Shown here: one piece after another, positions 1-64,000 of the stretch
Numbering within the stretch: position 1 is the first letter of the stretch
How the letters are laid out: each line of letters starts with the position of its first letter
Source of the DNA: Ascidiella aspersa
Taxonomy: Eukaryota
Direction of reading: 5' to 3'
NCBI GenBank assembly: GCA_963924565.1
Contig: OZ004613.1
Span: 21,638,001-21,702,000, forward strand
Length of the DNA: 64,000 nt
Program-made: the position numbers and the translations under genes
Notes under the pieces: model-generated
Database searches by the model: none
What the model was told of the DNA's origin: nothing
What the model saw: the letters and a program-made list of their open reading frames with translations, nothing else

Positions 1-3000
1 GTCACAAAGAATATCTTAAGAAAAGGGATCCTTACGCTTTAAGTGTCCATGAGAACTGGCCATATCTATTCCTAACCCACCTGAATGGACCCTCGAAATG
101 CCGGGCACGCCTGTTTACTCTTAACCGGCGGCCTAACGCATCGTCATTACATTTCGCTTCTAGTGTGTATGTGTATGGCGTTAACAATGTGAACAATTCT
201 TTCCATTGCAGCTTCTCGTGATACGTCGCCTAATACCAAACGCTGCAACCTTTCTTTTCAATAACCTAGTGTACTGACGATGATTGTTGTGTATTGCTTT
301 TAGACAAATTGCCAGTTATTAATGCTTTTGTGATCATGTTCAAGCAATAATGTTTGGGTCGTGTTCGCAGTACGTTCTATTCATGGCTAAACAAAGCCTT
401 CAAATTTGTTAGGAAAAATTTAACTGGCAGAAATCGTCTTTCCTAAATGGAACGATCGTCCACAATTGAGCAGCGTCGTAACCCGACGCCAAAGCTCTGC
501 GGGCCGCGTTTCAAAAGCTCCTTCCTTCAGGGAGCGTCTCGTGCAGAACTGAGAGTTACTGCTGCTGCGTCCAATTACAGCGTAAACGTCGTCATGTGCG
601 TACGGTTTTAATATATGCCTTTACTCAACTTTTAGTCGCGTTTCCGCGAAACTCTGTTAAACAAAGTCGATTCTCCAATCCATCAGGTGACTACGACTTT
701 TTGCGAAGAAATTGTTCGCAGGCCAAGTTATTAGACGCAAAAGTAATATTTTTTACGTACGCTGCGTTTTTTTAACTTACTTTTTAACCTGAAAAAGGGT
801 AAATAATATTTAATCGCGTGGACTTTAATTGTTAAAATTTTACCTATGTAATGTTAAGTTTTTGTTCTCTGTAATAAAGCGTTGCCGTTTGTGTAGATTG
901 GACATTGTGGCAGATCACACCGCTTTTAATCCATTGGGCTGTCAAACGTCGGTAATCCCAGGGCGATATTCCCAAACCTAAACTTTGTCTGCATTGGGAA
1001 TGACATGATTTTAAAGATATCTTAAAGCCAGCCTGTAGTGCTGCAGCATAAAGTGTGTGCCTTCCAAAAGCGCCATGTAAAATGCATGAATCCCCGGTTT
1101 CTTATTTAATCACGCGGCAGCGTTGGCCACAAAAAGCGGCTGATTCTTATGGCCACCATTGTTTTTGTGTCACCTTGAAACTTATAGCAAAGTTGGCTAA
1201 AAAATATGGAGCCGGCCGATTTTTTAAGCGGCCAGGTAAAATCAGCCAACTGTTGAATTCAACGAGCTAGTACGTTCTCTCTTTCGATATACATTATTGA
1301 TTACATCTGACTTCTAAGTACAGCAGCGCCGAGCGGCCGGCCACTGCGCCCCAGAGCTGGCAGTTCCTGGAAGCGTCTCGACGCACCCGACCAATTTGGT
1401 GCGTCATAAATACACGTTTTCGGATCACCCACGGACGTCGCTTGATCGGCTGCTTTAAGAAATCGAAATGACATCTGTCAAACGAATTGCATGGCTCTGC
1501 TCCAGTTATTTCTCTTTTTATTTGAACATGCCTAGACTGGCTGCAAAAAGTGCCCAAACCCCGGACTGTTTTTTAACCATAACCCCAAAACATTTTGAAT
1601 TGCCTAAGAAATGCGAATTGCCTTTTCAATGCTAAGTTTTTACTGGGTTAAATTAAAGTTTAAATAAGAATTATCTGTTGTCTGTACCGCAGCTCGCAGG
1701 TTCCTCAAATTGTATAATTCTTGTTTGTACAAAATAACCTAAAAAGCTTGAACGCTTTTTTGATTTTCGTAAAGGGGAAATATCAAATTGAAAAGTTGGA
1801 AGCGTATTGTGTATTTGTTCGAGACACCTGTTTTATTGTGTCAACAAGGTTTTCTTCGAAACTTTCAAAGCAATGGGGCGATTTTTTTATATTGACCACG
1901 CAGTCGGCATCCACAAAGTTAGACTGGTCCTTCTTGCTAATCCTTGATAATGTCATGAGAAACATTCTCGCTGTTTGCTTAACGTACACGTACGCCATAT
2001 CGGAATACATCAACGGGCGACCAGCACCCGTCCCAAGTAGAATGTCCAGCACGCTGTGTCGCATGCCCCGCATATGTTGGTTTAAGTCTTGTCACGACTG
2101 AAGTGCTTTTGTGCGCTCGTGTACACTGATCCCGTTGCTTGCCAAGAAACCAATGCTGGATGCGTTGATGGGTGAATGTATTAACGGACTAGGCGAAACG
2201 AAACAGTTGTTTGCCGATTCGGATGCCCAACGTGCTACGCTCTAATAAAAACGTTTTAAAACAACAATTACATACTAATCAGCCATTAGTAAGGCTGTAT
2301 GCATTGCATAACTATATAATACATCAATTTCGCGTTTGATCAAGTAATACATGGCAACCTGAATGGCGCTTTATTTGGCACAAAACGTTGCAGTTGTTGT
2401 CTTGTAACGGTTTAGGTGTGGTCGCTAGAGTGCGCTATAGGTGCGCGTTCATTGTTCTATTGGCCATACTGACTGCCATAAAAATGTGAGTGATTTTTTG
2501 TGACTGTCGATTTGGATAAGGCGCTGTTATTTCATAGCTACTTTCGAATCGTCCTTGTAGAATGTTACTCAGTCTTTCTGCCGAAGCTCTTCAATGGAAA
2601 GAATATATTTGCGTCGGCCCTTCTCGTAAATTCGACCGTTTTTCCCGTTTCGGAAAACAATGGAGCTTTCTTTTGCTGCTGTGTAAATGAATGAGCAGCT
2701 TAAAAGCCGCGTTAAAACCAACCACGGGTCTTATTTGGAGGACATGGCGCCCTTTTGTTGCGCGCGTGACGCGATTGTACTGGTCTTCCTTCCTTTTGCC
2801 GTAACCTCCTATTAAACTTAATTGTCCAAGCAATTATCCACGGAGAAATATGCTTGGGTTTTTTCGCGTATACAATCCGGATAACCACCATTACTTTCGA
2901 ATTGGAAGTTAACTTTTTTCGTTGTTGTTTTTCTCAAAGAAATAGCCCAGTGTGGAATTTTTTGTCGGCTAATTTGTTTTTGCTTACAGATGATTGACTG

Positions 3001-6000
3001 ACGTAAATTGCCCTGAAAAAACTGGCAACACTTATGTCTTTAAAATCGCGTCTTTCAATTTCCATATGGAAAAGAGCTGTAATAATTTTAACAAATGCTT
3101 GTTATGAATTGTACTCAAAACACATTTTTGAAAGATAGCTGTTCTCGGAAAAAATGTAAATGCCGTTTTTGGAATGAATACATAATGACTCACTGGCTAA
3201 TGATTTATGTGAAAATTCACCTTTTCACCAACCTAACCTCACCGCACTATAAAGGTTGCAGCGAGCCATTATCGAATGGCAAATGAAAAATCCCCCTGTC
3301 ACCGGCCAATTTCCCCTGTTGTAACGTACAGGCGTAGTATGTTCTGCACTGGGCACACTGCGCGTTCCAACCCGTCAGCGTGCTAGGCGTGTTCCGAGTA
3401 ATGCGGTTTAGTTTTTTTTATGCTTGCAACTTGCGTCTATATTGGCCGAATACGCACAGGGACTTCCGTTTACACGCTTTGACTCCTACACTGCCTTTCC
3501 TGTGCGAACACAGCTTTTATACGGGTTCAGCTGGGTTTATATAACCTCCTCTAAATCGACGGAAATAATACATTCGATATTGAGGCGACGTTACGCTGAT
3601 GTGAGATTTGTAGTATAAAACGTGTACTGGACGTCCGCATTGTTGTACAGAGTTTGCTACTCAATAATTCACGATGTCGCAGTGCTGAAATTGTCTGTGC
3701 TGCTTTATTTACAAAAAGTAAATAACCATTTTTGTAAAGTTTCATTAAGTGGATGGATTTTCGCGACCATTTTTTGTACTGATATCTACAATGAATCAAA
3801 TCGTAAACGCAGCTCTCGTCAAACTATCAAAAAGTTTGATTTACGGTGGGCGAAGAGCAGTGGTGGCGCGGCGATTACCCAGGTTTCTATATATAACCAC
3901 AATGACAGCGAGGTTATTTTAGGGGTGCTCTTCCTGTACTGCAACCAAATTTCCATTACGGTCAAAGAGTTTGCCACCAGCCCGAGTTCTAGCATATGCA
4001 ACAATGACGAAGATGTACAGTAGGTTGCATATCCGTTCAGGGTCACGAGGCCAGGAATCTACGTAAGCTCTTTTGTGATCTCTTTTGTGGCTACAAACGA
4101 GGGATTACATTATCTCGAGCATTTTAACAGTTTTTTTAACAGTAAATCCATCTATATTTTTGAAGAAAGAAAAATAGTGGGCACTGTTAAGATAACGCAA
4201 TGATAACCCTAAACCAGCGCATGTCCCGAAAAACGCTGACCTTTGGACGTTCAAAATGTATTCGTAACGTTTCTCCATGATACATTACCGGAAACCTGTG
4301 ACGACAAGGACTTTTACGTCGTCGAAATTATGCGATATGGTCTATTTTAAACCTTATGTGTCACGTTATTCGTTTAATACACAACGCGGTGTAAAACGGC
4401 CACGTTAAAGTGTTATTAATAAATATGTTTACTGTCAACCTTAAACAGGATTGACTTTTGTTACAAAGAAGTGCTACCTTAAAAGATTTAAAGAATTATA
4501 GGATTTGTTTCTCCAGTTTTTTTTTTTTTTTTTTTTTTTAAGCATTTTGTCAAGTTCAGAATGCGATGCCCAATCATTTGTTGTAATTCGCCTGCCGATT
4601 CCGATAACCTTATCCGTTTTGTTTCTTATGGATCGTAGTTGCCTTTTACGGTCACCACACGTTGGGAGAAACCTTAATAAGACCAGCTCCGAAATGTCAG
4701 CGCTCCAACATTACCTGTAATGCCCTTATTTCCCGATACGATTGGTTGGTTGTGTACAACTGTAAGGCCCAAACCCAAACCCCTTCAAATTTTTAACAGC
4801 GACCCAATGAAATGGATACGCCACTGACGCCTTCTAGTTACTGATTTTTGCTACCCTGGTTTTAAAATTGCCACTGATTCTTGTAAAGCACACATTGTTG
4901 TGTTATTAAGGAAACAGTTTGGCGACTCGGTCGTTTCATTTTCAAGACTTAATTTTTGCATAAATCAGATGCGTACTGTGGTTAAAAATACCTTGTCACA
5001 GAGGCGACATTAAGATCGCGTAATATCCTTCTGCATAATTTTAGAAACCAGTCTTCTGTTAAAACCATCTTGATCGATGTTCTCCGACAACCTTTTTCTA
5101 TCTATATTCCCCATCAGCGGTGCCAAAGCCATCTATGTTTAGTCATCCTTCGAAGGCAGTAGCAGGGCACTGCTTGTTTACCAGCCACAGGTTTAGCCAA
5201 CCGACAGGCCGATTCCTTGACCGCGAAACGGCGCTACTTAAGACGGACTCTTACTCATATCGTCGCCGTCGTAGCAGCAGGTAACTGGCCCGCCGACCCA
5301 GCGAAAACAAGTTCACGGTTTCCTTTGGGTTTGGAGGAATTGAACGACGCGAGCATTTGGCGTAGGCTCGTCTGTGCGTGTCTTCTTTGCTATCTGGCGA
5401 AAGTGAAGCTTAGAAGCGCGCTACCCGCGTATGTATCACGTTATATCGCGAATGGGGGTTGGAGGCCAAAATAGGTAAAATAGTTTCGTGCTAAGACCCT
5501 TACCGTACTCTTAACATAGTGAGAAAGTGCAAGTTAACCGCTAGTTTGGATCTAAGAAAATGTAGCTACCTACTCGCGAAAGACGTCTAAGTGCACAAAA
5601 AGCTAAACTCCAAATCTATAGTTTGAAGAATTCACGTGAAGTTAAGAAAGTGGAGGTGCTTGTACGTCTAAATGTACACTGTGGGTAAATAGTTGACGTG
5701 TCTGTTTATAGTTTACGTTGATGACACTAATCAACTAGTTAAGGCGCGACAAACAACAATCACTGCATTTTCTTTTATTTCGTAAAGCATGTGAATGTGA
5801 AGTTAATGCCCAGTTGCAATTTGATTGATGCTTTTTTTTCGTAGATATATTTGAGTAAAAATCTGTCAAATATGATATAAAACTAAGAAAAATTTAGAGG
5901 TGGTGCCGAAATTGCAAAAAATGCGGTAAATTCCTGAATCTATTCCTTGAATGGATTTATGAATTTATATATTTGTAGTTGGTAATGCGCCAAAATAATC

Positions 6001-9000
6001 TTGGCGCTGTAACTGCGTACCCGTCTCAAAAACGCACCGGACTGGGCTTACTAAGTGGATTTTCTTTCACGTCGCAGACAGAATCGTTGGTACGCAGAGC
6101 CCCCTCAAATTGGCAGTTGCTACAGTCAGATGCTAGGCTTTGGCGATACTTGCTGCTAGGTTAGGAAAACATTACACGCGGTAAAAAAATCTGAGACGTC
6201 AGTATAAATAGGCGCCCCAGAGTTTGTGTTATTAATTCTTTCATTATGCATTGACGATAACCTAAATCGTCTTGTTGTGTTTTTAATTGAACTGAATAAG
6301 ACCAAATCCCACCTAAACTATTCAGAAGTAAGACTTCTGACCTTTTTTTTTCAACCCTTAAAATCCTGATTTTTGAATAGATGGAACAAATGCCACATTA
6401 AAATCATACTCCCATTTCAAAAAAACGACCTTTGGCCACTATAAGTTTCCTGTCATCGAGCGACAATTTGTTACATTGACCGCTATCTGTCTCCGTTCAA
6501 CGTTGGGCGCCATTTCGAAGCGCAGTAAAATTCAATGCGAAGCAGTTCAAACGCTCTTCGTGTCGCAGGGTGAGAGCGAAAAAGAAAGCAAGCTGCCTAG
6601 GTCGCTTAAGGCAAAGAGTGTCGTCCGGACTCACACAGCATGTATTTTACTCCCTGGCCCAGCCTTATAAGTGCAGTGTGGCACCGATGGCCCGGTGTGC
6701 GCTTTTCAAAGCCTCTTCGAGCCAGCCAACCTCTGCGGTTTGACGATGGCCTTGTGTCGCGCTCAGATCAAACGCCGATCGCGATTGTTCGTCGTTGTTG
6801 GTCGCGGCATATTGCAGTTGTGTGCCTGACTCGGCTGGGAAGACATGTCAGGTCGCAGGTTACTTGAAAAGGTGGCAATGCGCGGTATATATGTTGTTTT
6901 TCGATGGTTTGTCACCCACAAGGTTTCAGCACAGAGCGGTTTCTCAGGCTTGCTTTTTAAAGATTTTACAGCAGGTTTGTTGTGCGGTGTAATTTCAGAG
7001 TGTATATTATGTTGTTTGAAAAAGAAAGGAAATATTATAGATCAGGATTAAGCAATTTCTGTTTCGTTCAGTTAAGTTTAGTAAATGTCATTAAAATTAC
7101 GTAATCGCGTTGTTTACCGAGCTCTAAAGGGCTGAGTTCATATACATATGCGTTGCTAATGTCAATGCGGTCCAGTTGTTGTGCAGTTTTATTGTGTGTC
7201 GACCTATAGTGTTGTTGTTGAAATGTTGGTCGACACCAATCCGACACGTACATTGCTGTATGTTGTGATACTCATTTACGGATACTAATTTACATGTTCG
7301 TTTTCGTGCTATAGCGATATTTCTCAGCGTAATTTCATTGCACTTAACTAAGTACGACAGGCATGCCCCATGTGTTGGGGTTTGGGCTGGGAGTGGGGGG
7401 TTAAGGAAAGGGTAATGTCATAAACACTTGAATAAAATTGGAACCAGTGCAACTGTAGTAGTAAAGCATGGATGACTAAACAGTGCACTTAGAAATCTAG
7501 ACCTGCCCAGCACAACAAAAATATAAACCCAACTTGATGATATTACTGTATGGTTTGTCAGTAAGCGTTATTTGTTTAGCTTAAAAAGAGGTTGGCTAAT
7601 GTCAGCAACCCCCAGCTGCCCACCTTCCTCATTCGTACTTTGCAATGTTTTGTATACAAACGTTGCTGCATTTACTGTTTGTGAGTAAGTGTTAGATCGG
7701 AGGTTTACTATTTAATCTTAGCTATTGCCCAAACTGCCTACTTTATTTCGATTTTGTGCTACCCTGCCTATCGCAGACAAGTTGTCCTGGACTTTCCGGT
7801 TGTAACCTTTTTAAAATTCAAAATTGGTCCAACTCAATTGGTATTTTGGAATCACATCCCCATTAATCGGCTGTTGCTTTAAATAACAACTACATTTGAT
7901 TACAGTTCAATGTGTATTGTTTTTCAATCCCGTGTAGAACAGAAAATCTTTGCTGCACGCGTTCGAAACATATTCTCTCCTTGACAAAATTTCGCGCGTC
8001 ATTGTTGTTCTATTTCAGGATGTATTGCGTATTATGTCGAATAGTGCCATTACCGCCTTTGCTATAAAAAAACGCTTTCGGTTTTGCATGCCGACGCGCC
8101 ATTGTTCTGTTTCGCGTCCTCTCCCGTTTAGGCGACTGCCCAACTCCGAAATTTGCAACGTGTGGTACATTTTCTGCGCCTAAGCAAGCCACGCTGCGAG
8201 ACTCTATTCTCGTTCGGTTCATACGTTATTTTCCCCAGCACTGCTTATTGTTCTTTGGGAAGAATTCGGTTTCATTGTGACCCGTATTTTCATTTCCCCT
8301 TCGCCATGCAGCTATATTAGCTTGCGTCTACTGGCAAGGACAACTTAGAGTAGCAACGTGCGACGCCGTTAACTTCCTACGATTCATCTTGGACCCGCAG
8401 TCCTACTAAAGATAGACCAGAAGTCGCTAGGATTTGTGTCACGCCACGAAATTTTGTTAGAGGGTGTGGCAACACAATGCAACGTCTTACAGCTGTTTTA
8501 GGCTTTTTGTGCTTAGTGGCGGTATTTTTTCTGTGTTTAATAAGGAAGAGTGGAGAAATGATGAGCTAATTTAGAAATATGTTTGTGTTTGGTATGATTT
8601 CTGGCTTCACGTCAATGGTCGTAGTTTGCAAAGTGATATTTATTACGTAATGTTTTAAAGGGGAGTTGAAAATGCCGAACTACTGTGACTGGCAGAGTCC
8701 CTGCTTTACTTGCAGGGAGCTTTGCTGTCATTAATTGTAAACGATAGCAGTCGAGTGATTTCATGTTACCAGGAACACCAACCCTCCACACTTTTTTTCA
8801 ACTCTTGATGGTTAAACGTAGGCTGAATTTCTTACTGAAGCTTAGATGCCGTCATTATGACCAACTGCCACTCTGCACCACGCGTTGTTTATCTGCACCG
8901 TGATGCAAGGACAGGAATTTGCGCTATTCCGTTGCGCGTCGCAATGCCTCGTTGTTGACTTCTCTTTTCATTTGGCAAACGCCTACGATAAGTCGGAAGC

Positions 9001-12000
9001 TCGAAGCCGCTTTGTGCGTACGTAGAGCCACGTGAGGCTTAGAGAAGGTAGAGATATGTGCAGGCTGCAGCCAGTTGTGGACCTTTTGTGATATTGTGTT
9101 CGCCTAGCCTAGAAGAAGCCCTCCATTCCCAGTCTAGTTTCGCGGTGTATTTAGTTTCTAATCTGGTGATTCGTGTTGCCAGTCGCCCGCGCGAATTTGG
9201 TTCGCGTATTTGCCGACACAGCTGGGGCGCTCGTATACTCTGTGTAGTGTTTATGTATTGTAGGGATTGTAGGCCTTGTTTCATCGAAAGTTTTGTCTTG
9301 GTGCATCAATATAGAAGTCGAAATAATTCTCGCTCTTTCTTGTACATTGTGTAAAGCCAAGTACAATTAAAATGTTTCATTTTCTAGAAAAAAGTTCTAT
9401 CGTTTATATATATACGTGACGTCACTGCGAAAGCTGCACAATTGCGAATCGTGATTTAAGTCGGCCAGTTTAGAAACCGAAGAAGGAAAGTAACTTGAAT
9501 GTATCATCCAGTCAGTTCTGTAAGTCATGTTTGAGTGTTCAGACGAAACTGCTGCTGGTGTTTTTTTATAGTTAATTACCAAAAGCGGATTTCGGTTATT
9601 AATGTTAGGTTAGGATTGTTTCTCTTATTGTCTTTGAGCCTAGGTAGTTGTTTCGAAAGAATGGACATGGTATCTACTTCTGAGTTTAATAGGCAGGAAT
9701 AGAGAGTAAATACCTATTAAACAAAACATGACTTCTGCCAAAATATATTTGTACTTTCAACATTTGACGTCATATACAGGTCGTTTTCTTTGAGGTGAAT
9801 GGCATGGAACGAATGCAGTACATTCCACGATGAACATACATTAAGGCAAATATTTAATAGTAGGACGTCAAAACGTTATAGAAAAATATAATTTCCAGAA
9901 GGGCTGTTTTTATTTATATTATACTTGGCAGTAGTACTTTGCATTTATTAAATGATAATAATAATAAATGAAGATGTTAGGTTTGTTGCAAGCCTAAACG
10001 TGTTTTTTTTTGTGTAAGCGGAACAGCGAAAGGTCAAAATACGTATGGTTCAGCGGTCCGCCCATACTTAAACTCTGATCCTCAGCGTCGGTTGATCGCT
10101 CAGACATACCTGCAGACCCCCGCGGTTAAGGATCATCTCCCAAATCGTGATAGGCCGCTTCCCCCGAAAAGCTTACCCTTGGCCGGGTTTATGCAATCCT
10201 TACTCGGCACATTTTAGCCTCCCGGTTATTTCTTCCACTCCCGACATATTGCCCTAAAGGAGATAAAATTCGGTTAAATGCAATCTTACCTAAATTTGAA
10301 ATAACTTTTAAATTAGGTGATAGTTTCGTCTTAGTTTGTTTAATCTATTAAAGTTTCCTTCGCTAAACGATAATCGAGTTAATAATGTTCGTTACGAAAT
10401 TTTTCATCTGACTCGCAGGTTTTATGGCTTTCGTCCCCTAGAGATAGCAGCGGCAATAAAATACAGAGCTTCCTTTGGCGTTCGACCAGAAAGAAAACAA
10501 CAGGCGATGCTGGCACCGTAGCCGTGTGCGCCCGAGCGGAACGTCGCGCCTAGAGTGCGCCCCATTCAGCGGCAGTCCAACCATTCCCTCGGGCGTGGAA
10601 CCGTAACTGCGTTTTGCTGCCACCAGCGTTAAGCTCACTCGTACTCAGGCATATCCGTCGGCTGTGTTTTAACCCTAAACTCAAATCGGGTCTTTTCGTT
10701 GTTTCTTTCCCGGTTTCTGGTGTATAGTGTAACACTTTTAACGCTAAAAGAAAATTGCGGCTTTACGACCTTTGTGTGGCAAATTGCCTAAAAGGTTTGT
10801 CGAAAATGTCACGGACCACTTAACTCTATGTGTTTTGTTGCTAGTAATCCTTTCAAATTTCGTATGAGCTATTTGCTTCATCTATACTACGTTTAAAAAC
10901 CTGCTAAAGAGGAAAACAATCTTTTATGTGTCAGAAATTTTGCTCGTGTCAGGAAGTTGTTCAAAAAATAATTTGCCTAAATATAATGTTGTTTGTAACA
11001 ATAACCCTTGTGGGCCACCATTGAGTAGGTTTGTCGTACCTTACTTTTCAATAACAAGCGTTCTTTATGTCATTTAGTTTCTAACCTCTCCTTTTACCAA
11101 TCTCACCTACACAACGAAAGTTGAAACGCGCGATCGGCCGGGAAGGCGTGTATTCGCCAATCGGTGTGCGTTTGCAGTGGCCTGTCCGCGCCTTGGCATT
11201 CTTGCCGTCCTGCGTTAGGATGCCAACAGTGTGCTTCCTTGCCGTTGGAATGTCAACATACCTGCGTGTGGGTGTCATCGCTCTCGTCTGCTTAACTTGC
11301 CGGAAAGATAGGCCGTCTTCGGTGGCTCGAGGAAAAACGACAGAGCCTTGTGTTTCAGCAGCCGAACGCAAAGGTTTAAGCGGTTAAGTCGTTACGGTGT
11401 GCTGGCAGAGCGTCGAGTTTGGCTTGATCGACAAGCCTTGAGCCTTCTAACGCCGATCAGTTGAAAAATGAGAGCACTGCTGGTGCATAGCCCTGTCGAG
11501 GCAAGGTACCAGTTGACGTGTAATGCTGTTTTGCGGATTTTCTTTGCACTTGGGCGCATTTGACAGTATAATGCGATATAGCTATCTAGTAGCGCTAAAC
11601 AGCCTGTTCTGTTGATATTTTGTTGCCTATATTAACTTTTAGTCGTATAATCGCGTTTACTTTACTAAGTGAAAGCTCTTGTGGGCTGTATGCCTGACGT
11701 TTTATGTGTACGTTTTTGAACAGACATTGTTTATTGAGCTGCAAGGTTTTACGTTTCAGTTACCTAGCTGTTTCGCGGAATAGCCGGAGAAAATTGTGTT
11801 TATTGTCGCAATGCCAGCGAAAGGCCTGCCGTTTGTGTACGCGCCGCGGAGTGGCTTTAGTTCGTGGAAATGATTTACCCCGTCAGCAGGCAAATGCCCG
11901 ATGCTCTGTTGTCAAATAAACGTGACACCTTATCGACTCAAGGATGCGGATTTGTTTGACACACTGATCCTTAATGACGGCTACAGTCGAAAGCACTGCG

Positions 12001-14127
12001 AAATTGTATTGCCTCGTCTTATCGACGACACGCCCGCACGTTCGTCAGTCTATGATATAGTTGTACACTCGGATCGGCCTATCTTGATCGAACTTTGCTC
12101 CAATCTCGAAATCTCGCTTCCGTTGCTGGATGTTAATCATGCCAGGCGTCGTCATTGCCATTACTACTGCCTCTTTTAGTGATCCCGGGATTGCAGTGAA
12201 AGCAACTGTTCCTTACCCGGTCGACTAAGAATGTGTAGGAATTGTTTGCTTTGTCGTAAGAGTTTAAATATCGGGACTAACTTTCAATATGACCGTCCCA
12301 GGCTTTACGTGCTTCCAAAGAAGTTAGTATATCGTGTCATCGTTTAAGTTTTGTCGGTAATCTTAACGGAATTTTAACGAATTATATCAGACCGAAATGA
12401 CTTATTTTGGCGGTTTAAATGCCACCAAGTGTAACACTTCTACAGAGAGTTTACCACTGGCTCATGACAACTTGAACAGTGCTCTATTTTTTTTAATTGT
12501 TACATGGCTATTTTGGCAAGTTGAGTCCATCAGCTCGCTTGTGAAGCCAGCTTTTCTCGAAGAAACAACCGCTGATTGTCGTTGTGGTGCCAATCTTAAT
12601 TGCGTACAAGCGTTGCTCACCGCAGTGCAAAACAATGAACGGCAGTTAGAGCTAGACAAGGGTACAGCGTCCAACTGTCTAATCCCTTCCGTGTCTGTAG
12701 CACTCCGGCAATGGTACTAGCGGATATTCGTGAAAGCAGTAAATCAAAAGCCATAGTTACAGCTTTAGCCCCGTCTGCCCTCGCCAAAGGTAAAAGGGTT
12801 GGTCACCTCTGCGAATAGACTGCTGCGAGAGGTAAAGCCTACGCGTTCTATTATTGATATTCGCAAAAGCGCGTCTAACGCCAAAGCTGAAATCCCTGGA
12901 TTGGACCAAGATGAGCTAGTTCTTTTTTGTAAAACTTTTTTTTTTTTCGAAGTTTCTTACATCGTTTAGATTTTCAGCAGCTCAAAGAATGTCATTGCTC
13001 CTTTTTGAAGTTCCCACGGCGACCTTGTATTATTATTTATGTAGAGGTGGGCGCCTTAAATCAGTAAAACCTGACGGACCCGATGCGTTTTTCTGTTGCT
13101 GTTTGGAAGAGAAACCCGCGACGCGGAAAAGGAACAGGCGGGTATACTGCAGAAAGGCCGGACGAATCGAGTGTAAACATGGAGAGATAAATATAACTTT
13201 CGTTGCAGCGGAAATTGGATATCTGTGGGAAGACTGGTCCTGCAGTCTCGCTAGTCTGTCCGGTCAGTGTTATGCTTGGGCAAAATGGTCATGTCTTTCT
13301 CTGTGTTTTGGTGCAACAAGATTCGTTTATTTTCAACATTATATTTTTTCCTAAAAAAAGCAATAACTTTGATGTGGAACAAATCGTCGAATTTTAGGAA
13401 TTTCTAAAGCCAAATTTGACCGAAAAATGATTACAGAAAGAAATTCTCGTCGTGATAGAAAAGTTAAAGACTACCGATAGTAAACCTATTCGAGGTTCCT
13501 CATTAAGAATTGGCTCCAACTAGCTCACAATCCTAATTCCATGTAATTATTTCTCCTGGAGCTGGAAAAGTCGGGGAGATATGCGACAGAGACGAGCTGT
13601 TTTTAGCGCTTTAAATAGACCGCCGTAATACACTCGCTTGCGCGTTTCAAGACACCAGGCAATTTCGTCCAAATCGCGATCGCTCGTTGCGGCAATTAAA
13701 CGCATTGGCGCGGCGGTATGTCATCGCCTCTGGGTAACAATAGTCGATCCGCCGCTGTCCGCCCAAGAGCTCGCAACACGCAGTCGAGCTGCCGGTAAGC
13801 AGTAAGTGGCGTCGCCGAAAGCTTGTATTGTTGCAACGGCGGCGCGAGAGTAGCGTTTCGGTGTTGGCTTGCAGCTGCACAAAGGACGCACAGCGTTTAG
13901 TAAATGCTGGCTTTGCACGACAATGGTCGTAGAAACGACGGCTTTGCGCTGCTTGACAGGGTTTAGTGCAGCTAGTTTGCGGTTAAGCTAACGTTCTACC
14001 GCACTTTTCGGTTTTGAGTAGATTAGGTATTTTGAAAGTGTTAGCTGATGTACTGTTGACTGGCAATATGTAAGGTTATACCACTGCAGGGCGCTTATTA
14101 GAAGTCCTGGTTGTAAATAGCGAAAGG

Positions 14128-14370
14128 ATAGTCTTTCCTTCACCGTGCGGGGTTTGGGAAGTTTAGCAGCTGATTGAAAAACTGCTGCTTTCAGATTTTT
14201 GTTATTGAAAACGCTAACAATTTAGCCACAAGGTGTAAAGGTTTGCGCGAATAGTCTTTCCTTCACTATGTGGACTTTGGGAAGTAAGCTGATTTTAAAG
14301 ACTGCTGCTTGCGGATTGTTCTACCAAAAGTCGTTACCAGTTTAGCCGCCACGTGGAAAGGTGTACGTGG
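14128..14370. repeat. Diverged tandem duplication (~123-bp unit)
   Basis: atagtctttccttcac...tttgggaagt...gctgatt...actgctgctt...tttagcc at 14128 and again at 14251. Confidence 0.7.
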
Positions 14371-17272
14371 TACGGTACGTACGTGCAGTTTGAACTCTTA
14401 CCTTCGGTATGATCACCTGTGTACTTTCCTTGAACTCCAACTGAACCGAGGTGCCAGCAATTTACACCCATCGCGTAACTGCTGGCAGCAGGCAGGCTAC
14501 TGTGAGTTGTCCGGTGATTTCCGACTCGCGTTTTAGTCACGGCTGGCGAGGGAGAGTCTGACGTCATTCGGACGATCTGACGTTTCACGCATGAACGATC
14601 GAGCGGCGAAGGTCTCTGAACCTTATTTTCTTCCGTCTGATCTCCGGTCGCCAGGCGAAAGTGCTTTAACTTTGATCCGAATGTTTACCATCACCACTTG
14701 GAAGGTGCTCCACAGTTAGTCGAGCCCTGTGCGATGTTTACGCTGGTCAGTGACGCTCGGGTTGAGAAAAGTTGTACTTTCTCCGTTGGGCGTGTATTTT
14801 TAGCAAGCCCAGCACCAAAAGGTTTTTAAAACTCAGTGGTCGACCGTATTGTCGTATCTAGCAAGATAATGCTTACTAAGTTAGATAAGATACTCAGCGA
14901 ATATGAAGTTTAAAAATAGGGCCAATGGGACATAATCAGTAAATAAAGCGAAGGTGTTCAGAGCTTTCCAAGCTTAGCTCAACGTCGGTTTTCTTTATTT
15001 GCAAACCAATGCTCGCCTTCCGAAAAAAATCCACCTTTTAGTCACGCAAAACGGTCACGTTTGGCCATTGCGCGTATATGTTTTGTCTGGGCGTCGACGT
15101 ATCTTCTGGCAATAAAATGGGAAGTAAAGTGCATCCTTGTTGCTTTTATACTTGCGCTCTACCAAAACACGAATTTTATTGCCGTTTTTTATCTCGTTCC
15201 TGTAAATTTAGGTTTTTGCTTGTTTTTGTTAAGACCAAGCCCGTAGTGCAATATGGCACGGGACGTTTTATGGTTCCAGGCGACAACTTTTATTTGTGTA
15301 TCGTGTCGCATTGTTTTGTCGACTGCAACCTGGCCATTCGGGTTCGCTCCGAAAATGTAAACAAGCCTAGCTTCAACTGAACTCGGTTACTTTTTGACTC
15401 ACGTGTAGCGATTTGCAAATGGGAAGCGAAAAGCAAAAGGAAGTTTTGTTATTCGTACGTAGCCGCGTGGACGTTTTCTGAACTCGCTTATTTGTTGTTT
15501 ACCACTCAATCCTGAAGTAAAAAAAAACATTGCGGATGATATTATGGAAATTTTAAAGTTTATTGTTGACTTCTTTTGTATTTTTTGTTTAGTGATGGTT
15601 GTAATAAGCTTTCTCCATTTTATAACAGCTATCTGCTTTTGTATGCCATATAGAAAAAAGTTCAACTAAAATGTCTGCTTTTTGTAATAATGTCGCTTCA
15701 ACCCTTTTGACCTGTGTTCGAATCACTTCAAAAGGGCTTGTACTTGGCGGTTAAGGTCAATATACTGTGGTGCAACTTTTCTGGTTTGCTTGCATTTACA
15801 AATAGCACAAGAGGCCAAAGCTCGCAGCTAAGTTGAAAAAAAATGTGTTTACTCATTCGCGCCAACCGCGACCGCCACTTTGGCAATCCAATCGAAAAAC
15901 GACAAATTGCCTTGGAAACCGTAAATTGCATTTTTCCGTCGATTGCCAGACGAGGCGCAGAAACCGCGAGAAGGGGAACCATATGATAGACGAGCCCGGC
16001 TGCCTATTGTTTATGCAAGCGCCTTTTTTTCTTTGAGCACGTTTTTTTTGTGTTTTGCATGCGATGGGGATATATGGACCGACGCAACGGTTTGTAGACT
16101 TTAAGAAAGAGCTAAAGGTGGTTATGATAACTTCATTGCAAATGGATTGTTTGTACCGCTTGGTCTTTAAAAGTAACTTGTTTACAGAACGCGTTTTGAC
16201 CTTCCTTATATGCCAAACGTGTGTATGAATGTAAGTGCCTTTGAACGCTAATTTTTCTGCCTGTTTATAACACCTCATGGTGATTCAGGCTCGCGCCAGT
16301 TTGTCAGCGGCCCATCGTCATTTTATAAGAGTAGTTTGTAATATTCCAGCACGCTTTTAGCGTGGGCGGTGCATCGTCTTGAAAAAAGTCAGACACGATA
16401 TGGTGCAAAACGCCCGTCGTGGTCTCGCAAGTCAGAAAGTTGATCAAGGAATTTGTTGCGGAGTCGAACGATAGGAGCCATTAACGCTAATGTGATGTTG
16501 TAGCTCGAATGGCGGTTTGAAACCTGCTGTAAGCACTTTGAGGTTTTTGCTGTTGTTGAGCCTGGTTTAAAAATGAGGGATGCGAGTTGTAGTTTTGTTA
16601 TCACTGTTCATTCAGCAAGGAAAGAGAAAGTAGTAAGCTTGTTTGTAAACTCTTTGGAAGTGTTTACCCTAGAAAGCGAAGCTACACGATAACTTATTCA
16701 CGCGTTGTAATCACTACCAATCTGAACCTTGTGTAATGATTTTAAATTGAGTTATAATGAGAACGTTTTCCCTTGGCCCTAGAGAAATAGAGAGAATAAT
16801 TTAAAGTAGTTGAAATGTTAATCATTAATGTATCTCTATCTAATTAATTGAATTTTGTTCTGTCGCTATAAGCGCTACAACCAAAAAAATATTAGTGAAA
16901 TAACCAGCTGGAAACGTGTCCTATTTTATGTTATTAGCGCCAGTTTAGAAACAATTCATAGTACACTAATATTTGCGTAAACGTTAAAAAGATATCTTAC
17001 TAGTGACGAGGTATGAATTAGTCAGCTTTACAGGATATGCTACCATAAAGATACAAGTTGTAGGGTACCTTGACAAAATGCTGATGAAATCATCTGCAAT
17101 CTTATTTTGTTGATGCAGGCTCTGTAAAACGAATTGCGTGTGAATATATAAAAACAGCAAACAGTTCTTAGCAGATTGTTTTTACACGTTGTATTGTATC
17201 CGGTCCGCGCATTGCGTTTCACCGTTCAAGAATTCCCGGCATTGACCTTAAACGCACTTTTTTGTTTTACAG

Positions 17273-17348
17273 CTTTGGTAAACAAATACCTGGCACGAAA
17301 CGAAGAGGTTGTCAATGCCTCGTGCTGGAACCTTCGGAAATGATTGCA
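17273..17348 (+). CDS. RAPGEF2: PDZ-GEF exon (end of first cNMP-like domain)
   Basis: ttttacag|[26 protein letters not shown]|gtaagt; phase 2 in, 0 out. Confidence 0.9.
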
Positions 17349-20300
17349 GTAAGTGGTCAAGTTTTGTGTGAATTTGTTTCTAATCAGTTGCTATAAAGAT
17401 ACAGTAATATATATTGATAGCACTGACATATATGGCAAGTCAAATTGGGCCCGGCGTTCATAGTTTTGTGTGCTTAACGGCGTACAAATATAGCCACAAT
17501 ACGCTTTTACATCAAAGCTCAACATGAGTTTTACGAAAATGGCTTAAAATTGCTCCCATGGGCGTTTGTGGCGCTGTGTGCTGTACAGTTTGCGCACGCC
17601 AGGCAAACGGCATAAGCAGGCCGACTTAACTCGGCTTGCCATTCACAAAAATGTATCGTTTCGAGGAATTGGATTGCCCTTTTCTCATGTCCATCTCGCC
17701 TCCCCACGGCCCATTTTGCGACGAGATACTTCGCCTGTAAATGGCCGCAGGGCCCTTACGCGCCAGCGTTGTTTGGTTTATCTGATAAATCGCTAAGCCG
17801 GCTCCTTGCCTGCCATTAACTGCGTCCGTGGAAGTCAATATCGCCCGGTAAAGTGTCAGCGATTGTGGTGGCGGTATCTCGTCTCGTGTTAAAGTTTTCG
17901 TCTATTTAAGTGTTGTTGGCCCGGCATTGCCTGTCTTAGGATAAACGCACTGCGTAACTGAAGCTTTCGAACACCAGATAACCAGATTTCGGAAAAAAAA
18001 TATCTTCTCTGTAGCTGTCTATGCTTTGCTATGTTTGTGACAAATCAACGTGGCAATACATCAAAAGTAGATTTTTTTCAAAGAGTTGTGATTATTTATA
18101 ATTTTGAAGTTATTAGTTTACGATTTACGCAATTAAAATGTTCTTTATATAAACCTTAAACTTAGTAAAAAAATCACTACTTGTTATGTTCCTGCTAATA
18201 TAGCACAAGGGTCCAGGGCAACATTTCATGCACCCTAAAATAGGTCATAGGTGGGTGATGGCTTTTAAAAACGTTAAGTTATTCAAAATGTTTGCTCACC
18301 AAAGTACATAGGGCACACAACGGCTTTGCTACGTGAGTTGCACCATATCACTCCATAGCACCAGTCGCTTTGTACACATGCTCTATTGTTCTATTCCCGT
18401 ACTCACAAAGGCCACGGCCGCTTTATACTCCATATCTATGTATATTTGCTTTGACGCCCAGATTGACTACCCGGACATGACCCTGCACAGCGCCAACTTA
18501 AGCACGCGACCTCACGCTTTCCGCAACAGCAGCGCAAATTCGGCTTCAAGCACCCTGGACAGCGTCGTGGAAGTCGAATCCACCTCTTCAGGCGTAAGCA
18601 AAAATCGACGTTTTAAGACAACTATAGGGCCTTTGGCTAGTTAAATTGCCGGTTGTTACTTTAAATTAGTCATCTGCCAGGTTTAAACACAATTAATTTG
18701 ATATTCAAGGAAGTATTCAGGAATGATATTCAGGAACTGGAAACCTCATTTTTTATGTAATGTCACCGAAATGATTTAAATGAGGCTTTTGCACGGAGTT
18801 CACTATGACCTATTAAATGTCGTTCAACAAACCGTGGTGTGTTGGCATGACCACTCCTCATTGATATTAAACTGCGACCTTTTGCGAAGATTTTCAAGTT
18901 CATTTTTAGATCCACCAAACCTCGTTTCGCGTTAAACGAAACATTTTTTTTGAATTTATAGAGATATTAAACTAAATTTTACTTCCATGTCACAATAAAC
19001 TTTCGTTATCGTCAGAATGTTTACATTTTATAGTTTCTAATATATCATATGTATGGTTGGGAATGGGAGTTAGGTTGAGAGGCTTTGTAAATACTCGTAA
19101 TCTTTTGGTTATCTTCTCCTAATATTTCTATTTTACCTTAGTCGATACAAGGTTCACCACTCCACCATTCTCGACAAGGCAGCGTACACAAGGGAAACGG
19201 TCAAGTGACAATGAGAGACGACATCTCGCAGTCAAGTTTTCAATCCAAAGACATCGTGAGTTCCTGACAGACCGAAGTGTTACATTTATACAATTTTGAT
19301 ACAGTAATACAAAAAATAATGCCTTGGCCGGACTGGAATTTTTTGTCCCCGACTGGAATTTTTTGTTGAGTATTTTACTGAAATGTAACTATAAATGGGA
19401 CTAGAACAATACAATCAACTTAAAACATGTAGGAAAATGTCATTTGATATAATGGTCTCTAATCGTACACAAATAGTTGTACCAAGAAGCTTACCAATTG
19501 AGCAAAAATCAGATTCTTAAAAATTCTCAAAAACCTATGCCATAGGCAGTGGACACCCTTGAGCATTTGAAATGGCACAACAGGGCGGTTGAGAACAACT
19601 GGTTTAGTCAAAACAGTAGCCAATTCGTAGAATAACCCTCGATTTTTTTCTTTCGATGCAGGATGACGGCGAAGATTATTTGGAGGAACCCGACCTCGAC
19701 GAGGATGACTCGATCTCACTTCACTCGACCTCCTCCATTGTCATCAAGGATCTCGTCATCGAAGTCGTGAAGAAGGACATTGCTGATCGAAATGGCGACG
19801 ACTTAGGTACTAAGATACCGATTCCCATACCCAAAGTTTTAGACGATAATAGTCGCGATCTGATATCAATGACGTTATTGCCATGCTCAAACATACAAGT
19901 AAAATAATATAAACTTTTAAAGATAATCCCCCCTCCCCAAGGTTATTAGGCCTAAACTAATAAACACTAATTATTAAAATGTGTTTTTGTGTTATAGTTA
20001 AACCTTCGTCTATAAGTATTGTTTTTGGAGTCAGAACAAAAACGAGACCACAAAACAGTTTAAACTCTTGCTTTCGAGTTTAAAATGTATGAATCCCTTT
20101 CAAAATATATTCCCACCTTTGACTTTCCATACGTACTTGTTAATAACATAAAAAACGAGGTAAGACCAAAATAAATGTTTCAATTTGCCAACTGATTAGA
20201 TTAATGTGCTCGGTGTTCAAAACTAAAGCACTTATAAGATAGGACACTACCTTGAAATTTCGCGGTTCTTGTAGCAATGGGAACGACATCTTTATTTACG

Positions 20301-23300
20301 GCAACTGTTAACCCACGTTGCACGTTTCAAGACCACTAAACACTTACCGTTTTCCAGAAATCCTGCTGGAATTCACGAAGAGCCTGCGGGCGTTCTCTAA
20401 CATGACCGAGCCCATTCGACGGGCGCTCTGTAAGGTCATGGTTTTTGCGTGGGTCGAAAAAGCCAACACCGTGGTACTCAACGACAACGAGCAGGTACGC
20501 ACACGCAAACGTACACAAGATTTCGTATACACCTTGAAATCAATTGCCGATATGCCATAAACGCCCAAAGCGTCTGATAGTGTTTAAAAATATGCTGTTG
20601 TTGTGCCAGGGAACTGATAAATGTGCTGGCTGTATGCGCCGCCTACTTGAGTTTGCTCTCAAGCATTGTCGAGCCTTGGTTTTCGTTTTAACATTGGTCT
20701 TAATGCAGAAATGGCCGAGTGTATCGTTTAATTGGCACAGTTTACACTTTATGACAAAAACGTGTCGACCGCCAAAGGGACATTGGACAACGTCAATTAA
20801 AATCTGACACGATCATGCCCTATCGAAGCCTTGGTTCGAAGTATTGTCACGTTGTAACACGTTGATCACGCAAAGACATGTAATTAGGACAAAATGTGCC
20901 GAAATCTGTTTCGTTGATTACAAAATTTAAAAGGTTCTTCTGCAAAGTTATTTATCGATTTTATCTGTTAAGCGCGCACATCAAGCTCTTTATTGTGTAT
21001 AAAACAGCACAAAAATACGCCATTGATACTTTTGCGTAATAACTTGGTTTAATGTATAAGATTGCGAAAACTGTCCAGCATAACGCAAAAAGAACCAAAC
21101 ATATACCAAACACGGTATTCCGTTAGTTACAATTACTGTGAATGTCAATTAAACGCAAGCAATCTCATATTCAAACTTGCTTTAATATGTTTAACAATAA
21201 TAAAACTCAAAAACCCGAATGAAACCAGGATCAGGTATTTTTAAAGGTATATGTCTAGTATTCTGGTATATGTAGTTGCTGTAAGTAAAGTAAAATACAT
21301 ACACATAGCAATAATAAAACTAATAAAACAATTTATTAAATTGTCAAAATATGAAAGCAGTTTAAATTAAGTAAAAAGCTTATATGCTCTGCTGACTTTA
21401 AGGCCTCGAGCCCTCAACGAACCTTAAAACTCCATGCCATAGCCGGGTTTCGATTTTGATCAGTACTCGAACAAGAACGTATGAAATTGCAGCCAAGTGT
21501 CTTTAAGCTATCCCATGTACACCGAAACAAAGCTGAAAACAACTCAAACTAAATAATCGTGTACCCTGTTTTCAGCTTGATTCGTGGTCGGTGATCATCA
21601 ACGGCCAAGTGATGGTGCGCACCGAACAGCCAGAAGGTAAGGCTCAGAACGAAGAGCTGACGATGGGCGACAGCTTTGGCGTGGAGCCGACCCTTTCGCC
21701 ACAGAACCACAAGGGCGTCATGTACACCTGCTGCGACGATTGCCAGGTGACCTTTTTCGAGTCATTTTTTCGTGATGTTTCCCTGGTTTATTTACGTCCT
21801 ATATTTTCTGGTTTAAATTTTCCATTTCGTTTGATTCTTGCAATGGCTAGTTCCGCATTGCGTGTTATCACTATTTGTTAAAGAATTGTTTTTTCTGCTT
21901 TGCTCATGTCCGTTACAAAATAGCGATGGTTACGCTACGCTAAATAAATTGCATATAAATGAAGTACAATGCCCAAGATTACTAAACCACTATTTTAATA
22001 AAGTGAAATCAACGAATATAAAAACTAGAATGTTAGACTGATTTTAGCATTCGCGCGAGCCTCAACTTTAGAAATAGAAAGGCTTTCTATTTTAGACGAC
22101 AAGATAATTTAACTAACGTATCCTTTGGATGATGGATTAGCAAAATGTGCTTGTTCTTTTTTTTTTAAATATGATCCTAAGCAATTAAATCTTCTACTCT
22201 TGTCCCACCATGCCCCATGATCACCGGTTAATCCAGCGGTTCCGGACCAACTTGGCTTTAGCGAATGTTTTTAAACATTATCTGTCATCAGTCATTATTG
22301 TCTTTAGTTATGCTTTATTATTCAAGCATATTGTCTCTTGTGACAGCATAGCATTTATTATGCTGTACTACCTGCTATTAACGAATCGTTCGCATTAGTT
22401 AGAAAGTTGTTACATTAGCAAGAATCGTGACTGCACTAATGTAGTACAAAGAATATCAAAATAATTAAAAGGGTCCACCAGAGCAAAATTTTTAGAAAAG
22501 TTTGGGAACCGCTGAGTTAAACGAACCTCTTCTTCCTCAGTTTCTGTGCATCGCGCAAAAGGAATACTACGACGTCCTCCACCAAGGACAGGAGAACATC
22601 CAGAATGTACTCGACGAGTCTGGAGAAATCGTAATGGTGAAGGAGAAGCGAGAGTTCGACAACGGAACCAAAAAAGGAAACATCGTTATCAGGGTAAGAT
22701 TAATTTGAACGTCTGACTTATCTTCGAAATTCCATATTTGCAAAGGTGTATTTTTGTTGAGTGGCAGTCCTTTTTGAACTTAACAAATTTTTTAGGAACA
22801 GGAGAGGACAGGAGAGGTGTTTTAAATTGAAACGTAAAGCCAGTATGTTTTTTCGGTTCGGCGGTATTTTTTTACACGACTGATTTCAGTTCCTTGAAAT
22901 CCATACTGTCCTCAGAGTAATCTAACAGTTTTCGTTAAATCAAAAACCCTGACGTGTCTTTTTTGTTTTATACGCTGAGATTTACCTTCATTTGCTGTCC
23001 AGCTATATTATTTAAACCAGGGATATCCAAGCCGGGATGTCGCTGCACACTTTTGTGTCACTTCTAATGCTTAAGGAGCCGAGAAGTATTTAGGATTCTT
23101 CAAGTATGGAATTTTTCGATCATAGGCTTCTTTGTACAACGCTTTGTACACGAATGGAGTACAATAATAAATTAAATAAAAACCTACCGTGAGACATAAA
23201 AGTTTGGGTACCGTCGCTTTAATATTTAGCGAAGTATAACACCAAAAGATAATCAAAAGGCTTCGTCACCGTGTTTAACCCGGCCTGTTTCCAGGGCAAC

Positions 23301-26300
23301 GCGGACTATCTGCTGAGTCACCTGCTCGAGGACAACACGATCGACGCGACATACACCGACGACTTTCTGCTCACCTACCGAGCCTTCGCTAACGACCCGG
23401 TGAAGATTTGTACGAAGCTGCTCGACTGGTTCGACAACACAATGTTTCGCGACAAGGTGGGCATTTCTATCCTGCTTAACTGCTTTAACGATCAAAGACG
23501 TATAACTAAAAACAACTCCTCTAATAATTGTAATTATTTATCGACGCTTCGGCAACCTATGCAAGTCGTCTTCGTCAGGTTGAATGACACCGCACGCTCG
23601 TACAATAATACATCGATAAACAGTTTTTTTATTTATCTTACTACGTCTGGTAACAACGGTTGATTAATCAAAGACAGGTTTGTTACAATATAATCGCATG
23701 ATATTGATTGTGTTCATTTAAATAAAGAGTCACTTCTTGGCTGTACCTCGAAATCGAAATTTAATTGTTTAAAGCAGTAGTTCTTCAACAGCGTCCAATG
23801 GCACAGCAGTATGCCATGAAGGTTTTCAAGCGTGTCACATAACTTTTTGTCCTAAAGAAATATTATATATAACCTTCGACCTTTTTGTAATTCAAACATA
23901 CCTGCAGGCATTGAGGACCTTTGTGCAGCACAGTAGCAGACAATTTTAAATAATTACCCTCTTTATTGTCGTTGTCTCAAGGTTGATTAATTTTTAAAGT
24001 GTGACGCATTTAGTTTTCTTTGTGCGACGAGTTCTGAAAAACTTCTAAGAAACACTGATTCAAAGGTAAATCAACTCAGAATCTACAAAACCAAATCCGT
24101 TCTGACTAGCAGAGATAATATTCTCTCCACTTACGTTGACGAATGCAATTTTGTTGCAAAATTATTAGGAAAAATGTCAAAATCCCGTGTCGCTTTCAAG
24201 GTGGTACGCGTTATCCTTTTGTGGGTCAACAATCACTTCAACGATTTCGAGCGCGACCGGCGCATGATGGACTTGCTCGAACAGTTCGAGGACAAACTCC
24301 ACAAGGGCAAGCTGCAAGGCGAGATGATGCTCTTCAATATTGCCTGCAACGCCAAGGCAAAGCAGAGGGCCGTGCTCATTGTAAGTTGAAAATGTTGTAT
24401 GTTGTTTAAATAAAAAACAGCTCCTCTGGCAATTTTACTGATGGTGTCATTACCCCGACGAAGGCGCCTTGCATAGGTTGCCGAAACGTTGGTCAAGAAT
24501 TAAAATTGCCAGAGGAGCTGTTTTTTGATTTATGTGTTGCATGTTGTTGTTAGGGAGTAAAGATTTGCCTCCTGCGCAAAGTCCGGTTGTCCTAAAGCAA
24601 TGTTTGATGTTGGCTGCAGAAAGTGGTTGTTGAAATCCTCGTATTGTTGTCCATGATTGGAACGTAGTGAATTTTAGGGTAGCGCTCATTAAAAAATTAA
24701 CGAAATATTACCACCAATCAATTCACAACTTAGTAAATTGATTTTTAATTTCATTAAAGCATTAGATTTATATAAGGATGTAATTGAAAAATCTCTTTAT
24801 AATCGTATTAAATACTTAAAGGTTAAACACCACTGAATAACGGCATAGTTTGTTACAACCATCGCGATTTGCCAAGTCCTGTTACGCATAAATTTTACAA
24901 ACGGCTCCCTAATTAAACTTCCGAAATAAAACACCGACTTGTCCCTAAGAAATAAAGTCGGTCATTCAAACCAAAAAATATGTCTATCTCTTCGTTGAAA
25001 AGCACTGCCATCTCGTTTTGCTTGCATCGTTGACCTCCCCGGGTGTGCATCATTTAAATTTGTTCAAACTCAATGCGATTCACACGGCCACAGGAAGCGA
25101 ACACTGTGCGCTATTTTGATACCACGTGCACCTAGCTTACGCCCAATGCGACCTTATGCAGTCGACAGCACAACGTGACATCAATAGCAAAGCGTCGAGG
25201 CCAGTCGAGTTCTTGAAAACAGACACTTCCTGCCTACAGCTAGAGGCGTTGGCTGATGATGATTCGCTGCGCTGCAAATCGCCGAACGCATTCCACTTGT
25301 CACTTCTTTTTCCCTGATTTTTGTAAATTTTATTTGGTTATAACTTATAAGGTTATATTCGAGCATATGTTCACCTAGCACCCGAAAAAGGTCCATAGAC
25401 TGTATAAGTCGATTTCTGCGGGTGGCGTCAAGTCAGTTTCGGCGTCGCTATGTGGGTATTGGTTTATAATTCTTCAGTTTCGACCAACTTCGTAGTTTCG
25501 TTGGATATGAACAGTATAGCTAGCTGGGCGTTTTGCTGGGCATGTATTTCGATATGTGGTTACTTTCACTACCAAAGCCAAATTTGAAACCCTAGAGCAG
25601 TGCTATTCAACATTTTTTGGCTTAATGAACTCTTAAAGTTGTCGTGACGAACTCATGCATGCTGTTTACTAAAAGGTGAGATAAAAAGCAATACGAAAAA
25701 TCATTGTGCATATCGATGCCATCATGTCAATTAAACCGAGCGGAGCTGCCGAAGTTTTCGCACTGTCCGCGAGAGTTCGATTATGGCTGCAGGCGGCTTG
25801 CGAGTAGTACTGCATGTCTTAAAACAGCATTCAATGTGAAGTATCAATGGTTCATAATAAGTTTGTGATGTACCCTTGTATACCTTTTCGTACTGGTTTT
25901 TCCCCATGTATATTTTTGTGCACCTTAGGGTGCACCGTGCACACCGGTTAAAGAGCACTGCCCTAGAGATCCAAATATGGAACCGATTACATATTCTAAT
26001 TAATACTATCGAAGTAGCACTAGCTTAGTTGGAAAGACTCGTTTGATTTAACCCCTTCACTCTTAAACATATTTGTTATTTAATTTCAAGCTTGGTTGTA
26101 TAACCTTTGTTACAAAATTTGTCGGTTGGTTGATATGGCACGAAAAGCTAATAAAAAATATATAATCGGCCTTTGGTGTTGGTTGGACAAGTGAACGAAC
26201 GTGAGTTTCGCAATAAACTATTTCCGCGTTTTCCTCGCAGACTCGTCAAACGTGCGAAGTCGACCTTGGCTTTGAGATTGTCGGAGGGAGCGAGAACAAC

Positions 26301-29300
26301 TTCCCCATCTACATCGACACCGTCAAGAAGGGCTCGATGGCTGAAGAAAAGGGCGTTAACCGAGGTAGGTGTGCTTAATCCGCACTGTTCACTGTCAGAT
26401 GCGAGTTTCTTTCAAATTAAATGTCTTTTCCTACAAAGAATGTATTGTTGTTATCACTTTGCCGCCATTATATGTAAATTGAGTGAGCGCGTTCGTGTAA
26501 TTTTGTTTGTGTACTAATTTTTTTTTTTTTTTTCTTATAAAAAAGTATGCGCAAGAAAGACTGAGAATGGGTTTGGTGTAGTTTTTATAAATTTTTCCCA
26601 TTCCGATATCCTTTGAATGGTGTAATAAATTCATTGTGGCGACTGACTGGACTAGATACTACTATTTTTATTAAAACGTTTTGTCATTATTAACATCAGA
26701 ACCAACATTTATTTTCAGGCGACCTTTTGATGGAAGTAAACGGCCAGAACTTCGAAAAACTTAGCAAGGAAAAGGCGCTCTCCATTCTGAAGAAAAACAC
26801 CGAATTAAATCTGACCCTTAAAACCAGCTTGTTTGGTAAGTAGAAATGCTTTGTGATTGTATTTGTCGCCGAATACCCTTCTTGACAGAATAAATTGATT
26901 TTTATATCCCTAAAAAGTGTTTCGTGTTTTTTTTAGTACAATTGCATTGGGGGATTATTCTACGGCGTCTATAAAAAAGTGTTTGATAAACCAAAGTAAT
27001 AAATAACGGTCAGCTTTGCAAAACACAACCTGTAGATATTAGTTTAATGTTTTCACGAACTGTCGGCTTCAACCTCGCTTAAAGGCTTGTGGCCTCTCCC
27101 GAACGTGTATTTAACTTATAAACGACCGCAAAAAAGCAAAAACAAACCCACTCTTGATCAACGAACTTTCTCGAACAACGCACCCGTCCAATGACGCTAT
27201 CTCTTCTCTCGTTTCCCTTCCAGCGTTCAAGCAAATGCTGGAAGAGCTGCACAACCCGCAGAAGAAGAAAAAGGGCAAGGGCGACGATAAGCTACCGCAC
27301 ACGCCAGGGCACCGCGCCGGGCGCATGTCGCTCACTATGATGTCAGAGAGCGGCGCCGACACTTACGACACCAAGCACAGAAAAGGTGCGTATTCTCTTC
27401 GGTTACTATTGTGTTCCCGAAAAACTCTTATTTTATATAACGTTGAGCGATGTAAATAATAATCTTCATGGGCTTTGCCTTGTGTAAGAAAGGCTATTAT
27501 TTTATTGAATTTATTTCGGCTGTTTGGCGGCAGTTTTATAATCTGTAAACCCATTTGTTGCAAAATTAAACATATTGAATAATTGGTCTATCATATGATT
27601 GGTCAAAAGTAACAGAGTTTCTCTATATATAAAAATCTGATATCGGTATAACTATTGTTTAAAAATGTTGTTTTTTACTCCTATTTACTGTAGAATTTTA
27701 AAATCCTAAAAGTAAACTAGCTTTATTATATTGATTAATGTTCCGCTGGCGGCTTGTTGGTTTGCCGAGAATTTCCTCTATGTCGTGCATACAAAACGCT
27801 GGCAAATGAACCTTGTTTTTGTAGCCTCGTTTGCGGGAAAAACCCGAAAAATGAGCATTCTGAACAAGATATCCAGTTTTCCCAACTACCTGAACGTGTT
27901 TATGTCGTAAGTGGCCCCATTTCTGGTCCAAACACCAGAAAAAAAACGACTTGTAGCAGTCTAATGGCTGCTATACAGTGCACCCCGAAATGTAGATGTT
28001 TTAGTTTTAGCCGTGATATTGTCTGTAGTGCATAACGGTGGCCATTAATTCATTTGGTAGAGGGTAGTTTTGATTACTGTGGGGGTGGGTCGTTTTCGGT
28101 TTCGTACAAGACCCATAAATACATCTGCTTACGTGATGCCGTTTCCTAAACCTTTTTTGGCGAGGAAATTTTGTCACGCTGTGGATTTAGCACAACGCTT
28201 ATGATTAAAGTCATTGGAGGATCGAATAGTGAAAAAACTATTTTACCACCCGACAGGCGGCGGATCGTTCACCGCCAAAACAAAGCGTTTTATCACGAAA
28301 CTTCACGTGCTGCCGAAGATGATCACGTTCGAGTAAGTTCTCTCGTAAAAAGCTTCTTTCTCGCGCACACTTTTGCACTCACGATCTATTTCGTGTCCCA
28401 AGCTCTTACCTCAGTCTACTTGCAGCCTTTGCGTCGCGTAATTGCGATCCTATCCCACACCCACACCGCTAACCGCTTGACTCTATAAAAATATGTAGCT
28501 GCTTCGTTGTATAGCAGACTGCTAGCCTGTTGACCTCCGCCTGTTTTGCTTTTCCCTTTCTACAACTACAACAATTAAACGTTGCAGGTGGGACGCTCGG
28601 CCGCGCCACAAGTAAACTTAAGAAAATGTTTCGCAAAGACAATAGCTATAACGAATTTATGGCCAGACAGTAAGTCGTCGTGATATTGGATTCCGTTTTT
28701 TTATTTTTTTTACTTTTATTTTTACGTTGCGCCGATCTATTTCTATTTTCGAATGACTTTTTCTCAAATCTTTGTATTGAGAAACAAAACAATCAAATCA
28801 GTTTTTTGTTTTTCTTTTGGTTTTGATTACTCTGAATGTTAGACTGGATATACTTTTGAAGTTCCTTGAACAAACATCCATTGATTTAGGAAGATTTTTG
28901 CTTCTACAAATGAGTAGCAAGCTACTAGATACAAACTCGTTCTTAGGAAACAAATTAACTTCCATTACATTTTTTAAAGAATATACAATCTTGATTGTTT
29001 TCTGCATTATCTTAAGGCGCGAGCATCATAAATCACTCACATTCATTTCATTTGTCATCATTTACTTGTTTTCTACAAATTTTCGTTCACAACACAAATC
29101 TAACACTTGCATGATTAACATATCTTGAGCACGCTCATTTGTATTTATGGCTAAAGACTGGAGTATGTTGAATTAGAAAATTAAAAAATAAAAAAATAAA
29201 TGAAATTTAAATAAAATTAGTGTTCTCTTTTTCTAAATAGGTACACAAAAAATTATATATTTTTTTTAATTTTAAAAAAGGTTACTTCGCATTACGTTCT

Positions 29301-32300
29301 TTGCAATGTGTTCTGCATACAGGCGTGCTCATGGTCTGTTCAAAATATTCTGATTTCCACCATAAGTTCCAGTTTTGTTTTGTGGTGTGTTACCGTGTGT
29401 TCGAGTTTGCATGTGCTTATGAGTAGCTTTTGTAGGCGCCGCATGATTTTTGCCTGGTACATTTTTAGCATGTAATAAATTGTTCTTGTTTTTTTACTTA
29501 AAAACATAACATAAAACAATTTACAGTTTACAGTAGGAATGTGGCACTTGTAAACAGTACTCCCTGTATTTGTTTTTATTGTATTAAGATTAGTTGTTTG
29601 CCATAAGCTCATCCAGAACCTATGTTACTTTTAAAAAGTTTTTTTTTTCTTTATTAAAAAACACAAAATTCTTTATTTATAACGTTGTATAGTATAACCG
29701 TGCCACATTCGTGACTGGTAAAAGTTTGAATAATTAATAAACAAATAATTTACAATTTAAAAATGCCGACAACCACGCAGCCCAATGTTTGTTTGGTAAA
29801 AAAAACAAAAACATTTTAATTGTATAACAAAACGGTAAATATTGAAATTTGGCTCTGAATTGCAGCATTTTGGCGTTGCTTGGCATTGTGTCGCTTGTGG
29901 CTGTCGAAAGGTGTTGAACTTGTTGTAACAAAAAAATAATGATAAACGTAACTTTGTGCACTTGGTGACATGTTAACCGACAGTCGTCTAACCATCTGCA
30001 TGTTGTTTTTTCTTTCCCTCCGCATTGCCTCACCAACCAACCAACCAACAAATACACATACACCCTAAAAAACAAACACTCACGCCCACCCTCACTTCTG
30101 TCGCATACACAACGTCCTGTCAATCACGCGCCCATATTTACCTGTGTATGACTGAAACCCCACGCACGAATCCCTCGTCTACATCTGCATTGCCCTGTAA
30201 ACATCCCATTTCTGTTTTCGCCACTTGGTTTTGCCGCTCATTGCTCTTGCGCCGTCGTTCAATTTTTTTTTTTTTTACCCCACCTTAAACAAAAAAACGT
30301 GACAACTCTTTATTCGTTTCAAATTTTCGCGATAAACGTTCTCGATTTTTATCGAACGTGACGACTTCCGAAATGCCACCGCGCCATTAACCCCTGGCAA
30401 AACGTTGAACGTCGAAACGTGTTGCATTTTCTTTTGCGTAACCTTTTGTAAACACACACTTGACTTTTAAATAAAATTTCCTTTAATAACGCAAAAACTG
30501 CCATTTCAAAAATTCCACCGTGCTTATAAATATTTATATTTTTTCTGTGTAAAATTTAATTATCCATGATATCCACAATCCATTTTCCCATTATATGTAA
30601 AAATAAAAATCACTTGCCCTAATACTCGTTAAAACTAAAACCAACCACACACGAAAAACCTCAAAAAAAAAAAAAAAAAAATCCCCAATCGCATAAATAC
30701 GATACTTCAACACCCACCAAACAATAAATAACACCGAACACTCAAAAACACCTATTCACCACCTCCACAAAACCACCCATCATACAACAAAACCAAAACA
30801 GTGGGGGAGAGGGTCAGATGAGCGTCGACGATTCGTTCCTGGCGCCGAGTTCGGCCCGGGCACGCCTGGCGCCGGGCTCTTTCGCCACCGTGGACGGCCC
30901 CAGGTCCTTCAGGCAGAGTGCCACCTTGAGCCTGAGCAATCCGGACCTGCTTGATCCGGCTGCGCTCGAAATCGGAATGGTGCAAGGTAAAGCAAGGCGC
31001 TGTTCGCGCGGACGAAAATCTCCAACGTTTCTTTGTGGAAGGGAATTTTTTTTTTGTTTTTTTGAGTATTTTTATGCTTTTTGGTGCCAAAAAGCTGCGA
31101 GCAACGATTATCTCAGCTTTTATCTATTGGGGACCCAAGAAATTATAATTCGTTGTTGTTACAACGGTCAATCAATAACCGTCCTATGAGACTGCTATAA
31201 TAAAGGTTGTTCAGTAAAGTGTACAGGGTTGTACAAGGCTTTTTGAAATGTCTTGTAAATCTATCTGTGTTATACAAAAAGTTATGTTTTGCCTGTTCTG
31301 GGTTGTTGGGGCTGATTCTCAAAACACCAGAACTTTTAGCAAATCGACTTTTCATGTCTGTGTTGCCCCAAAATTGTATTGTGTATTCCCCTAAAAAAAT
31401 ATAATATTTAGAGCCAAGTATCCTCGCTGCAGTAGGCCGCCTTTAGATCATAATGTTTGTCCCTTTTCTTCTCACTTATGCGTTGTTTTATTGTCCTTTC
31501 GCGAGACACCAAATGTACAACCCGTTTTAGTGCACGCCAATCGTCGCCTAACATTTCCAGTCCTGGTTAAGTAGGGCGTGCGAGTAAGGCTAGCCAAAGT
31601 CCTATATTCTGTAATTAGGACAAATGCCTGTACCAAGTGTTGAAATCGGTTCTTCAGATACTTTCATGATTTCCACTTGTTATCCAATCAGACTGTCTTG
31701 TTAAATATCGGGTACTGGTAAGCGGTACATAGGTCACCCCTAAAGCAGAGGCAGCCGGTTTGTCTTTACAACCCCAGCTAACAGTGGCCTTTTGCACGTT
31801 GTTGCGTTTGCAGAGGTGTCAGAGGACGTACTGAAGGTGTACCGGGCCGACCAAACGCACCGCTTCGTTTGCGTGAACCGAGACACGACCGCCGGGGATG
31901 CGGTGATCTTCGCTTGCAAGGAGTTCGGCATTATCGACGACGTCGATAACTACGCCCTGTATAGAGTAAGAGGCTCGCTTTCGATAACTACCGTTGATAT
32001 TAGCTGCCACTTGAAACACACTTTGAAAATTATGTGTTTTTTATCGAATAATGGCAATTTCTTTTAATGTTACTCAGACGCGATCTGAACAATATATGTC
32101 AAAACCGTGGTGTTTTCATGTGGAGTAGACTGACCATAAACGTTAGAGAAAGATAAGTTTTTATCGCAATCTGCAAAAAAGAGATTTAAATCTAACACCG
32201 GTCGCGAAATTTATGGCTTTTTTATTGATTGTACTTTTTATCTTCTCGGAATTGTAACGTCCATGCAAATCGCGTGTATATCGCCAGGTTCGTGTAAAAT

Positions 32301-35300
32301 GTATGCTATATGTCGTGTATATATTGCCAGGTAGACTGCTGTATTTTTGTTCTATATTTCCAAAGTAACCGACAGCTATAAAGTTGCAAAACCCTTTTTT
32401 TCCTGCTTTCATTCGCCACATTTCTTTGCAGGTTTCAGTCCAAGGCGAAAAGTTCGTCAAGCAGTCCAAGTTGCCAGATCCGCTGGCAAAACTCGCCGAC
32501 ATTCCCCTCGGTTCCAGGTTAGATTACGTACTGAGCTGTTTCGTGCATCGCTAGAGCTCACTTTTTCATTATTTTTGCAATCCACGTTTTAATAAATACT
32601 AACTGGATTCTGTTATAACTCAAAAACAAGCAGATTTACTTTAATTTGTGTAACCGTCTAATGTCGATAAGTTGGGATACTTTTGTTGACATACGCCCCC
32701 TATCTAATAAATAGCAGCTTTACCGACTCGTTCTTCTTTGAGTTTTTTTTTATCAGAAATAGAGTTTCATGTCTGAGGCAAGTTGCAATAATTTCACCAC
32801 TAGTGTTTTTTTGAATAAAGTGATTTATTTTCAACCAACTGTTACTGCTCCACCCAGGTATTACCTGAAGAACACGATGAACAGCGAGCATTTGCTGCCA
32901 GACGAAAATATCCCGGAACTCCTAAAGGAAGCCAACTGTTCTTTCCTCGATCTAAATGGCTTCGAGGTTGGTTCTTAGAATTTCGTTTTAGCTCGATTCG
33001 GTTTTGACATATTGTAGTCTTATCCATGACATTTACAAAAAAATGTTTTAATTTGACGTTTGTCGGTTTTCTCCCATAAATTAACTTTGTTTGTTTAAAT
33101 GGGTGGTGACTGGTGTTCAATGAAGTTAAAAAAATATTAAGTTTAACAATCCTTCAAAAAATAAAAGCTGCTTTTTGTGTGCCGAACGATTCATATTCGC
33201 CAACTTTTGTTTAAATATTTTGCATTTAACCTCCCCGCTTTGCTACTCATCTGCACTATGCCCTTTAAAACAACACCTGCTAATATCTAACAAGCTTTGA
33301 AAATGTCACCAGGTGGCCCTTCATCTGACGCGTCAGGATTACAAGATGTTCCAGCAGATCGAACCCACCAATTTCGTGGAGGACTTATTCCAGCTTGGAT
33401 CCGCCAACCTTAAGCAGTTTCGCGAGTTCGAAGGTATTTTTTTTCGTGACAAAAAATCAGTTGTTTCGTGTCTTGTCTGAAGGACAATCATCTCGATATA
33501 CGAATCAATTAGATGTTGGGCTTTTGTTTTGGCCTGTTGTTATTGTTTCAAAAAATGAAAAAGTCCATAGGATAGTTTTGTTTTTGATCAGTTCGTTTAG
33601 CGGTAAGAAAAAAAAAAATTGTTAATTTTTTTTCATATTTCATAAAATTTTTTTACGAACTAAAATTGAATAAACGGCGATTTTGCGTTGAATTTTTTCC
33701 CCGTCTCTCACAAAAAAACCAGACAAACAAACTGAAAGACCCGCGAATTTGTTCCGTAATTAACTGCAGCTGCCTGAAAACTAAAAACTTATGTTCGTTG
33801 CAGACCTCGTAAACCGCGAGCTCTTCTGGGTGGTTACTACCATTTGCAAGGAGCCGAACGTGATCCAACGCTCGAAGATGATCAAGCACTTCATCAAGAT
33901 CGCACACCACTGCAAGATCATCAAGAACCTGAATTCCACCTTCGCCCTCATCAGGTTAGCGGCTTGTTTTTCACGCTACTGGTTGCTTATCTTAGCCCAT
34001 CAAACGATGTTCGCCGCTTATCTTATAAAATTCGTAAAAAGTTTTTTGAGCGTAAAAATATGTCGGTCTAGCATGATTGTGCGTTTTGGCATATTTTGGC
34101 GCATCAATGCTTACGCTAGATATCACGCTTCTTACTTGTAAGGTCATATTCGTCATTCCTCATTTATAAAATTTCTACCAATAGGTTTTGTTTTCTCTTT
34201 ACAACATTATTGTAAAGTGTTGGTATAAATAAAAATAGTCAGAATATCGCCCATGCTTTTTTAATCGTAAAAAAGACTTTTGAAACAACAGCAATCTTAG
34301 TTTTGTGTGTTTTTTACCACTATCGTTTTGCCAAGTGTACGCTCTTCGACAATAACAAACAACAAACTCAGTTCACATGGAATTGTCCGTATCTCAAATG
34401 ACCTCAAAGCCTTTTTGCATTGACGTAAATTTGCCATTGGCTTTGAAGTGTAACGAAGGCCACTTATAGTAATACCTTTTCACACTTAACGCGCCTACGT
34501 AGCTAATCGCGTCTAAATAAAACTTGTCTGCGCCCAAAAGAGCGCCATTTAAAAACCGCTCCGCTGTTTTTTTAGAAAGGTTCTCCTAATATGGCGCCAC
34601 GTTATTACGCGTCTGTTTTATCACAGACTGTGCACTAATTATAACAGCGTTGACTAGACGAAGTATTTTTTCAGCAATAATCTCGATGAGCAATTGACTG
34701 ACAGCAGCCATTTCAAATATTACAATAACAACATGTGACATTGGATTTCAAATTTTGGCGGTATTTATAATTATTTAAGAAAAGTTCATAAATGTGTTTA
34801 CCATTTATAAACCCAAGTCTATTCAAACGGTAAAACAAATCGGGAAAAAAGTTAGTTATATAACTGTTAGTGCAAGGTGTTTCAAGCGATTTTTCACCAT
34901 TTTCATATTCCAGACTTGTAACTGTGAACATCAACGTTGACACGCAAGTTGTATCGTTACATTAAAAATGTGCAAACACGCTCTAATTTTTGACATCATA
35001 AGCAACACGTACGACATTTTTGCAAAACCTATGACAAAGATTCTTCTGACATGTATGATTTCACTGTCTTGTTTGGTTAGAAAGAGCGATCCGTTTCCCT
35101 ATGTGTTTTTGTTGCGTCGTGATTAATTAAAGCACTTTCAGTTCTTCATAAAGAAAATTTAATGCAAATTTATCATAGTTGATAGGCTTTTAATTACTGA
35201 CTTTGCTATGTCAATGGTTCAGAGCAGAGCCATTAAAAGCTTGCTTATATATCAAGCGTCAGCACTTGGCAACAACAATAGACCTCGGCGCAGAACCAGA

Positions 35301-38300
35301 CTCTCCAGGTTCACCACGGGTCTCTTAAAGATCCGTTTTCCTGACTTTTTGCTTAGCATTCAATAAAAAAGGAAGAAGTCTATTTGGTTTTAATGTTTCG
35401 GGCGCAGCGAAAGAAATTATTTTAAAATTTCCGCGTTAAAGTGAGACCCGAGTTTCACCCACGATGTTTGCCAACCGTTAGACAATTTACATTCAAGGAA
35501 GCGGTCCGGGCGGCCATGTGCTTCCTGGCACAGAACTTCGCGATTTGGAAAAACAAATTCTCCCATGCTTCTGTCTCGCCTCTTGTGTGTTGCGCTGCAA
35601 ATAGTGCGGTTCGCGCCGACAACATTCCGCCTGCCACACAGTTCCTAAAATAGTCACAGCTGAGGCTTAAGCCCAGCATGCGCGTTGCTGCGAACCAAAG
35701 CGATGTGCTGCAACTCCACCCACCTCTGCCCAAACCAGTTTGTGTTTTGCTGGCCTTTTATATTATACCAGATTGAGAGATCGGCATACTTTTAAACGAT
35801 ACATTTAGTTGTAAATTTTGGATTCCATTATACAAATCTTCGTTAGATATTCCACATTTCATACTTGAGTTGCTCGAGACTACAAAGTAAGGGAGAAATC
35901 AACGATTGTTTACGCTTGAAATCCTTTTTGACTGTAACCCAAATATCTTAGTTTTACGTGGGAAATAATATGTAATGTAAATATAAAGATCAGATTAAAG
36001 GAGAAACGATCCTTTTGTAATCTAATTAAAAACCCTGCAGTAGACATCGCTTTCCACGGAATTTAGTTTCGTGGGTACGTACTGGCGCCTCGTGCTCGTG
36101 TAGTTTGTAATTACACGGCTTAACCCCAGAACGGTTTGGAGGTTTATATATTATACAAGGTCTTGCTCTAGCTTCAAAACTACTCCTGGATAAACGTGTA
36201 GATGTTATCGTGTCATGATAAATAGACTGTTGAATGAAATAAAGGGAAATATCCCAATTGGAACCTTTCTCCTCTCGTGAACTACCTGTCGTCCATGTAA
36301 TATGAAAGCCAACCTTCAACTGAATATATTTCTATATTGCACAATAACTAGCAGTTGATCATTATTCGTAGACAATCAATAGTTTTTACATTTCTTTGAT
36401 TCCGAATAAGGAATATACACGATTGTATAGGAAGCGTACCGATTCGCCATAGCTTCGTTGCTTGTCCGAACATATTTCTTGCAGGCACTTTAGCCATAAG
36501 CTTTCCAATGCAACATTTTTTGTCCAGAAATTGTGGCTTGAAAAATAGCCAAAAATAACATATTAATAACAGGCAAAAACCAAAAATTATCAACCAACTA
36601 ATTCAACTAAAAAAACTCGTAATATTGTGGTCAACACCTCATTTGCATTTTTCAATGTTAACAAATTTTTAGGCTATTTTCAGCAATGAAGGATTAAATT
36701 TCGTAAGATGTGTTCACCCATAAATCCGGACTATTAGTTTCAAAATGAAATCCAGGCGCGAATTAAACATCAAAACATGCCTCGCCTTTTCGCAGTGGCC
36801 TGGGCTACCGCGCCGTGTCGCGCATGAAGCAGGCCTGGGAGAAGGTTCCTGCCAAGAGCACGCGTTTGTTCGAGGAACTGCAAGCGCTTATGGACCCGTC
36901 GCGCAACATGTCCAAGTACAGGACCCTGCTCAACGAGTACATCTCGCAGCCGCCCGTCATTCCGTACGTGCCCGTCGTCAAGAAGGACCTTACGTTTCTA
37001 CAGCTCGGTGAGTTTTCTTCTTTTCTGTCAGTTCAGGATTCCGTCGTTTCTCATTGTTTCACGTTTTTTTTTTATTGAAATTTTAGCCAGTGTTCCCTCT
37101 AACTTGCTCGATTTCAAAGTACCGCCGTACAATTTGCGCAGAATAATTGCTATTTGCTTACTGGGCTTAGCAAAAAACTTGGCCCAGTGTAGTATTATTT
37201 AAAAAGCAAAGAAACAAGGAGAATCTTTTAACGGCTTGTTTAATTTCAATTTTGTGATAACACAGCCCTAAAATATTTACGCCCACTAAAATTATGATTT
37301 TTTCAGTTTAAATACTTTAAAGGGAATGTCTTAGTTTTTACCTCTAAATCACTACATGTTATTTGCAACTTCTTTGTTACATTTGTCCATATTTATTACA
37401 AGATCGGGAACATCCAAGTATTACAGTACAGTTACTATATAAATATATATATTTAACATTTAAAGAAAGGCCTCATAGGGCCAAGTGAAATGTATTATTA
37501 CCAACCTTTGAAGCCTATATAAACGCCAACTCCGTTTGTAGCAAATATAGTAAGTGTGCCTTTTCGGACATGTGACATAGTGAAAATTAGATCGTTGTTC
37601 GAAAACAGCTTACCTCATCTTTTGCGTCAGGTTACTATAAATAGAAAGTCTGTGTTTCCCGTTTGTTTCGCCCGAAGAGGCGTATCAGCGCTGTTTTGCC
37701 GCAGTTAACACGTTGCTTTGTTTATGCGCCCTGTTATTGAATCCTACAAAGTCTATTGAACCCAATAATAATATCAAAGCCCATCATACAGAAGTAGGTA
37801 TCATTTTGAACGTTTCGAATAACTCTTTATTCGAATAACTCTTTTATTCTCTTTATTTCATTAGAGTTCATCGAAATGTTCAAAATGATACCTACTTCTG
37901 TATGGGCTTTGATATTCTTTTTACGTCTACAACTTCCAACAATTATGCTCCAAAGTCTATTGAACCCCTTTTTAACAAATAAACAATCTCATGGTTTTGC
38001 AAAACAGCGCGGAAACAAGGTTATTCCGACGTACACACTACTAGAGATTAACCTAACAAATACCACCCATTTGAAAGACCGCAAAGTACATGTAATTTAG
38101 TATGTATTAACTTAAACTGCCCAAAGCGAAAATGAATCTTTGGAGCACAATGGGTTCACCAAACTAACCTGCGGTGAGATTCGAATTCACTCTCTCCGGT
38201 CATACCGGGACCATCGCTCCACAAACTGAGTACACACTACACAGCAGTGTTGTAAACAAGTCATTTTAAATTGACTTAAGTCCCAGTCAAGTCATTTGTA

Positions 38301-41300
38301 AAACAACTAAAGTCAAAGTCAAGTGTTTTTGAATAAATAAGTCAAGTCCCAGTCCAAGTCATCAGTTGCGCAAGTCAAGTCCCAGTCAAGTCATAATTAG
38401 AGCAAGTCAACTTTAAGTCATGTCCTTGTTAAAAAATAAAATTTTAAACTATTAAAATTTTTAAATTTGTATGATTATGAGCAATAACTGAACTAAAAAA
38501 TAAGAAAAAACGCAACATATAGCAAGCAATTTGTTTTATGTGCTAAAATTTGGATAAATAGCTCAATTTTATAAAAAACATTTGAAAAAACGCTTTATTT
38601 TAACCCAAGTCATTTGTCCAAATGACTTAAGTCAAGTCAAGTAATTTGTCCGAAAGACTTAAGTCAAGTCAAGTCATTTTTCCCAAATGACTTAAGTCAA
38701 GTCAAGTCGTTTGAAAACAGTGACTTAAGTCAAGTCATTGACTTAAGTCATTACAACACTGCTACACAGGCTCCTAATGGAGCATGTCGAGAAACGCTCC
38801 ATTACCTGCTGCATCCAGTTCGTACATAAAACATATTTAAAGGGTATCAACAGCCCGAATTGAGCAACTGAAATATACACAATGTGTATTCTGTGATCAA
38901 ACCCTTCTGGGCTCGTATTGGCCAATGATAGCGGCACAGAAATTCCTGATTAGGCTGACTGATTTCGGTGAGCCTTTGTAACGTCATCCGGTGCAGAAGA
39001 AGATAACAACTGGGAAATAAATATATGTGTTGTAAATTTTTACCTATACTTCTTTATGGGCTTTGATATTCATCCTACAATAAACACACTTTCGAAATTT
39101 CAGCCTTGTAAATGTTTCCCAAATCCGTGTAATTCCAATTTCCAACAGCCTTGTAATAGTTTCCAAATCCTCGTTTTCCAGGCAACGACACTTTGGTCGA
39201 GGGTCTGATCAACTTCGAAAAGATGAGGATGATAGGGAAGGAGATCCGGAACATCTGCCGCCTCTGTGTGTCCGACTCTTCCCAGATACTGCCGAGCGCG
39301 GCTGCGTAAGTGACTTGTTGATTCATTAGTTTTGCAGCTACTCAGCTGGAATTAGATCCATAAAAGTTAACATCTCCTGGTCAATCTTTTCGTCGTCCTT
39401 TGCCGGCTTACACATTTTTATTTTAGTGCTCGTATATGTACTGTTTGGTATACCACCTTACACTGCCTATAATGTATCCTTTTCTATGGCATTGGTCAAC
39501 CCGGCTTACTAGGTGTTGTTATAAGTGCTATGCCCGCACAGCATATTATGGTGTTTTTTATCTTTTCGCCAGGTAACAATTTACGTTTTGCCACAACAAC
39601 AGAGATCTCTTTTATTTTGTATTACTCTTTGAAAATTAACACTGAAAAAAAAAAACATGGGCTCCTTTCCTTAAATTGTGAATCATTTTAAAGATTGGAA
39701 AAAATAAACTGAAAGAGATTTTTGATCACAAAATGTAAAACCAACGTTTCGAAACAAAGAATAATAAACAATAAGCCAACAAATACCAACCAAAAGCGTT
39801 GCGCCAAACCGACCAATCGTTTTGCCGCCACAGTGCCCACCAGAAGGAAATGGAGAAGGGTACGTCATCGATCTACACGACCTTGACCCGACGGGGTCGA
39901 AGGTCATCGTTCAACAACGCGCGTCGAATGTACGAAGACCAGCTGAACATCAGGCGGGTCAAGCAGTTCATGCAACAGATGGAGATCATTTCGGACGAAG
40001 ACAAGCTCATGGAGATGTCCAAGACTGTCGAGCCAGTCGTCGGTTCGTGACTTGTGATATCTTGTGACGTGAAATATTATTGTAACTTTATTTAGCTCTG
40101 CGTATACTGTAGGGCAACTTCAAAAGAGTGTGCGAGAAAAAAATTGAAACCTGTAACGAATGCGTAACTTTGACAAGACCTTTTAAAGGAAGCGGCATTC
40201 ATTTTTAACTACAATTTCAAGTAGAAACCTTGCGATGTTTTGTTTAATAATATAGGCTTACAAAGCAACAAACATCAGGCTCTTGTTCAGTTATTGTTTG
40301 CATGTGTTCTGATAAGACTTTTGAAATGCTTCTAAACAGTCCTTGCAATATTTAATGTTAAAACCCTGATAAAAAAACAGTTTTGTCAAATATTCGATGT
40401 TCTCGACACAAGCCTAAAAATTTAAACATTTGTCCGACGTAAATCGCAAATGTTTGCTAACCCGAGCAAATCTAATTTGACTTTTCACATTCAGCCAATA
40501 AACCGTCAGAGAGCCTTTCTAAAAACTAACAGCTCAAACCTTACAAGGTTTTATTAAAATAAACCACAGCTTTATATATAATCATTCCTCCGATTTCAGC
40601 ATCCAACTCGGCCGGCAACCGTCGCAAGAACCAGGGCATGGACTCGCCATCCCGTTCCTCCAAAACGCTCCCAGCAGGAGCCCGGAGCGGATCCGGAGGT
40701 TCCGGAAGCGGAACTCTTCCCGCACGAAACAACTCCGAGTCCCAGATCTCCTCCGTGCCCGTGATCGCGCTGCATCCATCCAGGAAGAAGATTCCTGTAT
40801 CATCGCTGCCAAAATTTGGTATGCTTATGTTTTATAATGTTAACATCAGGTTAATTTTTTTAACAGGTATCAATTTTATTCGACGCACATGATTAATCTT
40901 GATAGTGAATCGCAAAGCCATAAAGGTCGAGTGGATTGACATCTTCTTGATTAAGACGTTTCGATGCGAGCTTCATTTTTTTATTTATATCTTTCCTAAA
41001 TATTTTTATATAAAATGATCTCTTGTCTTTGTCTTTGTTTTAATAGTACAACTAGCAAATTTCGAGTCAAGACACTTTCTTGCTTTTCTTACCACTGCAC
41101 TTTGCATGAAAAGCACTTACTTTCTTTGCATTTCTCTCTTTTTTTCCTCCCACTCTCTTCCCAGTTGTCACTCCTCCTCCTTCTCCCACGCCCTCCTCCT
41201 CTTTAGCGCACCAATCCAAGACTCCCACGTCACGCCTATCTAACCAACCTAAACCACAAACGACACCAGAGCACCAATCGGAGACAAGCACGTTAGAACT

Positions 41301-44300
41301 AACAAACCACGATCCCCAATGCAAGCCCCCGACCCCACCCAGGAGGCCTAGATCTGGTCGGCGTCAAAATCCACCCAATCGCTTGTCCCCAAGGTCCCCC
41401 GGTCAACCTGAAAGGGGCCGTCAGCGCGAAACTTACGCTCGAAGGGAAGATATCCCTGAAGAAAGTAAATTGAGGCCGATATCGACCTCGAGCGAGATCG
41501 TGTGTGACGGCGACCATTCGAATGAGCACAGGAGTCGATCACGGTCATTTCTGAGGGCCATCAGGTCGCGGTCGAAATCGCTGACCAGGACTTTAAAAAA
41601 GAACCGAAACAGTGCTGGTCGTAAAATGGTGATCGGGGCCCCCAAGTTGATCAGTCATCTGAACCAGGACCTGGTCGGCATCAGTTTTGCACCACCTGCA
41701 GAAAAAAACACTTGTTCGGAGTCAAGTACTAACCCCGTCGTCACATCTCTGGTTCATTTGCGCGTCAATCCTAGGCAAAGATTCCGCCACACTCGATCAA
41801 CGTCACTGCCAGGCCCCGTTATCTTCGACGAGTGCAACGAAGATATGCAGTCGTGCCAGCCTGCTTACAGCGACGCCGTTGAACAACAACAAGTCGAACA
41901 ATGCCCACATTCACCACGTCATAATCGACCGCTCTGCGTCACAGAGGCTGGAATGCCGGTGTCAAATTCGAATACTCTGGCACGCGGCGAGCAGCCGCTC
42001 TCGGTCAGCTATCAGTTTCCGTATACGACCAACTGTGACGTCACGGCCAGCGTGTTTTGTAGCCAGCGAACCGTGACGCTGGCCCGGCATGACGTAACAA
42101 AGCATGCTTCCTCGCCGGACGAAATACGCCAGGCCCTGTTGTCTTGGCAAAGACGTAGCAACAGATGGAAGCCCTAAACATTTGTTTATTTAATATGTCG
42201 CTTGTAGTTAGAACAAGGTTGTTTAAAGTTCCATATTTATTGTTGCATTTTGACGGACAATCTAGATTCTAGAAACTAACATATGTTCTTACGAATATTT
42301 TATAATAACACGTATTCTGCCGCTTTGTGATTGTGTTGTCATTCAGCAGTTTCATTATTTCATATTCAATTTTATGCTGGGGCTGACGCGATTACATTTG
42401 TTTTGCAATGATGCCTTTCGCTAATACCTCGCGTTCTCCTTTTTTTCTTTGTTCAAAAAAAATGTAAGAAAACGAATAAACTTTACTTCCTCTCCTTTTG
42501 TGACTTTCTTCTATTTATTTATACACATTAAGCTTCAAGTGAAACAAATCTTCACTAACCTGTTAACAGTTCTCGCCCGAATAGGGCCTTTTCACTTCTC
42601 TTTGGAAACTATTCTCAATTTCTGGAATATATCTTTCTAAATGGTCACTACATGTAAGTAGACAATGTTCATTTAGTGTTTTTATCTATTTAACATTTCG
42701 AATTCTCAATACACAGTGCATGCCACACTTGGCCTTTAATAACACGCGAAAATCGTCTACCTTTTGCCCATAGGAGGTCCGTTTACACTACAGCTGGGTT
42801 GAACAGAGCTGGGCGTAGAAATCGCTGGGCTTGAGTTTAGCAAAGCGTGAAAAGCTCGAAACAATAGAATTTAATTTAAATTACGCTTTGCTCAGCTCAG
42901 TGCAGCTGTAGTGTGAACGCGGCCTTTAGATAAAAGCAATTTATCTTTCATTATGCAAAAGTCTTTGATTTTTCAGGCGCCCAATCACCGCAGGCTCTGA
43001 AGAAACTCATGGCGCTTTCAGAGGAAGGCGAGGGTGGTGACAAAGGCCAAAAGAAAGCTCGCGAGTTCCGTAGATCCGAGTCGTCGAGTAGCCACGAGTT
43101 GTCGCCAAGCAACTCGCCCTATATGTCGCCGAGGCACAACGCAAAGGTAGGATGCCGCCCGCCCGAATAGCTCAGCATTTCATAAACTTTTTTTCTACTT
43201 GAGGTATACTAAAATAAGTAAAGAAAGTTCATAATACACTATCTATACAAAGAGTAATACCAAAACGTTACGAACGCCTTTAATTAACGACGCGGAAATA
43301 GGTTAATGCCATAGTATTGCCATTTTTTTAAACCATAGTTTACATTAAAGTCACGCATGCTTATGAGTAATATAAATAACTTATTTTCCTAAATTAGAAA
43401 AAGTTTCGCTACACACTGATCGACTAGTATGCCGCGACAAACAGTTTGAGAATCACTGCTTTAGCTGTTGAACAACTACTTCAGGTTAAAGTTGTAAACT
43501 GTGAAATCATTGTTCATTGCCGGCAAAGCAGAGTAAATTATTTTTTCATCAATATAGTTTTACATATTGTAAGAAAGGAGGCTTACACAAAACATTCATC
43601 CATTTGCAAACCTGATGGTGCAGTATTCGTTTAAAAAAAATATATTTCTTACGTACTTTTCACTGACCCGATTACTTAAATGGGTCGTCTTTGTGTTCAT
43701 TCGAAACTACGTTTCGGGACCGCTCCACCCCAAAAAAAAATTCATAACCGAACTGCCTACTCAAAAGGGCACAGCTGAAATCCGCGGCGGAAAGCTAGCA
43801 TTAAGCTGCCAGTCGAAGCCACTTTCCCAGCTCGCAGTACCGCCCAACGCAGCTCGTCACTGCCAACGCACGTCGTGTGTTTGTGTCCGCTTTTACGGAA
43901 GTGCCTGATCGCGCTGCGAGCGTGGCATTCGCCTTCCCGCCGTCATCACATGACGCTTAACGACGACGCGACGCTCTTGTTATTGTTCTTCGATGTCGCG
44001 CGCATGAATTATGCACGAAACGGTGCCGATCGCACACCCCGTTTATGAGCAGGGCCTACTTGCTTGTGGTTTAGGTCCGCGTGATGTAAGAAGTTGCAGC
44101 TGCTAAAGGCACTTATAAACATTACTTTATTGAATATTCGTATATTTTGTCCACAAGCATTTCTGATAGAGCCTTTATACTAATAGTAACTATTAGTAGT
44201 TTGTTTACTGTTTCTCGGACAGGGGCGAGTACCAGAAGTCGATTATATTTTTGTGTGCACGCCCCGCGTTGGCTGATCTATTCCTCTTACAACCGAGTAT

Positions 44301-47300
44301 TGCTCATCCAGCAGTTTTATTATAAACAATCGACATTTTGACGTCTTATACAAGACGCCTTCGTCAGGATAATGGCCTATCTATGTATTCCTTTTATTTT
44401 AATATTTTTCATGTTGTTGTTTTTTTCGCAGATGGGCCAGTCGAACCACAGCGTCGGATTGGAAAACATGAACCGAAACAACAACCGGCTCAGTTTACCG
44501 CCAGGTCAGTTCATTGCTGAACTTCATTGTACATTTACCTGCTGAATAACACAGATAGTATTACATGACTTCATTCTTATTTTCACTTAACGTCCTCCTT
44601 GAAAACATGGTGTTGAACAAAAAAATATTAAATGTGAATTTATACTGCTTTCTTAAGTCTAAAAGAAGAGGGTCTATAAAAACATTGTCTTTTACAGTTA
44701 GTATAAACTGAAATGGGATCAGGGGGAAACCTTATCAGCTTGCTAACCATAGGTTGTGTAATCTCCTGCTGCTCGATCAACACATATGTTTTACTTGATA
44801 AATAACACGAAAACTATCAGACTTTAACTCTATTTTCACTTACCCCGTGCTCCTTAAAAACTTTGTGTTAACAAAAAATTATTAAATGTGAATGTAGACT
44901 GCGTGTTTCGCTCTAAAAGAAAAGAGTCGATAAAAACATTTGTCTTTTTAAGTTAGTATAAATTTAAATTGGGATCAGCGGAAAAGCTTAACGGCTTGCT
45001 AACAATGTGCTGTGTAATCTCCTTCTGCTCAATTAATTAACCCATATTCTTAAACTTGTTATTGCAGTGATAGGAGGCGAACCATCTTCTCCTGCCATCC
45101 ACTCAGCACCTGCCACCAACAAGCGATTCTTCCCGCAAAGTCTCGCTCCCGGATCAGCATCCACAGGAGGAAATAACAACAGCGCTCCCTCCAGCTCCCG
45201 TTCGAGCATCGCATCCACATCCAGCCTCGGAACAATATCCTCTTCCAACCCGACTCATTCCTCCACTTCATCACTGGGAGGAACCAACAGTCCGAGATCC
45301 GGTTCTCCTGTTCCTTGGTCTGGTTCTCTTGGATCGCTCTCCAGCGGAGCTTCGTCTGCATCACCTCGTCTTCTCCACAACCAGCACAAGAGCTCCTCCA
45401 ACGCTCAAAGATCGAGCTCCAGCTCTTCGGCTGACACAGTCAAGTCAGGAGGTAAATTCTTCGAAAACGATCATTTAAAATACAGGCTGCTTACCATGCA
45501 CATCAAGGGGCAGTGACATGCAAAATAGAAAATTTTATATAAAAACCTTTGAAGAACAACCAATAGTAGGTAACCAAACAAAAGTTGGTCTCGCATATTT
45601 TGCGATTTGCCAAAAAGTGAAAATGAGGAAATCCGTCGAATTTTTTTTGCATCCAGTGGAATAAACCATCCTAACCCGTTTGGTGGAATATAATTTTTTT
45701 AACGATTTTTTTTATTAATACAAATTAAAACAAAACCTTGAGACTAGAGATAGACCGACGATATATCGGTTTACCGATAATATCGGCCGATATTTGGCTT
45801 CTACCGATATATCGGTATCGGTAAATGTAGGCTAGTACTTTGGCCGATATTTTAGTGCGAAAATGTGATATAATTTTTCATGTACAACTAACAACTTAAC
45901 CATTTTTTGTTCAAAAAATTTGAGTTTTAGCATCACGCTAAGTTAATATGCGAAATAATAGTATAATAATTAATAAAGATATATAAATTAAAACGTTATT
46001 TGGGTTTTATTTTTAATTATTCTAGTTTTGAACATTTCCCAAGTATATAAAAAATCGGTATCGATATCGGTCCAAAAAAGTGATATCGTTCGATCTCTAC
46101 TTAAGACCTTGTGCGTTTGCAAATATTGCGTTCATACTGCCCCACGTTAAACTGAGACGTTTTATTATTTACTTTACAGGAGGGAGACACTCGCATCACG
46201 AGCGTCCAGTGATCAAGCAGACCCGCCCCAACGTTCGAAGCGGATCGTTCGGAGGCAACATGATGGATCGGAGGTTGGCGCACATCTCATCATCCTCATC
46301 CACCCCGTCGCTCCTCAACGCTCCGGGGTCCTCCAATCAGGTTCGTTGTGAAAAGAAGTTTGATTCAATTTGCGAAGATTCGATTTCTATTGTCATAAAA
46401 ATGCTAAGAGATTTTTAATGATTTTAAAACACTTTGCTGACCGTTTAGATATATATAAACAAGAACATTTAAATTTAGCGAATTGTTTTATCCTATTATT
46501 CCCAAGCGAGATATCTTTTTAAAGTTTCTTGCAAATAATAGGTAGCGCATAAACCAACAAAACTCACTCGAGTATTTCCAATCGAACGACCATTGTTTAC
46601 CAAAAAAGCGTGTTTTCTTAAGTAGCTAGCATAAATACCTTAAATAAATTATGAACTGCCTCTTGCTCAAACCCGTATCTAAATAAAAAACGCCCCTAAA
46701 AGTTTCAACGAACCTCGGTTTTTCTACAGGCGAGCCTGATCCTGCCCAACCACCCGCAGATTCCTCGCACGCCCAGCATCGACAGTGGCGTCATGAGCGC
46801 CGGATCCACCTCGGCCGACTCGGCCATCTTCAACGTGGCCGACGACGCCGATTTGTTCGGCCGCGGCCACCACCAACATCACCAGCAGCAGCAGAGAGCT
46901 CCCAGGAGGGGCGATCTGCCCGCGGAGCCAGATAGAAATTCTCCCATGTCGTCGAACGGCGACCCGAACGCGGACCGTCAGCGCCCCCATGCGGGCAGCC
47001 ACTCCGCCGCCGGGCAGCCGCAAGAGGGCGAGCAAGACAAAGTGGAGCAGACTTTTTTATCTGGATTTAGGGGTCAGGGGGATCCCCCGCGACCAGATAA
47101 CAAAGATCCCTTTCCGATGATGATGGCGCCGCCGACCACCCTCAATCTGGCCGGCGCGACGCCCTACGTCATCGACCCGGCGGCCTATCACCCCGGGCAC
47201 GTGCCGCCAGGGGTGGGGCTTCCCCCCAGGCAGCAGAAGCCGCTCGGCGCCACCGCGCTCAAAGGCATCCACGAATACCTGATTTGTGAGCGGCACGCGG

Positions 47301-50300
47301 CCATGAGGCGCCAGTTCCGACAAAACTTCGCGCACAGCCCGGTGGTGCAGCAGTACTCGCCCCGCGCCGATCGCCTGAAGACGCCTGAGGCCATTCTGGA
47401 GGAGCAGCTGCTCATGGAGCTCCAGCAGCAAAAGAGCGCCTTCCACAAGGGCCGCCGCGCAAAGGTGTCGCCGCCTGACGCGCGCGAAATGCAGAGCAAC
47501 CTGGTCGACGTGCGTCGCCTAAGTCTGAGCAAGTCCGACCCGTCGCTGCACAATCACCCGACGCAGTGGGACAGCAACAGCCCCAATCCGAACCAGCCAA
47601 CAGAGGTTGTCAAGTCTGCAGTAAGGCTTCCGCCCAACCGCACCTCGTCGCCCAAATGCCCGCCCATGCACCAACCGGGCTCTCTCGAAGCTGGTATGTC
47701 GCCATTCTCCCCGGTGTGTGGGGACTCTGGCTACGGCCCGACCACAGGCGACCTTCGCTACCAACCCTATTCATATTCAACTCCGCCTACACGCAACCAC
47801 GGCCATGCGATCCACTCTACCTCCCCGGCCGTCCACATGCAACAGCAGCAACATCAACAGATGCTTCGTGGCGGCGGCGACATGGACTGGCAATATCCCG
47901 GGCAGAACGAGCAGCTGTCCAAGTCGGCCAACACTCCTTCTTCGTTCCTGCCCCAAGCAATCAGCGAGCGGCTGAACGCCACAATGCCGGTTCACCATCA
48001 CCACCATCAACAGCAACAGCAGCACGTGTTCTCCCGCAGCGCCTCGTCGCACTACCCCGACATTTCGCCGGCCCTGCCGCGCTCCAACATGGTAAAGTCC
48101 AGCTCGTTCGACATCTACAACTCGCAGCCGGCCAGTCAGCATTCGGCCCCGGCGGCGGCGCGCGACTTTTACCCGATGAGGACGCTCGAAGAAAACGCGG
48201 CCGACCCCCGGCGCCGGCACCCCCTCGAGGAACACCTGTCGCGGCCCCAGGGGCGCAGGAAAGCCGCGCAGCAGCAGGACTGGGGTGAAACCGATCTGGA
48301 CGGCGACAAGCTGCAGCAGACCATGAAAGGTTGGTTTGTATTATTTGTTATGGCTGAAGTTGGATGGAGTGCGCTAACCTAAACCCCGTTTCAACACTGT
48401 GTGTATACTAAAGATTTGGCCGCAAATTAAACTTCAATCTGTTCTGTGACCGTAGTTTTTGTATGTTCTATTTATAGCCAGTATATCCAACTGATTTGAC
48501 TAAAGTAGCTTATTCTTTAGAGTTTTAGACAATATATGTTGTGTAATATAATATAGCCTAAGTTTAAATGGCATATCCAAGTACCATTATGGAGCAGGTA
48601 TCTAAAAATGTCCAATGGTCCACATAAATTTTATATATAAATTTTTTTGCTATGATGCGTTTACTCTGGTTTACTATATTTTAGTTTTTTGGGTTTGCCA
48701 AATATCGGCAAATGCAAGCGCGGCCAGAAGCGTATGCAATGAATTAATATCTTTCGTCATTTAAATCATAGATCAACCCCACATCCTATAGTTTGTTATT
48801 TTCTAAAACGTCTTAAAAACCGATTATTTTTATTAATAACAACGGGTATCACATTACGATTGCATTCGTTCCCAACCTGCCTATTCTTCATAGCCTGGGG
48901 CAGCAGCACCAGCTTGCCCGCCACCCCCCTCTCCACCAAGTCCATCCCCTCCGGTCACAAGCAACCTCCTCCTGTTCCAAGCCACCACGGCCAGGGACAC
49001 AACACTTCCTCCTCACAGGGAGGAAACAAGTCCGGATCCAGGCAACCACCTCCTCCACCACCACAGAGGACATCCAGGTTGGAAGACCCTTCAATACCGT
49101 TGTTAGTTGATTGTTTTTTTGTTTGGTTTTACCTATCGCAATCGCAACACTTCGCAACTTGGTTTTGACATTGGCAAGCCTGTCATAACTTATTATCCTG
49201 ACTAAACTATTTCTTAATTTAATTGTCCGTCTAGATCCAGTGGGTCTAGTGCAGTAGTTATCAACCGTGGTGCCGCGGCACCCTTGGGTGCCATTTCTAA
49301 GGCTCAAGGGTGCCGAGAGATATTTGAGAATCTTTAAGAATCTGCTTTTTTGTTCAACTCTTGAAAAAATTGTGTAAGATTACAGTTGAATAAGTCCAAT
49401 TGTAGCTTTCTACTTTGTCTAGAGTTGATGTGTGCTGCTCCAGTTTTGTTGCGACATTATAGTGAATTACCTACGGAAAAATCTTGTAGGGGTGCCGCAA
49501 TTTATTTATTATTTCTGAGGGGTGCCGCTAGCCATTAAAAGCTGAGAAACTTTGGTCTATTGAGACGTAAACTACAGTTTAACGTTCACGTAATTCTAAA
49601 ACATTTTTTTTTCTTAAGTTGGCCCTTGCCTTTTTTTGCCCCTTTGCCTTTGCCATTAAGTTTTGGTTAAATGTACTGATTTCATGCGTTAGGAATATAT
49701 TACCTTATCATTTGAATATTGATTAAATTGTGATCTTTTGCCATTCTTTGCCCTATTTTTTGGTAATGTTTCTTTTAACACTTTTCACTTTACTTCACAG
49801 CATCGGCCGCCCAGACCAGATTCGTCGCGAAAGCGCCTCCAGTTCACCCCTCAGTTCGCCGCCCCTCTCCCCCTCACCCACTGGGGATTACCCGACATTC
49901 GATGACGTCATCATGACGCAAGCAGCGGTGGGCAGAATTGCTGTCACCCCCTCGGGCGCAATGGCCAATGGCCACGTGTCCCATCAGGGCAGAACCCCTT
50001 TTCGTTCAGGTGAGTGTTTTACCATTAATTGTGATTTATTTATGTTAGTTGTATACTACCTAGGACGAGCTATGCGTATGATATCGGTAAGCATTCGTAG
50101 TGTTGCGAGCTTGTGAAAAACTGGGCGAGTTTCGTTGACAATGTTTGAAGTTGAGAGCGTGATTTTAGATCCAGGAGCTTCAGTGCACAATGTTTAGCTG
50201 TATCTTCGTTATGATATCGTTAAAGTGAATTTAGATATCGCAGTTTCGTAGCCTAATCGCTGAGAGCCAACGTTGGTTTGGGAACAAATGAAATGCAACG

Positions 50301-51032
50301 TAAACAACCCAAAAGCTTTTACCGGCGAAGCTTTGGCGACCAGTTCTACTTAATAAACTTTTTGCAAGCCTAAAATAAACGAAGTTCAAATACCAGATTG
50401 GGCAGTGGCAATAATATAATTTAATTAATGTGAGCCAATCATTTATTCGTATGGCCTCTGCAATTTTGTCAAATTTAGGAGAAGTCAAGAACTTATCTCA
50501 GTAAGTCAAACCAAACAAATCAAACTGCGACCCAATTTTTGGTCGCGACACTATTAGCCTAATTCAACGCTAGACTAAATCTTAAACGCTATGAACGCTG
50601 TGCAGATCACAACAATACTGAGAGGCGATCGCTGCCATCCTACACGGAAGCTGTGAAGCAAATCAGCGCAAAGCAGAAAAGCATGTTTACTGCTGTGCCC
50701 AACAACTACCGCTCGTTTAATATCGGTGAGTCACCAGCAATTCTAGAGGAGTGTGTGAAACAATTGTGATTCCGTACCGTTGTATTTTACTTTATTGATA
50801 CAGATGTTTTTTATCCTACTTTAAAGTTAAACTTTATGGAAATAGCTGCAAAGTTTACTTGAAAGTTCTTAAATGTTGTAAAACGCAATTGTGATCAATT
50901 GTTATTGTCCCAATTGGATTTTTTGCTTGTGTTTTCAACGTTTGCAAAAAATGATCAGCACCGATAACTTATTGTTTTCTGTTTATTTTTGCAGACACTC
51001 GTGAAAGCCAAGAGCAAGTTTCGCAGGTTTGA
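17273..51032 (+). CDS. RAPGEF2: Rap guanine nucleotide exchange factor 2/6-like (PDZ-GEF), spliced gene, 32 coding exons in window, 5' end incomplete
   Basis: Exons join in frame via GT-AG (6256 nt = 1 nt + 2085 codons including the stop). Motifs match RAPGEF2/6 as recalled: [121 protein letters not shown] and C-terminal EQVSQV. Likely co-ortholog of RAPGEF2 and RAPGEF6. Confidence 0.95.
18462..18593 (+). CDS. RAPGEF2: PDZ-GEF exon
   Basis: cag|[10 protein letters not shown]...ESTSSG|gtaagc; phase 0/0. Confidence 0.85.
19142..19255 (+). CDS. RAPGEF2: PDZ-GEF exon (linker)
   Basis: ccttag|[14 protein letters not shown]...FQSKDI|gtgagt; 114 nt, phase 0/0. Confidence 0.75.
19662..19806 (+). 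CDS. RAPGEF2: PDZ-GEF exon (acidic stretch before cNMP domain)
   Basis: gcag|[16 protein letters not shown]...[12 protein letters not shown]|gtac; phase 0/1. Confidence 0.9.
20358..20494 (+). CDS. RAPGEF2: PDZ-GEF exon (cNMP-like domain)
   Basis: [30 protein letters not shown]...VLNDNEQ|gtacgc; phase 1/0. Confidence 0.93.
21576..21746 (+). CDS. RAPGEF2: PDZ-GEF exon (cNMP-like domain)
   Basis: ttcag|[11 protein letters not shown]...[10 protein letters not shown]...CCDDCQ|gtgacc; phase 0/0. Confidence 0.95.
22541..22693 (+). CDS. RAPGEF2: PDZ-GEF exon
   Basis: ctcag|[10 protein letters not shown]...GEIVMVKE...KGNIVIR|gtaaga; phase 0/0. Confidence 0.95.
23295..23456 (+). CDS. RAPGEF2: PDZ-GEF exon (REM domain)
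   Basis: ccag|GNADYLL...[10 protein letters not shown]...KLLDWF...RDK|gtgggc; phase 0/0. Confidence 0.95.
23775..24057. mobile_element. Degenerate hAT (Charlie-like) MITE
   Basis: CAGTAGTTCTTCAA...TAAGAAACACTG; TSD GTTTAAAG/ATTCAAAG. Confidence 0.6.
24201..24380 (+). CDS. RAPGEF2: PDZ-GEF exon (REM domain)
   Basis: [17 protein letters not shown]...[15 protein letters not shown]|gtaagt; phase 0/0. Confidence 0.95.
24412..24526. repeat. Perfect 26-bp inverted repeat around a hammerhead-like core
   Basis: aaaaaacagctcctctggcaatttta (24412-24437) and taaaattgccagaggagctgtttttt (24501-24526). Confidence 0.85.
25598..25960. mobile_element. hAT (Charlie-like) MITE
   Basis: CAGTGCTATTCAAC...GTTAAAGAGCACTG; perfect 8-bp TSD CCCTAGAG. 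Confidence 0.9.
26241..26364 (+). CDS. RAPGEF2: PDZ-GEF exon (PDZ domain, first half)
   Basis: gcag|[41 protein letters not shown]|gtaggt; phase 0/1. Confidence 0.93.
26719..26835 (+). CDS. RAPGEF2: PDZ-GEF exon (PDZ domain, second half)
   Basis: ttttcag|[15 protein letters not shown]...LTLKTSLF|gtaagt; phase 1/1. Confidence 0.95.
27224..27385 (+). CDS. RAPGEF2: PDZ-GEF exon
   Basis: ttccag|[16 protein letters not shown]...DTKHRK|gtgcgt; phase 1/1. Confidence 0.88.
28257..28332 (+). CDS. RAPGEF2: PDZ-GEF mutually exclusive exon A
   Basis: gacag|[25 protein letters not shown]|gtaagt; 76 nt, phase 1/2. Confidence 0.78.
28588..28669 (+). CDS. RAPGEF2: PDZ-GEF mutually exclusive exon B
   Basis: ttgcag|[27 protein letters not shown]|gtaagt; 82 nt, phase 1/2. 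Confidence 0.75.
29984..30799 (+). promoter_or_regulatory. AG-exclusion zone with candidate distant branch point (CTAAC 29988-29992) and polypyrimidine tract
   Basis: No AG dinucleotide on the + strand between 29984 and the acceptor AG at 30800-30801 (read by eye). The zone opens with tcgtCTAACcatc-TGCATG and a U/C-rich tract. Confidence 0.75.
30802..30986 (+). CDS. RAPGEF2: PDZ-GEF exon
   Basis: aaaacag|[12 protein letters not shown]...[11 protein letters not shown]...MVQ|gtaaag; phase 2/1; A/C-rich acceptor. Confidence 0.88.
31814..31965 (+). CDS. RAPGEF2: PDZ-GEF exon (RA domain)
   Basis: [18 protein letters not shown]...DTTA...NYALYR|gtaaga; phase 1/0. Confidence 0.95.
32432..32517 (+). 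CDS. RAPGEF2: PDZ-GEF exon (RA domain)
   Basis: ttgcag|[28 protein letters not shown]|gttaga; phase 0/2. Confidence 0.92.
32858..32966 (+). CDS. RAPGEF2: PDZ-GEF exon
   Basis: ccag|[14 protein letters not shown]...FLDLNGFE|gttggt; phase 2/0. Confidence 0.93.
33313..33433 (+). CDS. RAPGEF2: PDZ-GEF exon (RasGEF/CDC25 domain)
   Basis: [26 protein letters not shown]...EFE|gtattt; phase 0/1. Confidence 0.93.
33804..33954 (+). CDS. RAPGEF2: PDZ-GEF exon (RasGEF domain)
   Basis: [10 protein letters not shown]...[12 protein letters not shown]...NSTFALI|gttagc; phase 1/2. Confidence 0.95.
36796..37007 (+). CDS. RAPGEF2: PDZ-GEF exon (RasGEF domain)
   Basis: [17 protein letters not shown]...[11 protein letters not shown]...KKDLTFLQL|gtgagt; phase 2/1. 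Confidence 0.96.
37770..37916. repeat. ~48-bp imperfect inverted repeat (foldback)
   Basis: aatatcaaagccc...agtaggtatcattttgaacgtttcga versus tcgaaatgttcaaaatgatacctact...gggctttgatatt. Confidence 0.8.
38165..38244 (-). mobile_element. tRNA-derived SINE head or pseudo-tRNA, interrupted by the hAT MITE
   Basis: Minus strand: A-box-like tactcagtttgtggagcg, ccgg-tatga-ccgg arm, T-arm gtgaaTTCGAATctcac, acceptor-like gcctgtg/cgcaggt. Confidence 0.55.
38245..38761. mobile_element. hAT-type MITE with AAGTC/GACTT subterminal repeats
   Basis: 11-bp TIRs CAGTGTTGTAA...TTACAACACTG; perfect 8-bp TSD CTACACAG (38237-38244, 38762-38769). Confidence 0.92.
39182..39305 (+). CDS. RAPGEF2: PDZ-GEF exon (RasGEF domain end)
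   Basis: [23 protein letters not shown]...|gtaagt; phase 1/2. Confidence 0.95.
39834..40042 (+). CDS. RAPGEF2: PDZ-GEF exon
   Basis: ...[14 protein letters not shown]...RRVKQF...DEDKL...VEPVV|gttcgt; phase 2/1. Confidence 0.9.
40600..40818 (+). CDS. RAPGEF2: PDZ-GEF exon
   Basis: tttcag|...[21 protein letters not shown]|gtatgc; phase 1/1. Confidence 0.9.
41165..42177 (+). CDS. RAPGEF2: PDZ-GEF alternative terminal exon (short isoform)
   Basis: Strong pyrimidine tract then cccag acceptor, phase 1, open for ~337 codons (VVTPPPSPT...RRSNRWKP*); AATAAA at 42475-42480. Confidence 0.7.
42775..42925. mobile_element. Short TIR element, PIF/Harbinger-like MITE
   Basis: CGTTTACACTACAGCTG...CAGCTGTAGTGTGAACG inverted termini. 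Confidence 0.55.
42977..43146 (+). CDS. RAPGEF2: PDZ-GEF exon
   Basis: tttcag|[18 protein letters not shown]...SPRHNAK|gtagga; phase 1/0. Confidence 0.93.
44432..44504 (+). CDS. RAPGEF2: PDZ-GEF exon (tail)
   Basis: ttcgcag|[24 protein letters not shown]|gtcagt; phase 0/1, needed to keep frame. Confidence 0.82.
44575..45033. repeat. Diverged tandem duplication (~250-bp period)
   Basis: Two copies share attaaatgtgaat, tctaaaagaa, taaaaacatt, agttagtataaa, gggatcag, gcttgctaac, tgtgtaatctcc. Confidence 0.8.
45068..45451 (+). CDS. RAPGEF2: PDZ-GEF exon (Ser-rich tail)
   Basis: IGGEPSSP...SSSRSSIAS...TVKSG|gtaaat; phase 1/1. Confidence 0.88.
45745..46099. mobile_element. hAT-type MITE with CCGAT/ATCGG repeats
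   Basis: TAGAGATAGACCGA...TCGTTCGATCTCTA; TSD CTTGAGAC/CTTAAGAC. Confidence 0.85.
46180..46340 (+). CDS. RAPGEF2: PDZ-GEF exon (tail)
   Basis: ttacag|GRHSHHERP...APGSSNQ|gttcgt; phase 1/0. Confidence 0.85.
46730..48329 (+). CDS. RAPGEF2: PDZ-GEF large 1.6-kb exon (disordered Q/H/P/S-rich tail)
   Basis: ctacag|[23 protein letters not shown]...QQTMK|gttggt; GC-rich codon usage; phase 0/1. Confidence 0.9.
48894..49077 (+). CDS. RAPGEF2: PDZ-GEF exon (Pro-rich)
   Basis: catag|WGSSTSLP...[12 protein letters not shown]|gttgga; phase 1/2. Confidence 0.83.
49252..49554. mobile_element. hAT (Charlie-like) MITE
   Basis: CAGTAGTTATCAACC...GCTGAGAAACTTTG, GGGTGCCGC subterminal repeats, TSD GTCTAGTG/GTCTATTG. 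Confidence 0.85.
49801..50009 (+). CDS. RAPGEF2: PDZ-GEF exon (tail)
   Basis: tcacag|[11 protein letters not shown]...TPFRS|gtgagt; phase 2/1. Confidence 0.85.
50606..50725 (+). CDS. RAPGEF2: PDZ-GEF penultimate exon
   Basis: gcag|[18 protein letters not shown]...SFNI|gtgagt; phase 1/1. Confidence 0.85.
50995..51032 (+). CDS. RAPGEF2: PDZ-GEF last exon with class I PDZ-binding C-terminus
   Basis: tttttgcag|[15 protein letters not shown]; human RAPGEF2 ends EQVSAV. Confidence 0.92.
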
Positions 51033-52729
51033 CCTTGGAATTTTTCCTTCTCACATATGACCTCCAGCCTGTCGAGCTGCGCGCGCGATTTAGTAGTTCC
51101 ATTGTCCCGCAGCGTTCTCCGACCTGTTATTTGTTATAATCGTCGTTTTTTCTCGTTGTTGTTATTACCATTATAACTGTTATTGCGACTTTTCTGCGTC
51201 GAGCACGTTTTAATCATTCTCCCTTTTATTTTATCCCTCGTCGTCATTTGAGCTGCTCTTTTTTGCCCCCGTGTCAAAACTTGTTTCCGAAAACCGAAAA
51301 CTTGCGTTTTTAGCGTCATAGTTACGTCACGCGAAGCTGTGCCTTTTCGTGGCGTTGGAATGCAGCAACTTGTCTTTTCATCGTCGGTTTTTCACTTTTG
51401 CATAAAAAGTTGGACGAAGATTGCTTTTTCCTTTTTATTGAGCCATGATGTACGTAAAAATCCCATTGCTGTCACAAATGTAAAATAAGGGCATGGAGCC
51501 AATGTAAGTGCTCCCTGATAACCATCTTTCATATTTACGCCAAAAAAGCAAATCTCAAAATCCATGACACGCCAACCTAAAATGTCAAGTGCTTACTTTG
51601 GCATCCAGGTAGAAAGCAAATTTTGGGAACTTCAAAATATTTTACCAAAATACCCTTTTTAAAATATTGCAACTAATTTGACTACTTTTTTGTTCAGCAC
51701 CGCTTCCTTGCTGTGACCCAATGCACACGAATTTTTTTTTAAATACTTCCTAGAATAAAAACTTGGTCATTTAAGTGTTGTATTACTACTATTTTTGGCA
51801 CATAATCCTAACGATGATGAGCACTAAATGTTATTAGCAGAAACAAAACTAGGATAATCTGATTAGTATTGATTTGAACCAACTCTTACTATGTTTACCC
51901 GGAAACCCAACTTGTTTGTCGAAAATTTTCTCTTGGTTAAAATGTTGTACAGGAAACGAAGCCACCCAACCTCCTCTAAGACTTCTATTTATTTCCAATA
52001 TAACACTTTTTCTTTTACTACTAACTACCCTGATTCAGTGCACTGCCTCTTGTTTTAAGCGTAGTGTTACCTCTCCAAGCAAGAGATGAAAGGCCAGCAG
52101 ATAAAAGATGTCACGTTATTTTTCGGAATTTATTCTTGTTCTTATGTGATCCGTACTTTTCTTCGTTTTTCCGTATATTTGGCGACCAAATCACTAGCGT
52201 GTCTTACTTTTGCCGTCTCGGATTTTTTTCTTCGAAAAACGTGTCGTGCCTGCTTTTTCACGCGAAGCTCGTTGGCCTTCGGCTCGCGGCATTTCTCGGC
52301 TAATAATTGTCACCCGTTTTTTTGAATGAAATCAAAAATTTATCGTAGTCCCGGTAATAAAATTTTATGACATTTTTTCGAATAGGTTTTGGCGTTGGAT
52401 GGACACTTATACTGATTTCAAATGAATGTGAGATTTTTGACTGCTCGTTCGATAAAAAATAGGATTTCATAAAGTCTATAAGATGGGTTTATTAAAACCT
52501 ATTTAGCAAAGTGTCTTAAAAATATAAGACGTCTAAGTTTTGGGTGGAGGTAATTAAGTAATTAACCCCTGTTTAAAAATTGAACTGCGTTAGTTTATAG
52601 GTTATAAACGTTCGGATGCAACCGTATAGGATAGCGTAACTGAAGTACGATGCACAAACTTTGAAAATGTATGGAACTGCGTGGTTTAAGCTATAGGGAG
52701 ACTAACTTGCTTATCAGTTCGAAAATGTT

Positions 52730-52800
52730 ACCTAAAAAATATAACCTTTCTGATAATCAGTTTGGGAAATGCCACCTAAAAATATAACCTTTCTGATAAT
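52730..52800. repeat. Short direct repeat (27-28 bp, two copies)
   Basis: acctaaaaa(a)tataacctttctgataat twice. Confidence 0.75.
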
Positions 52801-53297
52801 ATAAAATACAACTTGCTTATCAAACTAAACGTTAGTTCAGGCCTTAATATAAATTCCAGTCCACGGTTTTATTTTTCAACAAAAATCTTGTATATTATGT
52901 TCTACAAGCCAACACGTAAAACACACGCTGTACACCAACTAACGATCGCTTGGTTTTCCACAGACGCCATTTACTGCATAAGGCAATCGTCAAACTGAAC
53001 CCCTTTCTCAACAACCATCGTAGTCGATATATATTTTAGGCAAGAAATATAACGATAAATAGACCAAAGATGTGCAAATTACTATGTACTGTCAAACTTA
53101 GGAAGGTAAACAACACAATAAGTTCGGGTTATGGTAACATACAAACTCGAAGTAAATCGGACAATTCAAAGTATGAAGCTTGTATTAACTTTGTTGTAAT
53201 CTAAAAATCGCGCTCATAAGTAGCTGGCAATTATGTCTAGTTTTGAATCGCTGATAAAATGTCTGCAGCCGGCCAAATTCTCAGCTTTTGGTGTTGA

Positions 53298-53993
53298 CTA
53301 GTACTGGTCGGCAAAAGAGCGGCTCCAACCCACCGCCTTCGCGTTGAAATCGAGCTGGCAGTTGGGCGCGGTGACGAAAGTGCCCCGACCGATTCTGAGC
53401 CCCTGCTTTCGGTGCGGCGCGTTGCGGTGGTTCTTCGCGTTGAAGTAGATGGCGCTGGTCGGGATTCCGTTCACATAGAGCGCCTGCTGGGGCTCATTCT
53501 CGCTGCCAACGTACTCTTCCTCAGCAGCGCCGTTCATGTAGTAGTCGGCGTCGCCACCTTCAATGTAGTTTCCGGACGCAGGTTCGGCCGAAACGCTTCG
53601 TTGCTGCTGTACGCGGTAATAAGAGTCGGCTGTGTTCCACCTTCGCGGAGGCGGATTGCTCTCTTGTTCCTCGGGCATCTTGTAATTGGCCTCCACCTTG
53701 GCGCGCCACTCCGGCGGCGGCTCCGACATCGGCGGCAGAACGTTGCAGTTACCGCTCCTTATGGAACGCGCCGAAGGGCCTTTGAAGATATGCGATGGCA
53801 TGTACTTGACGGCCGTCGACGAGTTGACCGCCATGTTCCACGGGGTGGATCGCTGGTCGATTGATACTGGCTCGGGCTCCTCTTCTGCGACTTGCTTCCC
53901 GTCAGAAGACAGGCTCGTGTACTTTTCCATCCGCTTCTTCTGCTTGATGAACATCCTTCCTCCTTTTGTTGAGCTGCGCATCGTCTTCGGGTT
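53298..53993 (-). CDS. MYOZ: Myozenin-like last exon
   Basis: ctttcag|NPKTMRSSTKGGRMF...DFNAKAVGWSRSFADQY*; 232 codons, phase 0. Confidence 0.85.
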   Translation of the reverse strand, partial: NPKTMRSSTKGGRMFIKQKKRMEKYTSLSSDGKQVAEEEPEPVSIDQRSTPWNMAVNSSTAVKYMPSHIFKGPSARSIRSGNCNVLPPMSEPPPEWRAKVEANYKMPEEQESNPPPRRWNTADSYYRVQQQRSVSAEPASGNYIEGGDADYYMNGAAEEEYVGSENEPQQALYVNGIPTSAIYFNAKNHRNAPHRKQGLRIGRGTFVTAPNCQLDFNAKAVGWSRSFADQY

Positions 53994-54875
53994 CTGAAAG
54001 TAAGTAAGTGTTACTTGTCGACGGCTGATAGGCTAGCGGCCAGTCTATAATTAGAAGTTACGAGGCGATCTATTAGCGGCCGTGATTGGTGTAACGTCAA
54101 GGCGGCTCCAATTAAAATCTGACATATTGAATAGCTTTAACGTATCATTTCACGTATCAAAGGCTCAGTTTAACTTGTGCAACTAAAATTATGGCAAGGC
54201 AAACATGTATTTCCAACTAGACACAAAACGTTCATGCTATATAGATTTCGGTACAGCTCGGTATATATGAGGATATATATATATCTTAACCCTTACACAA
54301 AAAGCTAGCTGCGAAACTTACCACCTCGGCGAGAACCTTGTATCCCTTTCCGACCTTTTTGGATCGCTGCTTCAGGCGTACTTCAGGAGTAACTCTGCCG
54401 CTGTTTTCCTGGATCAGCTCTTGCGAATAAGGGTAGGACACCTTCTGCGCGCTACTGTAGCTGGGCATTTTGTTGTGGTGCACCTCTTGAAGCCTCCCGC
54501 GCTGATAGAAGGTCCTGAAGTCCCCTGGTCTGTCACCTGGGGTGTCGTACACGTGGACGTACACGCTGCCGTTGGGTCTTGGGGCCACAGGGGGCGGTCC
54601 CTTTGCCACGAACTGGGTCTTCTCTCTCTTGGCCACAGGGCCCGCCACCGCCCGGAAGGGCTTGTACTTAGTGTGTGCAATGCTATTGAACACCATTTCT
54701 TGCTATTAACACGTTTGGAGTCAAAATACAACCAAAGGCGTACAGAACTTTCCTACTTAGCCGCTTTACCGGGCTGCCACAAACCCGATCGTGGCGTGAG
54801 CGACTGAGCGGGCCAGGTGACGAACGATTCGACGAAGGCCATTAATGCTGGTCGCTGGGGAACGCTTTCCTGCAT
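53298..54875 (-). CDS. MYOZ: Myozenin/calsarcin-like protein (2-3 exons, start uncertain)
   Basis: KKVGK...TKGGRMFIKQKKRMEKYT, STPWNMA and C-terminal DFNAKAVGW occur in the order of myozenin motifs as recalled (LGKK...RGSKMFK.RQ.R.EKF, SPWE.A, FNR..KGW/QGW). Confidence 0.65.
54322..54682 (-). CDS. MYOZ: Myozenin-like exon (5' boundary uncertain: 54682, 54666 or ATG at 54696)
   Basis: ...KGPPPVAPRP...KKVGKGYKVLAEV|gtaagt; phase 0 out, matches next exon. Confidence 0.7.
54757..54875 (-). CDS. Candidate first coding exon of myozenin-like gene
   Basis: ATG-MQESVPQRPALMAFVESF...GKAA aa|gtagga; phase 2 fits acceptor at 54682 across a 74-nt intron. Confidence 0.4.
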
Positions 54876-54904
54876 CTCGCCCGCTCTCGGGGGACGCAAA
54901 TCTG

Positions 54905-54926
54905 TGACGTCATCGCAGGTCAGCTG
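54905..54926. promoter_or_regulatory. CRE palindrome plus E-box upstream of myozenin-like gene
   Basis: TGACGTCA at 54905-54912 and CAGCTG at 54921-54926, just 5' of the candidate ATG. Confidence 0.45.
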
Positions 54927-55560
54927 CGCGAAATGCCTTCGAGTGAGTGTTCGCGCTCTTCATAATAAAGTTAATACATTCCGCCCATGACTGTCGTTAG
55001 GCGCTGTTTATGTTAGTATGCATTTGACTTATTCTTTAGAGAAAGAAATCCTAAACGAACAAACAGTCCTTAAACGTTGCATTGATAAAGGTACAACAAA
55101 ATTCTCAATTATATGGAACAATCCACGTGAAACGGGCACAAATACCATTTAACTTGCTTTGAAACATATCATTTTATTTTGACCATGTAAATGTAAACCG
55201 TGTACTGAATTTCTATTTTTTTCAGAATAAAATCAGGAGTTATTATTAATGTACACGGATGTCAAACAGAGCTTTATATACAGTATTATATAGCCTATAT
55301 ATATATAAGGCACAAACAAATTGATTAAACTGGATAAATTTGGTTGAATGTTAAAATAAAAAATCAGCAACTACTGAATCCAGGATTGGGGCATGATCCG
55401 TGCAGCCCTCTTCTTCAAAATATATTTTTTGCTGCGTAATAACATAACTAACAAGTTCTTTTTTCTATTTTATGTGATAATTATAACTTATAAAATTTTC
55501 GGCCCTTTAAACGGAATTATTTGAACATTAATATATTTCAAGTCTCTATCCTGTTTAGAT

Positions 55561-55882
55561 TGGGAGTCGGCAACCTTTTCCTAATCTCGGGTCAAAAATA
55601 AACACAAAAGTTCTCGTTGGGCCGTAATACACTCTATACTGACAAGTAGTTTTTAGGCATTCGATTCAAACAACTTTTAATCACGCGCACCTGTAATTTT
55701 TTGAAGATTTCGCAATTTGCATTTATGTAATCGTTAAAAAGATTTTGCATTTATAATAGTAAAATTATCAAAAAAATACGAGAAAAGTCTCTTGTCTAAT
55801 TTGTAAAAGAGTCAGCGAGATGGTTGATTTCCTTTGGCGACCGGATCAAGTCTGCGGGTTGTAGGTTGCTTAATTCGCACTG
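55561..55882. mobile_element. Degenerate hAT MITE
   Basis: GGGAGTCGGCAACC...TAGGTTGC...CTG; flanks GTTTAGAT/GTTTAGAA. Confidence 0.6.
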
Positions 55883-57035
55883 GTTTAGAATTTATTGAAT
55901 GTTTATATTCTAGTGTCACAAATAACCTATACAAACTCTAAACATGTTTAAAAAATAAAATTTGAAATTGATTAGCCCAAAGCAATCCATGCTGTGTTTA
56001 CGTGAAACGTAAGAACTTGTCCTAATAGGCTATTTGCCAACTTAAATAGCAATATTACATTTCGCGCTTCTATCGAACCTTTTACAGTTTTTTTCATGCC
56101 TACATTCCTCCTTTGGAACACACCCTACAAACTAACATTTGCGCCAAATACTCTGGATTTTTTTCACGATTCGCGTGACATTTGTGTTTTTAAGAGCATT
56201 CCCAAAAATTAAATCTTTGTTTACTTAATCTAAAAAAGTTTAAATATTTCGTGTAACCACAAAGAGAATAAATAATAATCAAACGTTTTTACCAATCTAA
56301 ATAAACTAAGGCTAAAACTTAGATCAGCACACACGCCTTGAGTTTGTTTACCACGGAAAACTCAGCAACTATTCAGTCTCAAATCTTGTTAAAAACTGCA
56401 ACTGATCGTTTTGTCCAAAACCTATTTAATGGAATACAATATTTTAAGTAGTTTTATAGATATGTAAAATTGATGTCCAATAAGTCTTACATATCACACT
56501 TTACCTATAGGCTAAATACTCCTGGCAAATGATATAGTTAAATTTTATTTTTAATTAGTCATAGTATTTTCTCCTTGTTAGTCCATTATTTTTAAGTAAT
56601 GTATAACAGCACTTTCAGTATACTATTTCTTTATTCGGAAACTTTAAGGGAACGGCCTCTGCTTTGCTTAATTAAGTTTACGCTAATCAAAATACGTTTA
56701 AACAAAATACATGCAACACTTATGTAATAAATACATTAGGACAAACAAAAATTAGGTAGATATGTACACGATGAAAAACATGCAGGACGAGATTTTATTA
56801 ATTTAAACTGATGAAAAGATTGACAAACAGTTAAAAAAAAGAAAATAGCCTAAACAATATTTGTACAAGTAATAAACCACAAAAAAGATCTTCTAATGAC
56901 TTTCGGAACGTTAATAGATTTCGAATAGACCTATGCCAGTCATATAATAAATTTGTTGTTTGATATCTTTCAACTATAAAATCTCTTATTTTAACTATTT
57001 TTTGGCCTGAAGCACATTGCAGTGAAAAGTTATTA

Positions 57036-57481
57036 CTAGTGACCAGTGGGTGACCATTTGGCAGGTGATACGTTAGTGGCTTTGTTTGGCAGACTGAGTA
57101 CTTTACGCTGTAGCGCCGGTGGATCAAAATCGAACATGGTCTCTTCTGGAGCATCTGTTGACAGGGCAGCCCCCATTCCTGGAGCATAAGTATCGAAATG
57201 GACGTGCCTGGCATTGTAAACTGGCTTGGTCGTGGCCCTAGATTTATCCATGACCTCCTTGTAACCTGGGGGAGGTGGCAAATTGTATTTATCAACGTTT
57301 GGTGGATCATATCGCTGGCCTGGAGACCAAACAGAAAAAGCAGGTTTCTTTAATGGTCCTTCCTGGTCTTCAGTTTTGCTTTGGTTTATTTGATGCGCGT
57401 TTTCTAGTGATATTTCAGGGTCTTGTTGCGCTATTGGGAGTTCTGGTTGATTGGTCTCGGCTGTGTTACAGGGCTTGTTTT
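57036..57481 (-). CDS. SYNPO2: Synaptopodin-like terminal exon (PPPPGY)
   Basis: ttacag|NKPCNT...LPPPPGYKEVM...SPAKWSPTGH*; minus-strand AATAAA at 56794-56799. Confidence 0.78.
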
Positions 57482-60400
57482 CTGTAAAAGAAGAGCTAAA
57501 GTATTGTCCGTTTTAATTACCTAAAGAGAAACGCAAAAGCTTGCATAAGCGATCCAAACACCAGTTAAAGGTCAAGCAAAATTACAATCATTATAATTCA
57601 CTTGTTAGAGTCTTTACAGTTTTAACATAAGCCATACTTACCATATTGAACGACCAGACTTTTGTTGGAGTCCGAGCTCAGAAATCTAACCAGATCTGGT
57701 TTGGGGGCAACTCTTGGGGGAGGCCCCTTTTTCACAGGCATCTTCGCATCATTATGAATGAACACCTCGTCCAGTGGCTGGGGCTGCTGCTCCGACGCCT
57801 TACCCGACGATGACGTGGAACCTTTGTCGTAGGATGACGTCATCGATGACGTTCCAGAGTTGTTCGAGTCGGATGCGGCGTCATCACAGTTGACGAAGTC
57901 GGCGGCCGAGGGTGGACGACGTGCGACGTAATATTGCTGGTAGTGTAGGGGGTCCTTGCCTCTACCTTTTTTGTTTCCACTTGGTCTCCTCTAAAGGTCA
58001 ATCATTTTGTTGTAAACAAACTCACAAAGTATATTTCACGAAATTACTTCACTAGGCAGGTCATTTACTAAATGGCTTAAATCTAAGCCTCAGTCGTTCT
58101 GTCTGGTCTGATTGTGTAATCAGGAAATATTTATGACAAAAAATAACAATAATTTTAGGAAAATATTGAAGTGGGTATCAATTTTGTTTTAAACTAGTAT
58201 TGTGTTTCGCTCTCCAAAATTTCGAAATGCTTTAAATGAAATAGCAGTTGACAGTCAATGATTTTATTTATCACTATTTTTAACTAAATGCTTTACAAAA
58301 TAAGCTTATGGAAGTGATTCTAAAACATTTTTCTTGTAAATTTTTTTTATCGTGACGCACTCAACATAATGAACTAACTTCTCCAGCCCTTATTTGATGC
58401 ACTCTAAAGTCAATCAATTAGGAATTAATCAACGGGCACATAAAAATTAGGTAAAACGTGCCCGTGAGAAAATGATAATACCTAAAATCAGTTTATGATT
58501 GCAGTCAAATTTCGATACGGATCATAGTATAGCGCCTTTGGAAGATTAAAACGAAGCACAGTTTGAGAAAATCAAGCTTATGGCATTGTGTCCAGAGTTA
58601 TCGCATGCACATATCACAAGAGTCAATAGTAAAATAATAAAACTGTAATAAACTGCAATAATAAATGAATAAAATAATAAAAATATCTCAAAATATATTC
58701 GTTCAATGCAACTTTTGAATAGCTTTTGTAACCGATGACAATCTCCCAAAACCTATAATTTTAACACATTAAACCTAACCCAACATGCACCAACCGGTGA
58801 ATCCGAGTCTGAAAACTTTCTAAACTCTCCCATAACGTCATTCATGCTCTTCCTGCTTTTTGGGTCGAGGGCCGGCTTCTGCTGGTTGCCCATGTTTACG
58901 AGAGGAGCTGGTACGATCCTTGCGTCCTTGCTCCCGTTGCATTCCCTAGTGTAGCGGTCCATCCGCTGTTGCTGCTTCTCGAACATTCGCGCGCCTTTTC
59001 CTTTCATCGCTCCTACAAGGAAGATAAAGTTTAAAGCAGTATCCAGCCACGCGTTTACAGCAAATGCGAGACGCGTTTCAACGTTCAATGGTCACCCAAT
59101 TTGAAGGTAGAAAGGCGGATTAATTGAGTGATATCAGGGTTATGTGTTATCAAACAGCTGTCAACCACTGACACAATCAAGTTTTTACAAGTTTTGTTAC
59201 AGTTTAGGCTTGCTTCACTTAACCTATTAAGCTCTATAAACTTTTAAAATATGAATGTTTTACCTCCTGCAATTGTTCCGAGGGCTTGCGGTTTGCCTTC
59301 ATTCTGCTTTGCTTGGTTGCCGTTCTTTAGGTAACTCACTTGCGGAGTTGCGACTTTGGTTGAAACTGGCTTGTTAAACTGCTGTGGCGTGAAACTGGAA
59401 AAGTACATCACATTTTATAAACTGCAAAAAATGTTCTGATAAAAGTTACCTTTTTGCCTTAATCGCGGTTTAACTTTTCACTAAGCATCGTGCTGTGAAT
59501 ATTTGTTATAATGATAAAGGTTGAGTAACCTGAAGACAAAGCAACAAACATTTAACCGGTACCAAGTACTTTTACACAAAAATTGCTATTAAAATCGCTA
59601 TTTCTTCTTAAAAAAGTCGATTAAATTGCAACCACGTACTCCATTCCATGCCATTACCTCTTTAAGCAAAACAACGAATCGTGTATTGTAGAGTCGTAAT
59701 ACCTTGGTCTTGATGGAGACTTGTTCTTAACGGTGGTCGCTTTGCTCTCTTCGTCCAAAATAGCGCCTAGTGACGGCGAACTTTTGTATACGGTTTCCAT
59801 TTTCGGCTCGTACTTTCCTTTCGCGGGATCCAGCAGTTTCAAACAGGCCATCACTTTCGGCTTTTCATCCGCGCTGGAAGGCTCATTTGGCTTCGGTGGA
59901 TAGACCATAGGGGAAGGTGCACGATAAGAACTGTACACTGGCGGCGGAGGCACAAAAGATTGCGAGGTGCTGACGTTCGGAACTGTGGAAACTGTACCGT
60001 TCGCTAATGATGATGGACTTTTTGGGAGGTTTACTGCTTCACACTCTATACTGACTACATCTAAGGTGTTTTGTAGAAATGGCTTGGGTAAGGGACTTAC
60101 TGCTTTTAAAACATCATTCTCTGTGGTTTGTGTATTACTCGTTTCTTCTACATTTGATCCGTTAAAAATTGTATCCTGGTATGATCGAGATGATGGAGTT
60201 GAAGAGACATCGCTGGCAGCTGGTTGGTATGTTGTGACAGGAGCAACTGCTGGAGGACTCCTTAGTTTTTCAACATGTTGTCGCTGATAAGGTGATGGAG
60301 AAGCGCATTTTAGGGGTTCCTTAAGAAGAGACACAGATGGCGAAGGTGGAGCATTTTTTACGACGTTTTGGTGTGGCTGATATGTCACTTGTGGCGTTTG

Positions 60401-63335
60401 TTTGAGTTGCGAATTTTCTGGAGACGGTTTCCACGTTGACAGGGGTGTACTTGAATTGCTTGTCGGAAGTGTCTCTTTGTTTGTTGCGAATGGATAGGCC
60501 ACAGTCGGTGCGTTTACTGCAGTCGTAAAAAAGTATAAATTTCTGTTCAATTTCAATAGAGTTAGTTCAAAATTGAAAACGGAAAATTATAAAATTTTAA
60601 TAGGTTTAACTATGCTTTCAATTGGCTTAAAACCTAAATCCCATAGTTTAGTGGGCCAAGAAAGTAAGGATTACGCCATACATTTTTATAGGGGTATACT
60701 ATTCAAACACACAATATGTATTAATTTGGTAAAATTAATATAAATGGCAATTAATGCAAGCTAAATAATTGGCAAGGACAGCCGACAGTCGAGTTGGAAT
60801 GTTGTTAGATTTTTTGCATTAGAAAAAAAGTAAAACGCTACCTAAAGTGCTTTGTTCGTCAAATTGTTGTTGAATACAATTCTTCTCTGTGAAAACAATT
60901 GTAAATTGATTTATGCACATAGCCAAATGATTCTTGCTATTTATAAAGGCCACCGCAATAACATGTTCCGGATGAAAGATATAAGGCAAAATCAAAAAAA
61001 TTAGATCTATATTTCACCTTGAGCTGTAGACGGCCTGGCCTTTCGAGGCTGAAACGTAATGGCGGAAAACTTTCTCGCCGGTTTGCTGTAAAGCGAAGAT
61101 GAGGCATTTCTCTCGCTGGCGCTCGTTCCGTTTTGCGCCAACTGCATCTGCTGAAAGGGAGGAGTCGCCGACGCGGAAACTTCACCGGACAAAAGTGGAT
61201 GCTGCTGGTTTTTCGCGGACGGCGTCGGGGGCAAAACCGACCTGAAAACGTTGCGCTTGGTCTGAGCGCCGCTGGCGATCTGCGTACTTGGAGGTTGCCG
61301 TTCGTCGCGTTCGGAAGACGCACTTTGGCGACGATGGACCACCTCGTCGTCTGACGACCAGTCGGCACTGGCAAATCGAGGGGCGTCCCCGGCCCAGGGC
61401 GACCTGTCCCTCGGGCGCATTCGGCGCGCTCGGCCGGCGCTCGGGTCGTCGGTGCTGTACTGCACCTTGGCCCGGCCCAGCTGCTGAGCCACCTGATCCA
61501 CGCTGTTGGCTGCTGAAGAGGTGGAGTGGATGTTGCTGAAGGACACGGGAGTGTAGGACTCACGCTCACACACACGCGGCTGGTACGCCTGGTTGACGAA
61601 GGCGATTGGGCCGTTTGGTGGGACGGGTGGCAGGGGCGCGTCTTCGGGCGCCGCGCCGCCGACCACGAATTTTTCCATGCGTCGCTGACGCTTGGCGAAC
61701 AGCTTGGCGCCCTTGCCCTTCATTTGCACAGCGTCCATGGCGAGGTTTCGCAGCTGATTTTGCACAATCTGCAGACAAGGTTGCTCTTAAGTCGTTTGAG
61801 CGCTGAATTCCAATGGCTAATAAATACAGCTTTTTTGCAGCGGCTGGTAATTAAACATTTTTTGCTTTCATATGTAAATAGCGTTTGGCATTTCTGGTTA
61901 GCAATTTAAGCATTTTATTAAATGCAAATCAGGCTTTTGGACATGAATTATGTGTTATTTAGTGGAATATTGTTACCTGCTCGGACGTGCTAAGCTTGCG
62001 GTCTTTCTCCAGCACGTTATTTGGACCTGGGTGGTCGTAAACGGAAATCTCGTCATCAGTCGATATAAGAAAAAATGAGTCGGAATCCGCCTTCTCCGAG
62101 TCAGACTCCTTCGTTCAAAATTTAATCATTAAAAAGTCATCACCAAGTACAATTGTATGGATAAATTAAAACACAGGCAAAAAACCTAGAAAAACCTGTT
62201 ATCTGTTTCACTTGCGCGCTGCAGTGCACAAATCTCGTTGCATAACAGATTAAAATCCTAGCAGCGGTTTCAGAGGAAAGCAGAACTTAGTTAATATAAA
62301 AATGGGAGACTGGTGGAATTGTACATATATAGGTCTGGCTGTTTGTTTGAACTTTCTACAGGTATAAAAACACCCAATTTATTTTTTTTTAACGTATATG
62401 TTTTTAATGTTTTATTCCTTAATTTAGACCATAACTTGCTTTACCGTTAAGAAACTAAGTTAAATTCAGGTATGATTTCCATTTCTGAAATATTCAGCTT
62501 TGAGGTTGGTAACGCTGCGTTTGCTCGTAAATCATAACTTAAGTGTCTATGTTCTGTAACTTAATATCGTATTTTGGCACCAATAACTGTAGTATCGCCC
62601 CATTATCTACCTGAAAATAACGTACAGAATATAACACACATATGGCCGAACCATGAGCATTTTTTTAATAAGCTTGACTGAGTGTGAGTTAGACCAGCGC
62701 TGTTTAACCTGTCCTTTTTTAACCGGCCCATAGGGTGCATCAAAATATGTATGGGGTGCACCAGTACGAAAAGGTGTACACGGTTACATCACAAACTTTT
62801 AAAGAACCATTAATATTTCACATTCATGATATTAAAAAAATGTAGGTTGCAACTGATGTATAAAATAGCTGTTTTATGGCATGCAATAGTACTCGCAGAA
62901 CAGCCGTCAGTCATAATCGAACTCTCACCGACAGTGTGTAAAACGTCTGCAGCTACGCACGGTTTAATTGACACGGTGATAATGATATTATTCAAAATTA
63001 TTTTTACCTCAGTTTACCTTTTAAGTAAACAGGGTGCTTTAGTTCGTCACAACAACTTTAAGGGTTCACCAAACCAAAAAAGGTTGAAGAGCATTGACTC
63101 AAAGAACAAACACAGACTTAGTTCACCTCACTTTCTCTTCCTTCTTCCTCCTCAACCGGCTGCGTCCCGTATCCGACAATTGCGAACTTCTCAGATCTTC
63201 TCCTCCGCTTCTGGAACATGCGAGATCCTCTTGTGCGCGAGTTGCGATCTCTCAGCAGCCTCGAGATGCTCTTACAGACCTTCTTCGCTTCCTGTTTCCC
63301 GGTCGTTGAGGTTCTTTCTTCCGGAAGACTCGTGG
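57036..63335 (-). CDS. SYNPO2: Synaptopodin-2 (myopodin)-like Z-disc/actin protein, 8 coding exons in window, 5' end incomplete
   Basis: EAKKVCKSISRLL...RGSRMFQKRRRRSEKFAIVGYGT parallels SYNPO2 EAKSKCKSIALLL...KGVLMFKKRRRRARKYTLVSYGT (recalled). Also KGKGAKLFAKRQRRMEKFVV, KGARMFEKQQQRMDRYT and PPxY motifs. Exon phases are consistent (3095 nt). Confidence 0.85.
57642..57990 (-). CDS. SYNPO2: Synaptopodin-like exon
   Basis: tttag|RRPSGNKKG...KKGPPPRVAPKPD...VQY|gtaagt; phase 0/1. Confidence 0.8.
58795..59012 (-). CDS. SYNPO2: Synaptopodin-like exon (motif 3)
   Basis: gtag|AMKGKGARMFEKQQQRMDRYT...SDSP|gttggt; phase 1/0. Confidence 0.88.
59264..59394 (-). CDS. SYNPO2: Synaptopodin-like exon
   Basis: ttccag|FTPQQFNKP...ALGTIAG|gtaaaa; phase 2/1. 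Confidence 0.8.
59658..60516 (-). CDS. SYNPO2: Synaptopodin-like exon (Pro/Ser/Thr-rich, PPPPVY)
   Basis: Long ORF; phase 1/2; a second in-phase donor would end the exon at 59703. Confidence 0.8.
61018..61768 (-). CDS. SYNPO2: Synaptopodin-like exon (motif 2)
   Basis: ctgcag|IVQNQL...KGKGAKLFAKRQRRMEKFVV...STAQ|gtgaaa; phase 0/1. Confidence 0.9.
61977..62108 (-). CDS. SYNPO2: Synaptopodin-like exon (acidic)
   Basis: ESDSEKADSDSFFLISTDDEISVYDH...STSEQ|gtaaca; 132 nt, phase 0/0. Confidence 0.8.
62695..63096. mobile_element. Second copy of the 25598-25960 MITE family, opposite orientation
   Basis: Reverse-complement similarity along the length (e.g. agttcgtcacaacaactttaag, ataatcgaactctc, ccagtacgaaaagg); TSD degenerate. 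Confidence 0.8.
63127..63335 (-). CDS. SYNPO2: Synaptopodin-like exon (calsarcin-type motif 1)
   Basis: tgcag|TSLPEER...RGSRMFQKRRRRSEKF...GRESE|gtgaac; phase 1/0. Confidence 0.9.
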
Positions 63336-64000
63336 CTGCATTAAATAGCAATAACGTGAATATGAATTGACTCGAACGTTCTGGCGATGCCAAACAAATC
63401 TACAATGCCCAAACAGTCTACGTTATAAAAACATTTCGAATACCGGTTTACTGCATCGTTTAACTGTAGCTATTTAGTCTCGTAAATAGAAAACACGAGC
63501 ATTCTATATTGTCTATTTATTTAACGCTTAAATTTACCCAGCAAAACTACCTTTGGTTTCCCAAGTGCACAAAAATACATCTGCATTACAATTAATTTTT
63601 ATCCGTTATGTCTATACGGAAAGTACGAGGCAAATCAACGTTTATGTCGTCCCACTGGGCCACCTTTCAGTTTCTAATGCCGCTAGCGCTGGTCTAGCTC
63701 ATGCGGAAAACTCTAATTAACGAATACGATATGTATAGCTACGTCTGGTTTTAATTTCCACTTCTAATATCTTTTCAATGATAAAACAACGCGTAAAGCA
63801 ATACCTACCGTCAGAGCAACATCAATCTATTATCGAGCCTTGTGCAACACACATTTGGCGTTTGGAAAGCGACGCCTCTCGCATTAATTAGGTTCCTGAC
63901 ACGCCTTTTTCGCGGCCGCAAGCCGTTTGCACCCTCTCTATACCAAGCAGCTGTATAAGCCTATCGTCACCCACACTCCCCCGACAATGCAAAACCCATT

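Follow-up and report, generated by a model that had tools for sequence, protein, structure and literature searches.

The linker exons of an ascidian PDZ-GEF gene

The window analyzed here is a stretch of 64,000 nt from Ascidiella aspersa (contig OZ004613.1, positions 21,638,001 to 21,702,000), whose plus strand carries what is, judging from its sequence, the ascidian PDZ-GEF gene, the ortholog of RAPGEF2/6. The closest protein retrieved for this gene, a RAPGEF2-like protein from Phallusia, aligns exon by exon over positions 17259–50724 in a tblastn comparison, mostly with 55–93 % identity in the domain exons, and the gene is collinear with proteins bearing cNMP, REM, PDZ, RA and RasGEF domains. 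Exon U (27224–27385, 162 nt), situated after the PDZ domain, ends in phase 1 with donor GTGCGT and is supported by a spliced contig from run X3 and by tblastn with the Phallusia protein; the RA domain starts in exon E (31814–31965).

Between exons U and E, on the same strand, there are three short exons, designated C (27825–27906, 82 nt), A (28257–28332, 76 nt) and B (28588–28669, 82 nt), and a longer partner exon, D (30802–30986, 185 nt), which encodes a conserved SNPDL motif. Exons C, A and B are adjacent, all are bounded by AG and GTAAGT (TAG and GTAAGT for C) and all enter in phase 1 and leave in phase 2; the region 28200–28700 is single copy, as seen in a search of the genome. The original prediction described A and B as a mutually exclusive pair, and their coordinates, lengths, AG..GTAAGT ends, phases and translations all match the sequence. 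Their exclusive use also agrees with reads joining each of them to D and with the presence of one such exon per orthologous gene model (see below), but the exons form a trio. That description was incomplete in three respects: it lacked exon C, an in-frame skip that includes D, and an AG-free zone of 816 nt preceding D.

Exon C was found by listing every open exon running from phase 1 to phase 2 between U and D; it is one of the 11 candidates, and has a T-rich acceptor and a GTAAGT donor. Its deduced peptide is similar to the corresponding segment of isoform X2 from Clavelina (shuffle z of 11.6; 62 % over 21 aa with tblastn). The segment of isoform X2 from Styela lies in the same place and contains, like C, a basic motif of the RKLS type; it scores weakly (z of 0.4 against C from the window and of 2.8–3.2 against that of Clavelina), so that its orthology to C is argued from position and elimination.

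The length of C, A and B is in each case 3n+1 and that of D is 3n+2, and the frame is open in five of the 16 combinations: U-E, U-C-D-E, U-A-D-E, U-B-D-E and, formally, U-C-A-B-E. In this last combination A and B are read in other frames, the product is found in no protein, and the open frame is probably due to chance. As originally predicted, the frame between U (ending at 27385) and D (starting at 30802) is kept with either A or B by itself, and both together lead to a TAA after nine codons. The frameshift expected from skipping both exons does occur if D is retained, since U-D stops after six codons, but not if D is skipped as well, which is in frame. It is therefore likely that the three short exons enter the message singly and accompanied by D, or drop out together with D. 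Four proteins would thus be expected: three in which D is accompanied by C, A or B, and one lacking all of these exons.

Farther downstream, the intron following the exon that ends near 40820 contains an ORF of 354 codons (41110–42174, plus strand). Isoform X6 from Styela has its own C-terminus, which begins at the residue matching the site of this ORF and displays a similar short RSRSKS motif at its start; both could be a shared alternative last exon, their pairwise similarity not being significant (E of 0.08–1.8). In the minus strand there are long ORFs rich in proline and serine (53301–54032, 54289–54702, 57039–57512 and 57625–57990), which suggest a neighboring gene directed towards the PDZ-GEF gene.

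Splicing evidence and conservation of the cluster

Splicing of the region was examined in run X3, comprising spliced contigs from an unlabelled type of library (18 contigs aligned), and in RNA run X4, of which about 6 % was read (37 reads aligned); a junction was listed when represented by 3 reads or by a contig. Run X3 contained junctions U>A, A>D and B>D, with depths of 4.4, 3.1 and 6.1, respectively, and in run X4 we found 2 reads crossing B>D and 6 crossing D>E. In addition, one X3 contig continues after U with a 16-letter end whose unique match is the start of exon E (31814), pointing to a U>E joint. In Ascidiella, A was hence seen joined on both sides, B only on its downstream side, and C on neither. 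Junctions U>B, U>C and C>D, as well as double inclusions, were absent among those listed from the 37 X4 reads and 18 X3 contigs; given the low depth and the need for 3 reads or a contig, these missing junctions say little. Of the two paths initially proposed for comparison, 27385>28257>30802 was therefore observed in both of its joints, whereas for 27385>28588>30802 we observed B>D, U>B not being seen at this low depth. One X3 contig spans 28303–28669, including the unspliced intron between A and B, and is then joined to D, which fits splicing of B to D taking place first. In both runs, the first base of D (30802) is C instead of T; this is the third position of a split codon and the change is silent with A or B.

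The X3 contigs also cover the introns U-C, C-A and A-B, with depths of 4.6–7.9. Together with the failure to see U>B or any junction of C, and with the existence of an in-frame ATG inside B, this coverage would be compatible with only A and the full skip being productive in Ascidiella, with the B-D RNA keeping its upstream introns, either because it is detained or internally started, and with C being silent. We consider this very unlikely, because B and C retain open frames, consensus splice sites and a clear likeness to exons that follow U in the models from Styela and Clavelina, and because, at such a shallow depth, a missing junction carries no weight.

Gene models from Styela include B in isoforms X1, X5 and X6, A in X3, C in X2 and the full skip in X4, and those from Clavelina include B in X1, X3 and X4, A in X5 and X7, C in X2 and the full skip in X6; the models of each species thus cover all four forms, C-D, A-D, B-D and the full skip. 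The sole Phallusia protein carries A, and three JGI proteins correspond to the full skip. The tunicate set comprised 27 proteins, some of them older versions of the same model, and 3 were excluded as fragments without the region; the remaining 24 informative proteins were distributed into 10 with B, 6 with A, 2 with C and 6 with the skip. Neither two cluster exons together nor D alone occurred in any of the 24, although these are counts of gene models, which are in frame by construction, so that the lack of double inclusions does not prove exclusion. The full skip including D, present in 6 of the 24 proteins and in the U>E end from the reads, means that one of the exons is not always included, as strict mutual exclusion would have it. 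Exon A matches the segments from Styela, Clavelina and Phallusia with z of 11–18, and B those from Styela and Clavelina with z of 6.4–8.1. That tunicates have a real and conserved cluster, in which three alternative exons depend on a partner exon, is well supported.

Outside the tunicates, 105 proteins were gathered, and 17 without anchors were left out, being either fragments or cluster members of another kind. Each of the 88 anchored proteins contained one fixed segment and the full linker of 150–175 aa (82 identified by pattern and 6, from Lingula, by eye). Since the three versions and the deletion are common to three lineages of ascidians, and the 88 non-tunicate proteins, from ants to frogs, have a single version that is always present, the cluster is an ancient novelty of tunicates in a core activator of Rap1. 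Proteins from Ciona or amphioxus were not among the matches of the homolog searches. The small in/out differences between isoforms from octopus and fish coincide with the A/D and D/E junctions, suggesting that these are old intron positions. A profile-free search with exon D among 1.84 billion representatives produced five matches, two of them already collected and three to repeat-like proteins, and the two loci found in a metagenome scan for orthologous introns were judged to match by chance, since they lie in prokaryote-like DNA and lack the structure of the gene.

Both A and B had been thought to resemble the single segment of vertebrates. Among outgroups in general, the resemblance is clear for A, the exon most similar to their segment (shuffle z of 3.7–7.4 with hemichordate, brachiopod, ant and octopus, but of only 2.0–2.4 with frog and fish), but the likeness of B is weak with vertebrates (z of 2.0 or less) and reaches 4.7 with the brachiopod. 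An origin of the exons by duplication, now extended to C, is likely but unproven, the exon-to-exon similarity being weak as protein (z of 4.5 for C-A, 2.2 for A-B and 2.2–2.5 for B-C) and with z of about 1 as DNA.

The intron preceding exon D and exon choice

Exon D is preceded by an AG-free zone of 816 nt (29984–30799, plus strand), where 25.6 AG would be expected. None of 20000 shuffles of its own composition reached zero AG, none went below 9, and 74 of its 76 G are preceded by C or T, and none by A. The AG-free length at 20 other candidate acceptors was 5–85 nt, and the next-longest gap in the window was 162 nt. In the genome background, with 20603 gaps from both strands of 20 stretches (200 kb), unmasked gaps measured up to 233 nt, and none was of at least 300 nt. 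At the 5′ edge of the zone there is a predicted distant branch point (29973–30030, plus strand), with TTAAC at 29973 or CTAAC at 29988, TGCATG at 29997 and a pyrimidine tract starting at 30001 (18 of 20 pyrimidines); a second pyrimidine run is found near 30260, inside the zone. Conversely, the acceptor of D has no nearby pyrimidine tract, with a T fraction of 0.08 before the AG. This layout, a long AG-free zone with a branch motif and a pyrimidine tract at its 5′ end, is the one described for distant branch points in the available part of PMC1431707, which also mentions large AG-free zones without relation to a distant branch point and cautions that repeats can give rise to such zones. The zone is likely to mark a very distant, predicted branch point for D. 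In DNA run X2, we found one substitution in 561 nt of the zone versus 28 in 2083 nt upstream (p = 0.0045), which may be due to constraint or to a shared haplotype.

The intron between B and D (28670–30801) contains TGCATG, the Rbfox site, at positions 29108, 29408 and 29997, exactly where they had been predicted; 0.7 copies would be expected (p = 0.033, uncorrected). It also contains 47 YCAY motifs versus 27.8 expected, part of this excess resulting from the C/A-rich AG-free zone. In the plus strand, these motifs define a predicted Nova-type YCAY cluster downstream of B (29020–29070; 7 YCAY in the 100-nt bin starting at 28970), a predicted composite of the Rbfox/QKI type, CTAAC-TGCATG-TTAAC (29100–29119), and a TGCATG accompanied by two GCATG (29408–29472). 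According to the available part of PMC12445529, Nova from Ciona acts in motor neurons by means of YCAY clusters located after the exons that it regulates. Of the muscle or neural control originally suggested, the neural one is, by analogy with this precedent, plausible for exon choice in the cluster.

We consider it probable that the linker, encoded by the three exons plus D, is governed by a distant branch-point gate and by an order of splicing in which a donor is first joined to D; the gate is the best reading of the data and is unproven. Exon D, lacking a local pyrimidine tract, would rely on the branch point and tract situated about 810 nt upstream, and would in this way be the gate. With the gate closed, U would be joined to E and the conserved linker would be lost. 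With the gate open, for which Nova- or Rbfox-type factors are candidate openers, one of the three GTAAGT donors would be joined first to D, with the physical removal of any cluster exon downstream of that donor, and U would afterwards be spliced to the exon already fused with D. Double inclusions and half skips would be shifted in frame and would undergo nonsense-mediated decay. By itself, this order does not account for the skipping of C and A in messages with B joined to D. Besides, in the available part of PMC5378181 distal branch points are associated with exon skipping and with introns that tend to be spliced late, and the latter counts against an early splicing of B to D here. More tentatively, and with less confidence than in the gate with its splicing order, tunicates could have converted a linker that other bilaterians keep fixed into a four-state switch, gated by the branch point that the AG-free zone holds open and with splicing order selecting one of three duplicated exons, that operates without steric block or docking.

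The forms observed could also be obtained from frame logic by itself, by near-independent inclusion of the exons and subsequent sorting of the products by decay, with no active gate; the AG-free zone would then be a by-product of an intron rich in A/C and poor in G, in agreement with the 9 % G of the zone and with the absence of GGG in the B-D intron, where 15 would be expected. We regard this as improbable, because the expectation of 25.6 AG already takes into account the composition of the zone, none of its 76 G following A, because the start of the zone coincides exactly with the branch-point-like motif and tract, and because three independent exons would imply that most transcripts are wasted.

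Exclusion of the steric type requires that the branch point of the downstream exon be separated from the upstream donor by no more than about 50 nt. The introns separating the cluster exons are of 350 and 255 nt, with AG-free zones of 25 nt before A and 60 nt before B, and steric exclusion was discarded; the zone of D, about 1320 nt from the donor of B, makes it impossible there.

Competing RNA base pairing between docker and selector elements could also impose exclusivity on a real trio, for instance through a G-rich element (28079–28093) pairing with 30081–30095 or with the A-B intron, or a UG-rich element (29868–29903) that would pair with the acceptors of exons B and A. Among the ungapped helices of the region, 28079–28090/30084–30095 is indeed the strongest (−28.4), the best partner of the element at 29868 is the acceptor of B (−34.2, beyond 12 of 12 shuffles), followed by that of A (−28.5), and there is an inverted repeat on both sides of D (30654–30685 and 31041–31072, 88 %). 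However, the stems in the region are not above chance overall (35 versus 29.7 ± 5.6 in 60 shuffles), the best helices from shuffled sequences average −24.1 and reach −35.7, and the candidate elements were chosen after the scan. Also, the eight best partners of the element at 29868 do not include the acceptor of C, the fifth of them, at 27740, being situated some 55–85 nt upstream of this acceptor, and the repeat flanking D is chiefly poly-A/poly-T. Docking thus seems an unlikely basis for exclusivity. The downstream arm of this repeat contains a 21-letter insertion in run X1.

Protein consequences and relation to known systems

All the exon variants are basic, with a net charge of +3 to +6. 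Exon B has a hydrophobic moment of 0.79, equalled in 15 of 1000 shuffles, and is amphipathic in the three species compared (15, 74 and 15 per 1000 shuffles); the amphipathicity of A and C was not above that of shuffles. In the model of the octopus ortholog, the linker is disordered and its lone helix, at residues 552–559, is the counterpart of exon A and has low confidence (pLDDT about 41). The full skip would consequently entail the loss of the A-type helix and of the SNPDL-type motif that outgroups retain. The isoforms are likely to differ by the exchange or loss of a short basic helix, along with SNPDL, in a disordered linker, with a likely effect on localization or partner binding and not on the catalytic domain. 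A literature search returned nothing on the SNPDL serine, and the isoforms constitute a natural set of swaps for learning the function of this conserved and poorly understood linker motif. In turn, the AG-free zone offers a direct test of the scanning range of the spliceosome, and of splicing order as a means to enforce exclusivity; ascidian minigenes are feasible, as the available part of PMC12445529 indicates. A description of the cluster was not found in the literature searched; supplementary exon tables, such as those of PMC5703972 and PMC10573349, could include it.

The cluster shares features with several known systems without coinciding with any of them. Insect docker-selector clusters, such as those of Dscam, 14-3-3 and Mhc, contain more than two exclusive exons, as does the PDZ-GEF gene, but base pairing in the region of the latter is not above chance. 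The vertebrate RAPGEF6 exon 21A, a 24-nt cassette regulated by Nova (PMC10178952, available part), likewise represents regulated splicing of a disordered PDZ-GEF stretch, but it is situated downstream of the RasGEF domain and is not mutually exclusive. Among the tandem-duplicated exclusive exons treated in the available part of PMC5703972, the IIIb/IIIc exons for the IgIII domain of Fgfr, with a third exon, IIIx, in amphioxus, are also same-phase neighbors used singly, and here too an invertebrate chordate has an additional exon specific to its lineage. The PDZ-GEF exons differ in that their product is a basic motif within a disordered linker and not part of a fold, in that their 3n+1 length needs a downstream 3n+2 partner, and in that omission of the entire cassette preserves the frame. 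Finally, D resembles the exons with distant branch points described in the available parts of PMC1431707 and PMC5378181 in being alternative and in having an AG-free zone with motif and tract at its 5′ end; unlike those known exons, its zone precedes a partner exon and lies far from the donor of B. The branch points mapped in the available part of PMC1431707 are at 100–400 nt, and the prediction for Fugu PTB exon 11 is at 590 nt, so that the 816 nt of D are about twice the longest mapped distance, and are exceeded by the unverified AG-free zone of 1126 nt in human PTP-sigma.

What the first reader, a model, noticed from the sequence alone, without database searches (positions are those of the whole stretch)
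29984..30801. 816-nt AG-exclusion zone with a branch point ~810 nt upstream of the 3' splice site, after a mutually exclusive exon pair
Seen: the + strand has no AG dinucleotide from 29984 to 30799, and the first AG is the frame-required acceptor at 30800-30801. That acceptor has no polypyrimidine tract (ccatcatacaacaaaaccaaaacag). The AG-free zone opens with a branch-point consensus (CTAAC 29988-29992), a TGCATG, and a U/C-rich tract (~30001-30030). AG occurs every ~15-25 nt elsewhere, so chance is implausible. Known: distant branch points with AG-exclusion zones mark regulated splicing (alpha-tropomyosin and alpha-actinin mutually exclusive exons) and, as I recall, usually lie up to a few hundred nt from the AG. 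Inference: step 1 happens ~0.8 kb upstream and the spliceosome scans to the first AG. The long C/A-rich spacer may be a regulatory platform or delay that controls the A/B exon choice.
Basis: partly seen in the sequence, partly recalled or inferred. Interest (0 to 1): 0.88.

Follow-up and report, generated by a model that had tools for sequence, protein, structure and literature searches.

The report
0.8-kb AG-free zone before RapGEF exon
In a sea-squirt RAPGEF2/6 (PDZ-GEF) gene, the last 816 bases of one intron hold no AG at all and open with a textbook branch site and pyrimidine tract, so splicing probably starts about 0.8 kb before the exon, but no RNA data could be obtained to prove it.

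Summary
The + strand has no AG from 29984 to 29799+1000 (29984-30799, 816 nt). The next longest AG-free run in 264 kb of this genome, both strands, is 174 nt. Composition predicts about 26 AGs, and none of the 76 Gs follows an A (P about 3e-14).

The stretch is single-copy. It lies in an ascidian RAPGEF2/6 gene, not an insect gene. It ends at the acceptor of exon 30802-30986, and four ascidian protein models support that junction.

That acceptor has the weakest pyrimidine content of the gene's 23 acceptors measured. The zone opens with CTAAC, TGCATG and a 16-nt pyrimidine run. Such branch-plus-tract modules otherwise meet an AG within 94 nt.

I verified a second, non-homologous zone of 795 nt in a teneurin intron of the same genome. 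The scan had already reported it. It has the same layout: branch site, pyrimidine tract, a G-poor spacer growing A/C-rich, then AG.

Best reading: an AG-exclusion zone kept by selection because a distant branch point is used. This is a known kind. Verified cases reach about 400 nt, and an unverified human zone of 1126 nt is published.

The parts
27825..27906 (+). Candidate alternative exon alt1, 82 nt, enters in phase 1 and leaves in phase 2.
   Evidence: It has tttttgtag|cc and tc|gtaagt splice sites and the same phases as alt2 and alt3. Its peptide resembles alt2 only weakly. No ortholog model supports it.
28257..28332 (+). Alternative exon alt2 (A type), 76 nt
   Evidence: Peptide [25 protein letters not shown] matches the A-type segment of Clavelina P0005 and Phallusia P0008.
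28588..28669 (+). Alternative exon alt3 (B type), 82 nt
   Evidence: Peptide [15 protein letters not shown]... matches the B-type segment of Clavelina P0007 and Styela P0004. In Clavelina, A and B replace each other.
29100..29113 (+). First CTAAC-N-TGCATG composite in the same intron
   Evidence: The window holds only two such composites, both in this intron.
29982..29983 (+). Last AG before the zone, 8 nt upstream of the candidate branch A
29988..29992 (+). Candidate distant branch-point sequence CTAAC, branch A at 29991, 809 nt before the acceptor AG
   Evidence: YTAAY motifs sit 17-40 nt upstream of most other acceptors of this gene.
29997..30002 (+). TGCATG (Rbfox-type motif) between the branch site and the pyrimidine tract
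   Evidence: Three of the 13 + strand TGCATG in 64 kb lie in 29108-29997.
30003..30021 (+). Polypyrimidine tract: 19 nt with one G, of which 30006-30021 is pure pyrimidine
   Evidence: 17 of 18 pyrimidines, 12 T.
29984..30799 (+). AG-free zone, 816 nt, 9.3% G. A+C is 0.63-0.69 in the first 200 nt, dips to 0.42, then rises to 0.76-0.82 over the last 200 nt.
   Evidence: Single copy in the genome. No Rfam match. No fold beyond shuffles, z = -0.17.
30653..30685 (+). Upstream arm of a stem that brackets the exon (includes the A19 run at 30663-30681)
   Evidence: It pairs with 31041-31073 at -31 kcal/mol, the best of 2176 partner windows (mean -7.7, sd 3.2), and the pairing is in the MFE fold.
30800..30801 (+). 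Acceptor AG, with no pyrimidine tract and no YTAAY within 175 nt
   Evidence: The junction is supported by ortholog models.
30802..30986 (+). Exon of 185 nt encoding [12 protein letters not shown]...[17 protein letters not shown], the linker between the PDZ and RA domains
31041..31073 (+). Downstream arm of the exon-bracketing stem, 55 nt past the donor

Best explanation
The 816-nt stretch is a genuine AG-exclusion zone upstream of the acceptor of RAPGEF2/6 exon 30802-30986, kept free of AG by purifying selection. The likeliest mechanism is as follows. U2AF and U2 snRNP assemble on the CTAAC and pyrimidine tract at 29988-30021, possibly also on weaker sites further into the zone. Step 1 of splicing forms the lariat there, independent of any AG. 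Step 2 then takes the first AG downstream, at 30800-30801. Any AG arising in between would become the acceptor and extend the exon, so such mutations are removed. The G-poor, unstructured spacer, which becomes A/C-rich toward its 3' end, probably slows this intron's removal and carries regulatory sites. Shown here: the AG-free run and its statistics, the acceptor, the weak acceptor context, the branch-plus-tract module at the 5' edge, and a second zone of the same layout in the genome. Inferred: that 29991 is a used branch point, that the 3' splice site is found across 0.8 kb, and any regulatory role.
For: The AG-free run is 816 nt against a next-longest 174 nt in 528 kb of strand sequence. 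Composition predicts 25.6 AGs, none of 20,000 shuffles reached zero, and no G follows an A, P about 3e-14. GA (17 seen, 25.6 expected) and GT (29 seen, 21 expected) are not excluded, so the deficit is specific to AG. About 350 sites are one mutation away from an AG, so roughly 1% neutral divergence would already create one (my inference). The zone is single-copy with no tandem repeat structure. The other 22 acceptors of the gene that were measured have AG-free zones of 16-85 nt and more pyrimidines. The CTAAC-plus-tract module lies 5 nt inside the zone's 5' edge, and the 47 other such modules meet an AG at a median of 28.5 nt and at most 94 nt. No YTAAY occurs within 175 nt of the acceptor. 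The acceptor agrees with the junctions FD|GGE, ARI|GGE, STD|GVEQ and DQH|GGM in four ascidian models. A non-homologous 795-nt zone in a teneurin intron has the same layout. Published work shows distant branch points with AG-free zones, first-AG selection in step 2, and branch sites typically at the 5' end of the zone (PMC1431707; PMC5378181).
Against: Conservation of the zone in other ascidians could not be tested. Verified branch points reach only about 400 nt, and efficiency is reported to fall with distance. A weak conventional candidate, TTCAC at -42 followed by a C-rich stretch, cannot be excluded as the productive branch site. Other candidate sites lie at -410 (TTAAC) and -178 (CTAAT). 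In the teneurin zone, the first AG is followed by two more AGs and a conventional-looking ...ctgccgcag 52 nt further on, so first-AG use is not established there.
Confidence: 0.55

Rival explanations
1. Productive splicing uses a conventional but weak branch site near the acceptor, for example TTCAC at -42. The upstream CTAAC and tract act as a decoy or holding site that engages U2AF and U2 without leading to the product. AGs are still excluded, because any AG downstream of that strong module would become a cryptic acceptor.
For: TTCAC at 30755 fits yUnAy and is followed by a C-rich stretch. [quoted passage not shown]
Against: A decoy explains AG loss near the tract but not over the full 816 nt, unless lariats formed there do go on to search for an AG. 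The proximal context is the poorest in the gene (pyrimidine 0.40).
Confidence: 0.22
2. The acceptor also serves an internal transcript: an intronic promoter plus spliced-leader trans-splicing, as is common in ascidians. The AG-free stretch would be its outron, and ATG 30819 would start a short RA-RasGEF isoform.
For: Ascidians trans-splice many genes, and outrons of about 460 nt are known (PMC3074122). An in-frame ATG lies 17 nt after the acceptor. A TATAAATA-like motif sits near 30526.
Against: The Met is not conserved: Clavelina has GGESQVTVDD and Phallusia GVEQVSVDD. All four ortholog models join this exon to upstream exons. The one outron paper read (Ciona troponin I) makes no mention of AG depletion. 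The ATG has C at -3.
Confidence: 0.08
3. The zone is a neutral by-product of a G-poor, A/C-rich low-complexity stretch or decayed element, unrelated to splicing.
For: The zone is the G-poorest 816-nt stretch of the window, 9.3% G. Gooding et al. describe one human 369-nt zone caused by a repeat.
Against: There are still 76 Gs and none follows an A, P about 3e-14. The zone is single-copy with only short repeats. It begins at a branch-plus-tract module and ends exactly at a verified acceptor. A second unrelated zone shares the layout.
Confidence: 0.04

Closest known systems
Human exons with distant branch points marked by AG-exclusion zones (Gooding et al. 2006, PMC1431707): PTB exon 11 (zone 381 nt, branch at -351), nPTB (438 nt), GABBR1 exon 23 (288 nt)
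   Same: An AG-free stretch runs up to the acceptor. A consensus branch site and adjacent pyrimidine tract sit at the 5' end of the zone. There is no good branch site in the usual place. The gene is a regulated one with neuronal links.
   Different: This zone is about twice as long as any with a verified branch point. The spacer is G-poor and becomes A/C-rich toward its 3' end, rather than pyrimidine-rich, and the acceptor has no pyrimidine tract at all. The organism is an ascidian. The branch point is unverified.
Human PTPRS intron with an AG-free zone of 1126 nt (Gooding et al. 2006)
   Same: A very long AG-free zone with several candidate distant branch sites, none verified.
   Different: The mouse ortholog has only 229 nt, so the human length may be partly incidental. 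Here a second zone of the same length and layout exists in the same genome.
Alpha-tropomyosin exons 2/3 and alpha-actinin mutually exclusive exons
   Same: A CTAAC-type distant branch point with an AG-free zone lies next to mutually exclusive exons.
   Different: There the branch point (-175) sits too close to the upstream exon's donor, which enforces exclusivity, and the zone precedes one of the alternative exons. Here the zone precedes the common downstream exon, and the branch lies 1321 nt from the nearest donor. Exclusivity here more likely rests on reading frame: the exons are 82, 76 and 82 nt, each 1 mod 3.
Teneurin intron zone in the same genome (scan finding s1-788234; G000:C8:23126768-23127562, minus strand)
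   Same: It is 795 nt with 55 Gs, none after an A. It opens with AG-ta-TTAAC and a pyrimidine-rich stretch of about 75 nt, becomes A/C-rich (0.80-0.88 in its last 200 nt), and holds one TGCATG.
   Different: It shares no sequence homology. Two further AGs and a conventional-looking acceptor follow the first AG there.

Membership tests
AG-exclusion zone with distant branch point (Gooding et al. 2006) | AG-free stretch of at least 100 nt that ends at a real 3' splice site | tested here: met
   The zone is 816 nt. The acceptor is supported by four ortholog protein junctions.
AG-exclusion zone with distant branch point (Gooding et al. 2006) | Consensus branch site with an adjacent pyrimidine tract near the 5' end of the zone | tested here: met
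   CTAAC lies at 29988-29992 and the tract at 30003-30021. About 0.003 such modules are expected at that edge by chance.
AG-exclusion zone with distant branch point (Gooding et al. 2006) | No good branch site or tract at the conventional -18 to -40 position | tested here: met
   No YTAAY occurs within 175 nt. Only TTCAC at -42 is present. Pyrimidine content is 0.40, the lowest of 23 acceptors measured.
AG-exclusion zone with distant branch point (Gooding et al. 2006) | The zone is not explained by a repeat element lacking AG | tested here: met
   The own-genome search finds a single copy. Only short ACCA and A19 repeats are present. The AG deficit holds after allowing for composition.
AG-exclusion zone with distant branch point (Gooding et al. 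2006) | Lariat branch mapped at the distant site, or its mutation abolishes exon use | not testable with these tools
AG-exclusion zone with distant branch point (Gooding et al. 2006) | The zone is conserved in orthologous introns | not testable with these tools
The metagenome scan found no relative.
AG-exclusion zone with distant branch point (Gooding et al. 2006) | The downstream exon is alternatively spliced | tested here: inconclusive
   All four ortholog models include the exon. At 185 nt, skipping it alone would shift the frame, while skipping it together with an alternative exon (261 or 267 nt) would not.
Tropomyosin-type mutual exclusion by branch-point proximity | The branch point lies too close to the upstream alternative exon's donor for both exons to be spliced together | tested here: not met
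   The alt3 intron begins at 28670 and the candidate branch is at 29991, a distance of 1321 nt.
Spliced-leader trans-splice acceptor with outron | A spliced leader is joined at the acceptor, and a conserved start codon follows | tested here: inconclusive
   There are no RNA data. The Met at 30819 is absent in the Clavelina and Phallusia orthologs.

The most novel reading that the evidence does not exclude
This ascidian may have a recurrent class of long-spacer introns in neuronal signalling and adhesion genes. RAPGEF2/6 and teneurin were verified here. KIF1 and neurexin zones appear in the scan's notes but are unchecked. In this class, the branch site and pyrimidine tract sit about 0.8 kb from the AG, separated by an unstructured, G-poor spacer that becomes A/C-rich. 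The spliceosome would then find its 3' splice site across about 800 nt, twice the verified limit. The spacer, here also tied to the downstream intron by a 30-bp stem that brackets the exon, would act as a built-in delay or detention device for regulated splicing.
Probability: 0.3. Interest if true: 0.8.

Novelty: new member of a known kind. Interest (0 to 1): 0.6.

Why it matters
If the branch at 29991 is used, this would be the longest branch-to-acceptor distance with strong sequence support in any chordate. It would be a natural substrate for asking how the spliceosome finds the 3' splice site in step 2, by scanning or by diffusion, and over what range. Two unrelated zones of about 800 nt with the same layout in one genome suggest a designed architecture rather than an oddity. 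This gives a testable link between distant branch points, slow or detained introns and regulated neuronal exons in the sister group of vertebrates. For annotation, such introns are also large mutational targets, since any new AG should alter the protein.

Tried and rejected
- **Orthologous introns:** A metagenome scan with the exon peptide found no relative.
- **Genome-wide ranking of AG-free runs:** The ranking therefore rests on 264 kb plus 12 small loci.
- **Repeat origin:** rejected. The zone is single-copy, and it shares no BLAST homology with the teneurin zone beyond A-runs.
- **Known RNA family:** none found in 28600-31200.
- **Stable structure bridging branch site and acceptor:** rejected. 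The MFE is no better than shuffles, z = -0.17.
- **Motif enrichment in the spacer beyond composition** (YCAY, YGCY, CACA, ACGT, TCTT, AATAAA): weak or absent. YCAY was 29 against 21.6, with 7 of 300 shuffles reaching that value.
- **Insect origin:** I assumed this at first and rejected it. The nearest proteins are ascidian.
- **Alternative in-frame acceptor at 30823:** unlikely, because the orthologs encode the residues between 30802 and 30823.
- **Joined spliced model:** none was built or searched. Exons were handled one by one by reference. Only single boundary bases were added inside scripts to complete split codons.

Full report
**Observation**

The + strand has an AG at 29982-29983 and the next at 30800-30801, so 816 nt (29984-30799) are AG-free.
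- The second-longest AG-free gap in the window is 144 nt.
- I added 200 kb from the same chromosome. Over both strands of the combined 264 kb, the next longest AG-free run is 174 nt and the mean gap is 17.7 nt.
- No run free of GA/TC, AC/GT or CA/TG exceeds 245 nt.
- The zone holds 275 A and 76 G, which predicts 25.6 AGs. In 20,000 shuffles the minimum was 11.
- The bases before G are C 39, T 35, G 2 and A 0, P about 3e-14.
- GA (17 seen, 25.6 expected) and GT (29 seen, 21 expected) are not excluded, so the deficit is specific to AG.
- It is the G-poorest 816-nt stretch of the window, at 9.3%.
- About 350 positions are one substitution from an AG. My inference is that about 1% neutral divergence would already create one, so active selection is needed to keep the zone empty.

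**What the locus is**

The exon translations carry RasGEF_N, RA and RasGEF domains.
- The nearest proteins are RAPGEF2/6 of the ascidians Phallusia mammillata (P0008), Clavelina lepadiformis (P0005, P0007) and Styela clava (P0004).
- The window is therefore from an ascidian tunicate, not an insect. The genome is 308.6 Mb, and the window is G000:C7:21638001-21702000.
- tblastn of P0005 and P0004 lays out the exons.
- The exon after the zone runs 30802-30986 (185 nt). It encodes [12 protein letters not shown]...[17 protein letters not shown], the linker between the PDZ and RA domains.
- All four ortholog models place an exon junction exactly there: FD|GGE, ARI|GGE, STD|GVEQ and DQH|GGM. The acceptor at 30800-30801 is thus well supported.

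**Upstream alternative exons**

- Exons 28257-28332 (76 nt, A type) and 28588-28669 (82 nt, B type) replace each other in the two Clavelina isoforms.
- A third candidate, 27825-27906 (82 nt), has good splice sites and the same phases, but only weak peptide likeness to the others.
- Each of the three exons has a length of 1 mod 3, so including two would break the frame.

**The acceptor compared with its neighbours**

The 22 other acceptors of the gene that were measured have AG-free zones of 16-85 nt and pyrimidine content of 0.50-0.95 at -22..-3. Most show a YTAAY motif 17-40 nt upstream. (The acceptor of the next exon, near 31815, could not be located by the script.) The acceptor at 30801 has an 816-nt zone, the lowest pyrimidine content (0.40), and no YTAAY within 175 nt.

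**The 5' edge of the zone**

Five nt after the last AG comes CTAAC (29988-29992, branch A at 29991). It is followed by TGCATG (29997-30002) and a pyrimidine tract (30003-30021, of which 16 nt are pure pyrimidine).
- I scanned 528 kb of strand sequence for YTAAY followed by at least 16 of 18 pyrimidines. There are 48 such modules, 0.09 per kb.
- In those modules the next AG lies at a median of 28.5 nt, and 94 nt at most. This one is the exception at 809 nt.
- About 0.003 such modules would be expected within 30 nt of the zone's edge by chance.
- Weaker candidates inside the zone are TTAAC at -410, CTAAT at -178 and TTCAC at -42.

**Alternatives examined**

- The zone is single-copy in its genome and has only short ACCA and A19 repeats.
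- It matches no Rfam family.
- It folds no better than shuffles, z = -0.17.
- No motif stands out clearly beyond composition.
- An internal start at ATG 30819 is not conserved in the orthologs.

**A second zone in the same genome**

The scan's notes list a roughly 795-nt AG-free zone in a teneurin intron (s1-788234). They also list unverified zones before KIF1, neurexin, PTB and other exons.
- I located the teneurin zone through the EGF_TEN family. It is L022 minus strand 1745-2539, which is G000:C8:23126768-23127562.
- It is 795 nt with 55 Gs, none after an A, P about 5e-14.
- It opens AG-ta-TTAAC plus a pyrimidine-rich stretch of about 75 nt, contains one TGCATG, and rises to 0.80-0.88 A+C in its last 200 nt, as the RAPGEF zone does (0.76-0.82).
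- BLAST finds only A-runs in common, so the two zones are independent.
- One caveat: in teneurin the first AG is followed by two more AGs and a conventional-looking ...ctgccgcag 52 nt further on, so the acceptor used there is open.

**Literature**

- Distant branch points with AG-free zones are established in vertebrates, with verified cases up to about 400 nt. PTB exon 11 has a 381-nt zone with its branch at -351.
- In such introns step 1 does not need the AG, and step 2 takes the first AG downstream. Branch sites tend to sit at the 5' end of the zone (PMC1431707).
- A human AG-free zone of 1126 nt (PTPRS) was reported but not verified, and the mouse ortholog has 229 nt.

**Conclusion**

The zone is best read as an AG-exclusion zone maintained because a branch site about 0.8 kb upstream is used at least some of the time. 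That makes it a member of a known kind, at an extreme length and with an unusual spacer that grows A/C-rich and has no pyrimidine tract at the acceptor.
- The claim that it controls the A/B exon choice has no support here.
- The tropomyosin-type steric mechanism is excluded by distance (1321 nt).

**Limits**

Noticed in passing
window 30653-30685 and 31041-31073: A stem of about 30 bp (A19/U-run with UCCC:GGGA and CCUC:GAG ends) brackets exon 30802-30986. Its duplex energy is -31 kcal/mol, the best of 2176 partner windows over 22 kb (mean -7.7, sd 3.2), and it appears in the MFE fold. It could loop out the exon, which would favour skipping or back-splicing.
   Followed up: partly
window 27825-27906: A third candidate mutually exclusive exon ([27 protein letters not shown]) with good splice sites and the same phases as the A and B exons. 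It is absent from the four ortholog models seen.
   Followed up: partly
window 28081-28125: A short frame encoding [15 protein letters not shown] resembles the start of exon A ([13 protein letters not shown]). It may be a decayed exon duplicate.
   Followed up: no
window 29100-29113 and 29988-30002: The composite CTAAC-N(2-4)-TGCATG occurs only twice in 64 kb, both times in this intron. Three of the 13 + strand TGCATG lie within 29108-29997, which hints at Rbfox-type control.
   Followed up: partly
window 30297-30420: Six ACGT cores lie within 125 nt (AACGTG, AACGTT, GAACGT). Over the whole zone the count is not significant after dinucleotide shuffling, so this is probably a side effect of G being allowed only after C or T.
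   Followed up: partly
L022 minus strand 1745-2539 (G000:C8:23126768-23127562): The teneurin intron's AG-free zone of 795 nt has the same layout. After its first AG come two more AGs and a conventional ...ctgccgcag acceptor 52 nt downstream, in frame with the EGF exon.
   Followed up: partly
window 27224-31816: Exon 30802-30986 (185 nt) plus any one alternative exon (76 or 82 nt) sums to 261 or 267 nt. Skipping both together would keep the reading frame and remove the whole PDZ-RA linker.
   Followed up: no
window 30802-30815: The exon opens with a G-run (TGGGGGAGAGGG) directly after about 200 nt of intron with 0-4% G, a very sharp G-content step at the splice site.
   Followed up: no

What the first reader, a model, noticed from the sequence alone, without database searches (positions are those of the whole stretch)
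53298..63335. Tandem synaptopodin-like then myozenin-like gene pair, possibly the pre-vertebrate SYNPO-MYOZ module
Seen: the upstream minus-strand gene has three calsarcin-type motifs and ends with its own stop (57036) and AATAAA signals. About 2 kb downstream, a second unit with its own promoter-like motifs encodes one such motif plus STPWNMA and FNAKAVGW. Known: vertebrates carry three same-orientation pairs, SYNPO-MYOZ3 (human chr5), SYNPO2-MYOZ2 (chr4) and SYNPO2L-MYOZ1 (chr10). Inference: this is the single-copy counterpart, which would date the pair and a myozenin ortholog to before the vertebrate genome duplications. Both genes share a KGPPP(R)VAP[KR]P segment, consistent with tandem duplication.
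Basis: partly seen in the sequence, partly recalled or inferred. Interest (0 to 1): 0.75.

Follow-up and report, generated by a model that had tools for sequence, protein, structure and literature searches.

The report
Sea-squirt podin gene plus mini-podin neighbour
A sea-squirt synaptopodin-like gene is followed on the same strand by a separate small gene of the same protein superfamily, conserved across tunicates, which sits where vertebrates keep myozenin but could not be shown by sequence to be a myozenin.

Summary
On the minus strand lies a phase-consistent, at least 8-exon synaptopodin-like gene (63335-57036) with three calsarcin-type helices, PPxY motifs and its own stop. A two-exon unit lies 2.3 kb downstream (54696-54322, 53993-53298; 356 aa). 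It has one such helix plus TPW, PPEWRAKV and FN..GW motifs.

The small unit looks like a gene of its own:
- It is annotated as a stand-alone 324-366 aa "uncharacterized protein" in Ciona intestinalis, C. savignyi, Clavelina and Styela.
- Its MV start follows an in-frame stop.
- The same gene order is present on contigs of a second tunicate.
- Two E-boxes lie at the same distance from the start codon in both species.

The locus is single-copy in this genome.

The myozenin reading is only partly supported:
- Position and motif order fit.
- Pfam Calsarcin misses both exons and all 7 orthologues scanned.
- A profile search of 1.84 billion proteins returned 27 hits. The only vertebrate named among the clusters looked up is a ray synaptopodin-2-like protein. 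Its C-terminal part aligns with the small protein. I recognised no myozenin.
- The acidic C-terminal PDZ-binding tail of myozenins is absent.

No myozenin sequence could be obtained and the RNA test gave nothing. Myozenin pro-orthology is about 0.4.

The parts
63127..63335 (-). Upstream podin-like gene, exon A (helix 1 type motif at 63228-63184); needs a further 5' exon, not found
   Evidence: AG acceptor, GT donor and open frame. Pfam Calsarcin 14.4 bits. 38% identity over 63 aa to residues 366-428 of ray synaptopodin-2-like P0031. tblastn E 2.5e-6.
61977..62108 (-). Exon B, acidic linker
   Evidence: Splice sites and phase 0/0.
61018..61768 (-). Exon C (helix motif at 61711-61667)
   Evidence: Pfam Calsarcin 20.4 bits, E 4.2e-4, below the cut-off of 24. 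It is the only genome-wide Calsarcin candidate. The donor GT is at 61017-61016, so the end printed was one base too far.
59703..60516 (-). Exon D, Pro/Ser-rich, with a PPxY motif (PPVY)
   Evidence: Open frame and phases. Weak colinear match to P0031 611-638 (E 9.9, not significant alone).
59264..59394 (-). Exon E
   Evidence: Splice sites and phases.
58795..59012 (-). Exon F (third helix motif at 58995-58951); ends in phase 0
   Evidence: Pfam Calsarcin 17.3 bits. 56% identity to L010 1627-1854.
57642..57990 (-). Exon G, with KKGPPPRVAPKPDL
   Evidence: 63% identity to L010 2436-2765. Phases.
57036..57481 (-). Exon H, last coding exon, with PPxY (PPGY) and TAG stop at 57038-57036
   Evidence: 38% identity to L010 4178-4561, with the stop at the equivalent place.
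56544..56799 (-). Three AATAAA signals after the upstream stop (starting at 56799, 56635, 56549)
   Evidence: Pattern positions. Use not tested.
54812..54927 (-). Putative proximal promoter of the small gene: E-boxes GCAGCTGACC (54927-54918) and CACCTGGC (54819-54812), and a CRE palindrome beginning at 54912 (minus strand)
   Evidence: The two E-box blocks lie at -231 and -123 from the ATG here, and at about -225 and -124 in L010 (offsets printed, corrected by 3 because the L010 ATG is at 8276). The CRE is not present in L010. GC is 0.52-0.56 here against 0.24-0.37 in the intergenic DNA.
54322..54696 (-). Small gene exon S1 (125 codons from ATG 54696; AKGPPPVAPRP; ends KGYKVLAEV)
   Evidence: In-frame TAG at 54705-54703. 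34-41% identity to residues about 13-125 of the Ciona and Clavelina proteins. 49% identity to L010 8276-8656.
53994..54321 (-). Intron of the small gene (328 nt, GT..AG, phase 0)
   Evidence: Sequence. The orthologous proteins run straight across the junction.
53298..53993 (-). Small gene exon S2 (231 codons plus stop): helix at 53963-53919, then STPWNMA, PPPEWRAKVE, FNAK..APHR, DFNAKAVGW
   Evidence: Small-family profile 309.9 bits. 48% identity to P0001 and L010. No Pfam family.

Best explanation
The region holds two separate, co-oriented genes of the calsarcin-helix (podin/myozenin) superfamily.

The upstream gene encodes a synaptopodin-like protein of at least 1,015 aa. It has three calsarcin-type amphipathic helices, a PxVAPKP segment and two PPxY motifs. 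No PDZ exon was detected.

The downstream gene lies 2.3 kb further on. It encodes a 356-aa protein, probably disordered. I call it a mini-podin: an N-terminal PPPVAPRP segment, one helix preceded by KGYKVLAEV, and then the linear motifs TPW, PPEWRAKV, FN..APHR and DFN...GW.

Shown: exon structure, its own start and stop, single copy, conservation of the gene and of the gene pair in tunicates, and homology to Calsarcin-positive invertebrate proteins and to the C-terminal part of a vertebrate synaptopodin-2-like protein.

Inferred: it is transcribed from its own E-box promoter, most likely in muscle. It would then act as an actin, alpha-actinin or filamin adaptor at Z-discs or dense bodies through the helix and the C-terminal motifs, as described for the calsarcin region and the C-terminal extension of synaptopodin.

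Its evolutionary identity is open. It is a compact duplicate of the podin gene. That duplicate is either the pro-orthologue of vertebrate myozenins (about 0.4) or a tunicate-side split or duplicate carrying the podin C-terminal module (about 0.35).
For: Gene models. The eight upstream exons have canonical AG/GT sites, and their phases chain without a break: 0/0, 0/0, 1/2, 2/1, 1/2, 0/0, 1/2.

Separate small gene:
- It is annotated alone as XP_002131876 in Ciona intestinalis (340 aa), H2Y773 in C. savignyi (324 aa), LOC143470978 in Clavelina (344 aa) and LOC120347633 in Styela (366 aa).
- S1 and S2 match these proteins colinearly.
- Contigs of 1.6-1.7 kb from sequencing-run assemblies carry uninterrupted 336-364 aa ORFs across the exon junction.
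- The MV start is shared by the window, L010, P0012, P0013 and P0017.
- An in-frame stop lies directly before the ATG here and 90 nt before it in L010.
- Of the 27 profile hits in 1.84 billion proteins, 26 are 375 aa or shorter. None is a long tunicate protein fusing podin exons to S1/S2.

Pair conserved. L010 and L009 carry F, G, H (with stop), S1 and S2 in that order on one strand.

Promoter. Two E-box blocks lie at matching distances from the ATG in both species.

Superfamily:
- hhalign of the small family against the Calsarcin-positive invertebrate family gives probability 94.7%, E 6.1e-8, over 60 columns.
- The small-family profile matches ray synaptopodin-2-like P0031 at both helices (17.2 and 22.7 bits) and at 960-1097 (17.4 bits; TPW and PPEEWKARV at the same spacing).

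Function. Passages of PMC11753949 say the calsarcin region of synaptopodin is needed for actin-rich inclusions. Passages of PMC13759171 say the C-terminal extension of synaptopodin holds alpha-actinin binding sites. The Atlas model of the Styela protein has mean pLDDT 0.43.
Against: - No RNA evidence from this species. The one RNA-seq run gave 0 laid reads out of 7.79 million records read, about 6% of the run, which is no test.
- An AG lies just upstream of the ATG here (54704-54703) and in L010. Exons A, B and F end in phase 0. An in-frame splice from the podin gene into S1 or S2 is therefore possible on paper.
- The E-box conservation rests on two species and on one 10-mer and one 8-mer. By my own rough estimate, about 0.1 shared 10-mers and 1.6 shared 8-mers are expected by chance between stretches of about 320 nt.
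- Muscle expression and binding partners are inferred, not shown.
- Clustering at 50% identity could hide long fusion isoforms.
Confidence: 0.72

Rival explanations
1. The small gene is the single-copy pro-orthologue of vertebrate MYOZ1-3, and the pair is the pre-duplication SYNPO-MYOZ module. This is a refinement of the best explanation, not its opposite.
For: - Placement is immediately downstream and co-oriented, and it is conserved in a second tunicate. That matches the vertebrate pairs. All three pairs are recalled; only the MYOZ1-SYNPO2L adjacency was seen, in passages of PMC11477451.
- The gene is single-copy, and there is no other Calsarcin candidate in the genome.
- The compact order helix, then PW about 45 aa later, then FN, then FN..GW is the ancestral arrangement seen in Calsarcin-positive invertebrate proteins. 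As recalled, it is also the order in myozenins.
- The upstream podin gene lacks any C-terminal TPW/PPEW/GW module of its own. That fits complementary loss after duplication.
Against: - Pfam Calsarcin gave no hit for S1, S2 or any of the 7 orthologues, even at E up to 10.
- I recognised no myozenin among the 27 hits of the exhaustive profile search. The only vertebrate named in the 10 clusters looked up is a podin.
- A PDB profile search at E up to 10 found no myozenin chain.
- The C-termini of the 12 aligned family members end in aromatic or small residues. They lack the acidic PDZ-binding tail recalled for myozenins.
- PPEWRAKV and PPPVAPRP are shared with the ray podin.
- The 125-aa S1 part has no recalled counterpart in myozenins.
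- The absence of myozenins is weak evidence. A short motif-only match would fall below the roughly 41 bits needed for that library.
Confidence: 0.4
2. The small gene is a tunicate-side product of the podin gene itself. Either the C-terminal third split off or was duplicated, in the manner of a SYNPO-T unit, and gained a start codon and a promoter. Vertebrate myozenins would then have arisen independently.
For: - Ray synaptopodin-2-like P0031 is colinear with the upstream gene followed by the small gene: 374-418 = exon A, 485-505 = exons C/F, 611-638 = exon D, 695-713 = exon G, 751-761 = S1, 964-1017 = S2.
- TPW and PPE(E)W[RK]A[RK]V lie about 40 residues apart in both.
- The tunicate podin ends without this module.
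- Vertebrate SYNPO has a 3' exon that encodes a C-terminal extension and is also expressed alone as SYNPO-T (passages of PMC13759171).
- All named members of the small family are tunicates.
Against: - The matches of S1, S2 and exon D to P0031 are individually not significant by tblastn (E 8.6, 2.7, 9.9).
- The small gene has its own helix at the ancestral distance from the PW motif. The ray podin has no helix there.
- This reading needs two independent origins of a co-oriented podin-plus-small-helix-gene pair.
Confidence: 0.35
3. S1 and S2 are not an independent gene here. They are only alternative 3' exons of the podin gene.
For: - Phase-0 donors of exons A, B and F fit the phase-0 acceptor of S2. 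They also fit an AG just before the S1 ATG, both here and in L010.
- Vertebrate podins use alternative 3' exons.
- No RNA reads were obtained.
Against: - Stand-alone gene models exist in four annotated tunicates.
- The MV start after in-frame stops is conserved.
- The 5' extensions seen in P0015 and P0005 do not resemble podin exons.
- No long fusion protein appears among the 27 profile hits.
- E-boxes are conserved upstream of S1.
Confidence: 0.07

Closest known systems
Vertebrate synaptopodin family (SYNPO, SYNPO2/myopodin, SYNPO2L); the tool-derived example is Mobula hypostoma synaptopodin-2-like XP_062899634 (P0031)
   Same: The upstream gene shares with P0031 the helix-1 block with its CKSI..LL lead-in, the KGKGA.LF/MF helix-2 block, a PxVAPKP segment and PPxY motifs. 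Its Pfam Calsarcin scores are sub-threshold in the same way (14-20 bits here, 18.2 bits for P0031). The small gene shares TPW, PPEW[RK]A[RK]V and a terminal ..GW motif with the podin C-terminus.
   Different: - No PDZ exon was found in the window, in the two 10-kb stretches fetched beyond it (the next 10 kb and a stretch 20-30 kb out), or near the locus genome-wide.
- There is a third helix (exon F).
- The C-terminal module sits in a separate gene that also has a helix of its own.
Myozenin / calsarcin / FATZ (MYOZ1-3; Pfam PF05556)
   Same: A small, disordered protein with one calsarcin-type helix followed by a PW motif and two FN-type motifs. It is encoded just downstream of, and co-oriented with, a podin gene. 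The vertebrate side of this comparison is recalled.
   Different: - It fails PF05556.
- It has a 125-aa N-terminal exon with PPPVAPRP.
- It has PPEWRAKV.
- It lacks the acidic C-terminal PDZ-binding tail.
- No direct sequence comparison with a myozenin was possible.
Invertebrate two-helix Calsarcin-domain proteins (P0033 family; named member: hypothetical protein of the annelid Ridgeia piscesae, P0068). Drosophila CG1674 is called a synaptopodin orthologue in PMC11753949
   Same: The block CF.IA.DL / GYKVLAEV plus helix plus (S/T)PW, at about 45 aa spacing, aligns with 94.7% probability. A terminal N..K..W/GW motif is also shared.
   Different: The invertebrate proteins have two helices in one gene, an FYDDP..YPTIEEQ head and an SADEFERMRL block. 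P0033 itself scored 44.6 bits for PF05556, above the cut-off, and many members carry it in the precomputed annotation. They lack PPEWRAKV. Whether CG1674 belongs to this set was not tested.
SYNPO-T (3'-terminal product of the vertebrate SYNPO gene)
   Same: A short product made from the 3' part of a podin locus, carrying the C-terminal extension (passages of PMC13759171).
   Different: [quoted passage not shown] The tunicate unit has its own first exon, its own helix and a conserved start. No sequence comparison was possible.

Membership tests
Myozenin/calsarcin (small gene) | Pfam PF05556 Calsarcin at or above the 24-bit cut-off | tested here: not met
   No hit for S1 or S2 at E up to 1. No hit for 7 of 7 orthologues at E up to 10. 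No hit for the post-helix part of S2. HMMER filters may drop very weak matches.
Myozenin/calsarcin (small gene) | One calsarcin-type amphipathic helix (G..MF.K...R.EK[YF]) | tested here: met
   Strict pattern at 53963-53919. The block aligns to helix 2 of Calsarcin-positive proteins with probability 94.7%.
Myozenin/calsarcin (small gene) | Acidic C-terminal PDZ-binding tail ending in Leu. The motif is recalled; a paper title on it appears in the reference list seen. | tested here: not met
   The C-termini of the 12 aligned members end in ..QY..YY..YC or ..GA. None is acidic and Leu-terminated.
Myozenin/calsarcin (small gene) | Myozenins are the closest vertebrate relatives (reciprocal search or phylogeny) | tested here: inconclusive
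   Forward profile search: 27 hits. The only vertebrate named among the 10 clusters looked up is a podin, and I recognised no myozenin. The reverse search and a tree were impossible, because no myozenin sequence could be obtained.
Myozenin/calsarcin (small gene) | Placed directly downstream of, and co-oriented with, a podin gene | tested here: met
   True in the window and in L010 and L009. The vertebrate arrangement is recalled; MYOZ1-SYNPO2L adjacency was seen in passages of PMC11477451.
Myozenin/calsarcin (small gene) | Binds alpha-actinin, filamin C, calcineurin and Enigma-family PDZ proteins at the Z-disc | not testable with these tools
Synaptopodin/podin (upstream gene) | Calsarcin-type region as in SYNPO, SYNPO2 and SYNPO2L | tested here: met
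   Three helices. PF05556 scores are 14.4, 20.4 and 17.3 bits. These are sub-threshold, as is the 18.2 bits of the named ray podin P0031.
Synaptopodin/podin (upstream gene) | Colinear similarity to a named vertebrate podin outside the bare helix | tested here: met
   Exon A against P0031 366-428: 38% over 63 aa, E 5e-11 in a 5-protein database, and tblastn E 2.5e-6. The exon G, D and H matches are short and weak.
Synaptopodin/podin (upstream gene) | PPxY (WW-binding) motifs | tested here: met
   PPVY in exon D and PPGY in exon H. PPxY is named as a podin feature in passages of PMC13759171.
Synaptopodin/podin (upstream gene) | N-terminal PDZ domain (SYNPO2 and SYNPO2L only) | tested here: not met
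   No PDZ-like match in the window, L002 or L003. Of 18 genome-wide matches to the P0031 PDZ, none lies on contig 7 near 21.7 Mb. The 5' end of the gene was not found.
Synaptopodin/podin (upstream gene) | Homology regions H1-H3 as defined for the podin family | not tested
   The regions are defined in PMC13759171 (passages only).

The most novel reading that the evidence does not exclude
The tunicate mini-podin is the single pre-duplication counterpart of vertebrate myozenins. The SYNPO-MYOZ tandem pair would then date to the common ancestor of tunicates and vertebrates. Myozenins would have begun as a compact duplicate of a podin gene that kept the ancestral helix-PW-FN..GW unit. In tunicates the duplicate also took over the C-terminal module that the neighbouring podin gene lost.
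Probability: 0.4. Interest if true: 0.55.

Novelty: new variant of a known kind. Interest (0 to 1): 0.45.

Why it matters
Myozenins and podins are Z-disc and actin adaptors linked to cardiomyopathy, atrial fibrillation and kidney disease. Their common origin is known only as a shared "calsarcin" helix.

A conserved, single-copy tunicate gene next to the podin gene gives a simple chordate model. It combines that helix with the podin C-terminal motifs. In Ciona (LOC100181543) it could be used to ask what the helix-plus-PW/GW unit does, and to date the SYNPO-MYOZ pairing.

In the paper library searched:
- No paper held both "myozenin" and "Ciona".
- None held the accession names of these proteins.
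- The 3 papers holding 5 or more of the MYOZ and SYNPO2 gene names were expression lists.

The gain is modest. It is an orthology and gene-origin question, not a new mechanism.

Tried and rejected
RNA test. The look-up of sequencing runs offered one RNA-seq run of the species, X5. Read laying on 53150-59149 laid 0 of about 7.79 million records read from it, so splicing and transcript ends could not be tested. X1 and X2 are DNA contigs covering all 30 bins. X4 covers 18 of 30 bins, introns and intergenic DNA included, so it is also DNA.

Getting a myozenin sequence. PDB searches with the small-family profile, with P0032 and with the invertebrate profile found no myozenin chain at E up to 10. 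No reciprocal search or tree was therefore made.

Pfam on C-terminal modules alone. I scanned the invertebrate P0033 and P0050 tails, the ray P0031 tail and the post-helix part of S2. None hit Calsarcin, so that test cannot discriminate.

Rejected ideas:
- A recent tandem duplication inferred from the shared KGPPP(R)VAP[KR]P. The segment is also in the ray podin and in the invertebrate protein P0050.
- A second C-terminal module hidden in the window. The profile scan of all six frames found only S1, S2 and the helix exons.
- A second locus in the genome.
- A PDZ exon.
- The CRE palindrome at 54912 as a conserved element. It is absent from L010.

Not done:
- The bacterial promoter/terminator scan was not used, as it does not apply to an animal gene.
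- The spliced model was searched exon by exon. The joined 356-aa sequence was never built or sent.
- Supplements were not asked for. Figure S3A of PMC11753949 aligns the synaptopodin and myozenin helices and may bear on the helix comparison.

Full report
WHAT IS THERE

The window is contig 7, 21,638,001-21,702,000, of a 308.6-Mb assembly in 75 contigs. The relatives found show it is a tunicate. I did not test that.

On the minus strand I could chain eight exons with canonical splice sites and unbroken phases (the end of exon C was corrected by one base to 61018):

| Exon | Coordinates |
|---|---|
| A | 63335-63127 |
| B | 62108-61977 |
| C | 61768-61018 |
| D | 60516-59703 |
| E | 59394-59264 |
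| F | 59012-58795 |
| G | 57990-57642 |
| H | 57481-57036 |

Exon H ends in TAG, and AATAAA follows at 56799, 56635 and 56549. These exons encode 1,015 residues. Exon A starts inside a codon, so at least one 5' exon is missing. I did not find it. The next 10 kb beyond the window holds a rhodopsin-type receptor gene on the same strand (7tm_1, 70.8 bits).

The second unit lies 2.3 kb downstream. S1 runs 54696-54322: 125 codons from an ATG that directly follows an in-frame TAG at 54705-54703. S2 runs 53993-53298: 231 codons and a stop. A 328-nt GT..AG intron in phase 0 separates them.

THE MOTIFS ARE REAL AND LOCAL

A strict pattern for the calsarcin-type helix hits four times in all six frames of the 64 kb. 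The hits are in exons A, C, F and S2, and nowhere else.

Pfam Calsarcin (PF05556, cut-off 24 bits) gives sub-threshold hits to the helix part of its model:

| Exon | Bits |
|---|---|
| C | 20.4 |
| F | 17.3 |
| A | 14.4 |

It gives no hit to the five other reading frames scanned, those of exons D, G, H, S1 and S2.

Genome-wide six-frame scans found one Calsarcin candidate (exon C) and four matches to the small-family profile (S2, S1, F, A). All lie in this locus, so the pair is single-copy at this sensitivity.

THE UPSTREAM GENE IS A PODIN

The only vertebrate named among the 27 hits of the exhaustive search is Mobula hypostoma synaptopodin-2-like, P0031. It is 1,107 aa, has a PDZ domain, and scores 18.2 bits for Calsarcin.

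- Exon A aligns to its residues 366-428, with 38% identity over 63 aa, including the lead-in to the helix.
- Exons C and F align to its second helix.
- Exon G's PRVAPKPDLV aligns to 695-713.
- Exon D's PPPPVYSS region aligns to 611-638.

Only the first two of these four are significant. PPxY motifs occur in exons D and H.

No PDZ exon was found in the window, in the two 10-kb stretches fetched beyond it, or near the locus. The 18 genome-wide matches to the ray PDZ all lie elsewhere.

THE SMALL UNIT IS A GENE OF ITS OWN, CONSERVED IN TUNICATES

- Word and profile searches found a compact family. An HMM search of 1.84 billion representatives gave 27 proteins at E of 0.001 or below, 26 of them 375 aa or shorter.
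- Named members are stand-alone "uncharacterized proteins" of Ciona intestinalis (340 aa), C. savignyi (324 aa), Clavelina lepadiformis (344 aa) and Styela clava (366 aa).
- S1 matches their residues about 13-125 and S2 their residues about 128 to the end. The proteins run straight across the predicted junction (KGYKV[LI]A[ED]V, then the helix).
- Several members come from 1.6-1.7 kb contigs with one uninterrupted ORF, as expected of mRNA.
- Two JGI metagenome contigs of another tunicate (L010, L009; 48-63% amino-acid identity) carry exons F, G, H, S1 and S2 in this order on one strand. H ends at the equivalent stop. S1 starts with MV, 90 nt after an in-frame stop.
- Upstream of S1 the two species are otherwise unalignable. 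They share GCAGCTGACC and CACCTGGC, both E-boxes. These lie at -231 and -123 here, and at about -225 and -124 there.
- The 300 nt before the ATG are GC-rich (0.52-0.56) against 0.24-0.37 in the spacer.

I read this as a conserved proximal promoter, probably for muscle. That is inference.

WHAT I COULD NOT SHOW

RNA. The one RNA-seq run of the species gave no reads on the 6 kb laid, out of 7.79 million records, about 6% of the run.

On paper, exons A, B and F end in phase 0. They could splice in frame to S2, or to an AG just before the S1 ATG. Alternative 3' exon use is therefore not excluded. No long fusion protein was among the 27 hits.

IS IT A MYOZENIN?

For:
- The placement fits.
- The gene is single-copy.
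- The compact order is helix, then a PW motif about 45 residues later, then two FN-type motifs, the last ending in GW.

Profile-profile comparison aligns KGYKVLAEV plus helix plus TPW to the second helix block of an invertebrate family, with 94.7% probability and E 6e-8 over 60 columns. That family's reference protein P0033 scores 44.6 bits for Pfam Calsarcin, above the cut-off. Its one named member is from an annelid. So the small gene keeps the ancestral unit.

Against:
- Pfam Calsarcin misses S1, S2 and all 7 orthologues tested.
- I recognised no myozenin among the 27 hits, and no myozenin chain answered the PDB searches.
- The family's C-termini lack the acidic PDZ-binding tail that I recall for myozenins.
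- The family profile matches the ray podin three times: at both helices, and at 960-1097 (17.4 bits). There TPWDAA and PPEEWKARV lie about 40 residues apart, as TPWNMA and PPPEWRAKV do here.
- S1's KGPPPVAPRP matches the ray's 751-761.

The ray podin is thus colinear with the upstream gene followed by the small gene, though the S1, S2 and D matches are weak one by one. The upstream tunicate gene has no such C-terminal module.

Two readings remain:
1. A pre-vertebrate tandem duplicate that became myozenin in vertebrates. The tunicate podin later lost its own tail.
2. A tunicate-side split or duplicate of the podin tail, comparable to the vertebrate 3' exon that encodes the synaptopodin C-terminal extension and is also expressed alone as SYNPO-T (passages of PMC13759171).

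I put them at about 0.40 and 0.35. The absence of myozenins is weak evidence, because a short motif-only match would not reach the score that library needs.

HOW IT PROBABLY WORKS (INFERRED)

It is probably a disordered adaptor. The Atlas model of the Styela protein has mean pLDDT 0.43.

Its helix corresponds to the calsarcin region that synaptopodin needs to form actin-rich inclusions (passages of PMC11753949). Its tail corresponds to the podin extension said to hold alpha-actinin binding sites. It would therefore work at Z-discs or dense bodies.

LITERATURE

I saw passages only of PMC11753949, PMC13759171, PMC11477451 and PMC11203038. The last lists SYNPO2 among genes with tunicate orthologues and does not mention myozenin.

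- No paper held both "myozenin" and "Ciona".
- None held the accession names.
- Three papers held 5 or more of the MYOZ and SYNPO2 gene names. All were expression lists.

The positions of the three human gene pairs, and of RAPGEF2 and RAPGEF6, are recalled, not checked.

The look-up of encoding contigs, structure prediction and the Atlas for sequences it does not hold. The joined 356-aa model was never built or searched. All searches were exon by exon.

Noticed in passing
window 54927-54918 and 54819-54812 (minus strand); L010 about 8051 and 8152: Two E-box-containing blocks (GCAGCTGACC, CACCTGGC) lie at nearly the same distance from the small gene's start codon in two tunicates whose flanking DNA is otherwise unalignable. 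This may be a muscle-type proximal promoter.
   Followed up: partly
L002 4405-5958 (minus strand), i.e. 4.4-6 kb beyond the window's end: A 517-aa open frame for a rhodopsin-type receptor (7tm_1, 70.8 bits) with an LDL-receptor class A-like head (21.8 bits, below cut-off). It is the next gene upstream on the same strand and limits the room for 5' exons of the podin gene.
   Followed up: partly
window 45067-50116 (plus strand), e.g. the 529-aa frame at 46793-48382: Long, GC-rich (0.54), low-complexity open frames with His/Gln runs and no Pfam family. They are probably 3' exons of the plus-strand RAPGEF-like gene, which would then end tail-to-tail with the small gene. Not tested.
   Followed up: no
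proteins P0007-P0011 and P0029 (JGI and sequencing-run assemblies): A sub-group of the small family starts MGEE followed by a long Ala/Pro/Val/Glu/Gln repeat region. It has an extra 8-residue insert (GKTEDFNY) after KGYKILADV. It comes from 1.3-1.7 kb contigs of unnamed organisms, perhaps pelagic tunicates.
   Followed up: no
window 58995-58951 (exon F) against exon C 61711-61667: The tunicate podin has a second copy of the helix-2 type motif (KGKGA.[LM]F). The ray podin has one. Exon F is conserved in L010, so the extra helix is not private to this species.
   Followed up: partly
window 57038-57060 (end of exon H) and P0031 638-653: The last residues of the tunicate podin (..SPAKWSPTGH) resemble an internal segment of the ray podin (..AQPAIWSPTG; 62% over 16 aa, E 0.004 in a 5-protein database). 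This is out of order relative to exon G. It may be chance or a rearrangement.
   Followed up: no
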